From contig JAHLWP010000001.1 of assembly GCA_019057865.1 (NCBI GenBank), forward strand, positions 178,668 to 242,667: a stretch of DNA of 64,000 nucleotides. The letters run 5' to 3'. Each line of letters begins with the position of its first letter. Position 1 is the first letter of the stretch. The notes below the pieces were generated by a model. The model was not told the origin of the DNA. It made no database searches and saw nothing but the letters and a program-made list of their open reading frames with translations. This document shows positions 1 through 64,000 of this stretch, piece after piece. This DNA comes from Promethearchaeota archaeon (lineage in GTDB: Archaea > Asgardarchaeota > Lokiarchaeia > Sigyniarchaeales > SOKP01). Made by a program: the position numbers and the translations under genes.

Positions 1-360
1 TATAGCGACGGATTATACTGTGCTTACGATGATCCCGACTTGGATTTTACCAATAACGCCAAAGAACTGTTATTTCACCGTTCGAAAGCCCATTTTAAAG
101 CTCTTTTAGGACGCCAGAATATTGCCCGCGCCTACCAATCTAAAGGCGGGATTTACGCCCAATTAATAGATTTTGATTACTCTGATGAGAATATTTCGAG
201 CGTGCTCTTAGCAAGCGAAACTCCGCTACTTGAAGCAAATCGTCAAGAACATAACGCTCAATATATGGTGACTCGGCGCAGATGGCGAATCCGAGAAGAG
301 GAAACGGGAAACTTTAAACAATTTGAATATAATTTGCAAGCATTAAAAAACCAAGAGTGA
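1..360 (+). mobile_element. 3' part of an IS transposase (ISNCY/ISL3-like DDE type), truncated by the window start
   Basis: Frame 1 is open from base 1 and reads YSDGLYCAYDDPDLDFTNNAKELLFHRSKAHFKALLGRQN. This resembles the LFxCYDxPxLPRTNNxxExFFxxxKxxxRRxxGR transposase C-terminal motif. GC and codon usage are clearly higher than in the flanking host genes. Confidence 0.7.
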
Positions 361-380
361 TTTTTGTCGAGTGAGTATAG
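361..380 (+). repeat. Candidate right end (terminal inverted repeat) of the IS
   Basis: TTTTTGTCGAGTGAGTATAG directly follows the transposase stop, before an abrupt switch to AT-rich host DNA. The partner end would lie outside the window. Confidence 0.35.
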
Positions 381-439
381 TTTAATTATAATGTTTTTTT
401 TAAACATCATTTTTTTTTATCTTTATTAATTAATTATAC

Positions 440-1153
440 TTGAATGTAATAATGTTTCAAGAATTAAACGAGTTATTCGAAAGCACAACAATAAAACCAA
501 CATTTGAGAAAGTTCATATTATTCTAGCTTTATTTATTTTTGGAGAAAATATGGAAGGAATTGGAAGATATCGATTACAAAAAGAATTACTAATTGGCTC
601 GGGGACATCAAGATCTCTAATTAAGAAATTAAAACAAAGGGGGGGTTTTATAACAGTTGCAAATGGAGATATTAAAAGTAAATCTGAAAGCCAAAGGAAA
701 GGTCATATTCTCACGGAAAAAGGATTAGACTATTTAAATAAAATTAAAATACATATTCCAATTCTAATAGAAGGCAATTTAGAAATATTAAAGGATATAA
801 TCATTGAAACTTATGAAGCAAATCCGTATATTTGTCAAGTGAAAAATAGAGGTGATAGGATCACTAATGGAGTTGCTCAAAGAGATGCTGCAATTAAAGT
901 TGATGGTATTGGTGCCACATGTTTAATTTATAATGGTGATAGATTAGTATTTCCTTTAGGATCTTTATCAGATGATGATAAAAACCAGGCCCAAATAAAA
1001 GAGACTGTTCAAAATTATTTTAAAGAAATGAGAAATAAAATTACTGCTGAAAAGTTAATTTTAGAAAAAAATGATGTTATAATTATTGGATTAGGTGATA
1101 ATCCTGAAAAAGCAAGGTTAGTAGCGTTGAATGCTGCTTTAACCTTAATCTGA
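440..1153 (+). CDS. Winged-helix protein with DUF4443-like C-terminal domain
   Basis: N-terminal wHTH (IGRYRLQKELLIGSGTSRSLIKKL...GHILTEKG) and C-terminal GVAQRDAAIKVDGIGAT motif. Confidence 0.65.
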   Translation: MNVIMFQELNELFESTTIKPTFEKVHIILALFIFGENMEGIGRYRLQKELLIGSGTSRSLIKKLKQRGGFITVANGDIKSKSESQRKGHILTEKGLDYLNKIKIHIPILIEGNLEILKDIIIETYEANPYICQVKNRGDRITNGVAQRDAAIKVDGIGATCLIYNGDRLVFPLGSLSDDDKNQAQIKETVQNYFKEMRNKITAEKLILEKNDVIIIGLGDNPEKARLVALNAALTLI

Positions 1154-1204
1154 AAATAAGAGTGAAAAGAGATGTAGACCATAAAATTCGAAAAAGATAT
1201 AAAA

Positions 1205-1666
1205 TTGATTTTGAATCATATACTTTTTAATCAACTGATTGAATGTGTGAAAAGTGCTAGTCCTAATGAAGCATGTGGATTACTTTTCGGAGATGTTAAA
1301 GAAATAGATTATAAAGGGGAATACCAATACCAATATGTTGGAAAAAAGTTTAATTGTATAGAATCCAATCAAAAAAGTCCGGTTGCTTTTCTCATGAGCA
1401 ATCTTGAGGAATTAAACCGAATTTTTCACGATGCATTCCAAAAAGATAAATTACGTTTAATTAGTATTTTTCATTCTCATCCTGGTGGTACATATCCTAG
1501 CGAAATTGATTTTTCTAATATGAGATTTTTAGATAATTGCGGTAATAAAGCATTTAAAAATCAAATCTGGGCAATAATGAATGCAAGAAATATGAAATTA
1601 AATGGATATATTCTTTATAATAATGAATTCATGCAAATAAAAATTCAAAAACTTAAGCATTATTGA
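1205..1666 (+). CDS. JAMM/MPN+ (Mov34) metalloprotease, desampylase/deubiquitinase-like
   Basis: PNEACGLLFG and FHSHPGGTYPSEID match the E...HxH-x7-S-x2-D JAMM motif. Confidence 0.9.
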   Translation: MILNHILFNQLIECVKSASPNEACGLLFGDVKEIDYKGEYQYQYVGKKFNCIESNQKSPVAFLMSNLEELNRIFHDAFQKDKLRLISIFHSHPGGTYPSEIDFSNMRFLDNCGNKAFKNQIWAIMNARNMKLNGYILYNNEFMQIKIQKLKHY

Positions 1667-2301
1667 ATTTGCTTAAAACCTTCTTTATCTATAGTACATA
1701 ATTGAATTTTAAATCCAGATGCGGCATCCCTTTCTCGAGAACTTGAGATTGCTGTTTTTACAAGCTCTGTACCATCTTCTTTTGTCATATTGAGTTTCCA
1801 ATCAGCTTCTAAAACACCTAGAGAAAATGGAGATCCAGACCCAAATGATATAAATTTATCTTCTTCATAAAGAGTACCTAAGAGATCGATACCATAAAGT
1901 TTTCCAGCATTTTCTTTTAGAGAATATCCCCCTACAATCATCATAGAAACAAAAAATGATCTGCCTGAAAAGAGAATATTTCTTGTAATGCTTGCTATAT
2001 ATTTTGGTTCGGGGACTTTCTCTTCTTCAACTTCTTTTAATCGGGATAAAGCATAAAGTTGATTAATGACATATTGGCAATCAGCAACACCACCAGATAT
2101 AGTCGCTGCGGTATATTTATTTATTTCAAATAATTTCTTTGCCTGTTTAGTAGCTACTGTGAAACCGGCAGTTGCTTGAGATTCAGTACCCATAATAACT
2201 CCATCACTAACAATAATGCCAACTGTAGTAGTCCCGGATTGCAATGCTTTATTTATCGACTCTTGATCTAAATTGTGGGGATTTAAATTGTTTTCAGTCA
2301 T
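1660..2301 (-). CDS. psmB: Proteasome beta subunit
   Basis: Propeptide followed by G|TTTVGI (catalytic Thr1); GSGSPFSLGVLE; RDAASG. Confidence 0.95.
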   Translation of the reverse strand: MTENNLNPHNLDQESINKALQSGTTTVGIIVSDGVIMGTESQATAGFTVATKQAKKLFEINKYTAATISGGVADCQYVINQLYALSRLKEVEEEKVPEPKYIASITRNILFSGRSFFVSMMIVGGYSLKENAGKLYGIDLLGTLYEEDKFISFGSGSPFSLGVLEADWKLNMTKEDGTELVKTAISSSRERDAASGFKIQLCTIDKEGFKQIQ

Positions 2302-2481
2302 TTTAAAGTAAGATTATTCTATTATTATCAATAATAAATTAAGTGGTTTAATTTAAATAAAAATTGTTTCTATATTTATTTTACTTTAATAAATCATAAT
2401 TAATGTAGATTTTTAAAAAAATTTTAAAGATATCCTTTCTTATCAAAAATAATAAATTGGACTAATTTTGGTTAACCTTTC

Positions 2482-2859
2482 ATGGCAAGAAGCCAAGCTC
2501 GAAGTAAAAGGAAATTTACTGGAAAAAAATACAAGCATTTCAAGAAAAAAAGGAAAAGAGAACTCGAACGCCCAAGAATTGATACTACAATAGGTGAGAA
2601 GAAGAATAAGAAACAACGGGTTATGGGGGGAAATACAAAATTAAAACTATTCTCCTCTCAGTATATAAATGTAACAGACCCTAATACAAATAAAACATCT
2701 AGGGTGAGAATTTTAGACTTTGAGAGTAATGATGCTTCAAAAGACTTGAATCGTAGGCATATCTTAACCAAAGGAGCTGTTGTTGAAACAGAATTAGGAA
2801 ATGCAAAAATTTCTTCACGCCCCGGTCAGGATGGAATTTTAAATGGAGTTTTAGTTTAA
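2482..2859 (+). CDS. rps8e: 30S ribosomal protein S8e
   Basis: RKRELER, RVMGGN, ILTKGAVVETELG and SSRPGQDGILNGVL motifs. Confidence 0.97.
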   Translation: MARSQARSKRKFTGKKYKHFKKKRKRELERPRIDTTIGEKKNKKQRVMGGNTKLKLFSSQYINVTDPNTNKTSRVRILDFESNDASKDLNRRHILTKGAVVETELGNAKISSRPGQDGILNGVLV

Positions 2860-2867
2860 AATTTAGC

Positions 2868-3239
2868 TTATTCTTGAATTTTAATGTTCTTAACGTTTGC
2901 TTTTTTACCTTCGATAATCTCAGTATTATTACTTCCACAATGTTTACATCTAAAAAGTTGAAGTCCAGTTAACTGAGCCTCTCTTGTTAGTGATACTTCC
3001 GAATTTTTATTACATTCTCGACATTTAACTTTTCCCGGAAGAATTTTAATATTTAGTGTTGCTCCTTCTGCTATTGAACCTTTAGTAGCCATTTCAAATG
3101 ATCGTCGAAGAAGGTCAGGAACAATTAAAGTCAATTCTCCAATTTCAAGAAGAACTTCCGAGATCTTTTTTGCATTGTATTTCAATGCTGTAGCTTCAGC
3201 TACTTTAAAAATATTATAGGCAAAAGCAAATTCGTGCAT
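2868..3239 (-). CDS. hypA: Hydrogenase maturation nickel metallochaperone HypA
   Basis: N-terminal MHE Ni motif, IGELT, and two CxxC motifs (CREC, CKHC). Confidence 0.95.
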   Translation of the reverse strand: MHEFAFAYNIFKVAEATALKYNAKKISEVLLEIGELTLIVPDLLRRSFEMATKGSIAEGATLNIKILPGKVKCRECNKNSEVSLTREAQLTGLQLFRCKHCGSNNTEIIEGKKANVKNIKIQE

Positions 3240-3248
3240 TTATGGAAT

Positions 3249-3545
3249 TTAATTTTTTGTTTGCATTTTTCTAATTTCTTTTGCTATTTCTAGCATCACT
3301 TTTGATTTTTTCTTTCCCTTAATATCTATTAAAACTCTCCCTGGATCCTCCCACCATGTTCTTGGATAGTTATAACCTTCCTCAAGTTGAGCATTGTATC
3401 CCAATCGTTTTGCAGCTTTAAGTAGAGACTCGGTGCTCATTCTTTCAATTGCGAATGTTTTAGAAATACGCCTTCCTTCGGCTCTGCTTTTTTTTGCATC
3501 GAAATAAGCAGGCCAAAAAATTATAAATGGTTTACGTGAACGCAT
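3249..3545 (-). CDS. srp19: Signal recognition particle 19 kDa protein
   Basis: IFWPAYFDAKKSRAEGRRI and YPRTWWEDPGRV. Confidence 0.95.
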   Translation of the reverse strand: MRSRKPFIIFWPAYFDAKKSRAEGRRISKTFAIERMSTESLLKAAKRLGYNAQLEEGYNYPRTWWEDPGRVLIDIKGKKKSKVMLEIAKEIRKMQTKN

Positions 3546-3703
3546 TTAAATCATTAAGTGAAAAATTTTGAAAAAATATAAGATAAAAAACTCTCTAAGA
3601 AATATAAAAATTATTGGTTTAAAATATAAAAATTCTCAAAAATAAATTTTATTTAAGAGCATTTACTATTCTTATCATAACTTTTAAAACCCTTTTTTAC
3701 CCG

Positions 3704-3836
3704 GGGAGGGTAGTCTAGATTGGTATGATACTCGGCTGGGGTAATCTCTGCATTTGCTGAGTTTTCAGAAGCCGAGTGGTCGGGGGTTCAACGAATTTCC
3801 CGTTTCGGGCATCCCGAACAAATCCCCCCTCTCCCA
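3704..3836 (+). tRNA. tRNA-Pro(GGG) with two introns (37/38: 3742-3770; 58/59: 3792-3821)
   Basis: Acceptor stem GGGAGGG/CTCTCCC+A; anticodon stem CTCGG/CCGAG with loop CT-GGG-G|G; T arm GGGGG-TTCAA|AT-CCCCC. Both introns form BHB-like 4-bp helices (CTGG/TCAG and GTTC/GAAC). Confidence 0.9.
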
Positions 3837-3962
3837 TTTTACTAACTTTTTATATTATTAATAAAAAATAGAAATTGTATTCTTAAAAATTGTTAAATTT
3901 GGTATAGATTTTTAAGTAGGTAAAAGCTATTTCTTTATAAAATTAAATCATTTTGTGATCAT

Positions 3963-4268
3963 ATGTTTAGTGCAATTCAAGAAGCAGATAAAACCATGCG
4001 TGGTTTAGCTATTTTTGGGGGAATAGTGGGAGTGATTGAAGCGTTTATAGATTTAGCTGGCTTTGGATTATTTAAATGGGGACTGTTGGGTATAGCTGGA
4101 ACAATAATTGCTCTCATAATTGCTATAATAGCTATTTTTTTAGGATTTAGACCGATTCATTATATTCCTGCTATTTTAGGAGTAATAGGACTTTTTTTAA
4201 TAATTTTTGGAATATTAATTGGAGGAATAATTGTACTCCTTGCGGCTTTTTTAGGAGCCCTTAGTTAA
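3963..4268 (+). CDS. Small hydrophobic membrane protein (about 4 TM)
   Basis: Almost entirely Gly/Ile/Leu-rich hydrophobic helices. Confidence 0.7.
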   Translation: MFSAIQEADKTMRGLAIFGGIVGVIEAFIDLAGFGLFKWGLLGIAGTIIALIIAIIAIFLGFRPIHYIPAILGVIGLFLIIFGILIGGIIVLLAAFLGALS

Positions 4269-4302
4269 TTTTTAAACATTTTTTTTTCTTTTTCTTTTGA
4301 AA

Positions 4303-4328
4303 GTACGTGAAACCTAAATTTCACGAAC
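4303..4328. promoter_or_regulatory. Palindromic operator candidate upstream of the GH3 gene
   Basis: GTACGTGAAA-CCTAAA-TTTCACGAAC, with a perfect 7-bp core CGTGAAA/TTTCACG, about 90 nt before the ATG. Confidence 0.4.
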
Positions 4329-4420
4329 AATAATTCTATTTATTAATTTTTAAAGTAAAGTCATATTTACTAATATTAATGGAATTTAGGGAATTAATTA
4401 TACATTAATGTTGAAACGAT

Positions 4421-6883
4421 ATGAATTTAGATAAGAAAAATGATAGAACGCTCTATTTAGATTCTTCTCAACCTATTAAAAAAAGAGTTGAGGATCTCCT
4501 CTCAAGAATGACTATCGAAGAAAAAGTAGCTCAACTTGGTTCTCAGTACCCAAAGGCTGTATTAGAGGCCAAGGAGTTATCAGTTGAAAAAATGGAAAAA
4601 CATTTTAGGTATGGTATTGGTCAAATTTCTCGAATTGGAGGACTTATGAATATAGCCCCTGAAAAATCTGCAAAAATTGCTAATAAAATACAGAAATTTT
4701 TAAAGGAAAAAACAAGGTTAGGAATACCAGCAATAATTCATGAAGAATGTTTATGTGGCTTTACGTCAAGAGAAGGAACAGTTTTTCCACAAATCATTGG
4801 AGTCGCTTCTACATGGGATCCAGAGATTGTTGAAGCTATGACAAGTATAATTGGAAAACAGATGCGTATTGTTGGTGCTCATCAAGCTCTTTCTCCCGTT
4901 CTTGATATAGCTCGTGATCCAAGATGGGGTAGAACGGAAGAAACATTTGGTGAGGACCCGTATCTAGTATCTCGTATGGGTGTTGCATATGTAAAGGGGT
5001 TACAAGGTGATTCACTTAAGACTGGAATTATTGCAACAGGGAAACATTTTTTGGGGTATGGGTTACCACAGGGAGGGAGAAATTGGGGACCCGCATTTAT
5101 CCCTAAAAGAGAGTTATTGGAAGTATATGCAAAACCATTTGAAGCAGCAATAGTGGAATCTAATATCGGTTCAATTATGAATGCTTATCATGAAATTGAT
5201 GGAATTCCTTGTGGTATATCACATGAATTATTGACAGATTTGTTAAGGGATAAATTAGGTTTTACTGGTATGGTTGTTTCAGATTATGTTACACTTGAAC
5301 TTGCATGTTTATTACACCGAATAGCTAAGGATCCGACTGAAGCGGCAATTCTAGCAATAAAAGCGGGTCTTGATGTAGAACTTCCCAGAACCACAGGCTA
5401 TGGGAGGGGTTTTATTAGAGCTGTTAAAAATGGAGAAGTAGATGAAAAATTTGTAAATAGATCTGTTGCTCGAGTTTTGAAGAAGAAATTTGAACTCGGT
5501 TTATTCGAAAATCCATATATTGATGATAACCCAGAAAAAATTGCGGAAACAGTTTTAAATCCAGACTCTAAGGCTCTGGCTAAAAAAATAGCTCTTAAAT
5601 CTATGATCTTACTAAAAAATGAGAATGAACTTTTGCCTCTAAAGAAAAATGTAAAATCTATTGCTATTATTGGTCCAAATGCAGATAGTATACGAAATCT
5701 TTTTGGTGATTACACTTTTGTAAGTCAATTTGAAGCTTCTTTTGCTGATGTAAGTACTATAGGTGATCTTGATGAAGATACAGTATCTCTTTATAGAGAT
5801 TTACTAGAAAATGATGATAAAGATGCATTTACTCGCAGTATTTATAATATTAAGAGCATCTTAGAAGCTATAAAACAGAAGGTTTCTAAAAATACTAAAG
5901 TATATTATACTATAGGGTCTGAAATTCTTGATTATGATAAGAAAGGGTTTAGTAAAGCAATTGAAATTGCCAAAAAAGCTGAGGTTGCAATTCTAGTTAT
6001 GGGAGGAAAATCAGGAATGATAAAAGATTGCACAAGTGGTGAGTTTCGTGATCGTACTAGACTTACATTACCAGGTGTGCAAGAGGATTTAGTCCGAGAA
6101 ATCTATGCTACAGGTACTCCAATTGTATTACTATTAATCAATGGTCGTCCATTATCAATTCCGTGGGAAAAGGAACATATTCCTGCTATTTTGGAAGCTT
6201 GGGTACCTGGTGAAAAAGGAGCTGATGCTGTTGCCGATGTGTTATTTGGTGATTATAATCCAGGAGGAAAATTACCAATATCTATTCCTCGTAATGTAGG
6301 ACAGATTCCAGTTTTTCATAATCACAAACCTACTGGAAATTTATCAGTTACAACGTGGAATTACGTTGAAGAGAATACAGAACCTCTATTTCCTTTTGGA
6401 TATGGTTTAAGTTATACTCAATTTGAATATAGTGATTTAAGGATCAATAAAGCTCAAGTTGATATTAATGAAGAAGTTGAAATTTCATTGAAAGTTAAAA
6501 ATATTGGCAAGCTTCGTGGCGATGAGATAATTCAGCTGTATTTTCATGATCGAGAGGCAACTATTACTCGCCCCATTGAAGAATTAATTGGATTTAAACG
6601 GATAACTTTAGAGCCTAGAGAAATTGCAACAATAAGATTTGTTATTTCAATGAAGCAACTGGGATTTTATAATGAAAATATGGAATATGTTGTAGAACCG
6701 GGTAATATTGATGTCTATGTCGGTAGCATCCATTCACTCCATAGTTCAAAACAGTTAGATCTTATGAATGACTTACTTTCGCATAGAGATGTGAAATTAA
6801 AAAGTCAATTCAAAATTATTGGTGAAGCAATAAAATTAGATAAGAATAAAGTGTTTTTCTCAAAAGTTTTAGTTAAAAAATAA
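4421..6883 (+). CDS. GH3 beta-glucosidase/beta-xylosidase with Fn3-like C-terminus
   Basis: RLGIP, HEECLCG, RDPRWGRTEETFGEDPY, KHF, VSDY (nucleophile Asp), SGEFRDR, PLFPFGYGLSYT. Confidence 0.95.
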   Translation: MNLDKKNDRTLYLDSSQPIKKRVEDLLSRMTIEEKVAQLGSQYPKAVLEAKELSVEKMEKHFRYGIGQISRIGGLMNIAPEKSAKIANKIQKFLKEKTRLGIPAIIHEECLCGFTSREGTVFPQIIGVASTWDPEIVEAMTSIIGKQMRIVGAHQALSPVLDIARDPRWGRTEETFGEDPYLVSRMGVAYVKGLQGDSLKTGIIATGKHFLGYGLPQGGRNWGPAFIPKRELLEVYAKPFEAAIVESNIGSIMNAYHEIDGIPCGISHELLTDLLRDKLGFTGMVVSDYVTLELACLLHRIAKDPTEAAILAIKAGLDVELPRTTGYGRGFIRAVKNGEVDEKFVNRSVARVLKKKFELGLFENPYIDDNPEKIAETVLNPDSKALAKKIALKSMILLKNENELLPLKKNVKSIAIIGPNADSIRNLFGDYTFVSQFEASFADVSTIGDLDEDTVSLYRDLLENDDKDAFTRSIYNIKSILEAIKQKVSKNTKVYYTIGSEILDYDKKGFSKAIEIAKKAEVAILVMGGKSGMIKDCTSGEFRDRTRLTLPGVQEDLVREIYATGTPIVLLLINGRPLSIPWEKEHIPAILEAWVPGEKGADAVADVLFGDYNPGGKLPISIPRNVGQIPVFHNHKPTGNLSVTTWNYVEENTEPLFPFGYGLSYTQFEYSDLRINKAQVDINEEVEISLKVKNIGKLRGDEIIQLYFHDREATITRPIEELIGFKRITLEPREIATIRFVISMKQLGFYNENMEYVVEPGNIDVYVGSIHSLHSSKQLDLMNDLLSHRDVKLKSQFKIIGEAIKLDKNKVFFSKVLVKK

Positions 6884-6897
6884 TACAATTGACAAGT

Positions 6898-7758
6898 CTA
6901 TTTTGATAATGCTAACGCTAAGATTAATGCCCCTTGAATTTCAGAAATGTTTCCCACTCTTGAAGTATCTATTATAGTATTATTTAATCCCATATAAATT
7001 GCTCCATGCGCTTTTCCTCCGCCCAGGTGAACTAGCGTCCGATAGATCAAGTTACCGGAGATCCCGTTTGGTGCAATAATTAAATTCGATCTTTTCTCAA
7101 TAGCTTTTTCTATTAGAATTTCATCGTGAGCAATTTTTATATCTGGATACTCTTCTTGTATAAATTTAACTACATCATTAGCAATATCAATTGTTTTATC
7201 TACACTTTCATCTCTGCCAAAATCGCTTTTTCTTCCACCACTTAAAATACTAATTTTTGGTTCAATTTTTAAGTAAATAAACTCATTTATAGCTTTTCTT
7301 ATATAACTAATTTTCTTTTCTAAGGTATTGCACTCATCTATACCAACTGGTCCAAAAAAAAATTGAATTCCATTAGATGTCTCTAATAATGCTAACCGAT
7401 TTAATTCCTTTATGTTTAAATAATTTTTAACTATATTAAGAAATTTGTGAGAATCTAGAGAACCACGAATAATTCCATTTATTTTTTTGTTAATAAGACA
7501 CTCCATCATTTCTTTCTCTGGTTCATTTGTTTTGATTAACGAAATCCTAGATTTGTATTCATTATATAATTCTGTATTTCTAATTTGCTCAATTGAGTCT
7601 TTTATTCCAAAATAATAAATTTTTGAATTATTCTCATTAAGAAATTTAATCGTAGCATTGAATACTTTATTGTTATGAAACTGTGAGGTTCCTAAGCCTA
7701 TTCCTATTTTAGCCGTCTTTCCTTTTGCTTTTGATTTGAATTTATTTAAGATGCTCAT
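6898..7758 (-). CDS. mtxX: Methanogenesis marker 4 / MtxX-like protein
   Basis: IIRGSL, FFGPVGIDE, LSGGR.SDFGR, APNGISGNLIYRTL, DTSR. Confidence 0.85.
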   Translation of the reverse strand: MSILNKFKSKAKGKTAKIGIGLGTSQFHNNKVFNATIKFLNENNSKIYYFGIKDSIEQIRNTELYNEYKSRISLIKTNEPEKEMMECLINKKINGIIRGSLDSHKFLNIVKNYLNIKELNRLALLETSNGIQFFFGPVGIDECNTLEKKISYIRKAINEFIYLKIEPKISILSGGRKSDFGRDESVDKTIDIANDVVKFIQEEYPDIKIAHDEILIEKAIEKRSNLIIAPNGISGNLIYRTLVHLGGGKAHGAIYMGLNNTIIDTSRVGNISEIQGALILALALSK

Positions 7759-7778
7759 CTTTCAAGTTGGTTAAAATT

Positions 7779-8909
7779 TTAAACCATTCCATAAACTATA
7801 AACGCTAAAGTTATTGTTATAGCATCATATACTCCATGAGTTATAACCACTGTAATTAAATTTTCATTTCTCCAGTAATAAAGCCATCCTATCATTAAGG
7901 AAATGGAGAAATAAGGAATAAATGACAATAAAAATGAAACTACAAAAGCTAATGGAGATTCTGAGGCAATAAAAAAAAATCCAATTAAATGAAACAATGA
8001 AAATATTAATGCTGAAATTATAATGCCCCAAATATTTCCTAAATTCCGCACTAGTCCTTTTTGCATAAATCCTCTAAATATTATTTCCTCAGATGTCCCT
8101 ATGATTAAAATCATTACGATGGCGAAGATAATTAAACTGAAAATATCTAATGATGAGACTATTATTTCGACATCAGTTGTAGTACCACTAGTATCACGTA
8201 TAATATCAACTCCAAAAATTATTTCTAAAATAATTTCTATAAATATTGAAGATACAACTACTACTATTATTCCAATTGCTGCAAAAGCTAAGCCAATTAA
8301 CACTTCTTTATAAATTCCTTTTCTCTCATATCCTCGGGAAGTAAATCCTAACAAAATTAATCGATTTTCAAAAGAAGGTGTTTGGAGATACTTTCCAACA
8401 TATAGTACAGGTACAAGAATAAAGACTAGTTCAAAAAAAGATGAAAAAATTATAAAGTATGGATTGTACATTAAATCAGTTAAACTTTCCAAATCAGTAG
8501 TAAAAAACGCTAACATCGCAAGAAATCCTGCTACTAAGAAACTCATGAGTATATATGCTCCTATTGGTAAACCAAGAGAAGTCATTATCCCCCATAATTT
8601 TAAATCTTTTGTATTAGTGATACTGTCATCAGAAATCTTTTCAATTCCATAATAAATTTTAGAAGGGTAGTATTGGGGATACGATATGGTTCTAATATGC
8701 TGACTAGGTGGAAATTTTTTATGTTCCTTAATATATGTAATATTTGTCCGACATTTTATACAAAATTTAAGATTTTTGATTTTTGGAAGTTTATTTCCAC
8801 ATATTGGACAATATAACCAATCTAATTTGCTTTCATTACTATCTACATTCTCTTGAGACTTAATAAGATCTTCTTCTTTATATTGATCTTTTAGTTCTTT
8901 ATCACTCAT
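7779..8909 (-). CDS. CPBP/Rce1-like (type II CAAX) intramembrane metalloprotease with N-terminal zinc ribbon
   Basis: CPICG...CIKC at the N-terminus; EEIIFRG, FSLFH and HGVYD motifs; multiple TM helices. Confidence 0.9.
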   Translation of the reverse strand: MSDKELKDQYKEEDLIKSQENVDSNESKLDWLYCPICGNKLPKIKNLKFCIKCRTNITYIKEHKKFPPSQHIRTISYPQYYPSKIYYGIEKISDDSITNTKDLKLWGIMTSLGLPIGAYILMSFLVAGFLAMLAFFTTDLESLTDLMYNPYFIIFSSFFELVFILVPVLYVGKYLQTPSFENRLILLGFTSRGYERKGIYKEVLIGLAFAAIGIIVVVVSSIFIEIILEIIFGVDIIRDTSGTTTDVEIIVSSLDIFSLIIFAIVMILIIGTSEEIIFRGFMQKGLVRNLGNIWGIIISALIFSLFHLIGFFFIASESPLAFVVSFLLSFIPYFSISLMIGWLYYWRNENLITVVITHGVYDAITITLAFIVYGMV

Positions 8910-9000
8910 TGTTAAGTTATAAGAATAAATTCATTTACAAAAAATTTTATATTTCAAATTATAAAAAGTTCAGTTAAAAAGTTAGTTTAAAATAATAGAA

Positions 9001-10968
9001 TTAATATAAACTTCTCATTAATCTAAATAATTGCATAACTTCATCTGTCTTAAGAAAATCATGATAGAGATCTTTACCTAGCAATTTAGGATTCTCAATT
9101 TTTATAATTTCTTCTACTTCTAATTTAAGTTTAATTGATGGCATCCAAAAAGTCTTATTTGAATGTTGATATTCAATCATTACCATAAAAGGAAAAATTC
9201 CTTTTTCCTTAGGGACAATTTTTATTTTTAATTTTCTCCTTTCATTTGCTTTTAACTTATTTAAACTTAAAAATTTTAATTTTGATTGAAAAGAGTTAGG
9301 CATAAAGAAATATATCTTTATATTTTTTATATCAGTTAGATTAGGATTTTCGATTATGAGGGTTATAATATCGGGATTATTTACCTTAAAACTATGATTT
9401 TGAATATCAATATCTATAAAAAGGGGATATGGTACATATTCTTCATTTAAAGTAAAGCTCATATCAACAAGTTTTTGAAGATTAGGCTTTAATTTTGAGC
9501 TAAACTGATTTCTCTGTTCTTCAATTGAAAGGATATTCTTACTTCTAAAATCTTCAAAATCTTTTAATAAACGGTTGATGTATTTCGAGATATAATTATC
9601 AAATTCTGTATGTTTACCTGAAATAAATGACATCAATTTTTTATAATATCCAGATTCAAGGTTTCTAAGAAGAGGTTTCTTAAACAGATTATCAATAAAA
9701 TTCTTTAATAATTCATCTAATTTCATTAGATCTTCACGTTCAATTTCAAATTTCTGGATAATTTTATCGTTATAAATATCAATCCGTATAAAATCGCTTA
9801 GTGTATCTAAAACTTCAATTGCTTCTAAGTTATAATTTTCAAACGCTTTACTTATCATATCATCTAATAAATCATCAAATTTTTGAATATTCTTATTTTT
9901 GTAATCGATAAATTCAGTACGATATGATTCTAAATAATCAATTAATTGCCCAGAATGTAATTTTAAGAGCTTCCTTTGATATTTCTGGTATTTTTTTGAA
10001 ACATCATTAATTAAATTTTTAAAATCATGTAGCTTATTAAGATTTTTTTCTGTATTAAAGATTAAATTCTCTTTAAAAGGTTCAATCGAAACAATTGGAT
10101 CGATGACTTTTACCTTTTCTAAAACAAGGCAAGTATCTCTTTCTAATTGATATATTTGTTCAATTTGTGAATATAAATTAAATATCTGAATATTCTTTTC
10201 TTCAATTTGATTTAATTCTTTTAGGAGATCTTTAAGTTTTTCTGAGAAGTATCGAGGATTTTCAGTTAAAACATTTCTTAAAATAATAACAAAATTAACA
10301 AGTACAGAGTATAATTTTTCCTCCTTAGCTAAATTAAAGTTATGGTCCTCAAATTGCGTAATTTTACAATAATCAACAATATTCTGATAACTTCTCTCAG
10401 TAAGTTGATAGTGCTTATGACAGTCTTTTAATCTTATTGATTTTTTAGCTAAATAGCTATAATATAAGCCCAATAATGATTTATTTATTATATATGTAAG
10501 ATCTCTTATTCTTTGAAATTTACTTCTAGTATTTTCCTCTTTAATATAGATTAATAAGTAATTTTCTATTATTATTTCTAAATTACCAGCAGCGCGTATC
10601 AATTTAAATAGTTTTGCTGGATTAATATCAAGATCATTTAACTTTGTTATGATTAAATGTCTATATTCATTAAAATTAAAATTTAACTTCCGAAAATAAG
10701 ACTCAATTAAGGATTTTCTTCTTTCTATTTCATTAGTATTAATTTTTCTCTTATTTTTAATTGATGTGATATTTAAAATTTCTGTTATATAATTCTTGTG
10801 CACGTAGACCGATTCCATATATAAATTATTTGTTTTACAATAAAAACACTGGACAATGGAACCTTTTACAACCGCCAGACCATTTCCACATCGCTTACAC
10901 GGAAGAAATAACACTTTAAATATCACAATTAAAATTGAGTTACTATTCTTAAAATATACATTTGACAA
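9001..10968 (-). CDS. Hypothetical protein: N-terminal Zn finger, long helical region, C-terminal Ig-like beta-sandwich
   Basis: CKRCG...CFYC; helical middle; C-terminal ITLIIENPNLTDIKNIKIYF...LKANERRKLKIKIVPKEKG Ig-like pattern. The start codon is uncertain. Confidence 0.6.
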   Translation of the reverse strand: MSNVYFKNSNSILIVIFKVLFLPCKRCGNGLAVVKGSIVQCFYCKTNNLYMESVYVHKNYITEILNITSIKNKRKINTNEIERRKSLIESYFRKLNFNFNEYRHLIITKLNDLDINPAKLFKLIRAAGNLEIIIENYLLIYIKEENTRSKFQRIRDLTYIINKSLLGLYYSYLAKKSIRLKDCHKHYQLTERSYQNIVDYCKITQFEDHNFNLAKEEKLYSVLVNFVIILRNVLTENPRYFSEKLKDLLKELNQIEEKNIQIFNLYSQIEQIYQLERDTCLVLEKVKVIDPIVSIEPFKENLIFNTEKNLNKLHDFKNLINDVSKKYQKYQRKLLKLHSGQLIDYLESYRTEFIDYKNKNIQKFDDLLDDMISKAFENYNLEAIEVLDTLSDFIRIDIYNDKIIQKFEIEREDLMKLDELLKNFIDNLFKKPLLRNLESGYYKKLMSFISGKHTEFDNYISKYINRLLKDFEDFRSKNILSIEEQRNQFSSKLKPNLQKLVDMSFTLNEEYVPYPLFIDIDIQNHSFKVNNPDIITLIIENPNLTDIKNIKIYFFMPNSFQSKLKFLSLNKLKANERRKLKIKIVPKEKGIFPFMVMIEYQHSNKTFWMPSIKLKLEVEEIIKIENPKLLGKDLYHDFLKTDEVMQLFRLMRSLY

Positions 10969-11052
10969 TCAAATATTAAAATATTTGTATTGAATTTATC
11001 ATATCAAGATATTTTGAAGTATTCCTAAAAAGTAACTTAATATTTTTTAGCT

Positions 11053-12819
11053 CTAATGAGTAAAATAACAAAATAAAGTGTCATTCTCTATTTTTATGGG
11101 ATTTACAAAAGCATATCTTTCGAACTGGATGGGTATATTCATAGGAATTTTTAAGAGATTTATTTCTCCATAACCATGAGATAGAGAACCATCAGGATTA
11201 ATTATAGAAACATTTATATTATCTTCTTTAGGAACCCATTGTATTATAGGAAAGCCCTGTTCTCTGTCCAATTGAGTGCTATAATATTTCGCATTTATAA
11301 TCCTATTATTTAAATCAATTGAATTAATATGTACATTAATTAAATTTTTTAGACGTATTGTATCACCAATTTTGATTTTATCTGCATCTGATTGTGAAAT
11401 ATATAATCCTATTTTATTATTTTTGGAAATAACTTTAATTTTTCTTTTACCTTTATCAGGCTTTGTTGGTAGAAGAAGTGGTTCTGCAGTATATTCTGAG
11501 AAAGGAACGTCGTCAATAAGAATTGAAATAGGATCCTCAACAAAGAAATATCTATTTGAAATCTCATCAATAATATCTTTATTTTTAGCATATAACCAAT
11601 TTACTGAAAAAGTTATCCCTGTTGTAGACATTCCAAGATCCAATAATGTGTCTCTCAATGCTTCCGGTTTAATACCACGCTTTTTTAAAGATTGTAAGCT
11701 CCAAGTTCTTGGATCTTCCCATCCTTGATAAATTCCTTTCTGAATGTTATTTCGTGCTTCGGTTTTACTTAATTTTAAACTAGGGAATTTCATTCTGCCA
11801 TAATAAAGTAATTTGGCTTTTTTCCAACCAAAATGATCCCATATAAACTCTTCAATAATACCTTCTTTTACTAAATCTATCCCTCTAAGAATGTGTGTAG
11901 CACCGATAAGATAGTCATCGATAGACCAACTAAACTCTAACATTGGCCATACTATGTATTTTGTCCCTACTTTAGGATGTTCTGCTTCAGAGATTCTCAT
12001 AATTATTTGATCTCTTAACGCAGGATCTTTTTGATCCATTCCAGTTTTCAATCTTACAACTGCTTCAGTTTCTCTATACTTACCATTTAACATGTTTTGC
12101 CATTCTTGCATGTTTCGTTCTACTGATTGATTTCTATGGGGGCAACTCTTTTTCAACTTTTTATATTTTTCTCTAAATTCACTAGCATCACAGAAACAAA
12201 CATATGCTATCTTATCCTTAATTAATTTTTCACAATATTCATAAAAAACCTCAAGCCTATCGCTTTTATAATAAATCTTATGTATCTTAACTCCTAACCA
12301 TTCAAGTCCTTCTTTTATTAAGTCATAAGCTTCTGGCAATACATATTTTGCCTTAGGGCTATCTCTTAATGATTTAGGACTCCCGATAGTATCATCGTAA
12401 AATAAGATAAGTTCTCCCTTATATTTTTTTACATATTCATCATTTAAAACAACCATTCTAGCATTTCCAATATGCAATGCTCCGCTCGGATATGGTGCTA
12501 AGCGCATTACAACTTTAGAATATTTATCAATTTCAGGTAAATCTGGCAATTCTTTCCTTTCTTCCCTTGATTCTTCTTTATCTAAGGCATGGGGATCCAA
12601 TTTCAATAATTTTCTTTTCTGTTCCTCAAAACTTAGGTTTGAAATTTTCGCTATGATCTCATCTAATATAGGATTAACTTTTTTCACGTGGGATCTAAGT
12701 TCAGTCATTTGAGCCATAAGTTTTCCCATTATAGCTCTTTTATTTGGAATTCCATTAAATTTTAGTGCATTTTTCAAACCTGCAATCCAAAGGATTTTTT
12801 TTATTTCTTCCTCATCCAT
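11053..12819 (-). CDS. gltX: Glutamate--tRNA ligase (archaeal type)
   Basis: MRLAPYPSGALHIGNAR (HIGH motif), KLSKT (KMSKS motif), GWEDPRTW, QFERY. Confidence 0.97.
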   Translation of the reverse strand: MDEEEIKKILWIAGLKNALKFNGIPNKRAIMGKLMAQMTELRSHVKKVNPILDEIIAKISNLSFEEQKRKLLKLDPHALDKEESREERKELPDLPEIDKYSKVVMRLAPYPSGALHIGNARMVVLNDEYVKKYKGELILFYDDTIGSPKSLRDSPKAKYVLPEAYDLIKEGLEWLGVKIHKIYYKSDRLEVFYEYCEKLIKDKIAYVCFCDASEFREKYKKLKKSCPHRNQSVERNMQEWQNMLNGKYRETEAVVRLKTGMDQKDPALRDQIIMRISEAEHPKVGTKYIVWPMLEFSWSIDDYLIGATHILRGIDLVKEGIIEEFIWDHFGWKKAKLLYYGRMKFPSLKLSKTEARNNIQKGIYQGWEDPRTWSLQSLKKRGIKPEALRDTLLDLGMSTTGITFSVNWLYAKNKDIIDEISNRYFFVEDPISILIDDVPFSEYTAEPLLLPTKPDKGKRKIKVISKNNKIGLYISQSDADKIKIGDTIRLKNLINVHINSIDLNNRIINAKYYSTQLDREQGFPIIQWVPKEDNINVSIINPDGSLSHGYGEINLLKIPMNIPIQFERYAFVNPIKIENDTLFCYFTH

Positions 12820-12877
12820 AATAAAGAATCATCATATTTCACTTCATGTACGATTTAACTTTTTACAATTTAACTAT

Positions 12878-14161
12878 TTAAACCTTTCTCTTGCTTAAAT
12901 TTTCAAGAATATCTTTAATTTCATTTGCTCCATTATTAAAAATATTGAATGAAATGAAAGAAGTTTCTTGATGAGCTTTCTTTTTTAGAATTTTTAACTT
13001 TAATTTATATACATTTATAAGATTATCAGAATAATCTGAATCGCTTCCTTTAATTATAACCTCAAGAATATGTAAAGCTAATTGCAATTTCCCTTCTTCA
13101 TAGAGTTTCATTGCATGTTCAAGATATTGTCCTTCAGAATTAATTTTTAGAAATTCTTGTGCTATTTCAGTTGATTTTGCAGGGAATAGATCTGTTGGAT
13201 TTCCAGTATTATACCAACCATGGTAAAGTCTATATACCGCATGGATAGCATATTGATAAGAACCATACACAGGTCTTAAAATGTAATGTTTTTTAAATTT
13301 CTCAGGGTAGATTTCTAACATTTCATGATAAATCTGTTCAAACCATTTTCCTTCATTTAACCTTTTCACTACTTCATCGTGGACAAAATGCATAACCTCT
13401 GCTGTTATGGATAACACGTCTTTGATTCTCTCTTTTCCCTCTATTAAAGGTCCATGACCTGGAACCAAATATTCCGCATCCTTTTCTAACATTTTTTCCA
13501 TTGCTAGAGCCCAGTGTTTCGGATATCGCTGAATCTTATAAGGATTCCCCACATTAGGAAAGCTGGATATCATAAGATCTCCTGTGAAAAGTACCTTTTT
13601 CTCAGGGACAAACATCCATATTGAGTCATCAGTCTCTCCCATATCATGGTAAATTTCAAAAGTTAGATTTCCTAATGTAAAGGTGTAATTTTCATTTCCT
13701 TTTATTATTATAGTTGGCTCAAGAAATTCACGAGTGGATGTAAACCTTCTTTCACGATCATATATAGAGGCAAATTGCATTGAATTTATCCAATTTTGAT
13801 ATTCTTCTAATTCCTTATATCTTTTAAAGCGTTCAATTAATTTTTCATGAGCAATAATTTGAGGTAATTCCCAATTTTTTTCTTTAATTTCCTCTAGAAA
13901 TGGAGGGAAACCAAAGCAGTGATCAAAATGACCATGACTATATACCAAATATTTAATTTGCTTATTTGTTATTGCTCTAAATGCTCTAAATAATCGCTTC
14001 CGAAATTGTCTGGTAGTAATATCAAAAACTACTAAACCCTCATCAGTTTCTACAATACCTACATTACCAAAGGAACCAATCATATGGCAATCTCCATTGG
14101 CAAATGTAACAGGTGGAAACATACCAATGAATTTTTCTATTTCTTTAGAAGTGCTACTCAT
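12878..14161 (-). CDS. Metallo-beta-lactamase fold alkyl/aryl-sulfatase-like hydrolase
   Basis: SHGHFDH, GETDD, FTGD, FPNVGNP, PGHG and GWYNTGNPTDLFP (dimerisation domain). Confidence 0.85.
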   Translation of the reverse strand: MSSTSKEIEKFIGMFPPVTFANGDCHMIGSFGNVGIVETDEGLVVFDITTRQFRKRLFRAFRAITNKQIKYLVYSHGHFDHCFGFPPFLEEIKEKNWELPQIIAHEKLIERFKRYKELEEYQNWINSMQFASIYDRERRFTSTREFLEPTIIIKGNENYTFTLGNLTFEIYHDMGETDDSIWMFVPEKKVLFTGDLMISSFPNVGNPYKIQRYPKHWALAMEKMLEKDAEYLVPGHGPLIEGKERIKDVLSITAEVMHFVHDEVVKRLNEGKWFEQIYHEMLEIYPEKFKKHYILRPVYGSYQYAIHAVYRLYHGWYNTGNPTDLFPAKSTEIAQEFLKINSEGQYLEHAMKLYEEGKLQLALHILEVIIKGSDSDYSDNLINVYKLKLKILKKKAHQETSFISFNIFNNGANEIKDILENLSKRKV

Positions 14162-14262
14162 TATATTATCAATTTCTTAATTTTCTTATGATATTTACTT
14201 AAATTTTAAATAATGAATGATATGCTAAATTTAATTTATTAAAAAAATCTTTTTAAAACATA

Positions 14263-15378
14263 ATGAAAGAAATCTTGATGGCTGAGTACTATAATAAAGT
14301 ATTCGGATCGTGGATAGGTCGTGTTGTAGGAGATTATGTTGGCGCACCAGTAGAACTAAAAAGTGTTAAATATATAAGGCGTAAATATGGAAATATAGCA
14401 AATTATCCGGAACCAATAGATTTGAATTTTGTAAATGATGATGAAATGTATGAAATTGTAGCACTTATTTCATTAGAAAAATATGGAGTTGATCTTAACG
14501 CAAAAAATATTGCTCAAGAATGGGTTAACCTTCTTAGTAATGAAGACTATATTTTTACAGCAGAAAAGATAACATTTAATAATCTTAAGGAAAATATTTT
14601 TCCTCCTAAATAGGGGATTCTTAATAATTTTTATTATGATTTTATCGGAGCACAAATGAGGGCTGATATTTGGGGTCAAATCACTCCAGGATGTCCTAAA
14701 CTTGCAAAGCATTATGCAGAATTAGATGGTTCAATTTCTCACGCAGGTATAGGAATTGAGGGTGAGGTATTTATCGCATCTTTAATCTCACAAGCTTTCT
14801 TTGAAAATGATATTAGAAAAAATATTGAAACCGCTCTTGAATTTATGCCTCCTGAAAATAAGAGCTTATATACTCAAATGATAATAAAAGCGCTTAAATT
14901 ATATGAGCAATATCCAAAAAACTTTAAAAAAGCTAGGAATATCTTAATTAGGAAATATTGGAGGGGAGAAACTACAGATAAATTAATTTCATCTTCTAAA
15001 AATTTCCCAATAGAAAGAAGGATAATGTTGAATAGTTTGATGGCAGGAGTACATGTTCTACCTAACATAGGGATCATTATTTTATCTCTGTTATATGGCG
15101 CTTATGATGATGATCCTTTTGGACGATCTATTTGTATTGCAGCTATGATGGGACTTGATACAGATTGTAATTGTGGTAATATTGGTGCTATTCTCGGAAC
15201 TCAATTTGGTACAGACATCATTCCTTCAAAATGGAAAGCCCCTCTACAAGATACTTTTTCTACATATGTAAAGGGCTATGAAAAATGGAAAATTTCTGAT
15301 TTAGCATTAAGAATAGCTAATATCGGGAAGTTAGTAATAAAAGAAAAGTGTCAAAATTACGTTAAAATTATTGAATGA
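14263..15378 (+). pseudogene. ADP-ribosylglycohydrolase family gene interrupted by one in-frame TAG (14611-14613)
   Basis: ORFs 14263-14613 and 14656-15378 are in the same frame: NIFPPK*GILNNFYYDFIGAQMRADIWG. Motifs GDYVGAPVE, NDDEMYE, SH and GLDTDCNCGNIGAILG are intact. Confidence 0.85.
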
Positions 15379-15416
15379 TTTAGAAATAATATAAAATCAT
15401 TATTAAAGATTTACTC

Positions 15417-16079
15417 TTAATTAATATTCAATAATCTAATAATATCATCTATATTTACAGATCTTAAATCATTCACTATCAAATTCGCATCAAGAAGATC
15501 AACATTGCAGTGTGTAGTTCTTAAAGCAATTACAGGCATATCAGCGCGTTTAGCCGCCTCAATACCCACTGGTGCATCTTCGATTACAATACAATTTTTA
15601 GGATCTAATTTAAGTTGGTGAGCTGCAATTAAAAAAACGTCAGGTTCAGGCTTACCTTTTTCCACCTCAACAGCAGTTATGATAACCTCGAAATTTTGGG
15701 TTAAATTTAAGGTTGTTAACACTAATTCAACATTTTCAGGAGGACCACTTGAACCAATTGCCAATTTAAAGTTTTTATCTTTAAGATCTTTGATCAAATT
15801 TAATACTCCTGGTAATGGTTCTAATTTATCTTTTACCATTTCTCGATAATATTGTTCTTTTAAGCTTGCCCAGTTTTCAACAAAATGTTGTTCAACTTTA
15901 GAACCTACTAACTTTCGAGTAATTGAAACACTTTGTTGACCAAATGTTAAATCAAAGAATTTTTTTGTAAATTTTTTTCTTATTTCATTAGCCATTTTAA
16001 CCCAACTTTTGAAATGAATAGGTCCGGTATCTACTAAAACGCCATCCACATCAAAAATTACGCCATATTCTTGAAACAT
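15417..16079 (-). CDS. HAD family phosphatase (beta-phosphoglucomutase-like)
   Basis: FDVDGVLVDT, GKPEPDVF, IEDAPVGIEAA. Confidence 0.9.
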   Translation of the reverse strand: MFQEYGVIFDVDGVLVDTGPIHFKSWVKMANEIRKKFTKKFFDLTFGQQSVSITRKLVGSKVEQHFVENWASLKEQYYREMVKDKLEPLPGVLNLIKDLKDKNFKLAIGSSGPPENVELVLTTLNLTQNFEVIITAVEVEKGKPEPDVFLIAAHQLKLDPKNCIVIEDAPVGIEAAKRADMPVIALRTTHCNVDLLDANLIVNDLRSVNIDDIIRLLNIN

Positions 16080-16168
16080 AATTTTGACTTTAAAAGATAA
16101 TTAAGTAAGTATTATAGAGAAACAAAATATTTTAACTATTATTCACGTTAAATTATTAAATATCAAAT

Positions 16169-16292
16169 AGCCCAGTGGTCTAGTTGGATAGGACGCTGGC
16201 TTGCGGACTTGATTTATTGGCAAAAAGCCAGTGATCAGGGGTTCAATCTTCTAAAAAAATACTTTTAGATGGAACAAATCCCCTCTGGGCTA
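16169..16292 (+). tRNA. tRNA-Arg(GCG) with two introns (37/38: 16207-16225; 58/59: 16247-16277)
   Basis: Acceptor stem AGCCCAG/CTGGGCT+A; D arm GTCT/GGAC; anticodon stem CTGGC/GCCAG with loop TT-GCG-G|A; T arm AGGGG-TTCAA|AT-CCCCT. BHB helices TTGC/GCAA and GTTC/GAAC. Confidence 0.9.
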
Positions 16293-16419
16293 TATTTTCT
16301 CATTGTTTCTTAATATTTATATAAATCAATCAAAGATGTATTTTTTAATTTCAATTTGGTTTTTATTTTTTTTATTTAAATAGATCTATTTTAAATAGTT
16401 ATTAATACTCATAACTAAT

Positions 16420-18189
16420 TTGAAAATAATAAATATGATAAAAATTAATGGTAATTTAAGAAAAGGAATCGCATTTCTAATACTTTTCTTCGGGGCTTTA
16501 ACTATATTTATTTATACTAAAGTAGATTTAGTAAATAAATTCCTAATTTACATATTTTCTCTAATTTCAATACTTTTCTTAATAAGCGAACTAATAATTA
16601 AGAAAATTAATATTAATTCAGAAGAGAGTGAAGATATAATAAGAAATGGAAAATATAAACACATAGAAATAGGTGGAAATAATAATTTAGAAACTTATAT
16701 GATAAAAATAATAAAAAGGTATCAATTGATAAAAGAAATTGGTTATTATAAAAAAGAAGTAGCGACGAAAAGTCCGCTAGATAATACTAAAACATTAATG
16801 GAAAACTTTAGAAATTCTAAAATTCAAAATGTTAATAGTACCAAAATTAATAATCATTTGACAGGATTAAGTTGGAAGAAAGTTCTCCTTTTAACTGAGT
16901 TGATTGGAATAATTTTAGGTGACGGTCATATCTCTTTTGATGAAAAAAAGAGAAATTATCTCTGCGAAATTTCTTTTAATTCTACTGAACCTGATTATGT
17001 ATATTATGTTAAAGACCTAATAAAATCATTTTTTGATATAGAACCTACAATTAGAGAAAGAGATGAGGATAATACTACATTAATTAGAATTTATAAAAAA
17101 GAGATAATTCGTTTTTTAATTAATTTGGGATTAAAACCAGGAAATAAAGTTTTAAATCAAGTAGATATTCCTTATTGGATTAAAAGAGATTTAAATTGGA
17201 TTAAAAATAATCGAAATGAATGGGAAACCATATATAAACATCTTACTGTAGCTTGCATAAGAGGACTTGTTGATACAGATGGCTCTATTTATTTAAATTG
17301 GAATAAGAAGAAGAATTATTTAGCTATAGGGATTAAATTTACCAATGCTTCGAAACCTCTTGTTCTTGATTTTAAGAATTTATGTAAATGTTTAGATATC
17401 AGTTTCTCGAAAATTAGTACTTATATTGGTAAAACCAAAAATGGTTCTGATTATACTGGTTATTCTACGAATACTGAAGCGAAAAATAATGTTTATAATT
17501 TTATTTTTAAGAGTATAAAACCTTTTAAATGGACAATTAAAAAATCATTAATTCAAGAAAGACTCGCCGAAATCGGAATGGATATTAAGGATGTTCTTAG
17601 GTATGAAAGACCTCGTAGGGATTATAAGAAGGGACGTGCAATATACTTAAAGACGTTATTTGAAAGTTTAGGAACTCTTAATGGAGTCCGAGAATATTTA
17701 ATAAAGAAAGGTGAATCTCCGATGAAGAAAGAAACTATATCCAAATATATCCAAAAGTTAATTCAAGATCGAGGTAAAAACTATGAAAATTGGATAAGCC
17801 TTAATTCTGCTATAAAAATCGATGATAGAGTTGTAGGAGGGATAAGGATACCTTTAAATGTTAAGAAAATTGTCTGCCATTTCATCTTTAATGTTTTATT
17901 AGAGAATTGTATTGATATAAGTATGAATAAAATTATTGATCATCTACGTTATTTTGTTAAAGTTTCAAATTTAGATAGAATAAGCTATTTATTAGAATAT
18001 ACTCATACAAAAAATTTAATTCTGAATTTTTTTAAAACCTCTACTTATTTTATAATTTATATAATCGATCATAAGATTGACAGACATTCTCCAACAAAAA
18101 TAAGAAGAAACATAAAAAAATTAGATAATGTTGACATACCATATCACGATTCTCAAATTAAAGAGATAATAAAGAATTTATTTGATTGA
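16420..18189 (+). CDS. Free-standing LAGLIDADG (homing endonuclease-like) protein with hydrophobic N-terminus and C-terminal extension
   Basis: Two LAGLIDADG helices, ELIGIILGDGHI and CIRGLVDTDGSI, followed by IKFTNAS. No intein Cys/His-Asn ends are visible. Confidence 0.85.
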   Translation: MKIINMIKINGNLRKGIAFLILFFGALTIFIYTKVDLVNKFLIYIFSLISILFLISELIIKKININSEESEDIIRNGKYKHIEIGGNNNLETYMIKIIKRYQLIKEIGYYKKEVATKSPLDNTKTLMENFRNSKIQNVNSTKINNHLTGLSWKKVLLLTELIGIILGDGHISFDEKKRNYLCEISFNSTEPDYVYYVKDLIKSFFDIEPTIRERDEDNTTLIRIYKKEIIRFLINLGLKPGNKVLNQVDIPYWIKRDLNWIKNNRNEWETIYKHLTVACIRGLVDTDGSIYLNWNKKKNYLAIGIKFTNASKPLVLDFKNLCKCLDISFSKISTYIGKTKNGSDYTGYSTNTEAKNNVYNFIFKSIKPFKWTIKKSLIQERLAEIGMDIKDVLRYERPRRDYKKGRAIYLKTLFESLGTLNGVREYLIKKGESPMKKETISKYIQKLIQDRGKNYENWISLNSAIKIDDRVVGGIRIPLNVKKIVCHFIFNVLLENCIDISMNKIIDHLRYFVKVSNLDRISYLLEYTHTKNLILNFFKTSTYFIIYIIDHKIDRHSPTKIRRNIKKLDNVDIPYHDSQIKEIIKNLFD

Positions 18190-18242
18190 GAGTAAACTTT
18201 TTAATTTTTTATTTAACTCTTCAAATATATTTGCTTTTTGTT

Positions 18243-19013
18243 TTAGTCAATTAAATTTAATATATCTGATACATCCTTCACTTTTATATAATTAGGAACG
18301 TCAATGTCCTTTTCAAACGGGAATTTATAAATCCTATCTAATAAAATAGCTTTTAAATTTGCTCTATAAGCTCCTATAATATCAACATATTCATCTCCAC
18401 ACATTATAACAGAATTTGCATGAGATTCTAAACCCATTTTTTTAAGTGTATAAAAAAAAATATTAGGATCAGGTTTTCTTTTCCCAAATTTAGCAGAGGT
18501 AACAACAACATCAAAAAGTTGTAATAATTCATGTTTCTTTAACATATTTTCAATTGTTTTATGATTTGGATGATTAGAGATTAATGCGATTTTTAAATTT
18601 TTTAAGACTAATTTCTCTAATGTATCTCTTGTGTTTTCGAAAGGAATCCATTCATCTTCTTCGCATGAATGATATATATTTGCTAACTCCATATAGAATT
18701 CATCATTTAATTCTACCAAATCATTTATGGTATTTTTATCTACCATTATATCTAATACATTTTGAAAGATTTGAGATGTAGGAATTTCTAATTTTGTTTT
18801 GATACTTTTCTTAAAAGAGGAAGCTCTTTTTCTATTAAAAATTTTAATAAAATCTTCAATTGCTATTTTTTCTTTCAATACTTTATGTTTTTTTAATAAG
18901 TCAATAGAGCTTAATAACCCTGTCTTAAAACATTCAAAGTATTTATCAATAGAAGGTTCATCAAAATAAAATAATGTGAAGCCAAAATCAAAAATTACTC
19001 CTTTAACCTTCAT
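18243..19013 (-). CDS. HAD family hydrolase
   Basis: IFDFGFTL, LISN, RKPDPNIF, GDEYVDIIGA. Confidence 0.9.
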   Translation of the reverse strand: MKVKGVIFDFGFTLFYFDEPSIDKYFECFKTGLLSSIDLLKKHKVLKEKIAIEDFIKIFNRKRASSFKKSIKTKLEIPTSQIFQNVLDIMVDKNTINDLVELNDEFYMELANIYHSCEEDEWIPFENTRDTLEKLVLKNLKIALISNHPNHKTIENMLKKHELLQLFDVVVTSAKFGKRKPDPNIFFYTLKKMGLESHANSVIMCGDEYVDIIGAYRANLKAILLDRIYKFPFEKDIDVPNYIKVKDVSDILNLID

Positions 19014-19150
19014 AATATAAATTATAATAATGTAAATCGAATTTTAATTTATCTCTAAATATGAATTATTAGAATTTTTAACAGTCTATATTAATTTATT
19101 AATAAATAATAAATTTTTATCGAAAGAACTTACTATTTTATTGAAGTAAT

Positions 19151-19675
19151 ATGTCAATCGATAAATGGCTTTCTGATAAAGATTCAAAAGAAGAAGAACT
19201 CAGAAGGGAAAAATTATTTAAAACACTTCCTCAAGAAAAAGTTCAAGAATTAAAGAAAAGAAAAATTAGAGATTTAACTGAAAAGGAGAAGCTAAAGGCT
19301 GATCTAAATACAAAAAAAGAAGACTTTTTAAGTAATATTCTTGAATTTAAGGATTGGTTAAATCAGAGGAATTATCTAAAAGGAGATTTGGATAAAATTG
19401 AAACTTGGGTAATAAATTTGTATAAAACAGTCGAATTTGAACAAGAATCAAGATTATCTCTAATAAGTGATAGAAAGCAATTGATCGATAAATATAAGAG
19501 AATCCCTCCTAAATTTTTAGATGAAAAAACCAGAGTTGCTATAAATAAGAAATTATACAATTCTAAAAAAACTAGTTCAGATTATTATATCTTAAGAAAA
19601 CTAAAAGAAACAGTAAATGAAAAGTTGAAAGAAGCTGAATATTATCATATCCTCAGAATAATTTTGGAAATATGA
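19151..19675 (+). CDS. Hypothetical helical protein
   Basis: 174-aa ORF with host-like codon usage and no recognisable motif. Confidence 0.6.
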   Translation: MSIDKWLSDKDSKEEELRREKLFKTLPQEKVQELKKRKIRDLTEKEKLKADLNTKKEDFLSNILEFKDWLNQRNYLKGDLDKIETWVINLYKTVEFEQESRLSLISDRKQLIDKYKRIPPKFLDEKTRVAINKKLYNSKKTSSDYYILRKLKETVNEKLKEAEYYHILRIILEI

Positions 19676-19764
19676 AAACATTCAGGAAATAATTCAAAAT
19701 ACTTTTTATTTCATAGATATTTATATTTTGTATAGTAAAAATTAGATATCTATTGAATTAGCAA

Positions 19765-20853
19765 ATGTGGGTTATAGCTCCACTAGCGGGCATAGGAAAA
19801 AGATTACAACCGTTCACATATTCGAAGCCTAAAGCATTTATAAAGATAGCAGGAAAGAGGTTAATTGACCATATTCTAATAAAGCTAAAAAAAACTTTTC
19901 CGAAAAATACTAATCTGTGTTTTGTAGTAGGTTATAAGAAAAGGCAAATATCTGAATATTTAACTAAAAATTATTCAGATTATTTTAATTTACAATTAAT
20001 CGTGCAGAAACCAATTGGTTATGAAGCTGATACTCCATTTTTCAGTGGACTTGGTGATGCAATATTATTAACTAAAAAATTTGCTGAAAATGATGATTGT
20101 TTCATTTTACTAAGTGATAGACTCCCTTTAGAAGATTATTCGCAGATTCTCTTGAAGTTCCATCAGAATATTTGCGATGGTGTAATGAATGTTAAGCAAG
20201 TTGAAAATCCTCAATTTTATGGAGTAATTGAACTAAATGATGAAGGTTATATCACTACTATTGTTGAGAAGCCTAAAGAGCCTAAAACTAACTATGCTGT
20301 CTCTGGAGCCTATTTATTTGGAATGAGTATAACACCCCGTTTATTTGAATTATTGGAGGAGCAAAGTAAAATTAAATTAGAAAATGGACAGGAGCATCAT
20401 TTGACTCCTGTCATTCAAAAACTCATAGATGAGGGCTTTAAACTAAAAATTAATGAGATGAAGGAAGAAATTTTAGATTTTGGAAGACCTGAAAGCTTAA
20501 TTGAAGGCAATAGATATTTGTTAGCAGAAATAAAATTAGAGGATCCTTCTTATGAAAATTTGTTCCAATCAGGCAATATAATCGATTCCAAAATCGTTCC
20601 TCCAGTATTTATAGGAAAAAACACACATATTTCAGATTCTGTTATTGGTCCAAATGTATCCATTGGAGATGATGTAGTTATTGAAAAGTGCATTATCTCT
20701 GAGTCTGTTATTGGAGACGGCGTAAATTTAAAAAAAATTATCACTTCACGATCAATAATCGGGGATTATTCGATACTAGAAGATTTAATTAAAAAAAGTA
20801 TTATTATAGGAGATTCCTCATATATAGCTACATCTAATATGAAATCATTTTAG
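19765..20853 (+). CDS. Sugar-1-phosphate nucleotidyltransferase with hexapeptide-repeat C-terminus
   Basis: LAGIGKRLQPFTYSKPK, GLGDA, VEKPKEP, DFGRPE; left-handed beta-helix tail. Confidence 0.9.
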   Translation: MWVIAPLAGIGKRLQPFTYSKPKAFIKIAGKRLIDHILIKLKKTFPKNTNLCFVVGYKKRQISEYLTKNYSDYFNLQLIVQKPIGYEADTPFFSGLGDAILLTKKFAENDDCFILLSDRLPLEDYSQILLKFHQNICDGVMNVKQVENPQFYGVIELNDEGYITTIVEKPKEPKTNYAVSGAYLFGMSITPRLFELLEEQSKIKLENGQEHHLTPVIQKLIDEGFKLKINEMKEEILDFGRPESLIEGNRYLLAEIKLEDPSYENLFQSGNIIDSKIVPPVFIGKNTHISDSVIGPNVSIGDDVVIEKCIISESVIGDGVNLKKIITSRSIIGDYSILEDLIKKSIIIGDSSYIATSNMKSF

Positions 20854-20886
20854 TTTTTGAAATTATTAAAAAAAAAATTTGAATAT

Positions 20887-22314
20887 TTAATCGAATTCTG
20901 GTCTTTTATCTTGCCAAGGAGCAATTTCTTCAAAGGCTTTGGATACCTGAAGAACAGCAAGATCATCAAATTTACTTCCGACAATCTGCATTCCGATGGG
21001 TAGTCCATCACTAGACCACCCACATGGAATAGAAGCAGCGGGATTTCCAGTCATATTAAATACTGATACAAGAGGAGCCCATGCTGTGGGTGATACCATT
21101 TTTCCATTAATTTGAGTGGGAAAAAGAATTCCTAATTCAAATGCTGGCAAACCAGTTGTAGGTGTTAATAAAATATCATATTTTTTAAAATACTGATAAA
21201 ATTTGTCATATATGATTTTACGACGAGCCATTGATCTTGTAAAATCCATTACAGTAGCACTTACTCCTGCTTCAACAGCTTTAACAAGGCCTGGATGCAT
21301 TTTTTCTCTCGAATCTCTCAATTTAGCCATTAAATCATAACCAAATAAGATAGAATGATATGTTAAAAGAATTCTTTCAGGGTTTCTAATCTTAAATTTT
21401 GCGGGTTCAATTGTCCATCCAAATTCCTCAAATTTTTGAACAGAATTCAGGAAATTTTCTTTAACATCTGAATCAATTACTTTTGCAAATCCTAAATCAA
21501 GTGAAAAACCTATCTTTAAGTTCTTAGGTTTTTCATCAAGTTTTTCCAAATAATTAATATTTTGTTCTGGCAAGGAATACATGTCACCGTAATGTGGTCC
21601 TTTTATGGCATCCAACATTAATGCAGCATCCTTTACATATCTTACAATCGGACCATAATGAATTAATGATTCAAAGTGCATTCCTGATGTTGGATATACT
21701 GGAACTCTTCCGAAACTCGGTTTAATACCATAAATTCCGCACAAACTAGCAGGAACTCGAATTGAACCTCCACCGTCAGCTCCCAAAGCTAAATATCCTA
21801 AACCAGAAGCTATGGCTGCTCCCGCACCACCGCTTGATCCTCCTGAAGTTCTTTCTAAATTCCATGGATTACGAGTTTCTCCAAAGATTAAATTATCAGT
21901 AATATGTAAAAATCCAAATGGGCTCATGTTTGTTTTTCCTAAAAGGACAATTCCTGCATCTTTTAATCTTTCTACAGATGCATCATCTTCATCGGGTATG
22001 TTGTTTTCATATAATTTTGATCCGAAAGTTGTTCTTATTCCTTTAATTGGCATTTCATCTTTTATGCTAGTTGGGATTCCATGTAATAATCCTAATTTCT
22101 CATCTTTTTTAACAGCATCATCTGCTTTCTTTGCCATTTCTCTAGCTAGATCAAAAGTAGGGGTGCAGTAAGCGTTAATTATAGGATTTATCTTTTCAAT
22201 TCTTTCAATTATAACTTCAGTAATCTCTTGAGAAGTAAGTTCTTGAGTTTTTATTTTCTCTCTCATTTCATAAGCAGGCAAAAAACATATTTCTTCCTTA
22301 TTCATTTTTACCAT
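20887..22314 (-). CDS. Amidase signature family enzyme (paralog 1)
   Basis: SIKD, GKTN, GGSSGG, DGGGSIR (Ser-cisSer-Lys triad). Confidence 0.93.
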   Translation of the reverse strand: MVKMNKEEICFLPAYEMREKIKTQELTSQEITEVIIERIEKINPIINAYCTPTFDLAREMAKKADDAVKKDEKLGLLHGIPTSIKDEMPIKGIRTTFGSKLYENNIPDEDDASVERLKDAGIVLLGKTNMSPFGFLHITDNLIFGETRNPWNLERTSGGSSGGAGAAIASGLGYLALGADGGGSIRVPASLCGIYGIKPSFGRVPVYPTSGMHFESLIHYGPIVRYVKDAALMLDAIKGPHYGDMYSLPEQNINYLEKLDEKPKNLKIGFSLDLGFAKVIDSDVKENFLNSVQKFEEFGWTIEPAKFKIRNPERILLTYHSILFGYDLMAKLRDSREKMHPGLVKAVEAGVSATVMDFTRSMARRKIIYDKFYQYFKKYDILLTPTTGLPAFELGILFPTQINGKMVSPTAWAPLVSVFNMTGNPAASIPCGWSSDGLPIGMQIVGSKFDDLAVLQVSKAFEEIAPWQDKRPEFD

Positions 22315-22399
22315 TGATTTTCATTTGTTTTAATAAATTAAAATTTGATAATATTTAATATAAACGATTTTATATTTGGATAGAAATACAAACTCGATA

Positions 22400-23830
22400 T
22401 TAATTGAAGACTGGTTTTTTCCCTTGCCATGGGGTAATTTCTTCAAATGCTTTGGATACTTGTAGAATTAATAATTCTTCAAATCTTTTACCAACAATTT
22501 GTAAGCCAATTGGAAGATTGTCTTTTGTCCATCCGCAGGGAATAGAAGCCGCAGGGTGTCCCGTAAAATTAAAGGGAAATGTAAATGGTTGCCAACCTGT
22601 GGGACCTACATCTATTCCGTTTATTTTTGAAGGAGCAGCAATCCCTAATTCGAAAGCAGGAACTGCTGTTGTTGGAGTAATTAGTATATCATAATTTCTA
22701 AATGATTCAAATATAGCGTGATAAAATTCATTACGAGTTTTCATAGCGTGTGGTAAACTTGAAGCTGGGAATCCTAATCCCGCTTCAACCCACGTAACTA
22801 AAGTAGGATCTAGTTTTTCTCTCCATTCCTTTAAATAGGGTTCTAATTCATATCCAAAAGTTACAAGCCAGAATGTGCTAAAAGCTACTGATGGATCTAC
22901 CCCTTTAAATTTTACTTCTTCTACTTTCCACCCAAAAGATTCAAAATTATAAACTGACTTAATTACTACTTTTTCAACTTCACTGTCAATGACTTTTGCG
23001 TACCCTAAATCTAAACTATAGCCAATTTTTAAATTTTCTGGCTTTTCATTTATGTGATCAAGATACTTAAGATTATCCTCTGGTAAAGAAAATCTATCAC
23101 CCTCAAATGGTCCCTTCATAACATCTAACATTAATGCTGCATCTGAAACATATCTTACAATAGGGCCAATAACAGCCAGAGTTTGAGCTGTAATGAATTC
23201 TCTTGGATGAATAGGAACCCTACCAAAGCTAGGTTTAAGCCCATAAGCTCCACAAAAACAAGCAGGATGTCGAATAGATCCTCCTCCATCTGAGCCTTGA
23301 GCTAGAGGACCCATTCCACATACAACTGATGCTGCTGCTCCTCCACTAGAACCTCCAGATGTCTTCTCAAGATTCCATGGGTTTGGAGTAGCTCCAAATA
23401 TTAAATTATCAGTAGCTCCTTTAAATCCGAATTCGGGAGTATTAGTTTTTCCTAAGATTACACAACCAGCATCTTTTAAGCGTTTTACAACAATAGCATC
23501 TTCATGTGGAACATAGTTTTCAAAGATTTTTGAACCAAAGGTGGTTCTCACTCCTTTAACTGGTACTAAATCTTTTATGGAAGTTGGAATACCATTTAAA
23601 AGGGGATTTTCTTTTTCTTCCTTTTTTACTCTTTTATCAGCTTTTTTTGCCATTTCTCTTGCTAATTCGAAAGTTGGCGTGCAATAAGCATTAATTATAG
23701 GATTAATTTTTTCAATTCTTTCAATAATAATTTCAGTAATCTCTTGAGAAGTAAGTTCTTGAGTTCTTATTTTTTCTCTCATTTCCGATGCGGACATAAA
23801 GCAAATATCTTCTTTATTCATTTTCATCAT
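22400..23830 (-). CDS. Amidase signature family enzyme (paralog 2)
   Basis: SIKD, GKTNTPEFG, GGSSGG, DGGGSIR. The N-terminus is near-identical to paralog 1. Confidence 0.93.
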   Translation of the reverse strand: MMKMNKEDICFMSASEMREKIRTQELTSQEITEIIIERIEKINPIINAYCTPTFELAREMAKKADKRVKKEEKENPLLNGIPTSIKDLVPVKGVRTTFGSKIFENYVPHEDAIVVKRLKDAGCVILGKTNTPEFGFKGATDNLIFGATPNPWNLEKTSGGSSGGAAASVVCGMGPLAQGSDGGGSIRHPACFCGAYGLKPSFGRVPIHPREFITAQTLAVIGPIVRYVSDAALMLDVMKGPFEGDRFSLPEDNLKYLDHINEKPENLKIGYSLDLGYAKVIDSEVEKVVIKSVYNFESFGWKVEEVKFKGVDPSVAFSTFWLVTFGYELEPYLKEWREKLDPTLVTWVEAGLGFPASSLPHAMKTRNEFYHAIFESFRNYDILITPTTAVPAFELGIAAPSKINGIDVGPTGWQPFTFPFNFTGHPAASIPCGWTKDNLPIGLQIVGKRFEELLILQVSKAFEEITPWQGKKPVFN

Positions 23831-23961
23831 CAGTTTAAAATACTATTATTAAATAATTTTTGATGTAAAATAATATAAAATTACTCATTTTAGTTTTAAA
23901 TATGATTTAAAATTCTAAAAACTTCTCAGAATAAGAACCTATAATTTTTCTTTTTCTTATC

Positions 23962-24369
23962 TTAAAATTTAAAATCTTTTTGCCATTTCTTATATCCCAG
24001 CTTAAAAAGTTTTAATCTGGGTTTATTTACTTTATTATCCAACTGTGTTTTAGAACGTGGATTGTACATTATTTCGCGATAGCGAGTATAATATTCATCT
24101 GCGCTTGGATTTCCATAAATCAATTTTAAAATTGCTTTTTCAGTAAAATAAAGAATTAAATCAGGTTTAATACCGGGATTTTCTTTGGTTATCTCTAAAA
24201 TATTCTCTTTTTTTTTATATAAGAAGTAATGCAGTTTGAAAAATTCTTCATCTGTAGAATTTTCAGTAATATAATATTCCCAACAAGCGTTTATATTTAA
24301 ATATCTCATTAAATCCAAATTATTTGGAAAATAAGTTTTTAATTTCTTATATAATTCTTCTGCATCCAT
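23962..24369 (-). CDS. Small SCP2-like (sterol/lipid carrier fold) protein, paralog of 25944-26414
   Basis: PDLILYFTEKAILKLI and LFKLGYKKW pattern. The fold assignment is inferred. Confidence 0.45.
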   Translation of the reverse strand: MDAEELYKKLKTYFPNNLDLMRYLNINACWEYYITENSTDEEFFKLHYFLYKKKENILEITKENPGIKPDLILYFTEKAILKLIYGNPSADEYYTRYREIMYNPRSKTQLDNKVNKPRLKLFKLGYKKWQKDFKF

Positions 24370-24381
24370 CGCGCAATCTAA

Positions 24382-25875
24382 TTATTTTATTTTCTCTAAA
24401 TTCAACGGAGTACCATCATAAATATATTTCCCATAAACCAATTCCTGGGGATAATATTTGCAACCTGCTGGATAAGCAGAATCTTTAATTCCACCAAGTG
24501 AAACCGTAATATCAACAAGCATGGGTCTAGCATTTATATAAATATTCGCAGCTTCTAATTCGTTCTTAAAAATCTCAATGTTATTCAGATTAGATGTATA
24601 AACAACTGCCCTCATACCATAATTACTAGCATTTGCTAACCTTATTGCATCTCTCATATCGTCAGCTTTAGTAATAGAACGAACTGGTCCAAAAGCCTCT
24701 TCTTTCCATAAGAATGGAGCTTTAGTTAGATCCTCACATAATTCGGGTTTTATTTCTACTAAAGTAGGCTTGTAAAATAACCCATAATCTTCACCAGTGT
24801 CGATCTTTTCTGCACCCGTGAAAATTTTAGCACCAAATTTCTTTGCATCTGCTACCATCACCTCCATCATCATCAGGATTCTCCTACTTCCCAGTGGACC
24901 AATATCTGTATCCGGATCAGTGGGATCTCCGTACTTTAAGTTTTCAATTTCTTTCACAAGACATTCTATATATTGGTCGTATATATCTTTGTGGACTATA
25001 ATTCGCTTCATCGAGAAGCATTGTTGTCCAGAATTAGTATAACTTGCCATTACATTCCATTTAGCCACTCGTTCTAAATTTACGTCATCCATGACTATTC
25101 CTGCATCATTTCCAGCACATTCGAAAAAGAATTGTTTAAATGGCTGAGTATACATAGGAAATCCCATTGATTTATCAACAGTTTTTTTCAGGAATCTACC
25201 ATAACGTACTAAGATATCCTTTGCTGTATGAGACGCTGTAATCGTCATCAAAGTCTTGACCAATGGAGATTTAAGAAATTCATCTACTGCCCATTCTCCA
25301 GGAGCTATAACTATATCTAAGGCTCCAAGACCAGGTAAATCCATTTCTTCCATTATTGAATAAGCTTCTAACATAGTTAATGGACAGGCTGTAGACGGTT
25401 TAACGATGGCTCCATTACCAACTAAATAATTCGCACCCAATTGATAAAGAGGTAGACTTATAGGAGTATTACGAGGAGAAATGCATACTGCTAAACCATG
25501 AGGGAGATATCTTATTTTAACTAATTGTTCTCCTTCTATGCTTGTTAAAGATTTTTCTTCTACGAATTGATAATACCAATCACAAAATTTGAAACCATTC
25601 ATTACAATATTCAATTCCCATTCAGAATATTTGATTGGCAATCCACCTTCTGCAACTACCAAATCCTTCAATTTGGATTTTTTAAAACGCAATTTAGTAG
25701 CAAATTTAGAAAGAAGTTGAGCTCGTTCAAAAAAATCCATTTCTTTTAATAAATGTTGATTTTTATGTACTTTCTTAATTTTTGCATTAATTGTTTCTGG
25801 TGTGTCAGCAGGAATAGTTCCTATAAGTTCACCAGTGTATTTATTTTTTATTTCCAATTCTTGAACTTTTATCAT
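24382..25875 (-). CDS. Aldehyde dehydrogenase family protein (divergent)
   Basis: ISPRNTP, VKPS, ECAGND, NSGQQC (catalytic Cys), EEAFGPV, ANASNYGM. Confidence 0.9.
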   Translation of the reverse strand: MIKVQELEIKNKYTGELIGTIPADTPETINAKIKKVHKNQHLLKEMDFFERAQLLSKFATKLRFKKSKLKDLVVAEGGLPIKYSEWELNIVMNGFKFCDWYYQFVEEKSLTSIEGEQLVKIRYLPHGLAVCISPRNTPISLPLYQLGANYLVGNGAIVKPSTACPLTMLEAYSIMEEMDLPGLGALDIVIAPGEWAVDEFLKSPLVKTLMTITASHTAKDILVRYGRFLKKTVDKSMGFPMYTQPFKQFFFECAGNDAGIVMDDVNLERVAKWNVMASYTNSGQQCFSMKRIIVHKDIYDQYIECLVKEIENLKYGDPTDPDTDIGPLGSRRILMMMEVMVADAKKFGAKIFTGAEKIDTGEDYGLFYKPTLVEIKPELCEDLTKAPFLWKEEAFGPVRSITKADDMRDAIRLANASNYGMRAVVYTSNLNNIEIFKNELEAANIYINARPMLVDITVSLGGIKDSAYPAGCKYYPQELVYGKYIYDGTPLNLEKIK

Positions 25876-25943
25876 AAATTTAATTACCCTTATATATTTT
25901 AAAGTTATTTCTAATATTTATTTAAAAAAAAAATTTAAATACT

Positions 25944-26414
25944 CTAAATATCGTCATCATCTTTGAGGATACCAGCAGTCTGGGCAAATTTTCCATAGCC
26001 CATATTAATTAAAGTTTGTGTTCTTTTATGCAATACAAAATCAATCCAGCCTTTTTCTTCATCTGGATTATCATAAAATAATCCCAAAAGTTGTGCATAA
26101 TCTACTTTCGTTTTTGTTTGGATTAATTTTTTAACTGCATCCACCGAGAGTGCTAGTTCCAAATCCGAATCGACTGCTCTTCCTGGTTTTATTTCAATTC
26201 CATTTCCATTTCTATACACATTAAAGATATCAACTGGAGATTCTTTATCATATGTTTCAATTGAATCATAAAGCGCAAAATCAAAGTTTGAACCGTTTAT
26301 TAAATCCGAGAAAATCTCAGGATATTGTGCCAGAAATTTGGTGTATTTTCTGGCTATTTCTGTCTTATATACTTTTTTATCTATAATTTGACTTGTTAAT
26401 TCTTCTTGTGTCAT
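25944..26414 (-). CDS. Small SCP2-like protein, paralog of 23962-24369
   Basis: SDLELALSVDAVKKLI and LINMGYGKF pattern. The fold assignment is inferred. Confidence 0.45.
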   Translation of the reverse strand: MTQEELTSQIIDKKVYKTEIARKYTKFLAQYPEIFSDLINGSNFDFALYDSIETYDKESPVDIFNVYRNGNGIEIKPGRAVDSDLELALSVDAVKKLIQTKTKVDYAQLLGLFYDNPDEEKGWIDFVLHKRTQTLINMGYGKFAQTAGILKDDDDI

Positions 26415-26415
26415 T

Positions 26416-27447
26416 TTAACACATCCGTATTCCTATTTTTTTTTTATTTTTACCATTAAGTTTAATAAAATTCTTATACCATTCAACAGTTTTCATCAAA
26501 CCCTCTCTAATAGGTGTGATTTCATATCCTAATTTTTCAATAGCACTTTTAGAAGAAAACGCCCAATTATATTTCATTCCTATAATCATAGCAGGAGTGA
26601 TATAAGGAATTCTTTTTTTTGAGAGTCTTGCTTTAAATTTACATAACCGCCCATACAGAACACCCGCCCACATTGGAAGTTTTCTAGGTTTTTTAACTTC
26701 ACCTAATTCAGCTATTAAATTAAGATAATCTCTAATTTTAATATCTTCACCACCTAAAACAAAACCCTGACCGAATAAATCCTCTCTATCAATTACACTA
26801 ACCATTCCATCAATAACATCATCTAAATAAGACATACAAAAAACTGATTCTCCTTTTCCAGGAAGACCTATAAATTGCCCTGCTAAGATATCGAATATCA
26901 TCTCACCATAAATATTGAAATCTCCTGGACCATACACAAATCCAGGATAAAATATTATTGTTTTAAGACCTTTTTCTATATATTCTTTTATTTTTTCACG
27001 TCCTAGATATTTAGTCCTTTCATATTCATTAATAAAGAAATCCACATGAGGAAAGGATTCATCAGTAGGTTCTGTACTTTCTTTTGGATTTGGTCCAAGA
27101 GCTACAAAAGAACTCATATAAAAAAGCGTTATATTGTTCTCTAGAGCAATTTTAGCGATATTTTCAGCGCCCTGAACATTTATGTCGTAAAAACTGTTTT
27201 TATCTTTTGCCCAAATTATGACTTGCCCCGCTAGATGGTAAATTAAATCGACTCCTACAATATTAGATAAACTCTGAATATCTCTAACATCACCGACGGA
27301 ATATTCAATATTAGCTAAATCATTAAATGGAGTTATGTCACTTGTTTCCCTTATCAGTAACTTTAAATTATGACCTAGCTCATTCAATTTCTTTACTAAT
27401 GGGACACCAATAAATCCAGTACCGCCGGTAACTAAAATGTTAGCCAT
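26416..27447 (-). CDS. Extended SDR / NAD-dependent epimerase-dehydratase (HpnA/3-beta-HSD-like)
   Basis: TGGTGFIG, HLAG, MSS, YERTK (YxxxK), PGFVYGPGD. Confidence 0.9.
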   Translation of the reverse strand: MANILVTGGTGFIGVPLVKKLNELGHNLKLLIRETSDITPFNDLANIEYSVGDVRDIQSLSNIVGVDLIYHLAGQVIIWAKDKNSFYDINVQGAENIAKIALENNITLFYMSSFVALGPNPKESTEPTDESFPHVDFFINEYERTKYLGREKIKEYIEKGLKTIIFYPGFVYGPGDFNIYGEMIFDILAGQFIGLPGKGESVFCMSYLDDVIDGMVSVIDREDLFGQGFVLGGEDIKIRDYLNLIAELGEVKKPRKLPMWAGVLYGRLCKFKARLSKKRIPYITPAMIIGMKYNWAFSSKSAIEKLGYEITPIREGLMKTVEWYKNFIKLNGKNKKKIGIRMC

Positions 27448-27656
27448 TACTAAAATTCCTAAATATCAAAAATTAGTGTTTAAATATTTGATAGGTATCT
27501 ACCGGTCTTTTTTAAATATTTCATACTAATAACATTTGTAATGGTTAAAAGTTTGAAAAATAGGAAATTAAAATAATCTCAGTTGTAATGATTTATTTCT
27601 TTTTAAACATATTAGTATTATACTTAGATTTTAATTTTAAGGGTGCATAATAATCA

Positions 27657-28250
27657 ATGAATGATATTGGTAAAAGTATAAAAAAGTTTAGTGCATCCAC
27701 TATGCCTAAGAAAGATTCTTCATATATTACCTCTCAATTGGAATTACCCTTCTTAGAGACTTCACCAGATCTTTTAGAAGAAATATTTCATACCCTTAGG
27801 GATAAATTTGGTTTATATAAGAACTCGAATCAAAAGCTAATTGATTTAGGAGCTGGGAATGGCACTGTCATTATATATTCTGCCTTAAATTATAATATAG
27901 AATCTTTTGGAATTGAAATCAATCCAAATTTAATAGAAGAAACGAAAAAAAGGATTAGAATATTAAAAACAAAACATAATCATAAAAGAAGTATAATAAA
28001 AAACATTAAAATAGAATTAGGAGATTTTTATCAAAAAAACCTAAAAAAATTTGACTTTATATATATATATTCCTTTCCTACAATGCAAAAATTCTTAAAA
28101 CATGTGTTTTTTACAGCAAAAAAGGGCGCAATTATTATTTCACACAAATATCCTTTGAATGGTTTAAATTCATATTTAAAGCTTGATTATGAATTAAAAC
28201 AAAAGAAGGGAAATAAAGAATGTTCCACCTATTTTTATTCTAAACTTTAA
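27657..28250 (+). CDS. Class I SAM-dependent methyltransferase (FAM173/DOT1-like, possible protein-lysine MTase)
   Basis: LPFLET, IDLGAGNG, GIEIN, GDFY, FIYIY, GAIIISHKYP. Confidence 0.8.
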   Translation: MNDIGKSIKKFSASTMPKKDSSYITSQLELPFLETSPDLLEEIFHTLRDKFGLYKNSNQKLIDLGAGNGTVIIYSALNYNIESFGIEINPNLIEETKKRIRILKTKHNHKRSIIKNIKIELGDFYQKNLKKFDFIYIYSFPTMQKFLKHVFFTAKKGAIIISHKYPLNGLNSYLKLDYELKQKKGNKECSTYFYSKL

Positions 28251-28364
28251 ATATTTTTTCCATTGTCGCTAAAAAATATAATTATAAATAAAGTGATAAT
28301 AAATAATTATATACTTCTATTATTGAATAATTAATTAATTATAAAAAATGGTGTAAATTTAGAA

Positions 28365-29078
28365 ATGGCTATTTCTGCAGAGGGATTGCTAGATGGGATG
28401 ACTTCTGCTGGTATTGTCCTATCAGCAACTATTTTCGGGTTATTTTCTTTATATAAAGCCATAAAACTAAAAGCGAAGCTTCTTGGAGTTGCTGCTCTTA
28501 CTATGTTTTTTGTGGGTCTTTTATGGTTAGGACCTTTCACTGACATGATATCTTTGCTTATAAGAGAAAAGAATATAGGACATCCTCCTCATTATGAAAT
28601 TTATGCAATCTTAAGCTATATATGGGTTGCTCCGACTCTTGTCTTCGCAATGTTTTTAGGAGGCGAGTTAATTTGGCCAAAAGGCAAATGGATACTTGTA
28701 GGCATTTACATAGCTTTAAGTGTTGTCTTTGAGATGTTCCTTTGGTTTAATACAAATCATTCATTTGAAGAACTTGCTCCTGAAATTCCAGGTGAAACTA
28801 TAATAGCTGCGAGTTTTGATCGTACCCATCCAACATTTATGTTAGTTGCTATATTTTTAGTTTCAGCACTAGTATTCTTAGGAATTGGATTTTTAATTAA
28901 AGCAAAACAAGCAACTGGAGATTTGAGAAGGAAATTCCTGTATCTATCAATTGGTTTTATTATTTTTGTGTTGGCAGGAGCTTCAGATTCTTTAATCGAA
29001 CCTGGTGCCCTTTTATGGATTATTAGAGGTGTTATGATGACTTTCGCCATATGGTTGTATCTGGGGTTAAAGACTTAA
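28365..29078 (+). CDS. Stand-alone 7-TM membrane protein
   Basis: Seven hydrophobic segments counted by eye; no soluble output domain. Confidence 0.7.
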   Translation: MAISAEGLLDGMTSAGIVLSATIFGLFSLYKAIKLKAKLLGVAALTMFFVGLLWLGPFTDMISLLIREKNIGHPPHYEIYAILSYIWVAPTLVFAMFLGGELIWPKGKWILVGIYIALSVVFEMFLWFNTNHSFEELAPEIPGETIIAASFDRTHPTFMLVAIFLVSALVFLGIGFLIKAKQATGDLRRKFLYLSIGFIIFVLAGASDSLIEPGALLWIIRGVMMTFAIWLYLGLKT

Positions 29079-29158
29079 TTTTTTTTTTTTTTCTTTAGTT
29101 TTCCTCTCTGGTAACTTTAAATCTGTTAAGCAAATTAAATAGAAATTTGCATCTTGTG

Positions 29159-29790
29159 CTATTTTTCATTAATTTTAATCAGCATATCTTTTAAAAATAA
29201 TTTCATAAAGTATCTCTGACTATTACAAAACTCTAATTTTTGATTGTTAGTTAAATTAGAGCAATTAGATAAGATAGAATGAATATCATGTGAAATAATA
29301 AGATATTCATCTTTAGGATCATGAGATTTGCGTTCTAAACTATTACTCTCTTGGGAGTAATTTTTATTGGAAAAAGTTTCATTAAAATTATGATTAATTT
29401 CTATTGGATATTTGTTTTCGTAAGCAATTAAAGATGAAATTATTAAATCCGAAATTGCATAAAAATTGTCATTTGAATCCTTTTGCTTCAATAACTCCGA
29501 GACCAGTCCAGAAATTAGGTTAAAAGTAGGATTTTGAAATTTTGGTTTATCTAAACTATTTGATTCTTCAAAACTTATTTTACTTCCGAAGATTTGGTTA
29601 GATAATTCTTTGCTAGCAAATCCTTTAGAAATTATGTATCCACCCGGAGAAATTTCAATTTGATTTTAGTAAGATTTACTAACTATTTAAAAAAAAAGCC
29701 TCTGCGAATTTATTAGAAATATTAGTTGTTCCACATTTAAGGAAAAATTGCACAAAAAACTTCAGATAATCATTTTATTGGGAATAAGGA
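29159..29790 (-). pseudogene. Decayed hypothetical gene
   Basis: The frame of ORF 29159-29491 stays open upstream to 29665 with no ATG. It is then broken by TAA at 29666-29668 and by a frame change at the A-run near 29690. The 5' limit is approximate. Confidence 0.5.
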
Positions 29791-29935
29791 AAAAAGTTTC
29801 AGCTAGTTAATTTCAAATGAGAATTTAGAGTTTAATTTTAAAAATTTAATTTTTTTTATTCTTTTTAAATATGTTTAATAGAACTAAGTTTCGTAGCGAA
29901 TAATAAAAAAAAATTTATTAAAATTAATAAAAAAT

Positions 29936-30511
29936 TTATAGGTTTGAACCGCAATTTGGGCAAAAATTTGCTTTTACTTCTAACTTATGACCACAATAAA
30001 CACAGTAGTTCTTACCTTCTGTTTGTAAGGGAGCTTCTAATTTCTTTTCTGGGGGAGAATATTCTTTTGATTGGGTATATGAAATTCCTTTTCCTAAAAT
30101 TATTTCTCCCGTATCAGGACTAAAACTGTATTGGACTACACCACGATTTCGTAAATCTAATAAAACCCTAAGCAAATCTTTTGGTCTCATTCCTATCTCT
30201 AGTGCAATGTGTTCAAGTTTATGAGTTCCTTGAAAATTTCTTTGGATTAAAGCATTTTTAACTACTTGCTTATATTTATAGTTAGTATAAAGTTGGTTAA
30301 ATCCACCAATGAAAATAAAGAAGCTAGGGATAAATAACCAGAATCCCCACGCAGAAAGCCCTATAAATTCAATTTCAAAAGCTCTAAGAAATAATGATAA
30401 GACAGCAACAAAGAGAAACACTATTGCAACAGCAAAGGTCCCAATAGCAGCCTCGTATTTTTCCTTATAGTAATAACGATGTTTATATTTATCACTTGAC
30501 ACTTTTGTCAA
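29936..30511 (-). CDS. 2-TM membrane protein with wHTH/PCI-like domain and C-terminal zinc ribbon
   Basis: Two TM helices; KLEHIALEIGMRPKDLLRVLLDLRNRG helix-turn-helix; CVYCG...CPNCG. Confidence 0.7.
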   Translation of the reverse strand: MTKVSSDKYKHRYYYKEKYEAAIGTFAVAIVFLFVAVLSLFLRAFEIEFIGLSAWGFWLFIPSFFIFIGGFNQLYTNYKYKQVVKNALIQRNFQGTHKLEHIALEIGMRPKDLLRVLLDLRNRGVVQYSFSPDTGEIILGKGISYTQSKEYSPPEKKLEAPLQTEGKNYCVYCGHKLEVKANFCPNCGSNL

Positions 30512-30540
30512 CTCAATTTTTTAAAACTCAATTTTTTAAA
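30511..30540. repeat. 15-bp direct tandem repeat at the start of gene 29936-30511
   Basis: ACTCAATTTTTTAAA x2, adjacent to the palindrome TTGACA-CTTT-TGTCAA (30496-30511). Confidence 0.75.
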
Positions 30541-30847
30541 AGTTTATAGAGATTATTATTAATATTTGTATATATTTTTTGATTAGTCCATTTTTTATTA
30601 ACTTTGATTTTATAAAAAAAAACTATGGATACTCATTCACTAAGTAACTCTTATAAGCGAGAGAATATTTGAGAAGCATTTTTTATCGAAGGGAAAAAAT
30701 TTAGCGAACATTTAAATTGCTTTTTGCAACTCTTCTTATTATTCTCTCTATAAAGAGGGTTTTAGATCAATAAAACAAATTTGGATTAATTTTATATTTT
30801 TGATATTAATTTTAGTTAAATAAAAAAAAAAATTTAAAAAGATCAAA

Positions 30848-30928
30848 TGTTAAGTTTTATTAACGCTTTTAAATTCAGATTTTTCAAAGATCAAAACATT
30901 TAAATATTTATGTTAAGTTTATTTAACA
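30848..30928. promoter_or_regulatory. Two 18-bp palindromic XRE-type operators
   Basis: TGTTAAGTTTTATTAACG (30848-30865) and TGTTAAGTTTATTTAACA (30911-30928), consensus TGTTAA-N6-TTAACA, just upstream of two XRE-HTH genes. Confidence 0.7.
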
Positions 30929-30969
30929 TAGAATGAATTAATATTTTTTTAAAAAAAAGGAGGAAAAAA

Positions 30970-31818
30970 ATGAATAAAGAAAATTTTTCATATGAAGGGA
31001 CGATTTCGAACAGTTATAGAAATAAAGAAGTATTAAAGGGGGGATTAATTTTTCTTTTGATACTTAGTGCAGTTACAACGTTAGCAACATTCCTTTCTTG
31101 GGTTGCAGTTACTGATGATGGAATTAATCCTGAAAATTTCACAAATCTTGTTATATTATTAGTGATTTTATTTGTATTTATAATTCCATTTACAATAATA
31201 ATGGTAATACAAATTTGGTATTACACTGCTTATGTACATAAATTCTCTTACAAAATATCAGAAGATCACATAGTTATTAATCATGGTGTTTTTACACAAG
31301 TGAGAGCAACTATTCCTCATAGTCGAATTCAAAATATTAACATAGTAAATGGCGTTTTTGACAGAATGTTTAAAACATTTACAGTTAAAATTGAAACTGC
31401 TGGATCAGCTGCTGCTGCCGCTAGTGCTCAAAAGGGCATATTACGACCAGAGGGATATATCCCTGGTCTCAAAGATCCCTATATCATCGAAAATAAAATA
31501 AAAGAAATGATGACAAAGTATTCTGCTGTACCCTCTGGATTAGAAGATAAAATATTCAAACCAGAAGAGCTCGCATTTGATAACTTCATTAGTTATATTC
31601 TCTCAAAAATGAGAGAAGGGGAAAAACTAAAGACATCAATAAAAGAATTGAGAGAGAAGAATAATATGTCAACTGCTCAATTGGCTGAAAAAGTAGGAGT
31701 CCCCATTCAAACAATAAATTATTTGGAAGAAGGTAGATATAATCCTAGCTTAACATTAGCATATAACATTGCTGAAGTATTGAATTGTAGAATCGAAGAT
31801 CTTTTTAAAATGGTTTAA
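30970..31818 (+). CDS. 2-TM + bPH_2 (YdbS-like) domain fused to a C-terminal XRE/Cro HTH
   Basis: Two TM helices; bPH_2 pattern YKISEDHIVINHGVF..IPHSRIQNINIVNGVFDRMF..VKIETAG; HTH IKELREKNNMSTAQLAEKVGV...EEGRYNPSLTLAYNIA. GGAGG Shine-Dalgarno upstream. Confidence 0.85.
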   Translation: MNKENFSYEGTISNSYRNKEVLKGGLIFLLILSAVTTLATFLSWVAVTDDGINPENFTNLVILLVILFVFIIPFTIIMVIQIWYYTAYVHKFSYKISEDHIVINHGVFTQVRATIPHSRIQNINIVNGVFDRMFKTFTVKIETAGSAAAAASAQKGILRPEGYIPGLKDPYIIENKIKEMMTKYSAVPSGLEDKIFKPEELAFDNFISYILSKMREGEKLKTSIKELREKNNMSTAQLAEKVGVPIQTINYLEEGRYNPSLTLAYNIAEVLNCRIEDLFKMV

Positions 31819-31901
31819 TTTTAAGTTTTTATTTCCTTTTTTTATTTTTAATTTAAATATAATATTAAATAGGTTAGTAAACACTGAAATTTAGGAAGAA
31901 A

Positions 31902-32300
31902 TTGGTCACAAGGATAAAAGAACTGAGAGATGAGAGAAATCTTAAACAGCTAGAATTAGCTGGCTTAGTAGGTGTTTCTCGCCAAACTATTTATTTTTTA
32001 GAAAAAGGATCATATAATCCTTCCTTAACATTATCTCTAAAAATTGCAGAAATTTTTAATAAAACGATAGAAGAAGTTTTCTATTTTGAACCTATAATTA
32101 AAGATGTATTGGGAAGTAAAACATTAGATGAATTAGAAGATATATCTGAAAAATCGGGAGTTAATACAGAGAGATTAATAAAGTTAAAGGATTTAAATGA
32201 CGAGCAATTATTAAATAATTTCAACGAAAAAGAATTGTTCAAGATTGCTCGAGCTATTGGAGAGAGTTTTGATGCTATTTTTACAAAGAATTTGATTTGA
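31902..32300 (+). CDS. XRE family transcriptional regulator with a second degenerate HTH
   Basis: RIKELRDERNLKQLELAGLVGVSRQTIYFLEKGSYNPSLTLSLKIA; C-terminal LEDISEKSGV...LFKIARAIG. Confidence 0.88.
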   Translation: MVTRIKELRDERNLKQLELAGLVGVSRQTIYFLEKGSYNPSLTLSLKIAEIFNKTIEEVFYFEPIIKDVLGSKTLDELEDISEKSGVNTERLIKLKDLNDEQLLNNFNEKELFKIARAIGESFDAIFTKNLI

Positions 32301-32458
32301 ATCATTATATAATAATATTACTACATAACAAAATTATGTTACTCTGGTATTACAGATGTATTATAACTCTTTTTTTTTCTCTATTATATAGATTTTAATG
32401 ATTCGATGAGAATATTCTCCAAACTTTTTAAATTTTTACAATTAACTGCTTTCAGATT

Positions 32459-33223
32459 ATGATTTGCGATATTGTGATTATTCGGGATGGCTTACCGTTA
32501 TTATCTAAGAGCTTTAATGATCCTTCTAGTTCACAAACTCTTTTTACTCAAGGAGATAACCTTATTATGGCATCAGGCTTTTTTTCAGCATTAAATTCAT
32601 TTTCAGATTCCTTTGAGGATTTAGGAAATATCAGTGAAATAAAATTAGCAAATAATAACCTAAAAGTATCTTTTCTGAGAGATTCAAGCATTCCAAATTT
32701 AATATTTTTAGCGACATATGATGAAAATTCCAAGGAATTAACAGTTCAAAGTGTTTTAAAAAAAATTTCTAACTCATTTTTACAAAAATATAATCATAAT
32801 CAAATATTAGAGTGGAGTGGGAGTAAATATACTTTTAAATCATTTGAACAGGAAATTACGCGATACATAAATGAAGAGCAAGATAAAATTAAAACAAAGT
32901 CTAATCATAACATTAATGATGTTCTTAATAGTTTAGGAATTAAGATCGAAGATACTGCAAATTCAATAATTGCTAGGGTTGATGAAATAGAAGAAAAGAA
33001 TCTTTCATTACCAGAATATTATAAACATATACCACATTTCACAATATCCAAAAAAATTAACCCTAAATTTTACTTAACTGGTGAAACTTCTCATAAAGTT
33101 TTCTATCAGATTGATGGGAAAAAATCAATTGAATCAATAGCAAAAGAGTTGAGTATCGAACCAGAAAAAGTCTATAATATTTCTAAAAATTTAATAAAAT
33201 TAGGTTTTATATCAATATTTTAA
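32459..33223 (+). CDS. Longin/roadblock-like N-terminal domain plus C-terminal winged helix
   Basis: IVIIRDGLPLL...MASGFFSALNSFS...ISEIKL longin-like pattern; IDGKKSIESIAKEL...LIKLGFI wHTH. Confidence 0.65.
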   Translation: MICDIVIIRDGLPLLSKSFNDPSSSQTLFTQGDNLIMASGFFSALNSFSDSFEDLGNISEIKLANNNLKVSFLRDSSIPNLIFLATYDENSKELTVQSVLKKISNSFLQKYNHNQILEWSGSKYTFKSFEQEITRYINEEQDKIKTKSNHNINDVLNSLGIKIEDTANSIIARVDEIEEKNLSLPEYYKHIPHFTISKKINPKFYLTGETSHKVFYQIDGKKSIESIAKELSIEPEKVYNISKNLIKLGFISIF

Positions 33224-33252
33224 AGAGTTTAATCCATTAATTTGTATTTTAA

Positions 33253-33561
33253 TTATTGCTTATGTTTTCTTCTCTCTTGTTGCTTTTTTCTTCTCTTTTC
33301 TGCTTCTTGGATATCCTCTTCTAATTGTTCTAATCTTGCTGAATCTTTACCAGTAAATTTAAATTCACCATAAATCTTACTTTCTTCTTTTTGACCAGAT
33401 TTAGAAATTTTTTCAAAAGAAATTGTAATAGGTTTATCTTGTTTAAGAGCTAAATTAATAAAATTAATAAAACCAATATGTTTACTGGGTGCTATGTTAA
33501 ATTTCAAGCAAATTTCTTTATTTTTCTTAGTTCTTGTTTTTAGGGTTAAACGTAATTTCAA
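33253..33561 (-). CDS. Small basic hypothetical protein
   Basis: 102-aa ORF with a Lys/Arg-rich C-terminal helix. Confidence 0.6.
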   Translation of the reverse strand: MKLRLTLKTRTKKNKEICLKFNIAPSKHIGFINFINLALKQDKPITISFEKISKSGQKEESKIYGEFKFTGKDSARLEQLEEDIQEAEKRRKKQQERRKHKQ

Positions 33562-33754
33562 GAATTCCCACTTTTTATTAAAAATTTAAATTAATTATAT
33601 ATTTTAAAAGTACCAAAATAAAAAAATTATATTATAATCATAATTTCGTATATAATAATATTTTAAATCAAAAAATCAATATTAAGATATTTAAATGCGA
33701 ATTTCAAATATTTAGTATATTAAAAACTTCAAAAAATCAAGAAAATTTGATAAA

Positions 33755-34378
33755 ATGCCTTCGAAATTTAGGATACGATATATTTTTCACCCTTTAGTTG
33801 AGATTCTCGCTAAATGCTGCATTAAAATTGGTATCACACCAAATTTAGCGACAATTTTTATGTTCTTTTTTGCTATACTTAGTGCAATTTCTCTTATTTT
33901 ATTCTCTAGTCTTTTGTTTTCTGCAATTTTTATATTTATTACCGGGATTATGGATGGAATTGACGGTGCTATTGCTAGATTAACAGGAAAAAGCTCATCA
34001 TTTGGTAGTTTTTTCGATTCTATTATGGACAGATTTTCAGAATTTATAATTTTTTTTGGGCTTATGGTTTTTTGTTGGGATAAGATGCTCTGGAATCTTT
34101 TTGATATGAATTTAATAGTAACTATAGCTTTTTTAGGTTCAATTATGATTAGTTATATTAGAGCAAGAGCTTACGTATTTTTTAAGGGAGATTTTGATAT
34201 TGGGTTAATGGCCAGATCAGAAAGACTATTTTATATTTTTATAACAATGCTAATCGCTTTTTTTTTTGGATTTATGAACGAGCTTCTTTTTGTTTTTATG
34301 TGGCTTGTAATTGGAACAGCAATATTTAGATTTGTAAAAATTAATAAACAAATAAAAAAAGAAGTAAATGAACAATAA
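33755..34378 (+). CDS. CDP-alcohol phosphatidyltransferase (archaetidylinositol-phosphate synthase-like)
   Basis: TPN, DGIDGAIARLTGKSSSFGSFFDSIMDRFSE signature, SYIRARA, RSER. Confidence 0.92.
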   Translation: MPSKFRIRYIFHPLVEILAKCCIKIGITPNLATIFMFFFAILSAISLILFSSLLFSAIFIFITGIMDGIDGAIARLTGKSSSFGSFFDSIMDRFSEFIIFFGLMVFCWDKMLWNLFDMNLIVTIAFLGSIMISYIRARAYVFFKGDFDIGLMARSERLFYIFITMLIAFFFGFMNELLFVFMWLVIGTAIFRFVKINKQIKKEVNEQ

Positions 34379-34387
34379 GTAATTATA

Positions 34388-35098
34388 TTATTCTTTTATT
34401 AATTCAATTCTTACTCTATCACCATCATGTAAATTCAATATATCTCTTAAATAAGGTTCTGCCAAGATCTCAACAATATTTTTCTTATGGTGTGTTCTTT
34501 TAATTTTTAATATTGCTGCATTTACCTTTTTTTCTTGATTATCTAAACGAGAGACAAAACAATAATGACAATCAACTGAACCGAAAGTCCGTCCCTCCTC
34601 GACATCTTTAAATCCATCGATTTTAACAGGGATTCGATTTTTTAAATTTTCCATTAATAATTCATAATTAAGATCGCTTAGTTGGAGATTTAATGTTCCA
34701 AAAAAAGGAATAAATCTTAATTTTTCCTGAAACTGCTTAAGATAGTTTTTAATTTTGACATAATAATGACCCTCTCCTATCCCAGTAGTAACCTCCCCTA
34801 CAATTAAAATACTTTCTAGAATTTGTTTCAAACTTTTATACATTGCAAGTATTGCATCAGCGCCTTTTTTAGTTATTCTTATTATTTGCTCTTTTGCTTC
34901 AATCTTCCTCTCAATCCATCCAATTTCTTCTAAGGTATTAATCCTTCTTGATGCTGTTTGTTGAGATAAGTTTAAAACCTTTCCAAACTCAACACTACTA
35001 ATATGAATTGCTTTCTGGCTCCCAATGTTATGAGATAGGTGATAAAGAGCAAACCAATTTGCATAGTTTTCTGGTGTAATTTCCTTTTCTTTTGACAT
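34388..35098 (-). CDS. ribK: CTP-dependent riboflavin kinase with N-terminal wHTH (RbkR-type)
   Basis: wHTH LSQQTASRRI; kinase GEVTTGIGEG, PFFGTLNL, RTHH...VEILA...YLR. Confidence 0.9.
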   Translation of the reverse strand: MSKEKEITPENYANWFALYHLSHNIGSQKAIHISSVEFGKVLNLSQQTASRRINTLEEIGWIERKIEAKEQIIRITKKGADAILAMYKSLKQILESILIVGEVTTGIGEGHYYVKIKNYLKQFQEKLRFIPFFGTLNLQLSDLNYELLMENLKNRIPVKIDGFKDVEEGRTFGSVDCHYCFVSRLDNQEKKVNAAILKIKRTHHKKNIVEILAEPYLRDILNLHDGDRVRIELIKE

Positions 35099-35107
35099 AT
35101 TACCTTT

Positions 35108-35554
35108 TTATGATTGGTTCTTCTTATATTTTTCAATTATTTTCTTTTTAATAAGACTAGAGCTATGTAATTTGAATTTATTATAATAATTTTCTAATCT
35201 TCTTACCTCTATATGCTTCAATCCTTTCATTTTAAGAGCATTTTGAAGTTTTTGAGCGCTAAATTTTTGATCAGGTCCTAAAAGTATAATATCTGGATTT
35301 ATCTCTTCAACTGTTCTAAGTGTATCATTATCATGCCTTCCTAATTTTACATCTTTAACATTTTTTATACTTTTCATTACTTCATATCTTTGTTGTTCAG
35401 GCACAATTGGAGCTTCTCCAGAATATAATTCCCTATTTTTGTCAGTAGCTATTACAATATATACATCACCTAATTTTGCCGCTTCATTTATCAGAAAAAT
35501 ATGTCCCGGATGCAAAATATCGAACGTTCCAGCCACTAAGATTTTTTTTTTCAT
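35108..35554 (-). CDS. ribL: Archaeal FAD synthase
   Basis: AGTFDILHPGH, PDIILLGPDQ, SSSLIK; adjacent to ribK. Confidence 0.9.
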   Translation of the reverse strand: MKKKILVAGTFDILHPGHIFLINEAAKLGDVYIVIATDKNRELYSGEAPIVPEQQRYEVMKSIKNVKDVKLGRHDNDTLRTVEEINPDIILLGPDQKFSAQKLQNALKMKGLKHIEVRRLENYYNKFKLHSSSLIKKKIIEKYKKNQS

Positions 35555-35588
35555 CTAATTTCACTTAATTATTTATTTTATTAATCTA

Positions 35589-37148
35589 TTATTCTTTAAC
35601 TTTAAATGAAAGACCAATAAAAACCGGTCCTCTTATATCAATCTTTTTTTGTTTTGAATGAATGAACTCTAGAATAATTTCATCAATTTCAATATTGATT
35701 TCTGAAGCTCTATAACACATCTTTACTCTATGTTCATAATTATATTTGTTTTGATCAAAAAGGATTTCAATATTATAAGCCATTTCTGAAGCAATTCCTT
35801 CTAGATAAGTCATTCCAGTATCAATACCTTCAGCGGGACTCTCTTCTTGAGGTAACCCTAAAATGTTCCCCTTTTTTACCCAGATTTTATTTAAACATGC
35901 TGGACCAAGAAGTTTAACTCCTTTATCTTTTTCCCAAATAGTTACTTCAATAGTTCGATCCCTAATAATACCCTCCCAAGCTTTAATTTCAACCGGCGCA
36001 GAATCATCTTTATGATTAATTGCGGCATTGATTATAGCATTTTTAATTTCAATTCCTTTTTCGGTAAATGGAATCTTTTTATATTTGATTCCTTTACTAA
36101 TTTGATCATCGGAAAAGGAAATATCTTCAAAAAAATAGGGATAAACTATTTTTCTAATATCTTCAATTTCAGTTTTTATCATGCAAATTCTTTCTACTCC
36201 AAAACCAATATTAAAAACAGGATATTCAATCATATATTGAGCAAGGCTAACAGGGCTATAAAAACCTCCATCTCCAATTTCTATCCATTCTTTTGTTTTT
36301 GGATGTTCAACAAAAATTTCAAATTCTGTTTGTGGAGCATAATATTTTGAAGTAGCTTTTTTAATTTCAGTTCTACTATTTTTAAAGCCAATTTCTTCAC
36401 AAATTTCGGAAGTAATCCTTTGACAATCTTCTAGAGAAATCTCTTCAGCCATAATTACAATTGATAGAGTATTAGAACAATACAAATGAGTTGCATCAAT
36501 TTTCTGTTCTCTTCTAAATTTTGGAGCTATTGTAAAATATTGTAAGGGTAATCTTTTTTTTCTAATTAAATTACCCAATACTTTAAACCATAATGCTGTT
36601 GTATGACTTCTTAAAGTTGTTTTTGTAGGTATAGGTTTTAACTGTTTTAATTCAGGAAATATTTTGTTAATTATTTCAGAAGCTTCACTTTCTTTAAAAT
36701 TTAATTTATTGATAAAAATTTCAATGAAATCATCAGCTTCTATCTTGCCTTTTTTGTAATCTCTAAATATTTGTTTTAAAGAATCAATATCCTTAAAATT
36801 AGGTACTACATCTCGAATTTTATTGATTTTTTCTTTAGAAATACCTATATCAGGACGTGGAAGCCCAGCTAAATAAAATAACCTATCAAGAATTAAAGCT
36901 GCTTCTGGACCATACTGTTTATAGATTTCCTCTTCTTCAACAAACATAGGAAGGATTAATTCTTCAAATCCTAGAGATATCATCTTTACTCTTGCATCAG
37001 AGATAAAATCATTTACAATATGAGATTTCCCCTTCTTTTCTAAATTGAAATACTTTCCTTTCAGTTTTAAGAGGTTTTTTGTATCTAGCCATACTTTTTC
37101 ATAATTAATCATACTTTCTCGTTTGATCTTTTCAAAATCAAAAGGCAT
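35589..37148 (-). CDS. sepS: O-phosphoserine--tRNA(Cys) ligase (SepRS)
   Basis: QYGPEAALILDRLFYLAGLPRPDIG, TLRSHTT, FRREQKIDATHL, SKYYAP, YSPVSLAQY, IDIRGPVF. Confidence 0.93.
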   Translation of the reverse strand: MPFDFEKIKRESMINYEKVWLDTKNLLKLKGKYFNLEKKGKSHIVNDFISDARVKMISLGFEELILPMFVEEEEIYKQYGPEAALILDRLFYLAGLPRPDIGISKEKINKIRDVVPNFKDIDSLKQIFRDYKKGKIEADDFIEIFINKLNFKESEASEIINKIFPELKQLKPIPTKTTLRSHTTALWFKVLGNLIRKKRLPLQYFTIAPKFRREQKIDATHLYCSNTLSIVIMAEEISLEDCQRITSEICEEIGFKNSRTEIKKATSKYYAPQTEFEIFVEHPKTKEWIEIGDGGFYSPVSLAQYMIEYPVFNIGFGVERICMIKTEIEDIRKIVYPYFFEDISFSDDQISKGIKYKKIPFTEKGIEIKNAIINAAINHKDDSAPVEIKAWEGIIRDRTIEVTIWEKDKGVKLLGPACLNKIWVKKGNILGLPQEESPAEGIDTGMTYLEGIASEMAYNIEILFDQNKYNYEHRVKMCYRASEINIEIDEIILEFIHSKQKKIDIRGPVFIGLSFKVKE

Positions 37149-37180
37149 TTTTAATCTTCATTAAATTAATTATGAAAGGA

Positions 37181-37801
37181 TTAATCCTCCTTTACATTAT
37201 CTTCAATACATCTTTTAAGATCATTCATCTGAAGAGATATTGATATATCTCCTCTAGTTTTTTGAATAATCATTCTTGCTCGATCAGTTTTTTGCCTTAG
37301 ATCTTGTATTAATCCCGAAGGGTAATCGAGTGAAAACAAATTAGAATAAATATCATCCATATTTTCTAATATTTCATTGAGATCTTTCACTTGAGAATTT
37401 CTTATATTATCTAGTGCATATCTCCGTAGTTCTCCTATAACATCAGCTAACCCTAAAGCAAAATTTAATGGATCGATTTTCATTTCATGGGGACTAGGGA
37501 GATTTTTTTTTAAGGTAATTGAATAAAATGAAACTGCTTCTGCGTATTCTTGTTCAGGTGTTTTCAAATATTTATAAAAAATACCAGGGTTTTTATTAAC
37601 CAGTGATACTAGTTTCTCATGATTATTTTTTATTAATTGTATTTTTATTTCATATTGATCAAATTCTTTCCTATGGATAGATTTTATCGCAATACTACAG
37701 TCTCGAATTATTATTCGAGATATTTTTAAAATCTCTTCTCTATCGAGATCTAATTTGTCTAATGATTCAGTTAATTCTGAAAAAATATTTTTAAGAGTCA
37801 T
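37181..37801 (-). CDS. Translin/TRAX (C3PO-like) family protein
   Basis: REEILKISR, QEYAEA, LGLADVIGELRR, LRQKTD. Confidence 0.88.
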   Translation of the reverse strand: MTLKNIFSELTESLDKLDLDREEILKISRIIIRDCSIAIKSIHRKEFDQYEIKIQLIKNNHEKLVSLVNKNPGIFYKYLKTPEQEYAEAVSFYSITLKKNLPSPHEMKIDPLNFALGLADVIGELRRYALDNIRNSQVKDLNEILENMDDIYSNLFSLDYPSGLIQDLRQKTDRARMIIQKTRGDISISLQMNDLKRCIEDNVKED

Positions 37802-37927
37802 CCTTATAGATAATTATTTTAGTAATAATTCATTTGAATTTTAAATGTAATTATATATCTGAAGTAAGTAAAATATTTAGGATTTTTCATTAAAGATTTA
37901 GTAGGAAAAAAAATAAGGGAGATTACT

Positions 37928-39988
37928 ATGAAAATTTTAATAATTCATTCTGAAGGCGTTGAAGTTATTAAAAATAAGGAAGCTACAAGCAATCCTCAAG
38001 ATTTTTCTGAAAATTTCATAAAAATGGATGGATTAGTTTTAGTAGCTTATGTTTCTGTAGAAGATCAAGATACTTATGATACTGATTTAATTGCTAGCCA
38101 AGGAGCAGAGGAAATTGAAGCAGCAATACTACAAATTACGGGATTTCCAGAAAAGCTTCGTCAAAAAAATGAGGAGATAAGAGGATACAATAAAAAGATT
38201 GAGATAGGCGAGATTAAAGGAAAACCAAGAAAATTATTAGAACTTATTAAAGATCGTGATATGTATCGTGTTGATAAAGTCTTAGTTTATCCATGGGCAC
38301 ATTTAAGCAAATTTCTTAGCAATGACCAAAATGCTATGGAAGTTTGTCCTAAAATAGCTAAATTTTTAGAAGAAAGAGGTATTGAAGCAAAATTTTCTCC
38401 ATTTGGATGGTACAAATCATTCAAAGTTAACTGTTTGGGTCATGAAATGGCAGAAATGTATAGAGATGTGAAATTGGCTATTAAACCTGAAGAACAAGTT
38501 AAAAATTCAGTATTTAAAATTATTACAACTTCAGGTAATGAAATAGAGTTAGAATTTGATGAAAATAATGAAGTGATACCACCTAAAGAAATAAAAGATC
38601 AAGATTTTTATTCATTCCTAAAATCAGAATTAGGCTCTAGGAAAATGGATAAATCATTTGAACCAGCTCATATAAAAGTGATGAAAAATTTTGAATTGGT
38701 AGATTTTGATCCTAATACAGATGCAGGAAATTTCAGATGGTATACTAAAGGAGTTATTATGAAGAATTTAATCAAAAATTTCATAGAAGATAGATTAATA
38801 GATTATGGGGCAATACTTATTGAGACACCAATCATGTATACAGTAAAAAATAAAAAATTAACAGCTCAAACAGCTCGATTTCCAGCGAGAAGTTATTGGC
38901 TTGAATCTGGAAAAAATAGATACATTTTAAGATATGCGAGTGATTTCCTTCTATTCGATTTATTCTCTCAAATGAATTTGAAACCTCATTACTTTCCATT
39001 ACGAGTATATGAATTTGAACAATATGATTTTCGAAGAGAACAAGAAGGTGAGTTATCGGGATTGAGAAGACTACGTGGTTTTATCATGCCTGATCTTCAC
39101 ACTCTGTGTAAAGATTTGGAATCTTCAATTGAAGAGTTTATAAAGCAATATGATTTAATTAAGAATCTGGAAAACGAATTAGGCATAAAAAGTTATGTTA
39201 TATTTAGAGTGACACAAGATTTTTATGAGAAAAATAATGATTGGATTATTAACTTAATTAAAACAGAACAACACCCCACCTTATTAGAATTATGGGAAGA
39301 TAGATATTATTATTATATATTAAAATTAGAGAGAAATGTACTTTCAGCTCAAAATAGAAGTGCTACATTAGCCACAAACCAGATTGATGTAGAGAGTTCA
39401 TTGGAGTATATGATTGATAATGAAGGCAAGAAAAGAGAAAAATATAATATTTCCTTTACTGATACTGATGGTAGACTTAAACATCCAATCATATTACACA
39501 ATTCTCCCACAGGTGGATTAGAAAGAGTTTTATGGGGTTTGATTGAAAGTGCTATTCGAAATAAAGATAAGATAGTACCTGGATTTAAAACATGGTTATC
39601 TCCAATTCAAGTACGAATTATTACTGTTAGTGAAAATCAAAATATTTATGCTGAAAAAATTCTAGAAATGGTAAATAAGGAATCTTATAGAGCTGATTTT
39701 GATGACAGAAATGAAACCTTAAATAAAAAGATCAGACAAGCAGAAGTTGAATGGATTCCATATATAGTTATAATTGGGAAGAATGAACAAGATAATCAAA
39801 CAATCTCGGTAAGAAAAAGACTAATTGGTCAGCCCTTTGGACCAAAAAAAAGTACTTCTAAACAATTCAATAATATCAAATTAGGAGAATTATATAAAAT
39901 GCTTGAAGAAGATACAAGAGGTTTTCCTAAGTATAAACTTCCAATCCCATTTCGAAAATTCTCTAGTAAAGTGTACTTCAGACACTAG
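37928..39988 (+). CDS. thrS: Threonine--tRNA ligase (archaeal type with N-terminal editing domain)
   Basis: MKILIIH, VYPWAHLS, PFGWYKSF, FRREQEGELSGLRRLRGF, PDLH, ILHNSP, WLSPIQVR. Confidence 0.97.
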   Translation: MKILIIHSEGVEVIKNKEATSNPQDFSENFIKMDGLVLVAYVSVEDQDTYDTDLIASQGAEEIEAAILQITGFPEKLRQKNEEIRGYNKKIEIGEIKGKPRKLLELIKDRDMYRVDKVLVYPWAHLSKFLSNDQNAMEVCPKIAKFLEERGIEAKFSPFGWYKSFKVNCLGHEMAEMYRDVKLAIKPEEQVKNSVFKIITTSGNEIELEFDENNEVIPPKEIKDQDFYSFLKSELGSRKMDKSFEPAHIKVMKNFELVDFDPNTDAGNFRWYTKGVIMKNLIKNFIEDRLIDYGAILIETPIMYTVKNKKLTAQTARFPARSYWLESGKNRYILRYASDFLLFDLFSQMNLKPHYFPLRVYEFEQYDFRREQEGELSGLRRLRGFIMPDLHTLCKDLESSIEEFIKQYDLIKNLENELGIKSYVIFRVTQDFYEKNNDWIINLIKTEQHPTLLELWEDRYYYYILKLERNVLSAQNRSATLATNQIDVESSLEYMIDNEGKKREKYNISFTDTDGRLKHPIILHNSPTGGLERVLWGLIESAIRNKDKIVPGFKTWLSPIQVRIITVSENQNIYAEKILEMVNKESYRADFDDRNETLNKKIRQAEVEWIPYIVIIGKNEQDNQTISVRKRLIGQPFGPKKSTSKQFNNIKLGELYKMLEEDTRGFPKYKLPIPFRKFSSKVYFRH

Positions 39989-40041
39989 CTATCATTAATT
40001 TATGTTTTTATTAATAAAATCAAATATAATGTTATAAAAAA

Positions 40042-40665
40042 ATGACAATAAAAGCTATTATTTTTGATCTGGGAGGAGTAGTAGTAGAGCTCGACTTTAG
40101 TAGATTTTTCAAAGATATAATCGAAATTTCTCCTCTAAATACACCAAATTCTTCTTTACTTCTTGAATTTTGGCGACAATCAGATATATACCATCAAGGT
40201 AAAATGACTAATAAAGAATTTTATTCTCAAGCATGTGAATTATTACAAACTTGCGTTTTAAATCAAGAACAATTTTTTGATTCATTCAACTCAGTAATTT
40301 CTCATGTCAAGGAAGATTTTCTGGCATTAATAAAAAATCTAAAAGAACAAAATAAAATCAAGCTATTATGTTTATCAAATGTAAATTCAAGCCATTGGCA
40401 TTATTTATTAGAACAAAATAAGGAAATTGTGGAATTATTTGATGAACTTATTTTGTCATTCGAAGTACACATGACAAAACCAGATCCAAGATTGTTTAAA
40501 TTAGCAATCCAAAAAGCAGAATGTAAACCTGAAGAAATCGTTTTTATTGATGATGGTTTAAATAATATACGTTCAGCAAGGGAATTAGGCATAAAGTTTT
40601 CAATAAAGTTTACAAACCTTGAAAATCTTATTAATGAACTAAAGAGCTTAAAAATAAATTTATAA
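40042..40665 (+). CDS. HAD family phosphatase (YihX-like)
   Basis: IFDLGGV, LSN, KPDP, FIDD. Confidence 0.9.
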   Translation: MTIKAIIFDLGGVVVELDFSRFFKDIIEISPLNTPNSSLLLEFWRQSDIYHQGKMTNKEFYSQACELLQTCVLNQEQFFDSFNSVISHVKEDFLALIKNLKEQNKIKLLCLSNVNSSHWHYLLEQNKEIVELFDELILSFEVHMTKPDPRLFKLAIQKAECKPEEIVFIDDGLNNIRSARELGIKFSIKFTNLENLINELKSLKINL

Positions 40666-40690
40666 AGACTTCTCAAAAATTATATCTTTT

Positions 40691-41212
40691 TTATTCAGAA
40701 AGAGCACTGCCTAAGCATGCTTTAGCAATTGATTCAAAAGCTAACTCAACATTTTCTCCTGTTTTCGCGGAAGATTCTAAATACTCACAACTTAGTCTTT
40801 TAGCTAAATCCTCAGCTTCTGCTTTATCAACATCTCTCTCTAGATCAAGTTTATTTCCTAATAAAATCATCGGGATTCTCCTTTTAACTGATTTATTTAT
40901 AGAGCTTATCCAACCAGGAATTTTTAAAAGAGATTGGTTTGATGATAAATCAAAAACACCTATTGCACCATTACTTCCTTTAAAATAAATTGTGCGAAGT
41001 TTATGAAATTGTGGCTGACCACCTATATCCCATAGGAGAAGACGGACTTGTTTCCCTTCGATTTCAACATCTTTGATCAAAAAATTACTTCCAATGGTTT
41101 TTTTCAAATCATCGCTAAAGTAATCCTTAATATAGCGGAGAAGTAACGACGTTTTTCCTACTCCTCCTGGTCCAAATAAAGTTATTTTAAATTTATATTG
41201 ATTAGATTGCAT
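40691..41212 (-). CDS. Rab-like small GTPase
   Basis: GPGGVGKTS, TIG, WDIGGQ, GNKLD, SAKTG. There is no C-terminal prenylation motif. Confidence 0.95.
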   Translation of the reverse strand: MQSNQYKFKITLFGPGGVGKTSLLLRYIKDYFSDDLKKTIGSNFLIKDVEIEGKQVRLLLWDIGGQPQFHKLRTIYFKGSNGAIGVFDLSSNQSLLKIPGWISSINKSVKRRIPMILLGNKLDLERDVDKAEAEDLAKRLSCEYLESSAKTGENVELAFESIAKACLGSALSE

Positions 41213-41306
41213 AATTTCACTGTTAAAAATTATTGTTCATATTTTTATACTAATATATTTAATATTTAGTCTTTTCTTTATTTATTTTTTTGTTTATAGT
41301 TTAGTT

Positions 41307-42665
41307 TTATTCCTCTTTTTTTAATTTGTGAATAGTTTCTTTTGCCTTTTCTGCAATCACATGAGTTTCTTTCTTAACAAATTCTTCTGTTTTTTGTCCT
41401 ACTCTTCCAAGTTGAACCATAATCCATTCAGGAGAACCCACTCCATTAAAATACTCCATCCATATATACATCATTAAACCAAGAAATCCACAATAAACAA
41501 TCCCCACAATAGGGAAAAATATTATCGAAAATTGTCCAATATACAAGGGAAGAAACAGAAATTGAATTAAAAATAGTGATAAACTAACTTTCCCATAATA
41601 GATAATCATTTTTATGAATTGATTAGATTTATTCTTTATATCAATGAAATAAAAACTCACTGCAATGATGAGAAGTGCAGCACCAAGATTATAAAACATA
41701 TTTGACATTGTATTTCTTACCATGAAATCTGGCATTCCAAGAAAGTGATAATAATCCTGTTGATTTGCAATTCTTAATAAATCTAAATGTAAATATTCTG
41801 ATAATTCTAATGTTTCTGGAGTTTGTAATCTCCAACCAAGTATGAACCCTGTTATTACTAGAATAATCCCACAATATGAAAATATACGAAATAAATGATA
41901 ATACGCTTCTTTTGTTCCTTTAATCATTGCATCATATAAATATTCACCAAATACTGTAGAAATAAAACAAATTGCTAGCCAAGGAAGAAATGGTACTTGA
42001 GGAAGAGGTGAAGTTATTAAAAAATGTAAGATCCAAAAACCGACATTAGTATCTTTATTATCAAAGATAAATTGTCTAATGATAGGTGAAATAATTATAA
42101 TTATAATACCAATCACTACACGAGGAATTTTCTTAATCTTTAGCACATAATAAGAAAAAATTTGTGAGAAGCCTATGAACACAAGAAAATTCCAGCCCCA
42201 AAAATTCATTGGAAAGGGAACAGATTCACCAGCAGTATATAAAGACATTGGATTAAAAAGCATACCTATTATAATGATAATAACTCCACGGGTTAAAATG
42301 CGATTACGTATAATTTTAGATGATAATTTGCCCTTCTTTCGTTTAATGCTGAAGATAACGCTAAGAGCAGAAAGGAAAACGAATAAGGAGGGACCCAATA
42401 TATCTAAAAAAGTAAAAAGAAGACCATATAAATACCTCCAATCATCATCAAACCATGCAAGTGCAGAATGTGCTAAAATTATAAAACATATAGCAAAACC
42501 CTTAACGAAGTCAATTGAAGAAATTCTTCTTGGTGAAGAAACATCCCTAATATCTTCGATAGGAATCTCTTCTTTTAAATATTCCACTAGTGGTGGTGTT
42601 TCTACGCTTTGAACTTTTTCGTTTGTAGATGACATTATGATTATCCTATTATAATTAAAACTCAA
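41307..42665 (-). CDS. HGSNAT/DUF1624-like transmembrane acyltransferase (paralog A)
   Basis: RRISSIDFVKGFAICFIILAH, LFVFLS, PFLPWL, YGKVSLSLF; about 11 TM helices. Confidence 0.8.
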   Translation of the reverse strand: MSFNYNRIIIMSSTNEKVQSVETPPLVEYLKEEIPIEDIRDVSSPRRISSIDFVKGFAICFIILAHSALAWFDDDWRYLYGLLFTFLDILGPSLFVFLSALSVIFSIKRKKGKLSSKIIRNRILTRGVIIIIIGMLFNPMSLYTAGESVPFPMNFWGWNFLVFIGFSQIFSYYVLKIKKIPRVVIGIIIIIISPIIRQFIFDNKDTNVGFWILHFLITSPLPQVPFLPWLAICFISTVFGEYLYDAMIKGTKEAYYHLFRIFSYCGIILVITGFILGWRLQTPETLELSEYLHLDLLRIANQQDYYHFLGMPDFMVRNTMSNMFYNLGAALLIIAVSFYFIDIKNKSNQFIKMIIYYGKVSLSLFLIQFLFLPLYIGQFSIIFFPIVGIVYCGFLGLMMYIWMEYFNGVGSPEWIMVQLGRVGQKTEEFVKKETHVIAEKAKETIHKLKKEE

Positions 42666-42713
42666 TTAAATAAAGATTAAAAAGAATTAAGAAGATATTA
42701 TTTTAATTCTTTA

Positions 42714-43988
42714 TTATTGTTGCTTATAAAAAATAATTAGCGAAAAATAAAGTAGAAGTAATAAAATTAAACCACATAAATTGAATGGAAAAAATTCATA
42801 GGTAAGGTAAAAGATACCCCATGATATTACAACTAATATAGCCAAGAAATGATGAACAAATCTAATTATATTATAAAATTTAAAATTCTTATTAATTAAG
42901 GTAAAAATAACTAAGAATGGTGTTAATACAATTAGATGATGGGGCCATGAATCAAAATAAACAATTAATGTAATGCTTATTCCTATTAAATATCCATCAA
43001 TTAATCTATTTGTCTGATTAGATGAAAGAATAAAATAATATAATATTGGAACCAAAAATAAAAAAATTATAATTATAAAAAGGAAAAAATTACTAATATT
43101 TAATTCCGTCAATTGAAAGAGAGTTATAAGATTTCTTGTAAGACTAAAAGATGCGTTGATATCTAATGTTCCTATAGTTGTGGCATATTTTCCGGTAAAA
43201 TTAACATCCATAAAACCTTCTAACAATTTAGGAGAAATTAAAAAATAAATACTAGAGATAAACAGTAGAATGATTGTACCAAAAAGTCTAATAAAAGCAA
43301 TTTTAAAATGAAAAACAAATTCCTTAGTATCTTTTGAGTAGTATAAAGGTATTAAAAAGGGAATTAGGAGAAGGAGTGTAGGTTTTATTAAGATTCCTAA
43401 CCCTAGCATTAAGCCACCAAAAAAATTGTTTTTATTTCCATTTTTTAAAAAACAGAAAACAGAATACAAGATAAAAAAAGAAACTAAAGTATTGATTTGC
43501 CCTAAAAAATAATTCATAAATTGAGGAAGCATTATCAATAATACAGAAAAATGATAGAGAACAGATTCATTCTCAGGTTTATTAAACGCATCCCTAAACT
43601 CCCTTAAGTCATAAGGTAGTTTATTATCATTGTTTAATCTTGGATATGATTGGATGATTTTATAAATAAGATAAATGATAGCAATGTTTAAAATGAAACT
43701 GAATATTTGAAAAATGATGTATCCTAATTCTAAGCCTAACATAGAGAAAGGAGTAAAAATATAAGCAGAGAGAGGAAAATACCTGAATGGAAAAAGATAT
43801 TGTGAAATATCGTATAAATTTGATATATCTGTTATTATAATCCGACCAGCTTTATAATAAGTTAAGAAATCGTTATTGTTTTTATTCATCAACGGATTAT
43901 CTAAGAAAAAAAAGAAAAACAAAGATGTAAATAGGTATAAAAGATTTACAAAGAATGCAAAAATAAAAAAGAGTTTGGTTTTTCTCAT
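42714..43988 (-). CDS. GT87/DUF2029-like GT-C membrane glycosyltransferase
   Basis: DFLTYYKAG, FRYFP, GQIN, IKP, SWPHH; multiple TM helices. Confidence 0.8.
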   Translation of the reverse strand: MRKTKLFFIFAFFVNLLYLFTSLFFFFFLDNPLMNKNNNDFLTYYKAGRIIITDISNLYDISQYLFPFRYFPLSAYIFTPFSMLGLELGYIIFQIFSFILNIAIIYLIYKIIQSYPRLNNDNKLPYDLREFRDAFNKPENESVLYHFSVLLIMLPQFMNYFLGQINTLVSFFILYSVFCFLKNGNKNNFFGGLMLGLGILIKPTLLLLIPFLIPLYYSKDTKEFVFHFKIAFIRLFGTIILLFISSIYFLISPKLLEGFMDVNFTGKYATTIGTLDINASFSLTRNLITLFQLTELNISNFFLFIIIIFLFLVPILYYFILSSNQTNRLIDGYLIGISITLIVYFDSWPHHLIVLTPFLVIFTLINKNFKFYNIIRFVHHFLAILVVISWGIFYLTYEFFPFNLCGLILLLLLYFSLIIFYKQQ

Positions 43989-44012
43989 TTAAAACGTCAT
44001 TTTAATTTATTA

Positions 44013-45392
44013 TTAATTTTCTTTGTCTTTGCTTAACTTTTTCATAAAATCTTCCATCTTTTTGACTCTTTCGCGCTTTTTGATTCTAGCATATACTTTT
44101 TTAGTAGTTTTCTTAACTGCTTCTCCTGATTTCTGTCCAATTCTCCCAAGTTGCACCATAAGATATTCAGGTGAACCCACTCCATTGGCATATTCCATCC
44201 AAATATACATTAAAATTCCTAAAAATCCTACATATGAAAGACCAATAATAAGATATAGCGCTACTCCAAATCGATCAATAAAAAGGGGTATAAATAAAAA
44301 ATGTAATAGAAATAGGCTTAAGGAGACTTTACCATAATATATTAATACATTAGTGAAATCGTTTGATTTCTTCTTAATATCAAGAAAATAAAAAAATATA
44401 GCAATTATAGTCAATGCAGCACCTTGGTTATAAAACATATTAGCACTGGTTCCTCTTATCAGAAATAATGGCATTCCAAGAATTTCAAAAAAATCTTGGT
44501 TATTAGCGACTTCTAATAAATGTAAATGAGGATATTCAGCGATCCCTCCTACAATAGTATCAGCAGTCATTAATTCAAAACCAAAATTGGGAAGTGGTGC
44601 AAAAATTCCTATTATGATGAAGGCAATACCCCAAACTAAAAATATTCGGAATAGTCCTATATAAGCATCATCTGTTCCTTTATTCATTGCTTCAAAAATA
44701 TATTCGCCAAAAATGGTAGAAATAAAACATATTGAAATCCATGGGACGAGTGTTAAATGAGGAGTGGGTGAAGTTATAATATAATGAAAGAAACTTATTA
44801 ATATATTTCCCGCTTCTTTACCTTCATAAAGAAATGCTCGAATATAAGGTGAACTAATAATAATTAATAAACCAATTACTATACGCCACTTCTTTTTAAG
44901 TTTTAATATATAGAAGGAAAATATTTGAGTGAATCCTATAAATGTAATAATATTCCAACCAAATATAATTACCACAGCTTCTCCTGTTTCTGGATCAATA
45001 CCTACTAAATTAGTAATCATTCCAATAATTATCATTACTATTCCTCGTGTAAAAATACGATTTCGGATTATCTTATTCGGTAAGACACCTTCTTTTCTTT
45101 TAATACTAAATATTACACTAAGTGCAGAGAGAAACACAAACAATGAGGGTCCAAGAATATCTAAAAAAGCAAATAAGAGTCCATAAATGTATCTAGATTC
45201 AGAATCAAGCCATCCTTGAGAAGTGTGTGCCAAAATTACAAAAATTATCGCAAATCCTTTAAGAAAATCTATAGAAGTTATACGTCTTGGAGAGGCATAA
45301 TCTCTTATATCCTCAAGGGGAATCTCTTGCTGTAAATAATTAAAAAGAGGTGGAGATTCAGTTTTTACTTCTACTTCCATTTGTGATGACAT
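44013..45392 (-). CDS. HGSNAT/DUF1624-like transmembrane acyltransferase (paralog B)
   Basis: RRITSIDFLKGFAIIFVILAH, LFVFLS, YGKVSLSLF; colinear with paralog A. Confidence 0.8.
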   Translation of the reverse strand: MSSQMEVEVKTESPPLFNYLQQEIPLEDIRDYASPRRITSIDFLKGFAIIFVILAHTSQGWLDSESRYIYGLLFAFLDILGPSLFVFLSALSVIFSIKRKEGVLPNKIIRNRIFTRGIVMIIIGMITNLVGIDPETGEAVVIIFGWNIITFIGFTQIFSFYILKLKKKWRIVIGLLIIISSPYIRAFLYEGKEAGNILISFFHYIITSPTPHLTLVPWISICFISTIFGEYIFEAMNKGTDDAYIGLFRIFLVWGIAFIIIGIFAPLPNFGFELMTADTIVGGIAEYPHLHLLEVANNQDFFEILGMPLFLIRGTSANMFYNQGAALTIIAIFFYFLDIKKKSNDFTNVLIYYGKVSLSLFLLHFLFIPLFIDRFGVALYLIIGLSYVGFLGILMYIWMEYANGVGSPEYLMVQLGRIGQKSGEAVKKTTKKVYARIKKRERVKKMEDFMKKLSKDKEN

Positions 45393-45500
45393 TTTTACTC
45401 AAATTATTATTAGTCTTTTTTACTTAAAAATTTAAAAAAAAATAAATTTGTTAAATTTTATCTTTATAATATTCCTTTTGAATTTTTATAGTTTTTCAAT

Positions 45501-45938
45501 ATGGATAAAGTAAAATTTCAAATCAAGCTTAAAAAAAATCTGGATTTCATAATTTTCGGATTCACTGGCTCAATATTACTTATATTATCTGAATTTTTTT
45601 ATTGGTTTTCTAATTATACATTATTAGACAGGTATGTGATTGCTACAAGTGTTGCAATTGAAGATTCTTTTCTTTATTTGTTCCCGTTTTTAAGTGGCAT
45701 CATTTGTTTAGCTGCAAGTATTATTGTTGTCTACGATTTTAAACTTAGAATTAAATCAGTAATATTATCATCAGTTGGTATAGGTTTCCTATTAATTTTT
45801 TTTATCGATTTTCTCTCTCAAGAAAGTGATTACATCTTGAGTTTAGGAGTTGGTTTTTATTTGTTTATAACCGGTTTTCTTTTAATTGTAATTAATGTAA
45901 TAAATATATTATTAACAAAAGAGAAAGAATCAGGATAA
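45501..45938 (+). CDS. 4-TM membrane protein
   Basis: Four hydrophobic segments. Confidence 0.65.
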   Translation: MDKVKFQIKLKKNLDFIIFGFTGSILLILSEFFYWFSNYTLLDRYVIATSVAIEDSFLYLFPFLSGIICLAASIIVVYDFKLRIKSVILSSVGIGFLLIFFIDFLSQESDYILSLGVGFYLFITGFLLIVINVINILLTKEKESG

Positions 45939-45953
45939 AATTTAACGATCAAT

Positions 45954-46838
45954 ATGGATAGTAATGAAAATTCAAATCAAAATGATAGTCAGGATGTAGA
46001 AGGAAGTTTTTACTACGCATTGGGTCATGAATTACGTAGAAAAATTATAAAGATAATTGGAGATAATGAGTTTTCTTCATTTACCCTGCTTAAAAAAGAA
46101 CTAGGAGTAAGTACAGGCACAATTTATCATCATTTGGATACTTTATCTGAATTAATCAAACAAAAGAAGGATAAAAAATATTATCTAAAAGAATTAGGTG
46201 TTCATGCTTATAATTCTTTAAAAGACGATATTAGATTAATTAGAGAGAAGGGTTTTGCAATTAGAGAATTTAAATCGCCTTTTTTAAGAAGATTAATGGT
46301 GATAACATCTAAAAGATTTATTCAATTTAAAAAAGAAGATAGAATATATGCAATTTTAATCTCAATCGGAATATTAATAATTGGGACAATATTAAGCCGA
46401 TTAAACCAATTTTACCCCCTATTACTATTTTTTATAGAACCTAATGAAAATAATTTAGAACTTAACTTTCAAATTTTATTAATTCTTAGTTTTCTTTTAA
46501 ATTTTATAATATATTTTATTATTATTGAAGGAATTTCTCGTCTATTTTATGACAAAAATGAAAATACGTTAAATTTTTTTATATCTTTTGCGATTGTATT
46601 TTTCCCTATGGTATTATACCTATTATTACATTATATTTTTGTTTATAGTGGAATTTTTGATATTTCTATTATTAATTTTTTAGATAAAGTCTTAATGATT
46701 ATTCTTCAAGTATGGTCGTTATGGCTATTATCCTATAGTATGAGTGTAAAGAAAGGGTTAAAAATCGAGACAACCTTGATTGTTTCTCTATTATTACACT
46801 ATGGTGGTTTTACGATTATTTTACTAACCTTGATTTAA
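45954..46838 (+). CDS. ArsR-type wHTH fused to a multi-TM (Yip1-like) domain
   Basis: ALGHELRRKII...SFTLLKKELGVSTGTIYHHLDTL, followed by about 5 TM helices. Confidence 0.75.
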   Translation: MDSNENSNQNDSQDVEGSFYYALGHELRRKIIKIIGDNEFSSFTLLKKELGVSTGTIYHHLDTLSELIKQKKDKKYYLKELGVHAYNSLKDDIRLIREKGFAIREFKSPFLRRLMVITSKRFIQFKKEDRIYAILISIGILIIGTILSRLNQFYPLLLFFIEPNENNLELNFQILLILSFLLNFIIYFIIIEGISRLFYDKNENTLNFFISFAIVFFPMVLYLLLHYIFVYSGIFDISIINFLDKVLMIILQVWSLWLLSYSMSVKKGLKIETTLIVSLLLHYGGFTIILLTLI

Positions 46839-48135
46839 GAACTTTAAAATTAAATTCTTCTAAAGTACTTAATATTTCATTCAACCTATTTTTTGACGAT
46901 CTGAAATCTTTTGTTTTTGTTGCGAGAAAACAAGAAAAGAATTTTGATTTATTAAATGAAATTGGAGGAGTAACAAGTTCAGAGATCATATTCAATAATT
47001 TTGGTAATAAGGACTCTTTGATTTCATTAATTGATTTAGATCCAGTATAAAATAGCTCTACTCTAGAGAAATTTGAATGGTTATGGTATTTTAATTTTAC
47101 AGGTTTCATTGAATTTAATTTTGAATTTATTATCAACTCAACTGGATTAATATCAATTACATTTCTAAGTCCTATATATGATGTTGTTAATCTTGGATTG
47201 ATTTCTAAAAAATGAACAGTTTTATTTTTTTTTTGTATGAAATCAATACCATAATACCCGCTAAATTTTGATAGATTAACTTTATTTAATATTTTAGATA
47301 AATAATTTAGTATTTCCTTTTGATCTTCTACTGGTGTATATCCTCCAAAATATTCAGATTTAATTTTAAGGTTTGTTATTTCTACATTTTGTGAATTAAT
47401 ACTTAAAAAAATAGGTGTAGCGATTTGAGAATTTAAATTGGATGAACTACCAATTAAAGAAATACTTAGATCTCTTCCGTCAATAAATTCTTGAAGTATG
47501 TAAGTTCTATTATATTCAAAACTATTATCCAAACTATGAAAGAACTCTCTTATTTGATTTTCACTTCCAAAATAATAAATTGATTCTGCACCAACCCCAT
47601 CTTCAGGTTTAATAATAATAGGACGTTTTAATTCCTTAAATTTTTGTATAATGAATTCTAAATCAAATTTTTTATTCCTTGAAGGTATTAGATATGTTTT
47701 TGGAGTATTTATTTTATTTTTTTTGAAAAAACTATAAGTCATTATTTTTGAAGTACCTAATTTAATACCTTCTAAATCCACACTTAATATTATCTTTTTA
47801 TAATTTTTAGCAATTTCAGTTAACTCATATAAGATATTCGAAGATTCTGGAGCAATTATAAAAATACATTTACAATTTCTAACTTGATTCTTAAAAATAT
47901 TAATGTAGTTATCTTTAGCATCAACTTTATGAATTATATCCGCTTCCAATAAATTTGATAAGAAGTAGATTCGGTAATCTAATATTGTACTAATAATAAA
48001 ATCCATCGCCTTAAAATCTGCGATAATAGATCTTAACATACCAAATCCTTCACAAAATAAGGAAGAGGGTATATCAACTTGATTAAAACCACCACCGGAT
48101 ACAAATTCGAAGATAAAAACATAATTTTTATTCAT
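46816..48135 (-). CDS. mfnD: ATP-grasp ligase, tyramine--L-glutamate ligase (MfnD)-like
   Basis: FEFVSGGG, EGFGML, IAPE, IKPEDGVG, QEFIDG, EINPRLTTSY. Confidence 0.75.
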   Translation of the reverse strand: MNKNYVFIFEFVSGGGFNQVDIPSSLFCEGFGMLRSIIADFKAMDFIISTILDYRIYFLSNLLEADIIHKVDAKDNYINIFKNQVRNCKCIFIIAPESSNILYELTEIAKNYKKIILSVDLEGIKLGTSKIMTYSFFKKNKINTPKTYLIPSRNKKFDLEFIIQKFKELKRPIIIKPEDGVGAESIYYFGSENQIREFFHSLDNSFEYNRTYILQEFIDGRDLSISLIGSSSNLNSQIATPIFLSINSQNVEITNLKIKSEYFGGYTPVEDQKEILNYLSKILNKVNLSKFSGYYGIDFIQKKNKTVHFLEINPRLTTSYIGLRNVIDINPVELIINSKLNSMKPVKLKYHNHSNFSRVELFYTGSKSINEIKESLLPKLLNMISELVTPPISFNKSKFFSCFLATKTKDFRSSKNRLNEILSTLEEFNFKVLKSRLVK

Positions 48136-48310
48136 TTTTTATGTACTTTAATAATTTTTAGAGTTCTCTACATCATGTTTTCAATTATTCTAAATTTTTT
48201 TTATTTATACACTTTCTACTTATTTTTTTCTTTTAAATATATTCACTAACTATTTTTGATAATAATTTGATTTTTTTATTTATATAGATCTATAATAAAA
48301 AAAGATCATT

Positions 48311-48826
48311 ATGCTAAGTGATATAAAATTAAAGGTTAAAGATGCTTTTAAAGGTGATTTCGGTAAGAGTATTGCCCGAATTGATCCAAAAATAGTTTCA
48401 GAGAGTAATATCGATGTTGGTGATACAATTTGTATTTATAATGAATCTAAAAAAAAATTTACAGCTGCAGTAGTATTTCCCAGTGATCCTAGAGATGAGG
48501 GTACAAATATAATCAGGATTGATGCATTATTAAGAAGAAATCTAAAGGCAACTCTCGAAGATATCGTAAAGATTAAAAAGACAAAAAATCATCTTGCTCA
48601 ACAAGTTTCTTTTGCGGGATATAAAAAAGGAATAATTTTAAAAAATCCAGATGGTTTAGTAAAAACTTTAAAAGATCGAGTAGTTTCAAAAGGAGATATC
48701 TTTACTTTTCGATGTGAAAATAAGAAAGTTGATTTAATAGTTATAAATCATACACCACAAACTGAAGTAGTGAAAATCCATAATGGAACTAATATTTTCT
48801 GCCAAAAACAGGCATATTATCTTTAA
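48311..48826 (+). CDS. Stand-alone Cdc48/VAT N-domain protein (no AAA domains)
   Basis: LKVKDAFKGDFGKSIARID, IIRIDALLRRNL..TLEDIVKI, AQQVSF, VINHTP..VVKI. The ORF ends where the D1 AAA domain would begin. Confidence 0.85.
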   Translation: MLSDIKLKVKDAFKGDFGKSIARIDPKIVSESNIDVGDTICIYNESKKKFTAAVVFPSDPRDEGTNIIRIDALLRRNLKATLEDIVKIKKTKNHLAQQVSFAGYKKGIILKNPDGLVKTLKDRVVSKGDIFTFRCENKKVDLIVINHTPQTEVVKIHNGTNIFCQKQAYYL

Positions 48827-48829
48827 TTT

Positions 48830-49930
48830 GTGAGGGGCAAAATGATGATGTCATTAAAAAGTAAAGAATTTCAAGTAAATCGATATATCACACTAAGACT
48901 AGAAAATGAAGAAACTGTTGTATATGTTAATGATGAGAAATTTATCCAATGTAAATATCTATTATTAAATATTCCTAAAGAAAAAATTGAAGAATATGAG
49001 AATATAGAATCTATTGATGAAGTAGCAGAGAATTTGGATAAATCGTTAGAATATGAAAATATGATAAATTTTTATTTTCCTCCTGAACTCGAATTTTGGG
49101 GACATTGTTCAAATTTGCAAGTATGGGTGGAGAATGATTATAATTCCTGCTTACTTCATAGAAATTTAGCATTTCCCTTATTAAAAAAGTTGACGGAATT
49201 AGGGGATCCTTTAGCTAGAATTGTTTTCAAAGAAGAGATCGCTAAAAGGTTCTCTAGTGGCTTTCAATCTGTAATAAATTATCTAGTCAATGAAAATTAT
49301 TTGTATTATTTAAATCCAGAGGAGATCAAATGCTTATTAGAAGATTATAGAGATTCCCTTGATAACTCATACTGTCAATCTATACTTAGAAAAGCAGCAA
49401 GATATTGGTCTATTGAAGGATTGAATTATTTTAGGAATAACAAATATAATAAGGCGATAAAATTTTTCAAGCAATCACTTCAACTCTTTCCAAATGATGT
49501 AAAGACATTGAATTATCTTGGAGATGTGTTAAGAGATAAGGGAAATATTGATAAATCAATTGAAATCTATAATAAAGCTATTAATATAGATAAAAACTAC
49601 TCAAATGGGTATATTAATTTATCAAGAGCATATTTTCAAATAGGCGATTATGATAAAACAATTAATATCTGCAATTTAGCTTTAATGATCAATCTAAATC
49701 TAGTTGAATTAGAGTCTATAAGCTATTATTTATATGAGTCTTACTATAATAAAGGTAAATTCAAAGAAATAAGAAAAGCACGCAGGACAATCAATATAAT
49801 AAAAAGAAAAACAAGAAAAGAATTAGGATTTACATGGTACAATAGAATTGATGATATTCCTGAGAGAATAGGTCACATTCTTTTGTATATTTTTATTTTT
49901 GTAATTTTCTTAGTTTTATTTTTTGTTTAA
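48830..49930 (+). CDS. Lokiarchaeal expanded N-terminal domain + TPR repeats + C-terminal TM anchor
   Basis: N-domain EFQVNRYITLRLEN...EFWGHCSNLQVWVEN...LAFPLLKKL; about 3 TPRs; hydrophobic tail ILLYIFIFVIFLVLFFV. Confidence 0.75.
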   Translation: MRGKMMMSLKSKEFQVNRYITLRLENEETVVYVNDEKFIQCKYLLLNIPKEKIEEYENIESIDEVAENLDKSLEYENMINFYFPPELEFWGHCSNLQVWVENDYNSCLLHRNLAFPLLKKLTELGDPLARIVFKEEIAKRFSSGFQSVINYLVNENYLYYLNPEEIKCLLEDYRDSLDNSYCQSILRKAARYWSIEGLNYFRNNKYNKAIKFFKQSLQLFPNDVKTLNYLGDVLRDKGNIDKSIEIYNKAINIDKNYSNGYINLSRAYFQIGDYDKTINICNLALMINLNLVELESISYYLYESYYNKGKFKEIRKARRTINIIKRKTRKELGFTWYNRIDDIPERIGHILLYIFIFVIFLVLFFV

Positions 49931-49944
49931 ATATATGGAAAAAA

Positions 49945-52900
49945 ATGATAAATAAAAATAATAAAAGAAAGAAGGAAGAGAAAATGAGTAATATTATTCC
50001 AAAACAATATCAAAACGACGCTAAAATTATTGGAGAGCAAGAAAATTCTCATGATTATTTAGATATTTGGGATGTGAATCCTTCATATAAGGATATTAAT
50101 TCGAGATTTTCCATACTTAAAGGAATATCATTAACAATTATTCTTTTTTTTTTAGCTATTTTAACATATCAATTAACTACTAATATTTATATTTCAATCG
50201 GATTAACAATTTTTACATTGCTCTTTTTCATATTTTGTTTCTCTGATAATTTCTTTAATCTCAGAAATTTATACTATTATCTATTCCATAAATTTATTTC
50301 TATAAATCCTTTTGAGAATTTATCTTTTTGCACAATTAGACAGGAACCTACTTTTCTTTTAATTTTAAACAAAAAGGATGCCATATCTACAGCAATGCGA
50401 ATATTCAAAATTGAAACACTTCCAGAAAATGTTTATCCCACGTTGAATCAATTTCTCAAGGCATTAAATAAAGGTCAAATATCATATACATACCAAGTGG
50501 TTCAAAGTCCGTATTTAGATTTCTCTGAACCATCCTCTGAAAATAAATTTCAAGTGGAATCAATTAGATCTCAAAATTTAAGTTCTATTGATTCATTACA
50601 TACCTCAATTTATTTTTGTGTGTATTATAATATAAATGGGATTTTATCTAGCAATAAAATAGATAAACTAATAGAAATTGTTACTGATCTTTCTAATGAA
50701 TTCAAATCAAATTTTAGTGCAAACTTTCACCATACAAAAATCTCATTATTAGATGGAATTGATTTAATAAATGCAATAAGAACATTCTTCTGTAAATCAT
50801 CCATACAACCTGCCGATAAAGAGGAAGATCTTTTTATAGCTAAAAGAAATTTGCCTATAGTATTATTCAAAACAGGATTTGTTGCTTTTCTTATAATAAC
50901 GCTCTCATATTTATTATTAAGTCTAACTTTTCCATTAGGATACATTATACTCATTAATTTTCTAATGGAATTGCTTATAATCTTTATTTGGTGGAGAGAA
51001 ATTCTTTATTATTTTTCGAAATCGCGGTTATCACATAATATGGAAATAACTCAAATAAATCCATTTCAAGACGTTGAGTTCTATCGATTAAAGAAATTTA
51101 ATGATTTAATTTTTACATATGTTGACAACCAATTACTATTGGCTTCTAAAATATTTAACCTCAAATTTGCCGCTCAGCCAACTTTAACATATTTTGATAA
51201 ATTTATAAGGGGAATTGATAAATATAAGATTTCTTTTAATTACAATTTACAAGTTATCCCTATATCTGCTAATCTCTTTTCAAAAGAATGTCTTAAATTA
51301 TTGAACGATAAAACAGAAGAAAGCCTTGAAGGAATATTATATACTACTCTAGATAAAGCTTCTTCAAAAAAAGTTAAGCATCCAGAAGTTGAATTTGAAA
51401 AATGGTTAGATATGAGATCTGGTATTTGGAATACAATGTTAACGATATCAACTTCTTCCTATTTATTTACAAACGATTTAACATATAAAAATTTCAATGA
51501 ATTAGAAAACCAGTTATCCACAAATGCAAAAATTTTAAAAAGAACATTTGAAGATAATTTCTTAAATTATAAGCTTGTTGGATTAAAAAACCAACTCTTA
51601 ATTTCAGGATTTTTAAGCGAATGTCTTAAAAATCATAACTATAGATTGAATGGATCTCATTTAAATTATGTGTACTTCCAAGGTAAAAGTCTAATAGAGC
51701 TTGCGAAGATAGTTAATGAATTTAAAAAGGGAATAGATACGAGAATTGCTGCTGAATTCAATACACCTTTACAATTAAATAATTTCATAACAATTGGAAA
51801 TACAATCAATACGGAGTTCTTAGATGAAGAAGTTCCTTTTGGATTGACTTTTGACCAATTGCAACAATTACTTATAACAAATGGTTTTTCTTACAGTCGA
51901 GAACAAGCAAAAATGAAAATTGTGACTGAGCTTGTCAAAGCAAATAAATCCTGTTTAATTTTTGATTATTCAGGAAAGTGGTCAAAATTAATTAATTTTT
52001 TCAAAGATTCTCAATATAATGGAAATATTTTACATTTCAAGTTGGGAAGTTCATTTAGCATCGATCTAAAGCACTCGGGTATGAAATATGATAAAAATAA
52101 TATTGATTATTTAAATTTATTCTTTGATACGTTTGCTTTAGCCTTTAAAGCAGAAAAAAGATATGTCGATCTTCTAAAAGACTCTTTTTTAAGACAGGAT
52201 GAGTTTGATGTATCATCAATTTCCTTAGATCTTGAAATGAAAAATAAATGGGAAAGAGATTACAAAACTAATAATTTAATAGCAATATTTAGGGATTTTA
52301 GAAATCAGAGTCAAATTTTTTCTAATTTAACACTTGATCATGAGGATGAGATTAATCCAATTGACTTTTTGAGAAATGATAAGTCAATTATTATCGATCT
52401 TTCAATATTAAAAGACTTAGAGCAAAAAACTTTTGTTACATTTGTAATTATTTCAAAACTAATTCATTACATCCAAAATTCTACTGATTATTATAAATAA
52501 GTCATTTTTATTCCTAATATTGATATGTTTTTTGATTCTTTTTTTATTGATAATAACTATAATACCACAAATTACGGTAAAATAAGCAAATTTTTAGAGC
52601 CCTTCCTTGAATGTGGATTTGGGTTAATTTGCTCAGCAAATCAAATCAGATATCTTCATCCTAATGTCTTCAGTTTTTTACATAATATCATAACTTTTAA
52701 AGCAACTGATACACGAGATATAGCTGTATTGAAAAATCAAATGAATTTACAAGAATTACAGGGTACCGGATATTATAGCTCTAAAAGGAATAATACTTAC
52801 CAAATTAATTATTTAATGAATATGCGTGAAAATGAAGTAATAATTAAAAGATCAGATATTTATCAACCTTTTCCAGGAGTTGTTGACTTGAACGAACTTA

Positions 52901-53832
52901 AAGGTATTGAGCCTCTTCAATATGAAAAAATTTTAATTTATATGGAAAAACAAGGGTATAAATTAAAATTAGCTGAAAGAAGAATAACAGAGAAAGCTAA
53001 AAAAACCCTATTTGAAAAAGATTTAGGTCTGTATATTGACTTTATTGATGAGATTATCAACTTTCTAAATGCTGTGAAAACTGTTGATAAAGTAGGAGGA
53101 TTATACCGCCAAAAACTTAAAAGTGAACTTTCAAAGTTCATAGCTTCAAAAGCTTCTAAAAAAGTAAAAAATAAAAAGCAGATAAGCGAATTACGAGATG
53201 ATTTGTTCCATATTCTTGTTAAACACGGATATTTAATTGAAACTCATCCTAACAAAGCAGGTGGTTCAGAATCCATTAGGACTTGTTATGAAGTGGGATC
53301 AAAATACAATGAAGCTTTGAATGATTACTTTCAAACAGAAGGAGATTATTTACCCAATGTTTCTGTGGATATTATTGAGGGAAATTCTGATTCAGATTCA
53401 AATATTCTTGATTATTTTCGGAAAGAAACCAAGAAGGAAATTATAAATCAAGAAAAGTTCGATGAGATATTACTTGAACAATGTAGTAAAATGTTATGGA
53501 AATTATATCAAATGTATTCTGCTAATAACAAAAACGAATTTGAAAAATCTCTTAAAATTGGAGAAAATTTCATTAAAGACTTCTTAATAAATCTACATCA
53601 ATCTTATCTCCTAAAAAATGATATTTCTATACCTGAGATTAATGATCCTGAAATATTTTTTAATCATTTAGCCAAAAATAATCTATTTCCTTTAACTAAA
53701 GATGAACTTAGAGAATATTTTAAAAAATCCAAAGAAATTATATCAAATACCACTGATATTGAAAAAACTGCTAAAAATCTTCATGATTTATTATTTGAAT
53801 TTTATACTAAATTTCAATCCTATATAAGCTAA
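49945..53832 (+). pseudogene. Large membrane HerA/VirB4-like (pseudo)ATPase interrupted by one in-frame TAA (52498-52500)
   Basis: ORFs 49945-52500 and 52525-53832 are in frame: DYYK*VIFIPNIDMFF. Two TM pairs, then HerA-like landmarks LLITNG (degenerate Walker A), CLIFDYSGKW, SIIIDLS, GFGLICSANQ and NEVIIKR...PF. Confidence 0.65.
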
Positions 53833-53967
53833 TATATATTTACTTTATTCTCTGTTAATTATAGTCATTTTTAAAATAATTTATAATTTTAAGCTTAATT
53901 TGAATGTTGAAAATAAAAAATTTCAGTTTAGCAGGATATAACGATTTATTATTTGAAAGTTCCTCGG

Positions 53968-54474
53968 TTATTTTCCCCATAAAGTTAATGTTATTGGTCT
54001 TTTTTTTGGAGTATAAAATATGAGTTCTTTTAGTATTTTAATATCATACTTCTTTGATACTTGGTCAATAATATTTACATAATTCCCATCCTTCGACGGT
54101 TTGTAAGGTGCCAGACACATTATTATCCAAAAATTATCGTTTAATTTCTCTAATCTTTTAAAATCTTTTTTAGCTCCACCTTTTTTTTCAAGATAAAATT
54201 TTAATGATCTCCTATTTATTAAAAATGCTTTTAATTCAATAATCCATGTCTCACCTTGAACTTCTAACACGATATCAGGTCGACCATACCCCTCACACTT
54301 TTTTTTAGTTGAGTTTATGGAGAATTCAGGAAGATTACTTGAGATATTTTTTAATATTTCGGCTTCCAGCCACCCCTCATATCTGGTATCCAGATCGATA
54401 AATATATCGAAATATTCTTTTTTTGTCTCTATATATTCATAAATTTTTGAAAACAAGCTCTTTATATTTGACAT
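53968..54474 (-). CDS. PD-(D/E)XK nuclease-like protein
   Basis: YEGWLEAEI...RPDIVL...IIELK. Confidence 0.7.
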   Translation of the reverse strand: MSNIKSLFSKIYEYIETKKEYFDIFIDLDTRYEGWLEAEILKNISSNLPEFSINSTKKKCEGYGRPDIVLEVQGETWIIELKAFLINRRSLKFYLEKKGGAKKDFKRLEKLNDNFWIIMCLAPYKPSKDGNYVNIIDQVSKKYDIKILKELIFYTPKKRPITLTLWGK

Positions 54475-54760
54475 ATGTTATAAACGGATTTTATATTTAT
54501 ATAACACTTTCGTCAAAAACCATCTTTAAAGTATATATCCTTGATATTTAATTATTAATGGAACTAATACATGCAAATAATTTTTCTTTAAATAGAAAGG
54601 TTAAGACAATAAGATATGAATGATGAATTTTACATTCGTGGAATAAAAGTTCACTTCCACAATTTATATATCATTTATACAGTATTGCCTAATAGGGAAT
54701 TATAAAATTCGGTATTAAGCAATAACACTTAAATATTACCAAATTAAAAACTAAATTAAT

Positions 54761-54806
54761 AACTTTTTTGTCTAAATATTAAAAACTTTTTTGTCTAAAT
54801 AATAAA
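54761..54806. repeat. 23-bp direct tandem repeat upstream of 54829
   Basis: AACTTTTTTGTCTAAATATTAAA / AACTTTTTTGTCTAAATAATAAA (1 mismatch). Confidence 0.8.
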
Positions 54807-54828
54807 ACAACTGTTATAACAGCAAAAA

Positions 54829-55632
54829 TTGAGAAATATGATTTTTGATATCTTTAATTCTCTTATTGAGGGAATTGCTGTTAGCATTATAATAAGTATT
54901 GGAGCATTCTTTCTGGGTAGATTAAAGTCGATTATAAATCAATTGAAGATACGGCGTTTAAAACAATTCTTCGGGAAAAGTGCAAACAATCCAGACCGAA
55001 TTAAAATTAATTTAATAATACCTGTGCTTCATCCACAGGAAGACTTGATAGATGGAAAAGTAATATATCATTATAAGAAACCTTTCGATAATGAAATAAA
55101 AACTTGGTCGGGACCCGAAAATGTTATGGCCGTAGCGGATATCCAAGCAGCTGCAAGTTTGATATCTTTACTTGAACCTTTAACCCCACAATCCATAGAA
55201 CCAATTACAGACGAGGACTCGCTGGATTGTAAGGATGGGTGTCTTATTTGCATTGGTTCACCCCTATCCAATTCAAAAGCAAAGCTTTTGATGAAAGATT
55301 TCGAACCTGTGAGTTGGGTTAAAACACCAAAAGATCCATATAATCAGCGGTTACAATTAAAAAGCGGAAAGGAATTTACTAGTACTCAAACAGAAGATTA
55401 CGGTCTGATATTGAAAATAGAGAATAAGTATAGTGAAGGTGATTTTGCTTTCATTATAGGTGGCATTACTCACTTCGGCACGACAGGGGCAGCACGTTAT
55501 TTGAAGAAAAACTGGAAAAAATTAAATAATAAAGCTGATAGAAATCCTTTTATTTGCGTGATTCAGGTAGATAAGGAAAACATGGAGCCCACAAAGGAAG
55601 TTTATTTTGAGACAATAGAAAAGAGCTTTTGA
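54829..55632 (+). CDS. N-terminally membrane-anchored alpha/beta domain protein
   Basis: One N-terminal TM helix; LICIGSPLSN, DYGLILK, FIIGGITHFGTTGAARYL. GC is higher than in host genes. Confidence 0.65.
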   Translation: MRNMIFDIFNSLIEGIAVSIIISIGAFFLGRLKSIINQLKIRRLKQFFGKSANNPDRIKINLIIPVLHPQEDLIDGKVIYHYKKPFDNEIKTWSGPENVMAVADIQAAASLISLLEPLTPQSIEPITDEDSLDCKDGCLICIGSPLSNSKAKLLMKDFEPVSWVKTPKDPYNQRLQLKSGKEFTSTQTEDYGLILKIENKYSEGDFAFIIGGITHFGTTGAARYLKKNWKKLNNKADRNPFICVIQVDKENMEPTKEVYFETIEKSF

Positions 55633-55985
55633 AGAAGTTATTGGCAGCAAATTCGGATATTATAGGCGCAGCAATTGTATCATTAGAAGGTATACCTATT
55701 GCGTCTACTCTTCCCCAAGATATAGATGAGATATTATTTGCCGGAATGTGCACTGCAATACAAAGCATTTCAAAACAAGCTGTTAAAGAACTTCATAGAG
55801 GGCAACTGAAACGCATTTTAATAGAGGGGGTAAATGAATTAATTATAGTATCTAAAGCTGGAGAAAATGCTATATTAGTAGTTGCTACAACAAATGATGC
55901 AAATTTAAATTCAATACCATTTAGTCTATTTAAAGACCATACTGATTCATCTAAAGATAAAGGAGCTCCTGAAATTATTCTCTAA
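55629..55985 (+). CDS. Roadblock/LC7 (MglB-like) protein
   Basis: GAAIVSLEGIPIASTLP...AVKELHRGQLKRILIEG...AGENAILVV. TTG start overlaps the upstream TGA. Confidence 0.9.
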   Translation: MKKLLAANSDIIGAAIVSLEGIPIASTLPQDIDEILFAGMCTAIQSISKQAVKELHRGQLKRILIEGVNELIIVSKAGENAILVVATTNDANLNSIPFSLFKDHTDSSKDKGAPEIIL

Positions 55986-56231
55986 TCAAATAAGAATTCG
56001 TACCTCATAATAAATACGTTTTTGGACGAGGTTTACTTTTAAAAAAAAAGGTGTTAAAGTTAAAAAAGAAGACCAAATTAATTTACTAGGTTTGAATAAT
56101 ATTTACCATAAAGAAAAAGATAGTAAGTATGATTTCTCACATTCTTTATTTAACCTACCTATAGAGCCTAATTTAAAATGGTTACAAAAATGGAAAAATT
56201 TTATAAATATTTGATAATATAAATAGTAAAA

Positions 56232-56801
56232 ATGACTTTTAAAGAAGATTTGGGTAAAAAACTTCTAGATATCCATAAAGAGGAGCTAAATCACATATAT
56301 TCAGTGAAATCAGGTTTAGAATCCAAAGCAGATAATTATATTAAGCTAGCAGGTATAATCTTGGGACTCTTCAGCACAATATCTACGATCTTTTTCATTT
56401 CAAGTGATAAAATTAGTGAACCAATTATCACAATCCCTTTAGGAATTTATTTTTTTGTAGCATTTGTGACCATTGTTTTCATGATTAAGACTATTAAAAG
56501 TGCTGTAAACGTGTTTAAAACTATGGAATATTTCCGACCTGCATATATAGGAACCTTTTTTAATGATGAAATTCTCGTAACCACTGAAAACGTTAAGGAA
56601 GTCTTAAATAAAGATAATGAGACAATCATCAGCACTCTGATATCTACTTATTCCATTTCTATTGAAATGAATAAAAAAAATAATAGAACACTAAAAGATT
56701 ATATTAAAAATTGCTATACTGATTTCAAGATGGGTTTAAGATTCTTCATGATATCAATAGCGTTATTAGTAATAATTGGAATTATAATGAATTTTTCTTA
56801 A
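56232..56801 (+). CDS. 3-TM membrane protein, PycTM/SLATT-like effector architecture
   Basis: LESKA followed by 2 TM helices, a soluble loop containing FRP, a helix and a C-terminal TM. The family assignment is inferred. Confidence 0.5.
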   Translation: MTFKEDLGKKLLDIHKEELNHIYSVKSGLESKADNYIKLAGIILGLFSTISTIFFISSDKISEPIITIPLGIYFFVAFVTIVFMIKTIKSAVNVFKTMEYFRPAYIGTFFNDEILVTTENVKEVLNKDNETIISTLISTYSISIEMNKKNNRTLKDYIKNCYTDFKMGLRFFMISIALLVIIGIIMNFS

Positions 56802-56817
56802 GTCTAGTAGGTATATT

Positions 56818-57033
56818 ATGATGGGTTATGACTGTGATATTGAAAATGAGGAACATGATGGAAATACCATTATTAATGAATGTCGAATTTGTGCGAAATC
56901 TTTATGTGAAGTTTGTGGATATATAGATTTTAAAATTCATAGATTTCATGTATCGCCAGAAGAATTAGAGGCTATAAAGGAGGAAACACTTTTAATTGAA
57001 GACCTAATTCTATCAAAAAAAGATAAAATATGA
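56818..57033 (+). CDS. Small Cys-rich (B-box/zinc-finger-like) protein, possibly a fragment
   Basis: CRICAKSLCEVCG. Confidence 0.4.
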   Translation: MMGYDCDIENEEHDGNTIINECRICAKSLCEVCGYIDFKIHRFHVSPEELEAIKEETLLIEDLILSKKDKI

Positions 57034-57143
57034 AATTATTGCATTGAGATAAATAGATATGATTGTCTAAAATGATCAAAGAATAATTATCTATCAGTGA
57101 TTAAATACATATCTATCTTCGGTGATCGGTAGGAGCCATGATT

Positions 57144-58373
57144 TCAAGCCTCGCATAAGGGAGGATCTTTACCTTTAAAATAAGCAAGATGTTCAAAATC
57201 AAATAATTCACTTCTCTGTGCCTCAGAACGCTTTATAGGTTCAAATCTCATTAGCGGATGGTGAACTTTCAACATCATTAAGACGGGATTATTCTGAACA
57301 TCTCGCACAGCAAAAAAATAGTAATCAGTACCGTTGTGATGATTGAATACTTGGTTAGCATTACCGAGAAGGATTTGAACGATATTATTCTGAGTATCTT
57401 TTACCTTTTCTTTTGCTTCGAGTAGTCCTAATTCTCGCATAACTTCTTTTAAAAGGTCAGAAGATCGAACTAAGCTGACAAATCCATCAATATTTAATTG
57501 CTCAAAGATCCTTCTTTTTACTTGAAATTGGATGGTGCTCATTCTAATCCCAAGCCTGTTACAGATTGAGAATATATTAACAACTTCATTGTAAGAACAC
57601 AAAGCAGAAATAGATGTTACTAATCCTGCAATGACATCGTCTTTAGTATTTTTAATTTGCTCCCATAGTTTATGCATAATTTTTTTAGATTGGTAGAAGA
57701 AGGGCATTCCTAATTCGAACGATTCGGTAATTTCGAGTATTTTGTGGGTAATGTATTCTTGCCTATTTCGCTCCTGATATTCAGGGATAAATTTTAAAAC
57801 TTGTAATAAGAAATCATTAAATTCTTTCTTTGAGATCTTTGAGACTTCTAATAATTTTAATCGCCTAATGCAAATATTCTCAAGCCTTAAAGTGTAGTAG
57901 AGTACAATAGGGACTAATTTTTCGATATTTCTATACTTTGTTCCAGGTCGTAATTGCTTCCATATATTCTTAACCCTCTTAAATACAATTCTTTGATATG
58001 ATCTGGGTAAATTCAAGCAATTAAATATCCTTTTTATCTCAATTTTGACTTTTTCTTGAATTGTTTTAAACCTATCTTTTATTGAATGAATCAAGTTCAA
58101 ATATTCAAGCTTCACAGAATTGGGAGATTTTTGCCGTTCTCCTTTGGTCCCTATTTGAGTCGTTCCTAAGATGGCATATTGAAGGATATCGTCATTATAA
58201 TGTCGATCATATTGTAGTTTTTGTATTTCTAAGACAATTCCACAATCTCCACAGACATAACCCTCAATAGTTTCTTGGATATTAGCAGAACTGCATAGAT
58301 CACATGAAACCGAAGAGAAATGTGGGGAAATGGAACTTGAAATATTGTTATTAATCACCATTTTTTTGATCAC
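57144..58373 (-). CDS. Divergent TFIIB/TFB-like protein (zinc ribbon + cyclin-fold repeats + C-terminal extension)
   Basis: CDLC...GYVCGDCGIV; EIKRIFNCLNLP; repeat 2 ending ICNRLGIRMSTI. Confidence 0.7.
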   Translation of the reverse strand: MIKKMVINNNISSSISPHFSSVSCDLCSSANIQETIEGYVCGDCGIVLEIQKLQYDRHYNDDILQYAILGTTQIGTKGERQKSPNSVKLEYLNLIHSIKDRFKTIQEKVKIEIKRIFNCLNLPRSYQRIVFKRVKNIWKQLRPGTKYRNIEKLVPIVLYYTLRLENICIRRLKLLEVSKISKKEFNDFLLQVLKFIPEYQERNRQEYITHKILEITESFELGMPFFYQSKKIMHKLWEQIKNTKDDVIAGLVTSISALCSYNEVVNIFSICNRLGIRMSTIQFQVKRRIFEQLNIDGFVSLVRSSDLLKEVMRELGLLEAKEKVKDTQNNIVQILLGNANQVFNHHNGTDYYFFAVRDVQNNPVLMMLKVHHPLMRFEPIKRSEAQRSELFDFEHLAYFKGKDPPLCEA

Positions 58374-58443
58374 TATTTTTATTACTAAGAAATAGTTGGG
58401 AAGGAGTTTGCTTTTTAAATGTTTCTTTTAAAAATTCAATATC

Positions 58444-58464
58444 TGAGAAGAAGCCCTCTTCTCA
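58444..58464. promoter_or_regulatory. Perfect 8-bp inverted repeat upstream of the TFB-like gene
   Basis: TGAGAAGA-AGCCC-TCTTCTCA. Confidence 0.35.
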
Positions 58465-58828
58465 AGTTTTACAAGATTGGATTCTACAAAATTGTATAAG
58501 AATTCACTCGAGAAATTATTTTGGATAGCACTTAATTTCAATAACTTCTTGGAAAATTGAGTAAAGATCAATTATGTTAAAATGCGTCTCAGTTTAAGTT
58601 ACAAAATTAATATTATATTATCGATTTTTAGGATTTGGCATAATAGATAAAAATCTAATTTTTACTAAAATTTTTTTTTATTTATATATATTGAAGTTAT
58701 ATTTTTAAGATAAATTAAAAAAGGAAGGATTATATCAAGAGCGTTTCAATTTTGTTAAAAGTCAATTTAGAAAATTTGATTTTAAACATGATAATTACGA
58801 AGAGCATAAATACAAATCCCACTAATCT

Positions 58829-60208
58829 TTGTTCATGTCATACGATCCTTATCAAAACATATATTATTATTACAGAGGTCCAAAAGCTAAAGAGTCAGCA
58901 GAGAAGGATACAGTTGATGATATACAATTAGAGAATAACACCACAAAAGCATTAATCAATACATTAAGACATTGCAGCTCAGATATTTGCCAAGATTTCC
59001 TAACCAAAATGTTTAAATGTCCAATTGGGAATTCTGACTTGCATTATCTATTACAAACTCAAACCATTGGAGAACAAAAGATAAAAATACGTTTAAATAG
59101 AATTCTTTGGGTAATATGTTCCAGAGCTAAATGTCCTAAAGAAATTGTATTACCCGAAAAAATAAGTTTATCCATCACTGAGAAAAGCTTACCTGATGCA
59201 TGGATTTGGAATAATAATACTGTTATTCTAATAGAAAGTAAAACCAATGCAGCATTGGATAAAGATCAATTGATAAAACATAGAGAATTATTAATTTCTA
59301 ATTCTATTCTAAAGGTATCTCATTGGGAGGAGATCCACAGCTATTTTATAGAATTAATAAAAACAAATACAAATATATCAGATAAGGATAAATTTTTATT
59401 ACAACAATTTTCAAAATATTTAGAGTTGGTATCATTGAGCAGTTTTAACGGATGGAATGATGAAGATTTTGAATTTTTTCACCTATATGAAAGAGATAAT
59501 GTTGAAACAGAGAGAATAAGATCTAAAATGAAGATATTTGCTTCAGAAGTATTAGATAATATGAATTTATCTAGGGTTTTGGTAGATAAAGGTCTAGGAA
59601 AGTTAAAATATCCTCTTCAGAATATTTGGTATAAAATTGATTTAAAGGATTCTAAATATTTTATTAAACCTAATGTACCATACGTAAACTTCACTTTAGA
59701 ATTATTCCCGGATGCATTCCAAGTGACTATTGTATTTCCTAATTTCAGTTCAATTAAAAAACTAAGGAATGTACTAAATTCTAAAAGAGACGGCTTAATC
59801 CATAAATTCAAGGATACATTGGAACAAGATATATTAAAACTTACCGATCGAGATATCCTATCTGAATTAGCTGAGAGCAAAAAAACTAATATTTTAAAAA
59901 TTCCCACATTTAAAATAAAAATATATAGCCATTTATCCATTATAAGAGAAAATAGGAGATGGATTCCTAGAAATGAGTTTACATTGGATCTTTATACAAT
60001 AGAAGATGCATATTGGTTTGATTTGTTAAAGAATTTTATTAATTTATATCATCCTGCTAAAGGAAGGAAGAAACATTGGGGGGCAGGCTTACATATTTTA
60101 AAGCAATATAAAAGAGGCTGTGAACTACTTTCTCAACCAAATGAACTTATTGCAGACATTCAAGATACTCTTCAAAAATTCATAAATTTTGTAGAAGCGC
60201 TTCTCTAA
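58829..60208 (+). CDS. PD-(D/E)XK nuclease with large C-terminal domain
   Basis: QLENNTTKAL, LPDAWI, LIESK, DQL..H, HWEEI. Confidence 0.75.
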   Translation: MFMSYDPYQNIYYYYRGPKAKESAEKDTVDDIQLENNTTKALINTLRHCSSDICQDFLTKMFKCPIGNSDLHYLLQTQTIGEQKIKIRLNRILWVICSRAKCPKEIVLPEKISLSITEKSLPDAWIWNNNTVILIESKTNAALDKDQLIKHRELLISNSILKVSHWEEIHSYFIELIKTNTNISDKDKFLLQQFSKYLELVSLSSFNGWNDEDFEFFHLYERDNVETERIRSKMKIFASEVLDNMNLSRVLVDKGLGKLKYPLQNIWYKIDLKDSKYFIKPNVPYVNFTLELFPDAFQVTIVFPNFSSIKKLRNVLNSKRDGLIHKFKDTLEQDILKLTDRDILSELAESKKTNILKIPTFKIKIYSHLSIIRENRRWIPRNEFTLDLYTIEDAYWFDLLKNFINLYHPAKGRKKHWGAGLHILKQYKRGCELLSQPNELIADIQDTLQKFINFVEALL

Positions 60209-60528
60209 TTTAGAATAATGAAATTTCGTGAAATTTTCATACTCTATTAATTTTTATCATTAAATTCTTCAGATTTTTACTCTGATTTCACTAATTTGAT
60301 AATAACTCAAAAAAACCTATTAATTATAAAAATATGTGCTGTTTTGGAAATAATATAAATTAATTAAAATGTGAAAATAACTTCTTCTTATTTCATGAAA
60401 AATTAATGAATAGAAGGTTTATGATTCATTTAACATGTCTAACGATAAAAGTGACAGTCAGTAATCATTTAAAGTATAATAAATAATATTTAATATCAGA
60501 AGATAAATGTTCATTTTTTAAAAAAAAT

Positions 60529-61164
60529 ATGAAAATACCTACTAAACAAAATATTGAATCTGCTACAAAATTAAAGAGTCTTATATTAGATTGGACCCTA
60601 TTATATAATCTGTTCATTCAAGAATTTGAAAAACATCATGATAATTATGACATTCATATTATAGGTTATAAAATAGAATTGGTTGATAAGTTATATAATT
60701 GTAATTTACGCCAAAATAATAGAGAAATTGCTAATGAACTTGTGAAGTTCGATCTCGATTTAAGATTAGCAAAGGAAACTCCTGAAGTTATAGTACAAGA
60801 AATTGCAGATATCCAAATTTCAAAATATAAAAAATATAAGAAAGTGGGGTATGTGTTTGCAAGTAAATATTGCCACTTTCATTATCCTTCAAGATTTCCT
60901 ATATTTGATCATTTTGTACGAAAAGAATTATCCAAACTCACTGGAGCTACCTATGGTGATAATGAATATAGTAAATTCAAAGCCAATTTAGATGAATTAA
61001 TATTAAAATTAGATTTTGACATTACTTATACGGATATCGATACTTACTTATGGTTATATGGTCAATGGAAAATATACCAACAGAAAGGAGAAGGATGGTA
61101 TTTCTCTAATGAATTCAGATATTTACTAAAAAATCATATTACATTACTCAAAAAATTAGAATGA
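60529..61164 (+). CDS. HhH-superfamily DNA glycosylase-like protein
   Basis: FASKYCHFHYPSRFPIFDHFV and YTDIDTYLW. The superfamily assignment is inferred from the motif. Confidence 0.55.
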   Translation: MKIPTKQNIESATKLKSLILDWTLLYNLFIQEFEKHHDNYDIHIIGYKIELVDKLYNCNLRQNNREIANELVKFDLDLRLAKETPEVIVQEIADIQISKYKKYKKVGYVFASKYCHFHYPSRFPIFDHFVRKELSKLTGATYGDNEYSKFKANLDELILKLDFDITYTDIDTYLWLYGQWKIYQQKGEGWYFSNEFRYLLKNHITLLKKLE

Positions 61165-61367
61165 TAACGACAAAAAACCAATCAATTAAAATTCAATTGA
61201 AAATAAAACATATAATTGGAGATACATACCCGCATTGATTTCTAAAGGAAAATAAACAGTTAATGGCGCTTCAGGTATTGACTAAACTATAATAAATTTT
61301 TCTGTTTTTTCTAAAACTTCTTTTATTTTATATTATGAAATTAAAAGTATAAGTAAGTGATAATATT

Positions 61368-62606
61368 TTGACTCGAATTTTTAAAAACAGTGATAAAAAA
61401 AAATTTGCTAATGATCATATCTCAAAGAAATCATTAAGGAACTTACAAAAACTATTACCTCCTTATGTAAAAAAAAGAATTTTATTAGAACAAAAGAAAA
61501 ATAAGATAGATGTTTATGCATTGTTTAATTTATTGAAATTTATATACATTGGTCAACACATTAGGACCTATGGATTATTATTAGACGATTGTCATGAAAG
61601 ATTTCAGTCAATTAATGGTTTAATAGAAATTTTGTTTGAATTAAATCTAATAGAATGTAGTCGAACTAAAACAAAATCATTTAAAAATCTAAATTTAATT
61701 ACTACTACTTCTTATGGTAAAAAAAATACTTCTGAATTATTAAAATATTATTTAGATAACTTAGGATTTAATGAGATAATTAACAAGTTTGAAGAATTTT
61801 TACTTTTCTATATTTATGAAAAGAAAATAATCGAAATAGATAATAGCTTTAGATATTATGCTGGTCCGAAAGTGGGAATATATGATATTTTTTTTAGAGG
61901 CGAATTAAATAATATAGCTGAATGGTCCGCCCCATTCTATCAAAAAATACAAGAATTATTTCTTCTATTAAAAGATGAGTATAATATAGCTGTAAAAGTA
62001 ACTAATTATGTTTCAACAGGATACGGACAAAAAAGACAACTTAAATTACTTATTCCCTATGAATTTATTAATTGGTTAGAAGATAAAATTAAAAATCTTA
62101 ATATTTTGCATTGTAGAAATCTTTTAAAAATTATCAAATTAAGTGCAGGAAGAGCTTACTTTTTTATCAATTTTTTAAGGAACTATGATATAGTGGATTA
62201 TAATAAAGCTCTGGAATATTATTCGAAAGATATTGAAGATTTGATTAAAAATCAGATTTATAGTTTAGAAAATAATGAGATAATTAACCTTAAAGAAAGC
62301 TTTATCAGAAATAAAAATCTGCTACTTCCTCCTTTTGAAATTATTTCTCAAGATGCTTATTTAAGAACTTGTGGTTTACAAGAACAGGAATTAATAACAA
62401 GCTTAAATGATAAAATAAGTAAATTATTATCTAACGTTTATTTAAAAGATTTTGAATTTCCCTCAGAAGAGCTTAGTGTCGAATCTGAAGAGTATAAATC
62501 CCTTCTTACAAAACATCGGTGGAGAATTGAAAAATGCCCTAGTTGTGGGACAAAAATTTCTGACATTGAGCAAAGATTTTGTGAAAAATGTGGAAAAAAA
62601 CTTTAA
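61368..62606 (+). CDS. Hypothetical protein with wHTH-like segments and C-terminal zinc ribbon
   Basis: LITTTSYGK wing-like motif; CPSCG...CEKCG at the C-terminus. Confidence 0.6.
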   Translation: MTRIFKNSDKKKFANDHISKKSLRNLQKLLPPYVKKRILLEQKKNKIDVYALFNLLKFIYIGQHIRTYGLLLDDCHERFQSINGLIEILFELNLIECSRTKTKSFKNLNLITTTSYGKKNTSELLKYYLDNLGFNEIINKFEEFLLFYIYEKKIIEIDNSFRYYAGPKVGIYDIFFRGELNNIAEWSAPFYQKIQELFLLLKDEYNIAVKVTNYVSTGYGQKRQLKLLIPYEFINWLEDKIKNLNILHCRNLLKIIKLSAGRAYFFINFLRNYDIVDYNKALEYYSKDIEDLIKNQIYSLENNEIINLKESFIRNKNLLLPPFEIISQDAYLRTCGLQEQELITSLNDKISKLLSNVYLKDFEFPSEELSVESEEYKSLLTKHRWRIEKCPSCGTKISDIEQRFCEKCGKKL

Positions 62607-62895
62607 ATAGAAATATTAGAATAGCTGTGTGTCCAGAGTGTTTAAATAAAGAAAAAGAGAATTAAGAAAGGAATTCCATCAAAATGTATAACCGTTTCCC
62701 TATTTTTAGAAAAAAATCTTTTATATCGAATTTAATTCAAAAAATAAAGACAAGCAAATTCATCCATTTTTCGCTTCAATCCTTTGGTATATATTGCAAA
62801 TAGAAATATCGAACACAAAGTTGACTATTTATTTCATTTTTTTGATGAATAAGCTACGTCTATATGTTGTTTTGAAGTAATGATCTCGCAATCTT

Positions 62896-63540
62896 TTAAG
62901 TCCCTTTTGGACGCGAGATAATTTTCCATAAGCCTATTTTTAAAGTATTATAAAAAATAGAATTTAAAACCTTAATTTCTTCATCATCATAGGCCATTCT
63001 AAAATAAGGTTTAGAAAGATCATGATACCTAAAGCTCTCATTTGCTTTCTCTAAGATATTATTGTAAAAATTCTTTTTTAATTACTTATCTTTATTTTCA
63101 GATACATAAGATGCGAAAATTAACCCATATATTTCATTTGTTTTAGATAATAAATTTACATTATAACCTCCATAAGTTTTTTCTTCAAAAACATGTAATT
63201 GATTTCTAAATTTTTTTAAAGTAGTAGTTATTTCATCCTTTGCATCATAGTGCCATAATCTATGTCTATTTCTCAAATATTTTGCTTCAATCATTCCATA
63301 AATTTCAATATTTCGCAAATTTTTCCCTCTAAATAGACAGATATCAATCCTTTGCTCACCTTCTTTATAAACATTAACAAGGGCAAGGACTTTTCTATCT
63401 GATTCTTTATAAACATGAAAACAAAATTCTTTTACAAGATAATCTTCTAGCTTTCCAATTAATTGAAGGTATGCAATTTTTTCTTTTTGCATTTGAAGAT
63501 GTTCTAAAAATGAATAAAATAAAGGGGTTACACCTTTCAT
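62896..63540 (-). pseudogene. PD-(D/E)XK nuclease-like gene interrupted by one in-frame TAA (63082-63084)
   Basis: LEDYLVKEF...RIDICL...IEAKY. After NKDK* the same frame continues for 61 sense codons (LKKNFYNNILEK...LKIGLWKIISRPKGT) to a TAA at 62896-62898. Confidence 0.65.
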
Positions 63541-63832
63541 GCTTACTGGTATATTAGGATATTTTTTCTTCTCTTTTACAGTGGGAAATCAGTTAAATAT
63601 TATATAGAATAGAGAATATATAAGTCTTTAAAAAAATAAAAATCAAGTATCAAAAGACTTATATATTTAAGACTCCATAATAATCACAGATCGCCAAAAT
63701 TATGCGATCAAGCATTGGAATTCTCAGTAAATAGTGTTAAGTAAGGATCTAGAAAAGTAAAGAGTATACGAGCTTGGATGATTAGAAAAGGATAAAACTA
63801 TTTAGTAGATAATATAGAAAGCGTACAGATAT

Positions 63833-64000
63833 GGATTAGGCTTGTTTTAAGATTTGATATGTATGCTATGGGTTTGAGTATTTAGCTTTTTCGTGTTATA
63901 GGGTTTGTTAGATTAGGATTAGGCTTGTTTTAAGATTTGATATGTATGCTATGGGTTTGAGTATTTAGCTTTTTCGTGTTATAGGGTTTGTTAGATTAGG
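63833..64000 (+). repeat. Exact 83-bp tandem repeat (2 full copies plus the first 2 nt of a possible third), running off the window end
   Basis: GGATTAGGCTTGTTTTAAGATTTGATATGTATGCTATGGGTTTGAGTATTTAGCTTTTTCGTGTTATAGGGTTTGTTAGATTA at 63833-63915 and 63916-63998. Confidence 0.95.

Follow-up and report, generated by a model that had tools for sequence, protein, structure and literature searches.

VirB4/TrwK proteins combine a VirB4-type N-terminal domain with an FtsK/HerA-fold C-terminal domain whose Walker motifs are canonical (A, GxxGxGK[ST]; B, hhhhDE), and in VirB3–VirB4 fusions a transmembrane (TM) hairpin lies ahead of the N-domain. HerA, a DNA translocase of archaea and bacteria that also features in the SIR2–HerA and DUF4297–HerA defence ATPases, and the DndH C-domain provide a second group of comparable cores, preceded in HerA by a HAS barrel. 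Cdc48/VAT/p97 proteins carry two N-subdomains, a double-psi barrel and a beta-clam, together with the D1/D2 AAA rings.

The window, which denotes the whole 64,000-nucleotide stretch of DNA that was analysed, contains three adjacent genes that recall each of these systems. Gene 3 resembles VirB4/TrwK in the order of its N-terminal and core domains, and probably the VirB3–VirB4 fusions in the position of its hairpin. It differs from VirB4 in that the hairpin–N-domain module is doubled, an additional 266-aa C-terminal extension is present, and both Walker motifs are replaced family-wide by conserved non-catalytic residues. At the sequence level it matched no Pfam model (CagE_TrbE_VirB, AAA_10 and DUF87 included) or NCBIfam model at E values up to 1, and its family profile matched no PDB sequence. 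Among the scanned window neighbours, Pfam recognised none of the type IV secretion parts VirB6, VirB8, VirD4 (the coupling protein), relaxase or pilin. HerA and the DndH C-domain are the best Foldseek and VIA matches of the core, but gene 3 is membrane-anchored and devoid of catalytic motifs, its pre-core domain is VirB4-N-like and apparently no HAS barrel, and, unlike HerA, SIR2–HerA, DUF4297–HerA and DndH, it lacks a NurA, SIR2 or Dnd partner. Gene 1 carries both Cdc48 N-subdomains, but it is a rare, free-standing protein of 171 aa without D1/D2 rings. A literature search found no paper that describes the gene 3 family.

Organization of the three-gene cassette

Four + strand open reading frames (ORFs) make up the locus (48311-48826, 48830-49930, 49945-52500 and 52525-53832). 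The last two share a frame and are separated by one TAA, giving a read-through gene of 1295 codons. The layout is as follows.

48183..53839, + strand: duplicated 5.66-kb cassette unit (upstream region and genes 1-3), 94.5% nucleotide identity over 5664 columns to G000:C22:58003-63665
48183..48310, + strand: non-coding upstream stretch within the duplicated unit, from reading the sequence
48311..48826, + strand: gene 1, free-standing Cdc48/VAT N-domain protein, 171 aa, both subdomains, no AAA ring
48830..49930, + strand: gene 2, 366 aa, with an Asgard-specific N-domain (residues 1-175), TPRs (190-290) and a C-terminal TM helix (343-366)
49945..53832, + strand: gene 3, VirB4-like pseudo-ATPase membrane protein, 1295 codons with one TAA inside; orthologs of 1270-1300 aa are uninterrupted

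The first-pass annotation had described three co-oriented genes, namely a Cdc48 N-domain without an AAA ring, a TPR protein with a C-terminal TM anchor, and a gene of about 1295 codons read through one TAA. The ORF coordinates agree with this description: spacers of 3 nt (genes 1 and 2) and 14 nt (genes 2 and 3) separate the genes, and gene 3 is a single frame interrupted at 52498-52500. A TATA-like AT-rich element, TTTATATA, was noted by eye about 25 nt upstream of the gene 1 ATG, and a putative cassette promoter probably lies within 48183..48310.

Gene 1 matches the Pfam models CDC48_N (2e-20) and CDC48_2 (7e-5), with no AAA domain found by Pfam after the N-domain. TIGR01243 is matched only at profile positions 2-162 of 733; the tandem D1/D2 AAA domains are absent and the protein stops at 171 aa. 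The host genome carries four full-length Cdc48-like genes; the N-domains encoded by two of them share 42-43% identity with gene 1. In gene 2, the repeats are supported by TPR_2 (4e-18, Pfam) and the anchor by hydropathy, although conservation of the hydrophobic tail among orthologs is not clear. The N-domain of gene 2 is conserved, with C41, H92, C93 and H110 invariant, and in the ESM Atlas it matched unnamed Promethearchaeota clusters only. This gene could alternatively begin at an ATG that lies further in by a few codons.

A second, intact cassette lies on contig C22 of the same genome, and a third, decayed one on C13 consists of gene 1 and broken pieces of gene 2. In all 30 congeners compared, synteny of the left flank of the window copy holds as far as 48183, the exact point at which the cassette starts; against congeners G223 and G008, synteny stops at 48183 and 48360. 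Two close relatives continue past 48183 with genes that are located on contig C9 of this genome. By these genome comparisons, the cassette is accessory, multi-copy and situated in a strain-specific island.

Fold and motif relics of gene 3

The following features were assigned within gene 3.

50101..50256, + strand: TM hairpin 1, residues 53-104, from hydropathy
50257..50799, + strand: module 1 soluble domain, residues ~105-285, homologous to its module 2 counterpart
50848..51006, + strand: TM hairpin 2, residues 302-354, from hydropathy
51058..51738, + strand: module 2 soluble domain, residues ~372-598, VirB4 N-terminal domain-like (AF2 model, Foldseek, VIA)
51748..52926, + strand: RecA-like core of the FtsK/HerA superfamily, residues ~602-994 (AF2 model, Foldseek, VIA)
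51868..51906, + strand: Walker A relic, LLITNGFSYSREQ (LLITNGFSYSRE at residues 642-653), kept across orthologs
52498..52500, + strand: in-frame TAA at invariant Lys852, AAA in both close paralogs/orthologs
52501..52524, + strand: Walker B relic VIFIPNID, residues 853-860, kept across orthologs
53032..53829, + strand: C-terminal helical extension, residues 1030-1295 (266 aa)

Two TM hairpins, each followed by a similar soluble segment, had been noticed at first reading; hydropathy supports the hairpins, and the two modules are homologous (hhalign probability 98.5%, E 2e-15). The suggested HerA/VirB4-like core also withstood a fold check. In the AF2 model of residues 565-1035 (pLDDT 79, pTM 0.83), VirB4, HerA and DndH-C tie as the best structural match by VIA (Z 24-25.5): DndH-C 7es4 with Z 25.5 and TM 0.54/0.66, HerA 4d2i with Z 24.7 and a Foldseek E value of 1e-11, and VirB4 4ag6 with Z 24.3 and an rmsd of 4.3 over 328 aligned residues. 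For the module 2 domain, modelled on residues 352-612 (pLDDT 81), the best 13 Foldseek matches are all TrwK/VirB4. VIA aligned this domain with TrwK residues ~212-404 at Z 15.0, 11.2 and 10.8, with the next unrelated fold at Z 6.4. No HerA chain appears among the Foldseek and VIA matches of the pre-core domain. With the core tied three ways, the VirB4 assignment comes from the N-module fold alone, and the models fit a conjugation-machinery ancestry that can be sharpened to VirB4-like. The C-terminal extension had no PDB or Pfam match by sequence; inspection suggests a possible winged helix around residues 1094-1118, and remote relatives show HTH_34/PadR-like matches directly past the core.

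Both relics are non-canonical and sit on the expected elements, strand-loop-helix for Walker A and a strand for Walker B. The position of the GK[ST] lysine is occupied by Glu, which follows a conserved Arg, and an invariant Pro replaces the Walker B Asp. The patterns LLITNGxxxxRE and hhhhPxhD are kept in every aligned relative, which indicates that the motif loss is ancestral. Degeneracy of both motifs, initially reported for this one copy, is thus family-wide: the G.{4}GK[ST] pattern is found in 0 of 144 library representatives, and, with both motifs degenerate in all relatives found, this gene 3 is not simply an active gene that has decayed. On its motifs, the family is judged unable to hydrolyse ATP in the canonical way.

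The family is Asgard-restricted, with proteins of ~1270-1300 aa. The homologs collected (n=59) are nearly all uninterrupted, at 1230-1320 aa, and the named sources are all Asgard. It is rare among 1.84 billion library proteins (177 representatives); of 40 genomes sampled from the GTDB family, 29 have it, each with 1-3 copies.

Related loci and possible functions

The neighbourhood comparison took in 36 loci of the gene 3 family. Most gene 3 relatives lie in a type I operon (in order, HhH membrane protein, c2, c1, gene 3, small ORF, c4) or have a live DUF87 ATPase and a giant protein as neighbours. In type II modules, a gene 2-like gene and gene 3 are accompanied by the live ATPase and the giant protein, and some loci also contain an HExxH gene. 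No family could be assigned to many of the neighbouring genes in these related loci. Type II gene 3 genes form one clade (SH-aLRT 100), and the Cdc48N-linked genes a sub-clade (97). The live ATPase of these loci has an intact GxxGxGK[ST] and matches DUF87 at 3.6e-7. The window locus has in common with the other type I and type II loci the gene 3 family itself, the motif relics and the internal duplication. It differs from them in belonging to the Cdc48N/TPR-linked sub-clade, in the absence of a live ATPase, giant protein or HExxH gene from the window, and in its nonsense change.

These comparisons alter the initial picture in several respects. A machine built from ATPase-less modules had been envisaged, but related loci usually have a live DUF87/HerA-type ATPase and a giant protein adjacent. 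Two live ATPases of 718 aa are also encoded on other contigs of this genome, each adjoining the start of a giant gene. No live ATPase or giant gene adjoins the window copy or its intact counterpart on C22, and gene 3 may therefore work without them. Linkage of the three genes persists in part: the triad recurs at 92%, 60% and ~54-59% identity, but it is limited to one sub-clade, and many gene 3 orthologs have lost or never had gene 1, gene 2 or both beside them. A Cdc48N is absent from the surroundings of most gene 3 relatives, and of 135 genomes of the family, gene 1 was found in 9. The stand-alone Cdc48N gene mostly adjoins parts of a VirB4-like module; in four loci it stands beside unrelated genes and is therefore not an obligate partner. 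Of the proposed domesticated conjugation component, the conjugation ancestry survives through the VirB4-like N-module, but domestication does not, as the cassette is accessory, multi-copy and island-borne.

The reading to which we give somewhat better than even chances is that of an accessory VirB4-like pseudo-ATPase platform cassette, of which this copy is truncated and probably recently inactivated. The three genes would represent a single copy of a 5.66-kb accessory cassette that occurs within one sub-clade of an Asgard-specific VirB4-like family. Gene 3 consists of two repeats of TM hairpin plus VirB4-N-domain-like domain, an FtsK/HerA-fold core and a helical C-terminal extension, its P-loop lysine and Walker B aspartate exchanged long since for non-catalytic residues that are now conserved. 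VirB4 lies at the base of the inner-membrane complex in type IV secretion; by analogy, gene 3 would most likely form a membrane-embedded, non-hydrolysing oligomeric platform. In complete modules, this platform would cooperate with the giant protein and with a live DUF87/HerA-type ATPase that has a gene of its own, and the Cdc48 N-domain and TPR proteins may be lineage-specific adaptor subunits that recruit a partner or substrate.

The same adaptors could instead serve a self-contained, ATPase-less scaffold, bringing host Cdc48 or its substrates to a dead platform for membrane-protein extraction or quality control. This ERAD-like complex, also raised by the first-pass annotation, is very improbable. 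Gene 1 is a genuine Cdc48 N-domain with both subdomains, 42-43% identical to those of the host's own Cdc48 proteins, the genes are tightly packed, the triad recurs at the three identity levels given above, and the C22 copy likewise has no adjacent live ATPase. However, the Cdc48 N-domain is the sole basis for the idea. The triad occurs only in a single sub-clade of an accessory module, gene 1 is found in few genomes, and a Cdc48N is missing near most gene 3 relatives. Island location, copy-number variation and decay are ill-suited to housekeeping quality control. Pfam recognised no membrane ubiquitin ligase, Derlin-type channel or Cdc48 cofactor in the cassette or its neighbours, with no Derlin, Hrd1, UBX or ubiquitin-like gene among the latter, and a lone N-domain is not known to recruit a Cdc48 ring.

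Slightly less improbable, though still distinctly unlikely, is a part in an anti-virus or anti-plasmid defence island, in which the dead VirB4-like protein would act at the membrane as a sensor of, or decoy for, DNA-transfer machinery from outside, with the Cdc48N and TPR proteins supplying sensor or adaptor parts. The island is strain-specific and its adjoining genes were taken for nucleases at first reading, distribution is patchy and copy number variable, and an MmeI/Eco57I-type restriction–modification gene lies two genes past gene 3 in locus L079, with another adjoining the live ATPase in G000:C51. The live partner ATPase of related loci also matches the PADLOC HerA models (7e-15). Genes 1-3 themselves have no PADLOC match, however; PHROG offers no model for gene 1 or gene 3 and, for gene 2, TPR-region matches of unknown function only. 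The cassette contains no effector domain, type I relatives occupy a stable syntenic operon, unlike defence genes, and neighbourhood alone is weak evidence.

The in-frame stop in the window copy

The change at Lys852 is a clean A-to-T substitution (AAA to TAA) within an A-run, without an indel, and TAA is the usual stop codon in the window. The break interrupts the RecA-like fold directly ahead of its Walker-B-like strand. None of the full-length orthologs is broken at this position. The sole other broken gene 3 copy seen (G192:C4) has six in-frame stops and is therefore a decayed copy.

Pairwise dN/dS against the paralog is 0.16 for the gene as a whole and 0.11 past the TAA, and the window lineage has accumulated 66 synonymous and 47 non-synonymous changes (~0.17). 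These ratios show no relaxation of selection on gene 3. Purifying selection at dN/dS ~0.16-0.2 shows that the protein matters and leaves its role unspecified.

The persistence of an open frame for 443 codons past the TAA at so low a ratio, together with an ATG eight codons beyond it, might suggest that the stop is no true inactivation. It could be an assembly or consensus error, for which a 94.5% identical paralog could confuse the calling, a minority allele, or the boundary between two working polypeptides (1-851 and a restart at ATG 52525). We regard this as unlikely. A clean substitution in an A-run, rather than an indel, argues against it, as does a split point that would cut the RecA-like fold directly ahead of a core strand. 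The restart residue, Met861, is unconserved (M, L, A, I or V among orthologs), no full-length ortholog is broken there, and low dN/dS is likewise expected from a very recent mutation. Given the truncated module, its strain-specific island and the very recent change of Lys852 to a stop, it is probable that the window copy is inactive or has newly become so, and function would rest with the intact paralogous cassette on the other contig.

Gene layout and architecture of gene 3

The region comprises four ORFs, all on the plus strand and the last two in one frame:

48311-48826, plus strand, gene 1 ORF, 171 aa
48830-49930, plus strand, gene 2 ORF, 366 aa
49945-52500, plus strand, gene 3 first ORF, 851 aa
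52525-53832, plus strand, gene 3 second ORF, 435 aa

The gene 3 ORFs are split by one TAA (52498-52500) and, read through, form 1295 codons; spacers of 3 nt (genes 1 and 2) and 14 nt (genes 2 and 3) separate the genes. The first-pass annotation, which described three tightly packed, co-oriented genes with a gene 3 of about 1295 codons through a single stop, is borne out on both points. A second copy of this cassette (genes 1 to 3 plus the upstream region) is found on contig C22 of the same genome, with 94.5% DNA identity across window positions 48183-53839; its gene 3 is intact (1295 aa), and a HExxH gene comes next.

Gene 1 matches Pfam CDC48_N (2e-20) and CDC48_2 (7e-5) and spans just positions 2-162 of the 733-position Cdc48 model, in agreement with its assignment as a Cdc48 N-domain (Cdc48N) lacking the AAA ring. 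The TPRs and C-terminal transmembrane (TM) anchor ascribed to gene 2 correspond to residues 190-290 (Pfam) and a hydrophobic C-terminus, residues 343-366 (hydropathy). Modelling gene 1 in complex with residues 1-340 of gene 2 yielded no verdict (score 0.00). The first 175 residues of gene 2 (window 48830-49354) form a domain of about 170 aa that matches no known family and occurs in Promethearchaeota-type clusters only; C41, H92, C93, and H110 are invariant, a possible metal site, and the domain carries the motif EFWGHCSN. The same genome encodes no fewer than four further paralogs of this domain, with other C-terminal parts, on contigs C28, C33, C59, and C3.

Gene 3 has no match in Pfam, NCBIfam, or PADLOC, its intact C22 copy (95% identical) has none in PHROG, and a profile of the family found no match for the full protein among PDB sequences. 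The core (residues 565-1035) was modelled with AlphaFold2 from a 38-sequence alignment (pLDDT 79, pTM 0.83). Foldseek matched this model to HerA (4d2i, E 1e-11), many SIR2-HerA and DUF4297-HerA chains, TdpAB, and DndH-C, and VIA-align placed DndH-C (Z 25.5), HerA (Z 24.7), and VirB4 (4ag6, Z 24.3) in a tie, with TrwB at Z about 20, which upholds the HerA/VirB4-like core proposed earlier. By hydropathy, gene 3 is membrane-anchored, with hydrophobic hairpins at residues 53-104 and 302-354. The soluble segments behind them had been noted as similar, and the two hairpin-plus-soluble modules are indeed homologous (hhalign probability 98.5%, E 2e-15).

The N-terminal modules separate the candidates that the core fold leaves tied. 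For the soluble part of module 2 (model pLDDT 81), the top 13 Foldseek matches were all TrwK/VirB4 of the R388 system, and VIA alignments to TrwK residues ~212-404, the portion of the VirB4 N-domain immediately ahead of the ATPase domain, gave Z 15.0, 11.2, and 10.8, against Z 6.4 for the next unrelated fold. Since module 2 matches only TrwK/VirB4, VirB4 can be told apart from HerA as the likeness of gene 3. These models show a VirB4-like architecture for gene 3, differing from VirB4 in that the N-module is doubled and a TM hairpin stands ahead of each copy. The last 266 residues matched nothing by sequence, a PDB profile search giving only noise at E>1, and the C-terminal extension of 38 members gave only scattered weak matches against Pfam; in remote relatives, weak winged-helix matches lie right behind the core.

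Loss of the Walker motifs and the internal stop codon

Searching 5.8 billion proteins yielded 59 relatives of gene 3, nearly all uninterrupted and 1230-1320 aa long, and the few named ones are all Asgard (Promethearchaeota, Thor-, Hod-, and Hermodarchaeota). When 1.84 billion cluster representatives were searched exhaustively with a profile, no more than 177 proteins came up at E up to 1e-3. All aligned relatives share the degenerate Walker A and B motifs noted from the window copy: LLITNG-x4-RE at Walker A, with Glu in place of the canonical GK[ST] lysine and a nearly invariant Arg before it, and hhhhPxhD at Walker B, where an invariant Pro takes the place of the expected Asp. G.{4}GK[ST] is absent anywhere in 144 of 144 further family representatives. 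Because the relics are conserved and the relatives lack GK[ST], the loss is ancestral to the family rather than decay of the window copy, the alternative that had been raised at the outset. It is conserved and under purifying selection.

Among the known archaea, Asgard lineages are the nearest relatives of eukaryotes, and to our knowledge hardly any work has addressed their membrane machines or mobile elements. The gene 3 family shows an old, conserved, and selected change in which a VirB4-type secretion ATPase became a non-catalytic, membrane-bound protein whose N-module is duplicated, and to which one lineage recruited a free Cdc48 N-domain. No description of the family was found in the literature on Asgard VirB4, on Asgard mobile elements and HerA, or on archaeal VirB4 with degenerate Walker A.

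GK[ST] is likewise missing from remote relatives of the core (library entries P0136-P0205; E 1e-8 to 1e-42; 520-1400 aa); their P-loop reads GG-T-x3-R, and several retain hhhhDE/DD at Walker B and have a winged-helix match directly after the core. These sequences point to a putative wider, unnamed group with an altered P-loop beyond the gene 3 family.

The window copy itself carries a nonsense change. The TAA replaces an invariant lysine (K852) whose codon is AAA in both nearest copies, so a single A-to-T change explains it. Reassignment of TAA was rejected, as 29 of the 39 long frames in the window, genes 1 to 3 included, end in this codon. Between the two cassettes, dN/dS of gene 3 is 0.16 (0.18 upstream and 0.11 downstream of the stop), compared with 0.35 for gene 1 and 0.65 for gene 2. 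With G008, one of the two closest congeners, as outgroup, the window gene 3 lineage shows 66 synonymous and 47 non-synonymous changes (about 0.17), among which the stop alone strikes an invariant column. Given this pattern, the nonsense change is either very recent or an error. The practical message for the window is modest: the intact C22 copy, not the incomplete, stop-bearing one, is the one to study.

Thirty of the 47 window-specific amino-acid changes (versus C22 and G008) cluster in residues 305-571, covering TM hairpin 2 and module 2, which points to a patch recombined in from a different donor and not to even divergence.

Genomic neighbourhoods and possible roles

The ORFs around gene 3 homologs were tabulated for 36 loci. 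In 23 of these (type I), gene 3 belongs to a stable operon of HhH membrane protein, c2, c1, gene 3, a small ORF, and c4, with a DEAD helicase on the opposite strand before the HhH membrane protein. Type II loci contain a gene 2-like gene, gene 3, at some loci a HExxH gene of 231 aa, an intact ATPase (631-690 aa), and a giant protein (1250-1670 aa). This live ATPase retains GxxGxGK[ST] intact and matches DUF87 (3.6e-7) and PADLOC HerA models. In a quick ML tree, type II gene 3s form one clade (SH-aLRT 100), within which the Cdc48N-linked members are a sub-clade (97). The live ATPase was also considered as a close paralog of gene 3, which is not shown by hhalign (E 0.047, probability 1%; the aligned stretch is the Walker B region).

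Conservation of the three-gene neighbourhood is partial. The full triad recurs on contig C59 of G008 (gene 3 92% identical), on a contig of GCA_016839655 (60%), and on contig C60 of genome G192, and a Cdc48N-gene 3 pair at 53% identity has a gene 2-like gene on the opposite strand; further orthologs at 45-62% identity, however, lack gene 1, gene 2, or both. Of 135 genomes in the GTDB family, 9 have a stand-alone Cdc48N gene, and these 9 belong to the window's genus; of 15 such loci examined, about 9-11 lie beside type II module parts and 4 beside unrelated genes.

By analogy with VirB4 at the base of the T4SS inner-membrane complex, gene 3 is probably a non-hydrolysing membrane platform; it would act with a live ATPase and a giant protein encoded by separate genes, with genes 1 and 2 as candidate lineage-specific adaptors. 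If the platform works with these partners, it would constitute a new archaeal apparatus for DNA or protein transfer or for element propagation. The ERAD-like role suggested earlier had the Cdc48 N-domain as its sole basis, and the rarity and patchiness of gene 1 argue against it. A defence role for the cassette is possible, given the R-M and nuclease genes close by, but no PADLOC model supports it. We consider it very improbable that the triad is a working, ATPase-independent docking complex in which free Cdc48N mimics or hijacks host Cdc48 and brings the unfoldase or its substrates to a secretion-type platform, as a selfish-element or defence device; such a complex would be an archaeal T4SS-derived scaffold tied to the eukaryote-like Cdc48 pathway of Asgard archaea.

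At locus L042 (G008 contig C76; 11199-12239, minus strand), a gene 2-like ORF opens with about 25 residues matching the Cdc48N gene start (KECFKNNFGKHIARIDPKI); this looks like a deletion that fused a gene 1 remnant to gene 2. MmeI/Eco57I-type R-M genes are found near module parts in two unrelated loci, L079 (7510-10743) and contig C51 of the window's own genome (L081, 2808-5915).

The strain-specific island

The cassette is accessory, duplicated, and island-borne. Synteny across the left flank (42000-48183) holds in 30 of 30 congeners. Past the ATP-grasp gene, the two closest congeners, G008 and G223, continue with another conserved run of genes, one that the window's own genome has on contig C9 (3004-15420). 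This synteny break, the displaced run, and the coincidence of the window end with the contig end indicate that the cassette and the remaining 10 kb form a strain-specific island, which starts exactly where the duplicated unit does (48183). No tRNA marks an integration site in 40000-64000. The module in the window is incomplete: tblastn across its full length found no remnant of a HExxH gene, a live ATPase gene, or a giant gene. Elsewhere in the genome, two 718-aa live ATPases lie at the ends of contigs C51 and C70, each adjoining the start of a giant gene. C13 carries one more Cdc48N copy, the third (93% protein identity), followed by broken gene 2 pieces; this locus looks like a decayed third cassette.

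The pieces on C13 (L077, 1687-2484) are two gene 2 N-domain fragments, and the locus adjoins an acyl-CoA dehydrogenase gene. On C9, synteny resumes at 3004; the stretch before it (1-3003) begins partway through a large, repetitive ORF of 960 aa or more. About 3 kb downstream of both cassette copies sits a 1.6-kb unit (window 57112-58706; ORF 57144-58373, minus strand, 409 aa), with at least four copies in the genome (nucleotide identity 95% on C23 and C56, 91% on C22 and C36) and others in congeners. It may be an unclassified insertion element; it had no match in Pfam, PHROG, or PADLOC, and no convincing terminal inverted repeats surround it. The island also contains a Roadblock/LC7-domain gene (window 55629-55985, Pfam 5.6e-15), whose start overlaps the end of a 267-aa ORF without a family.
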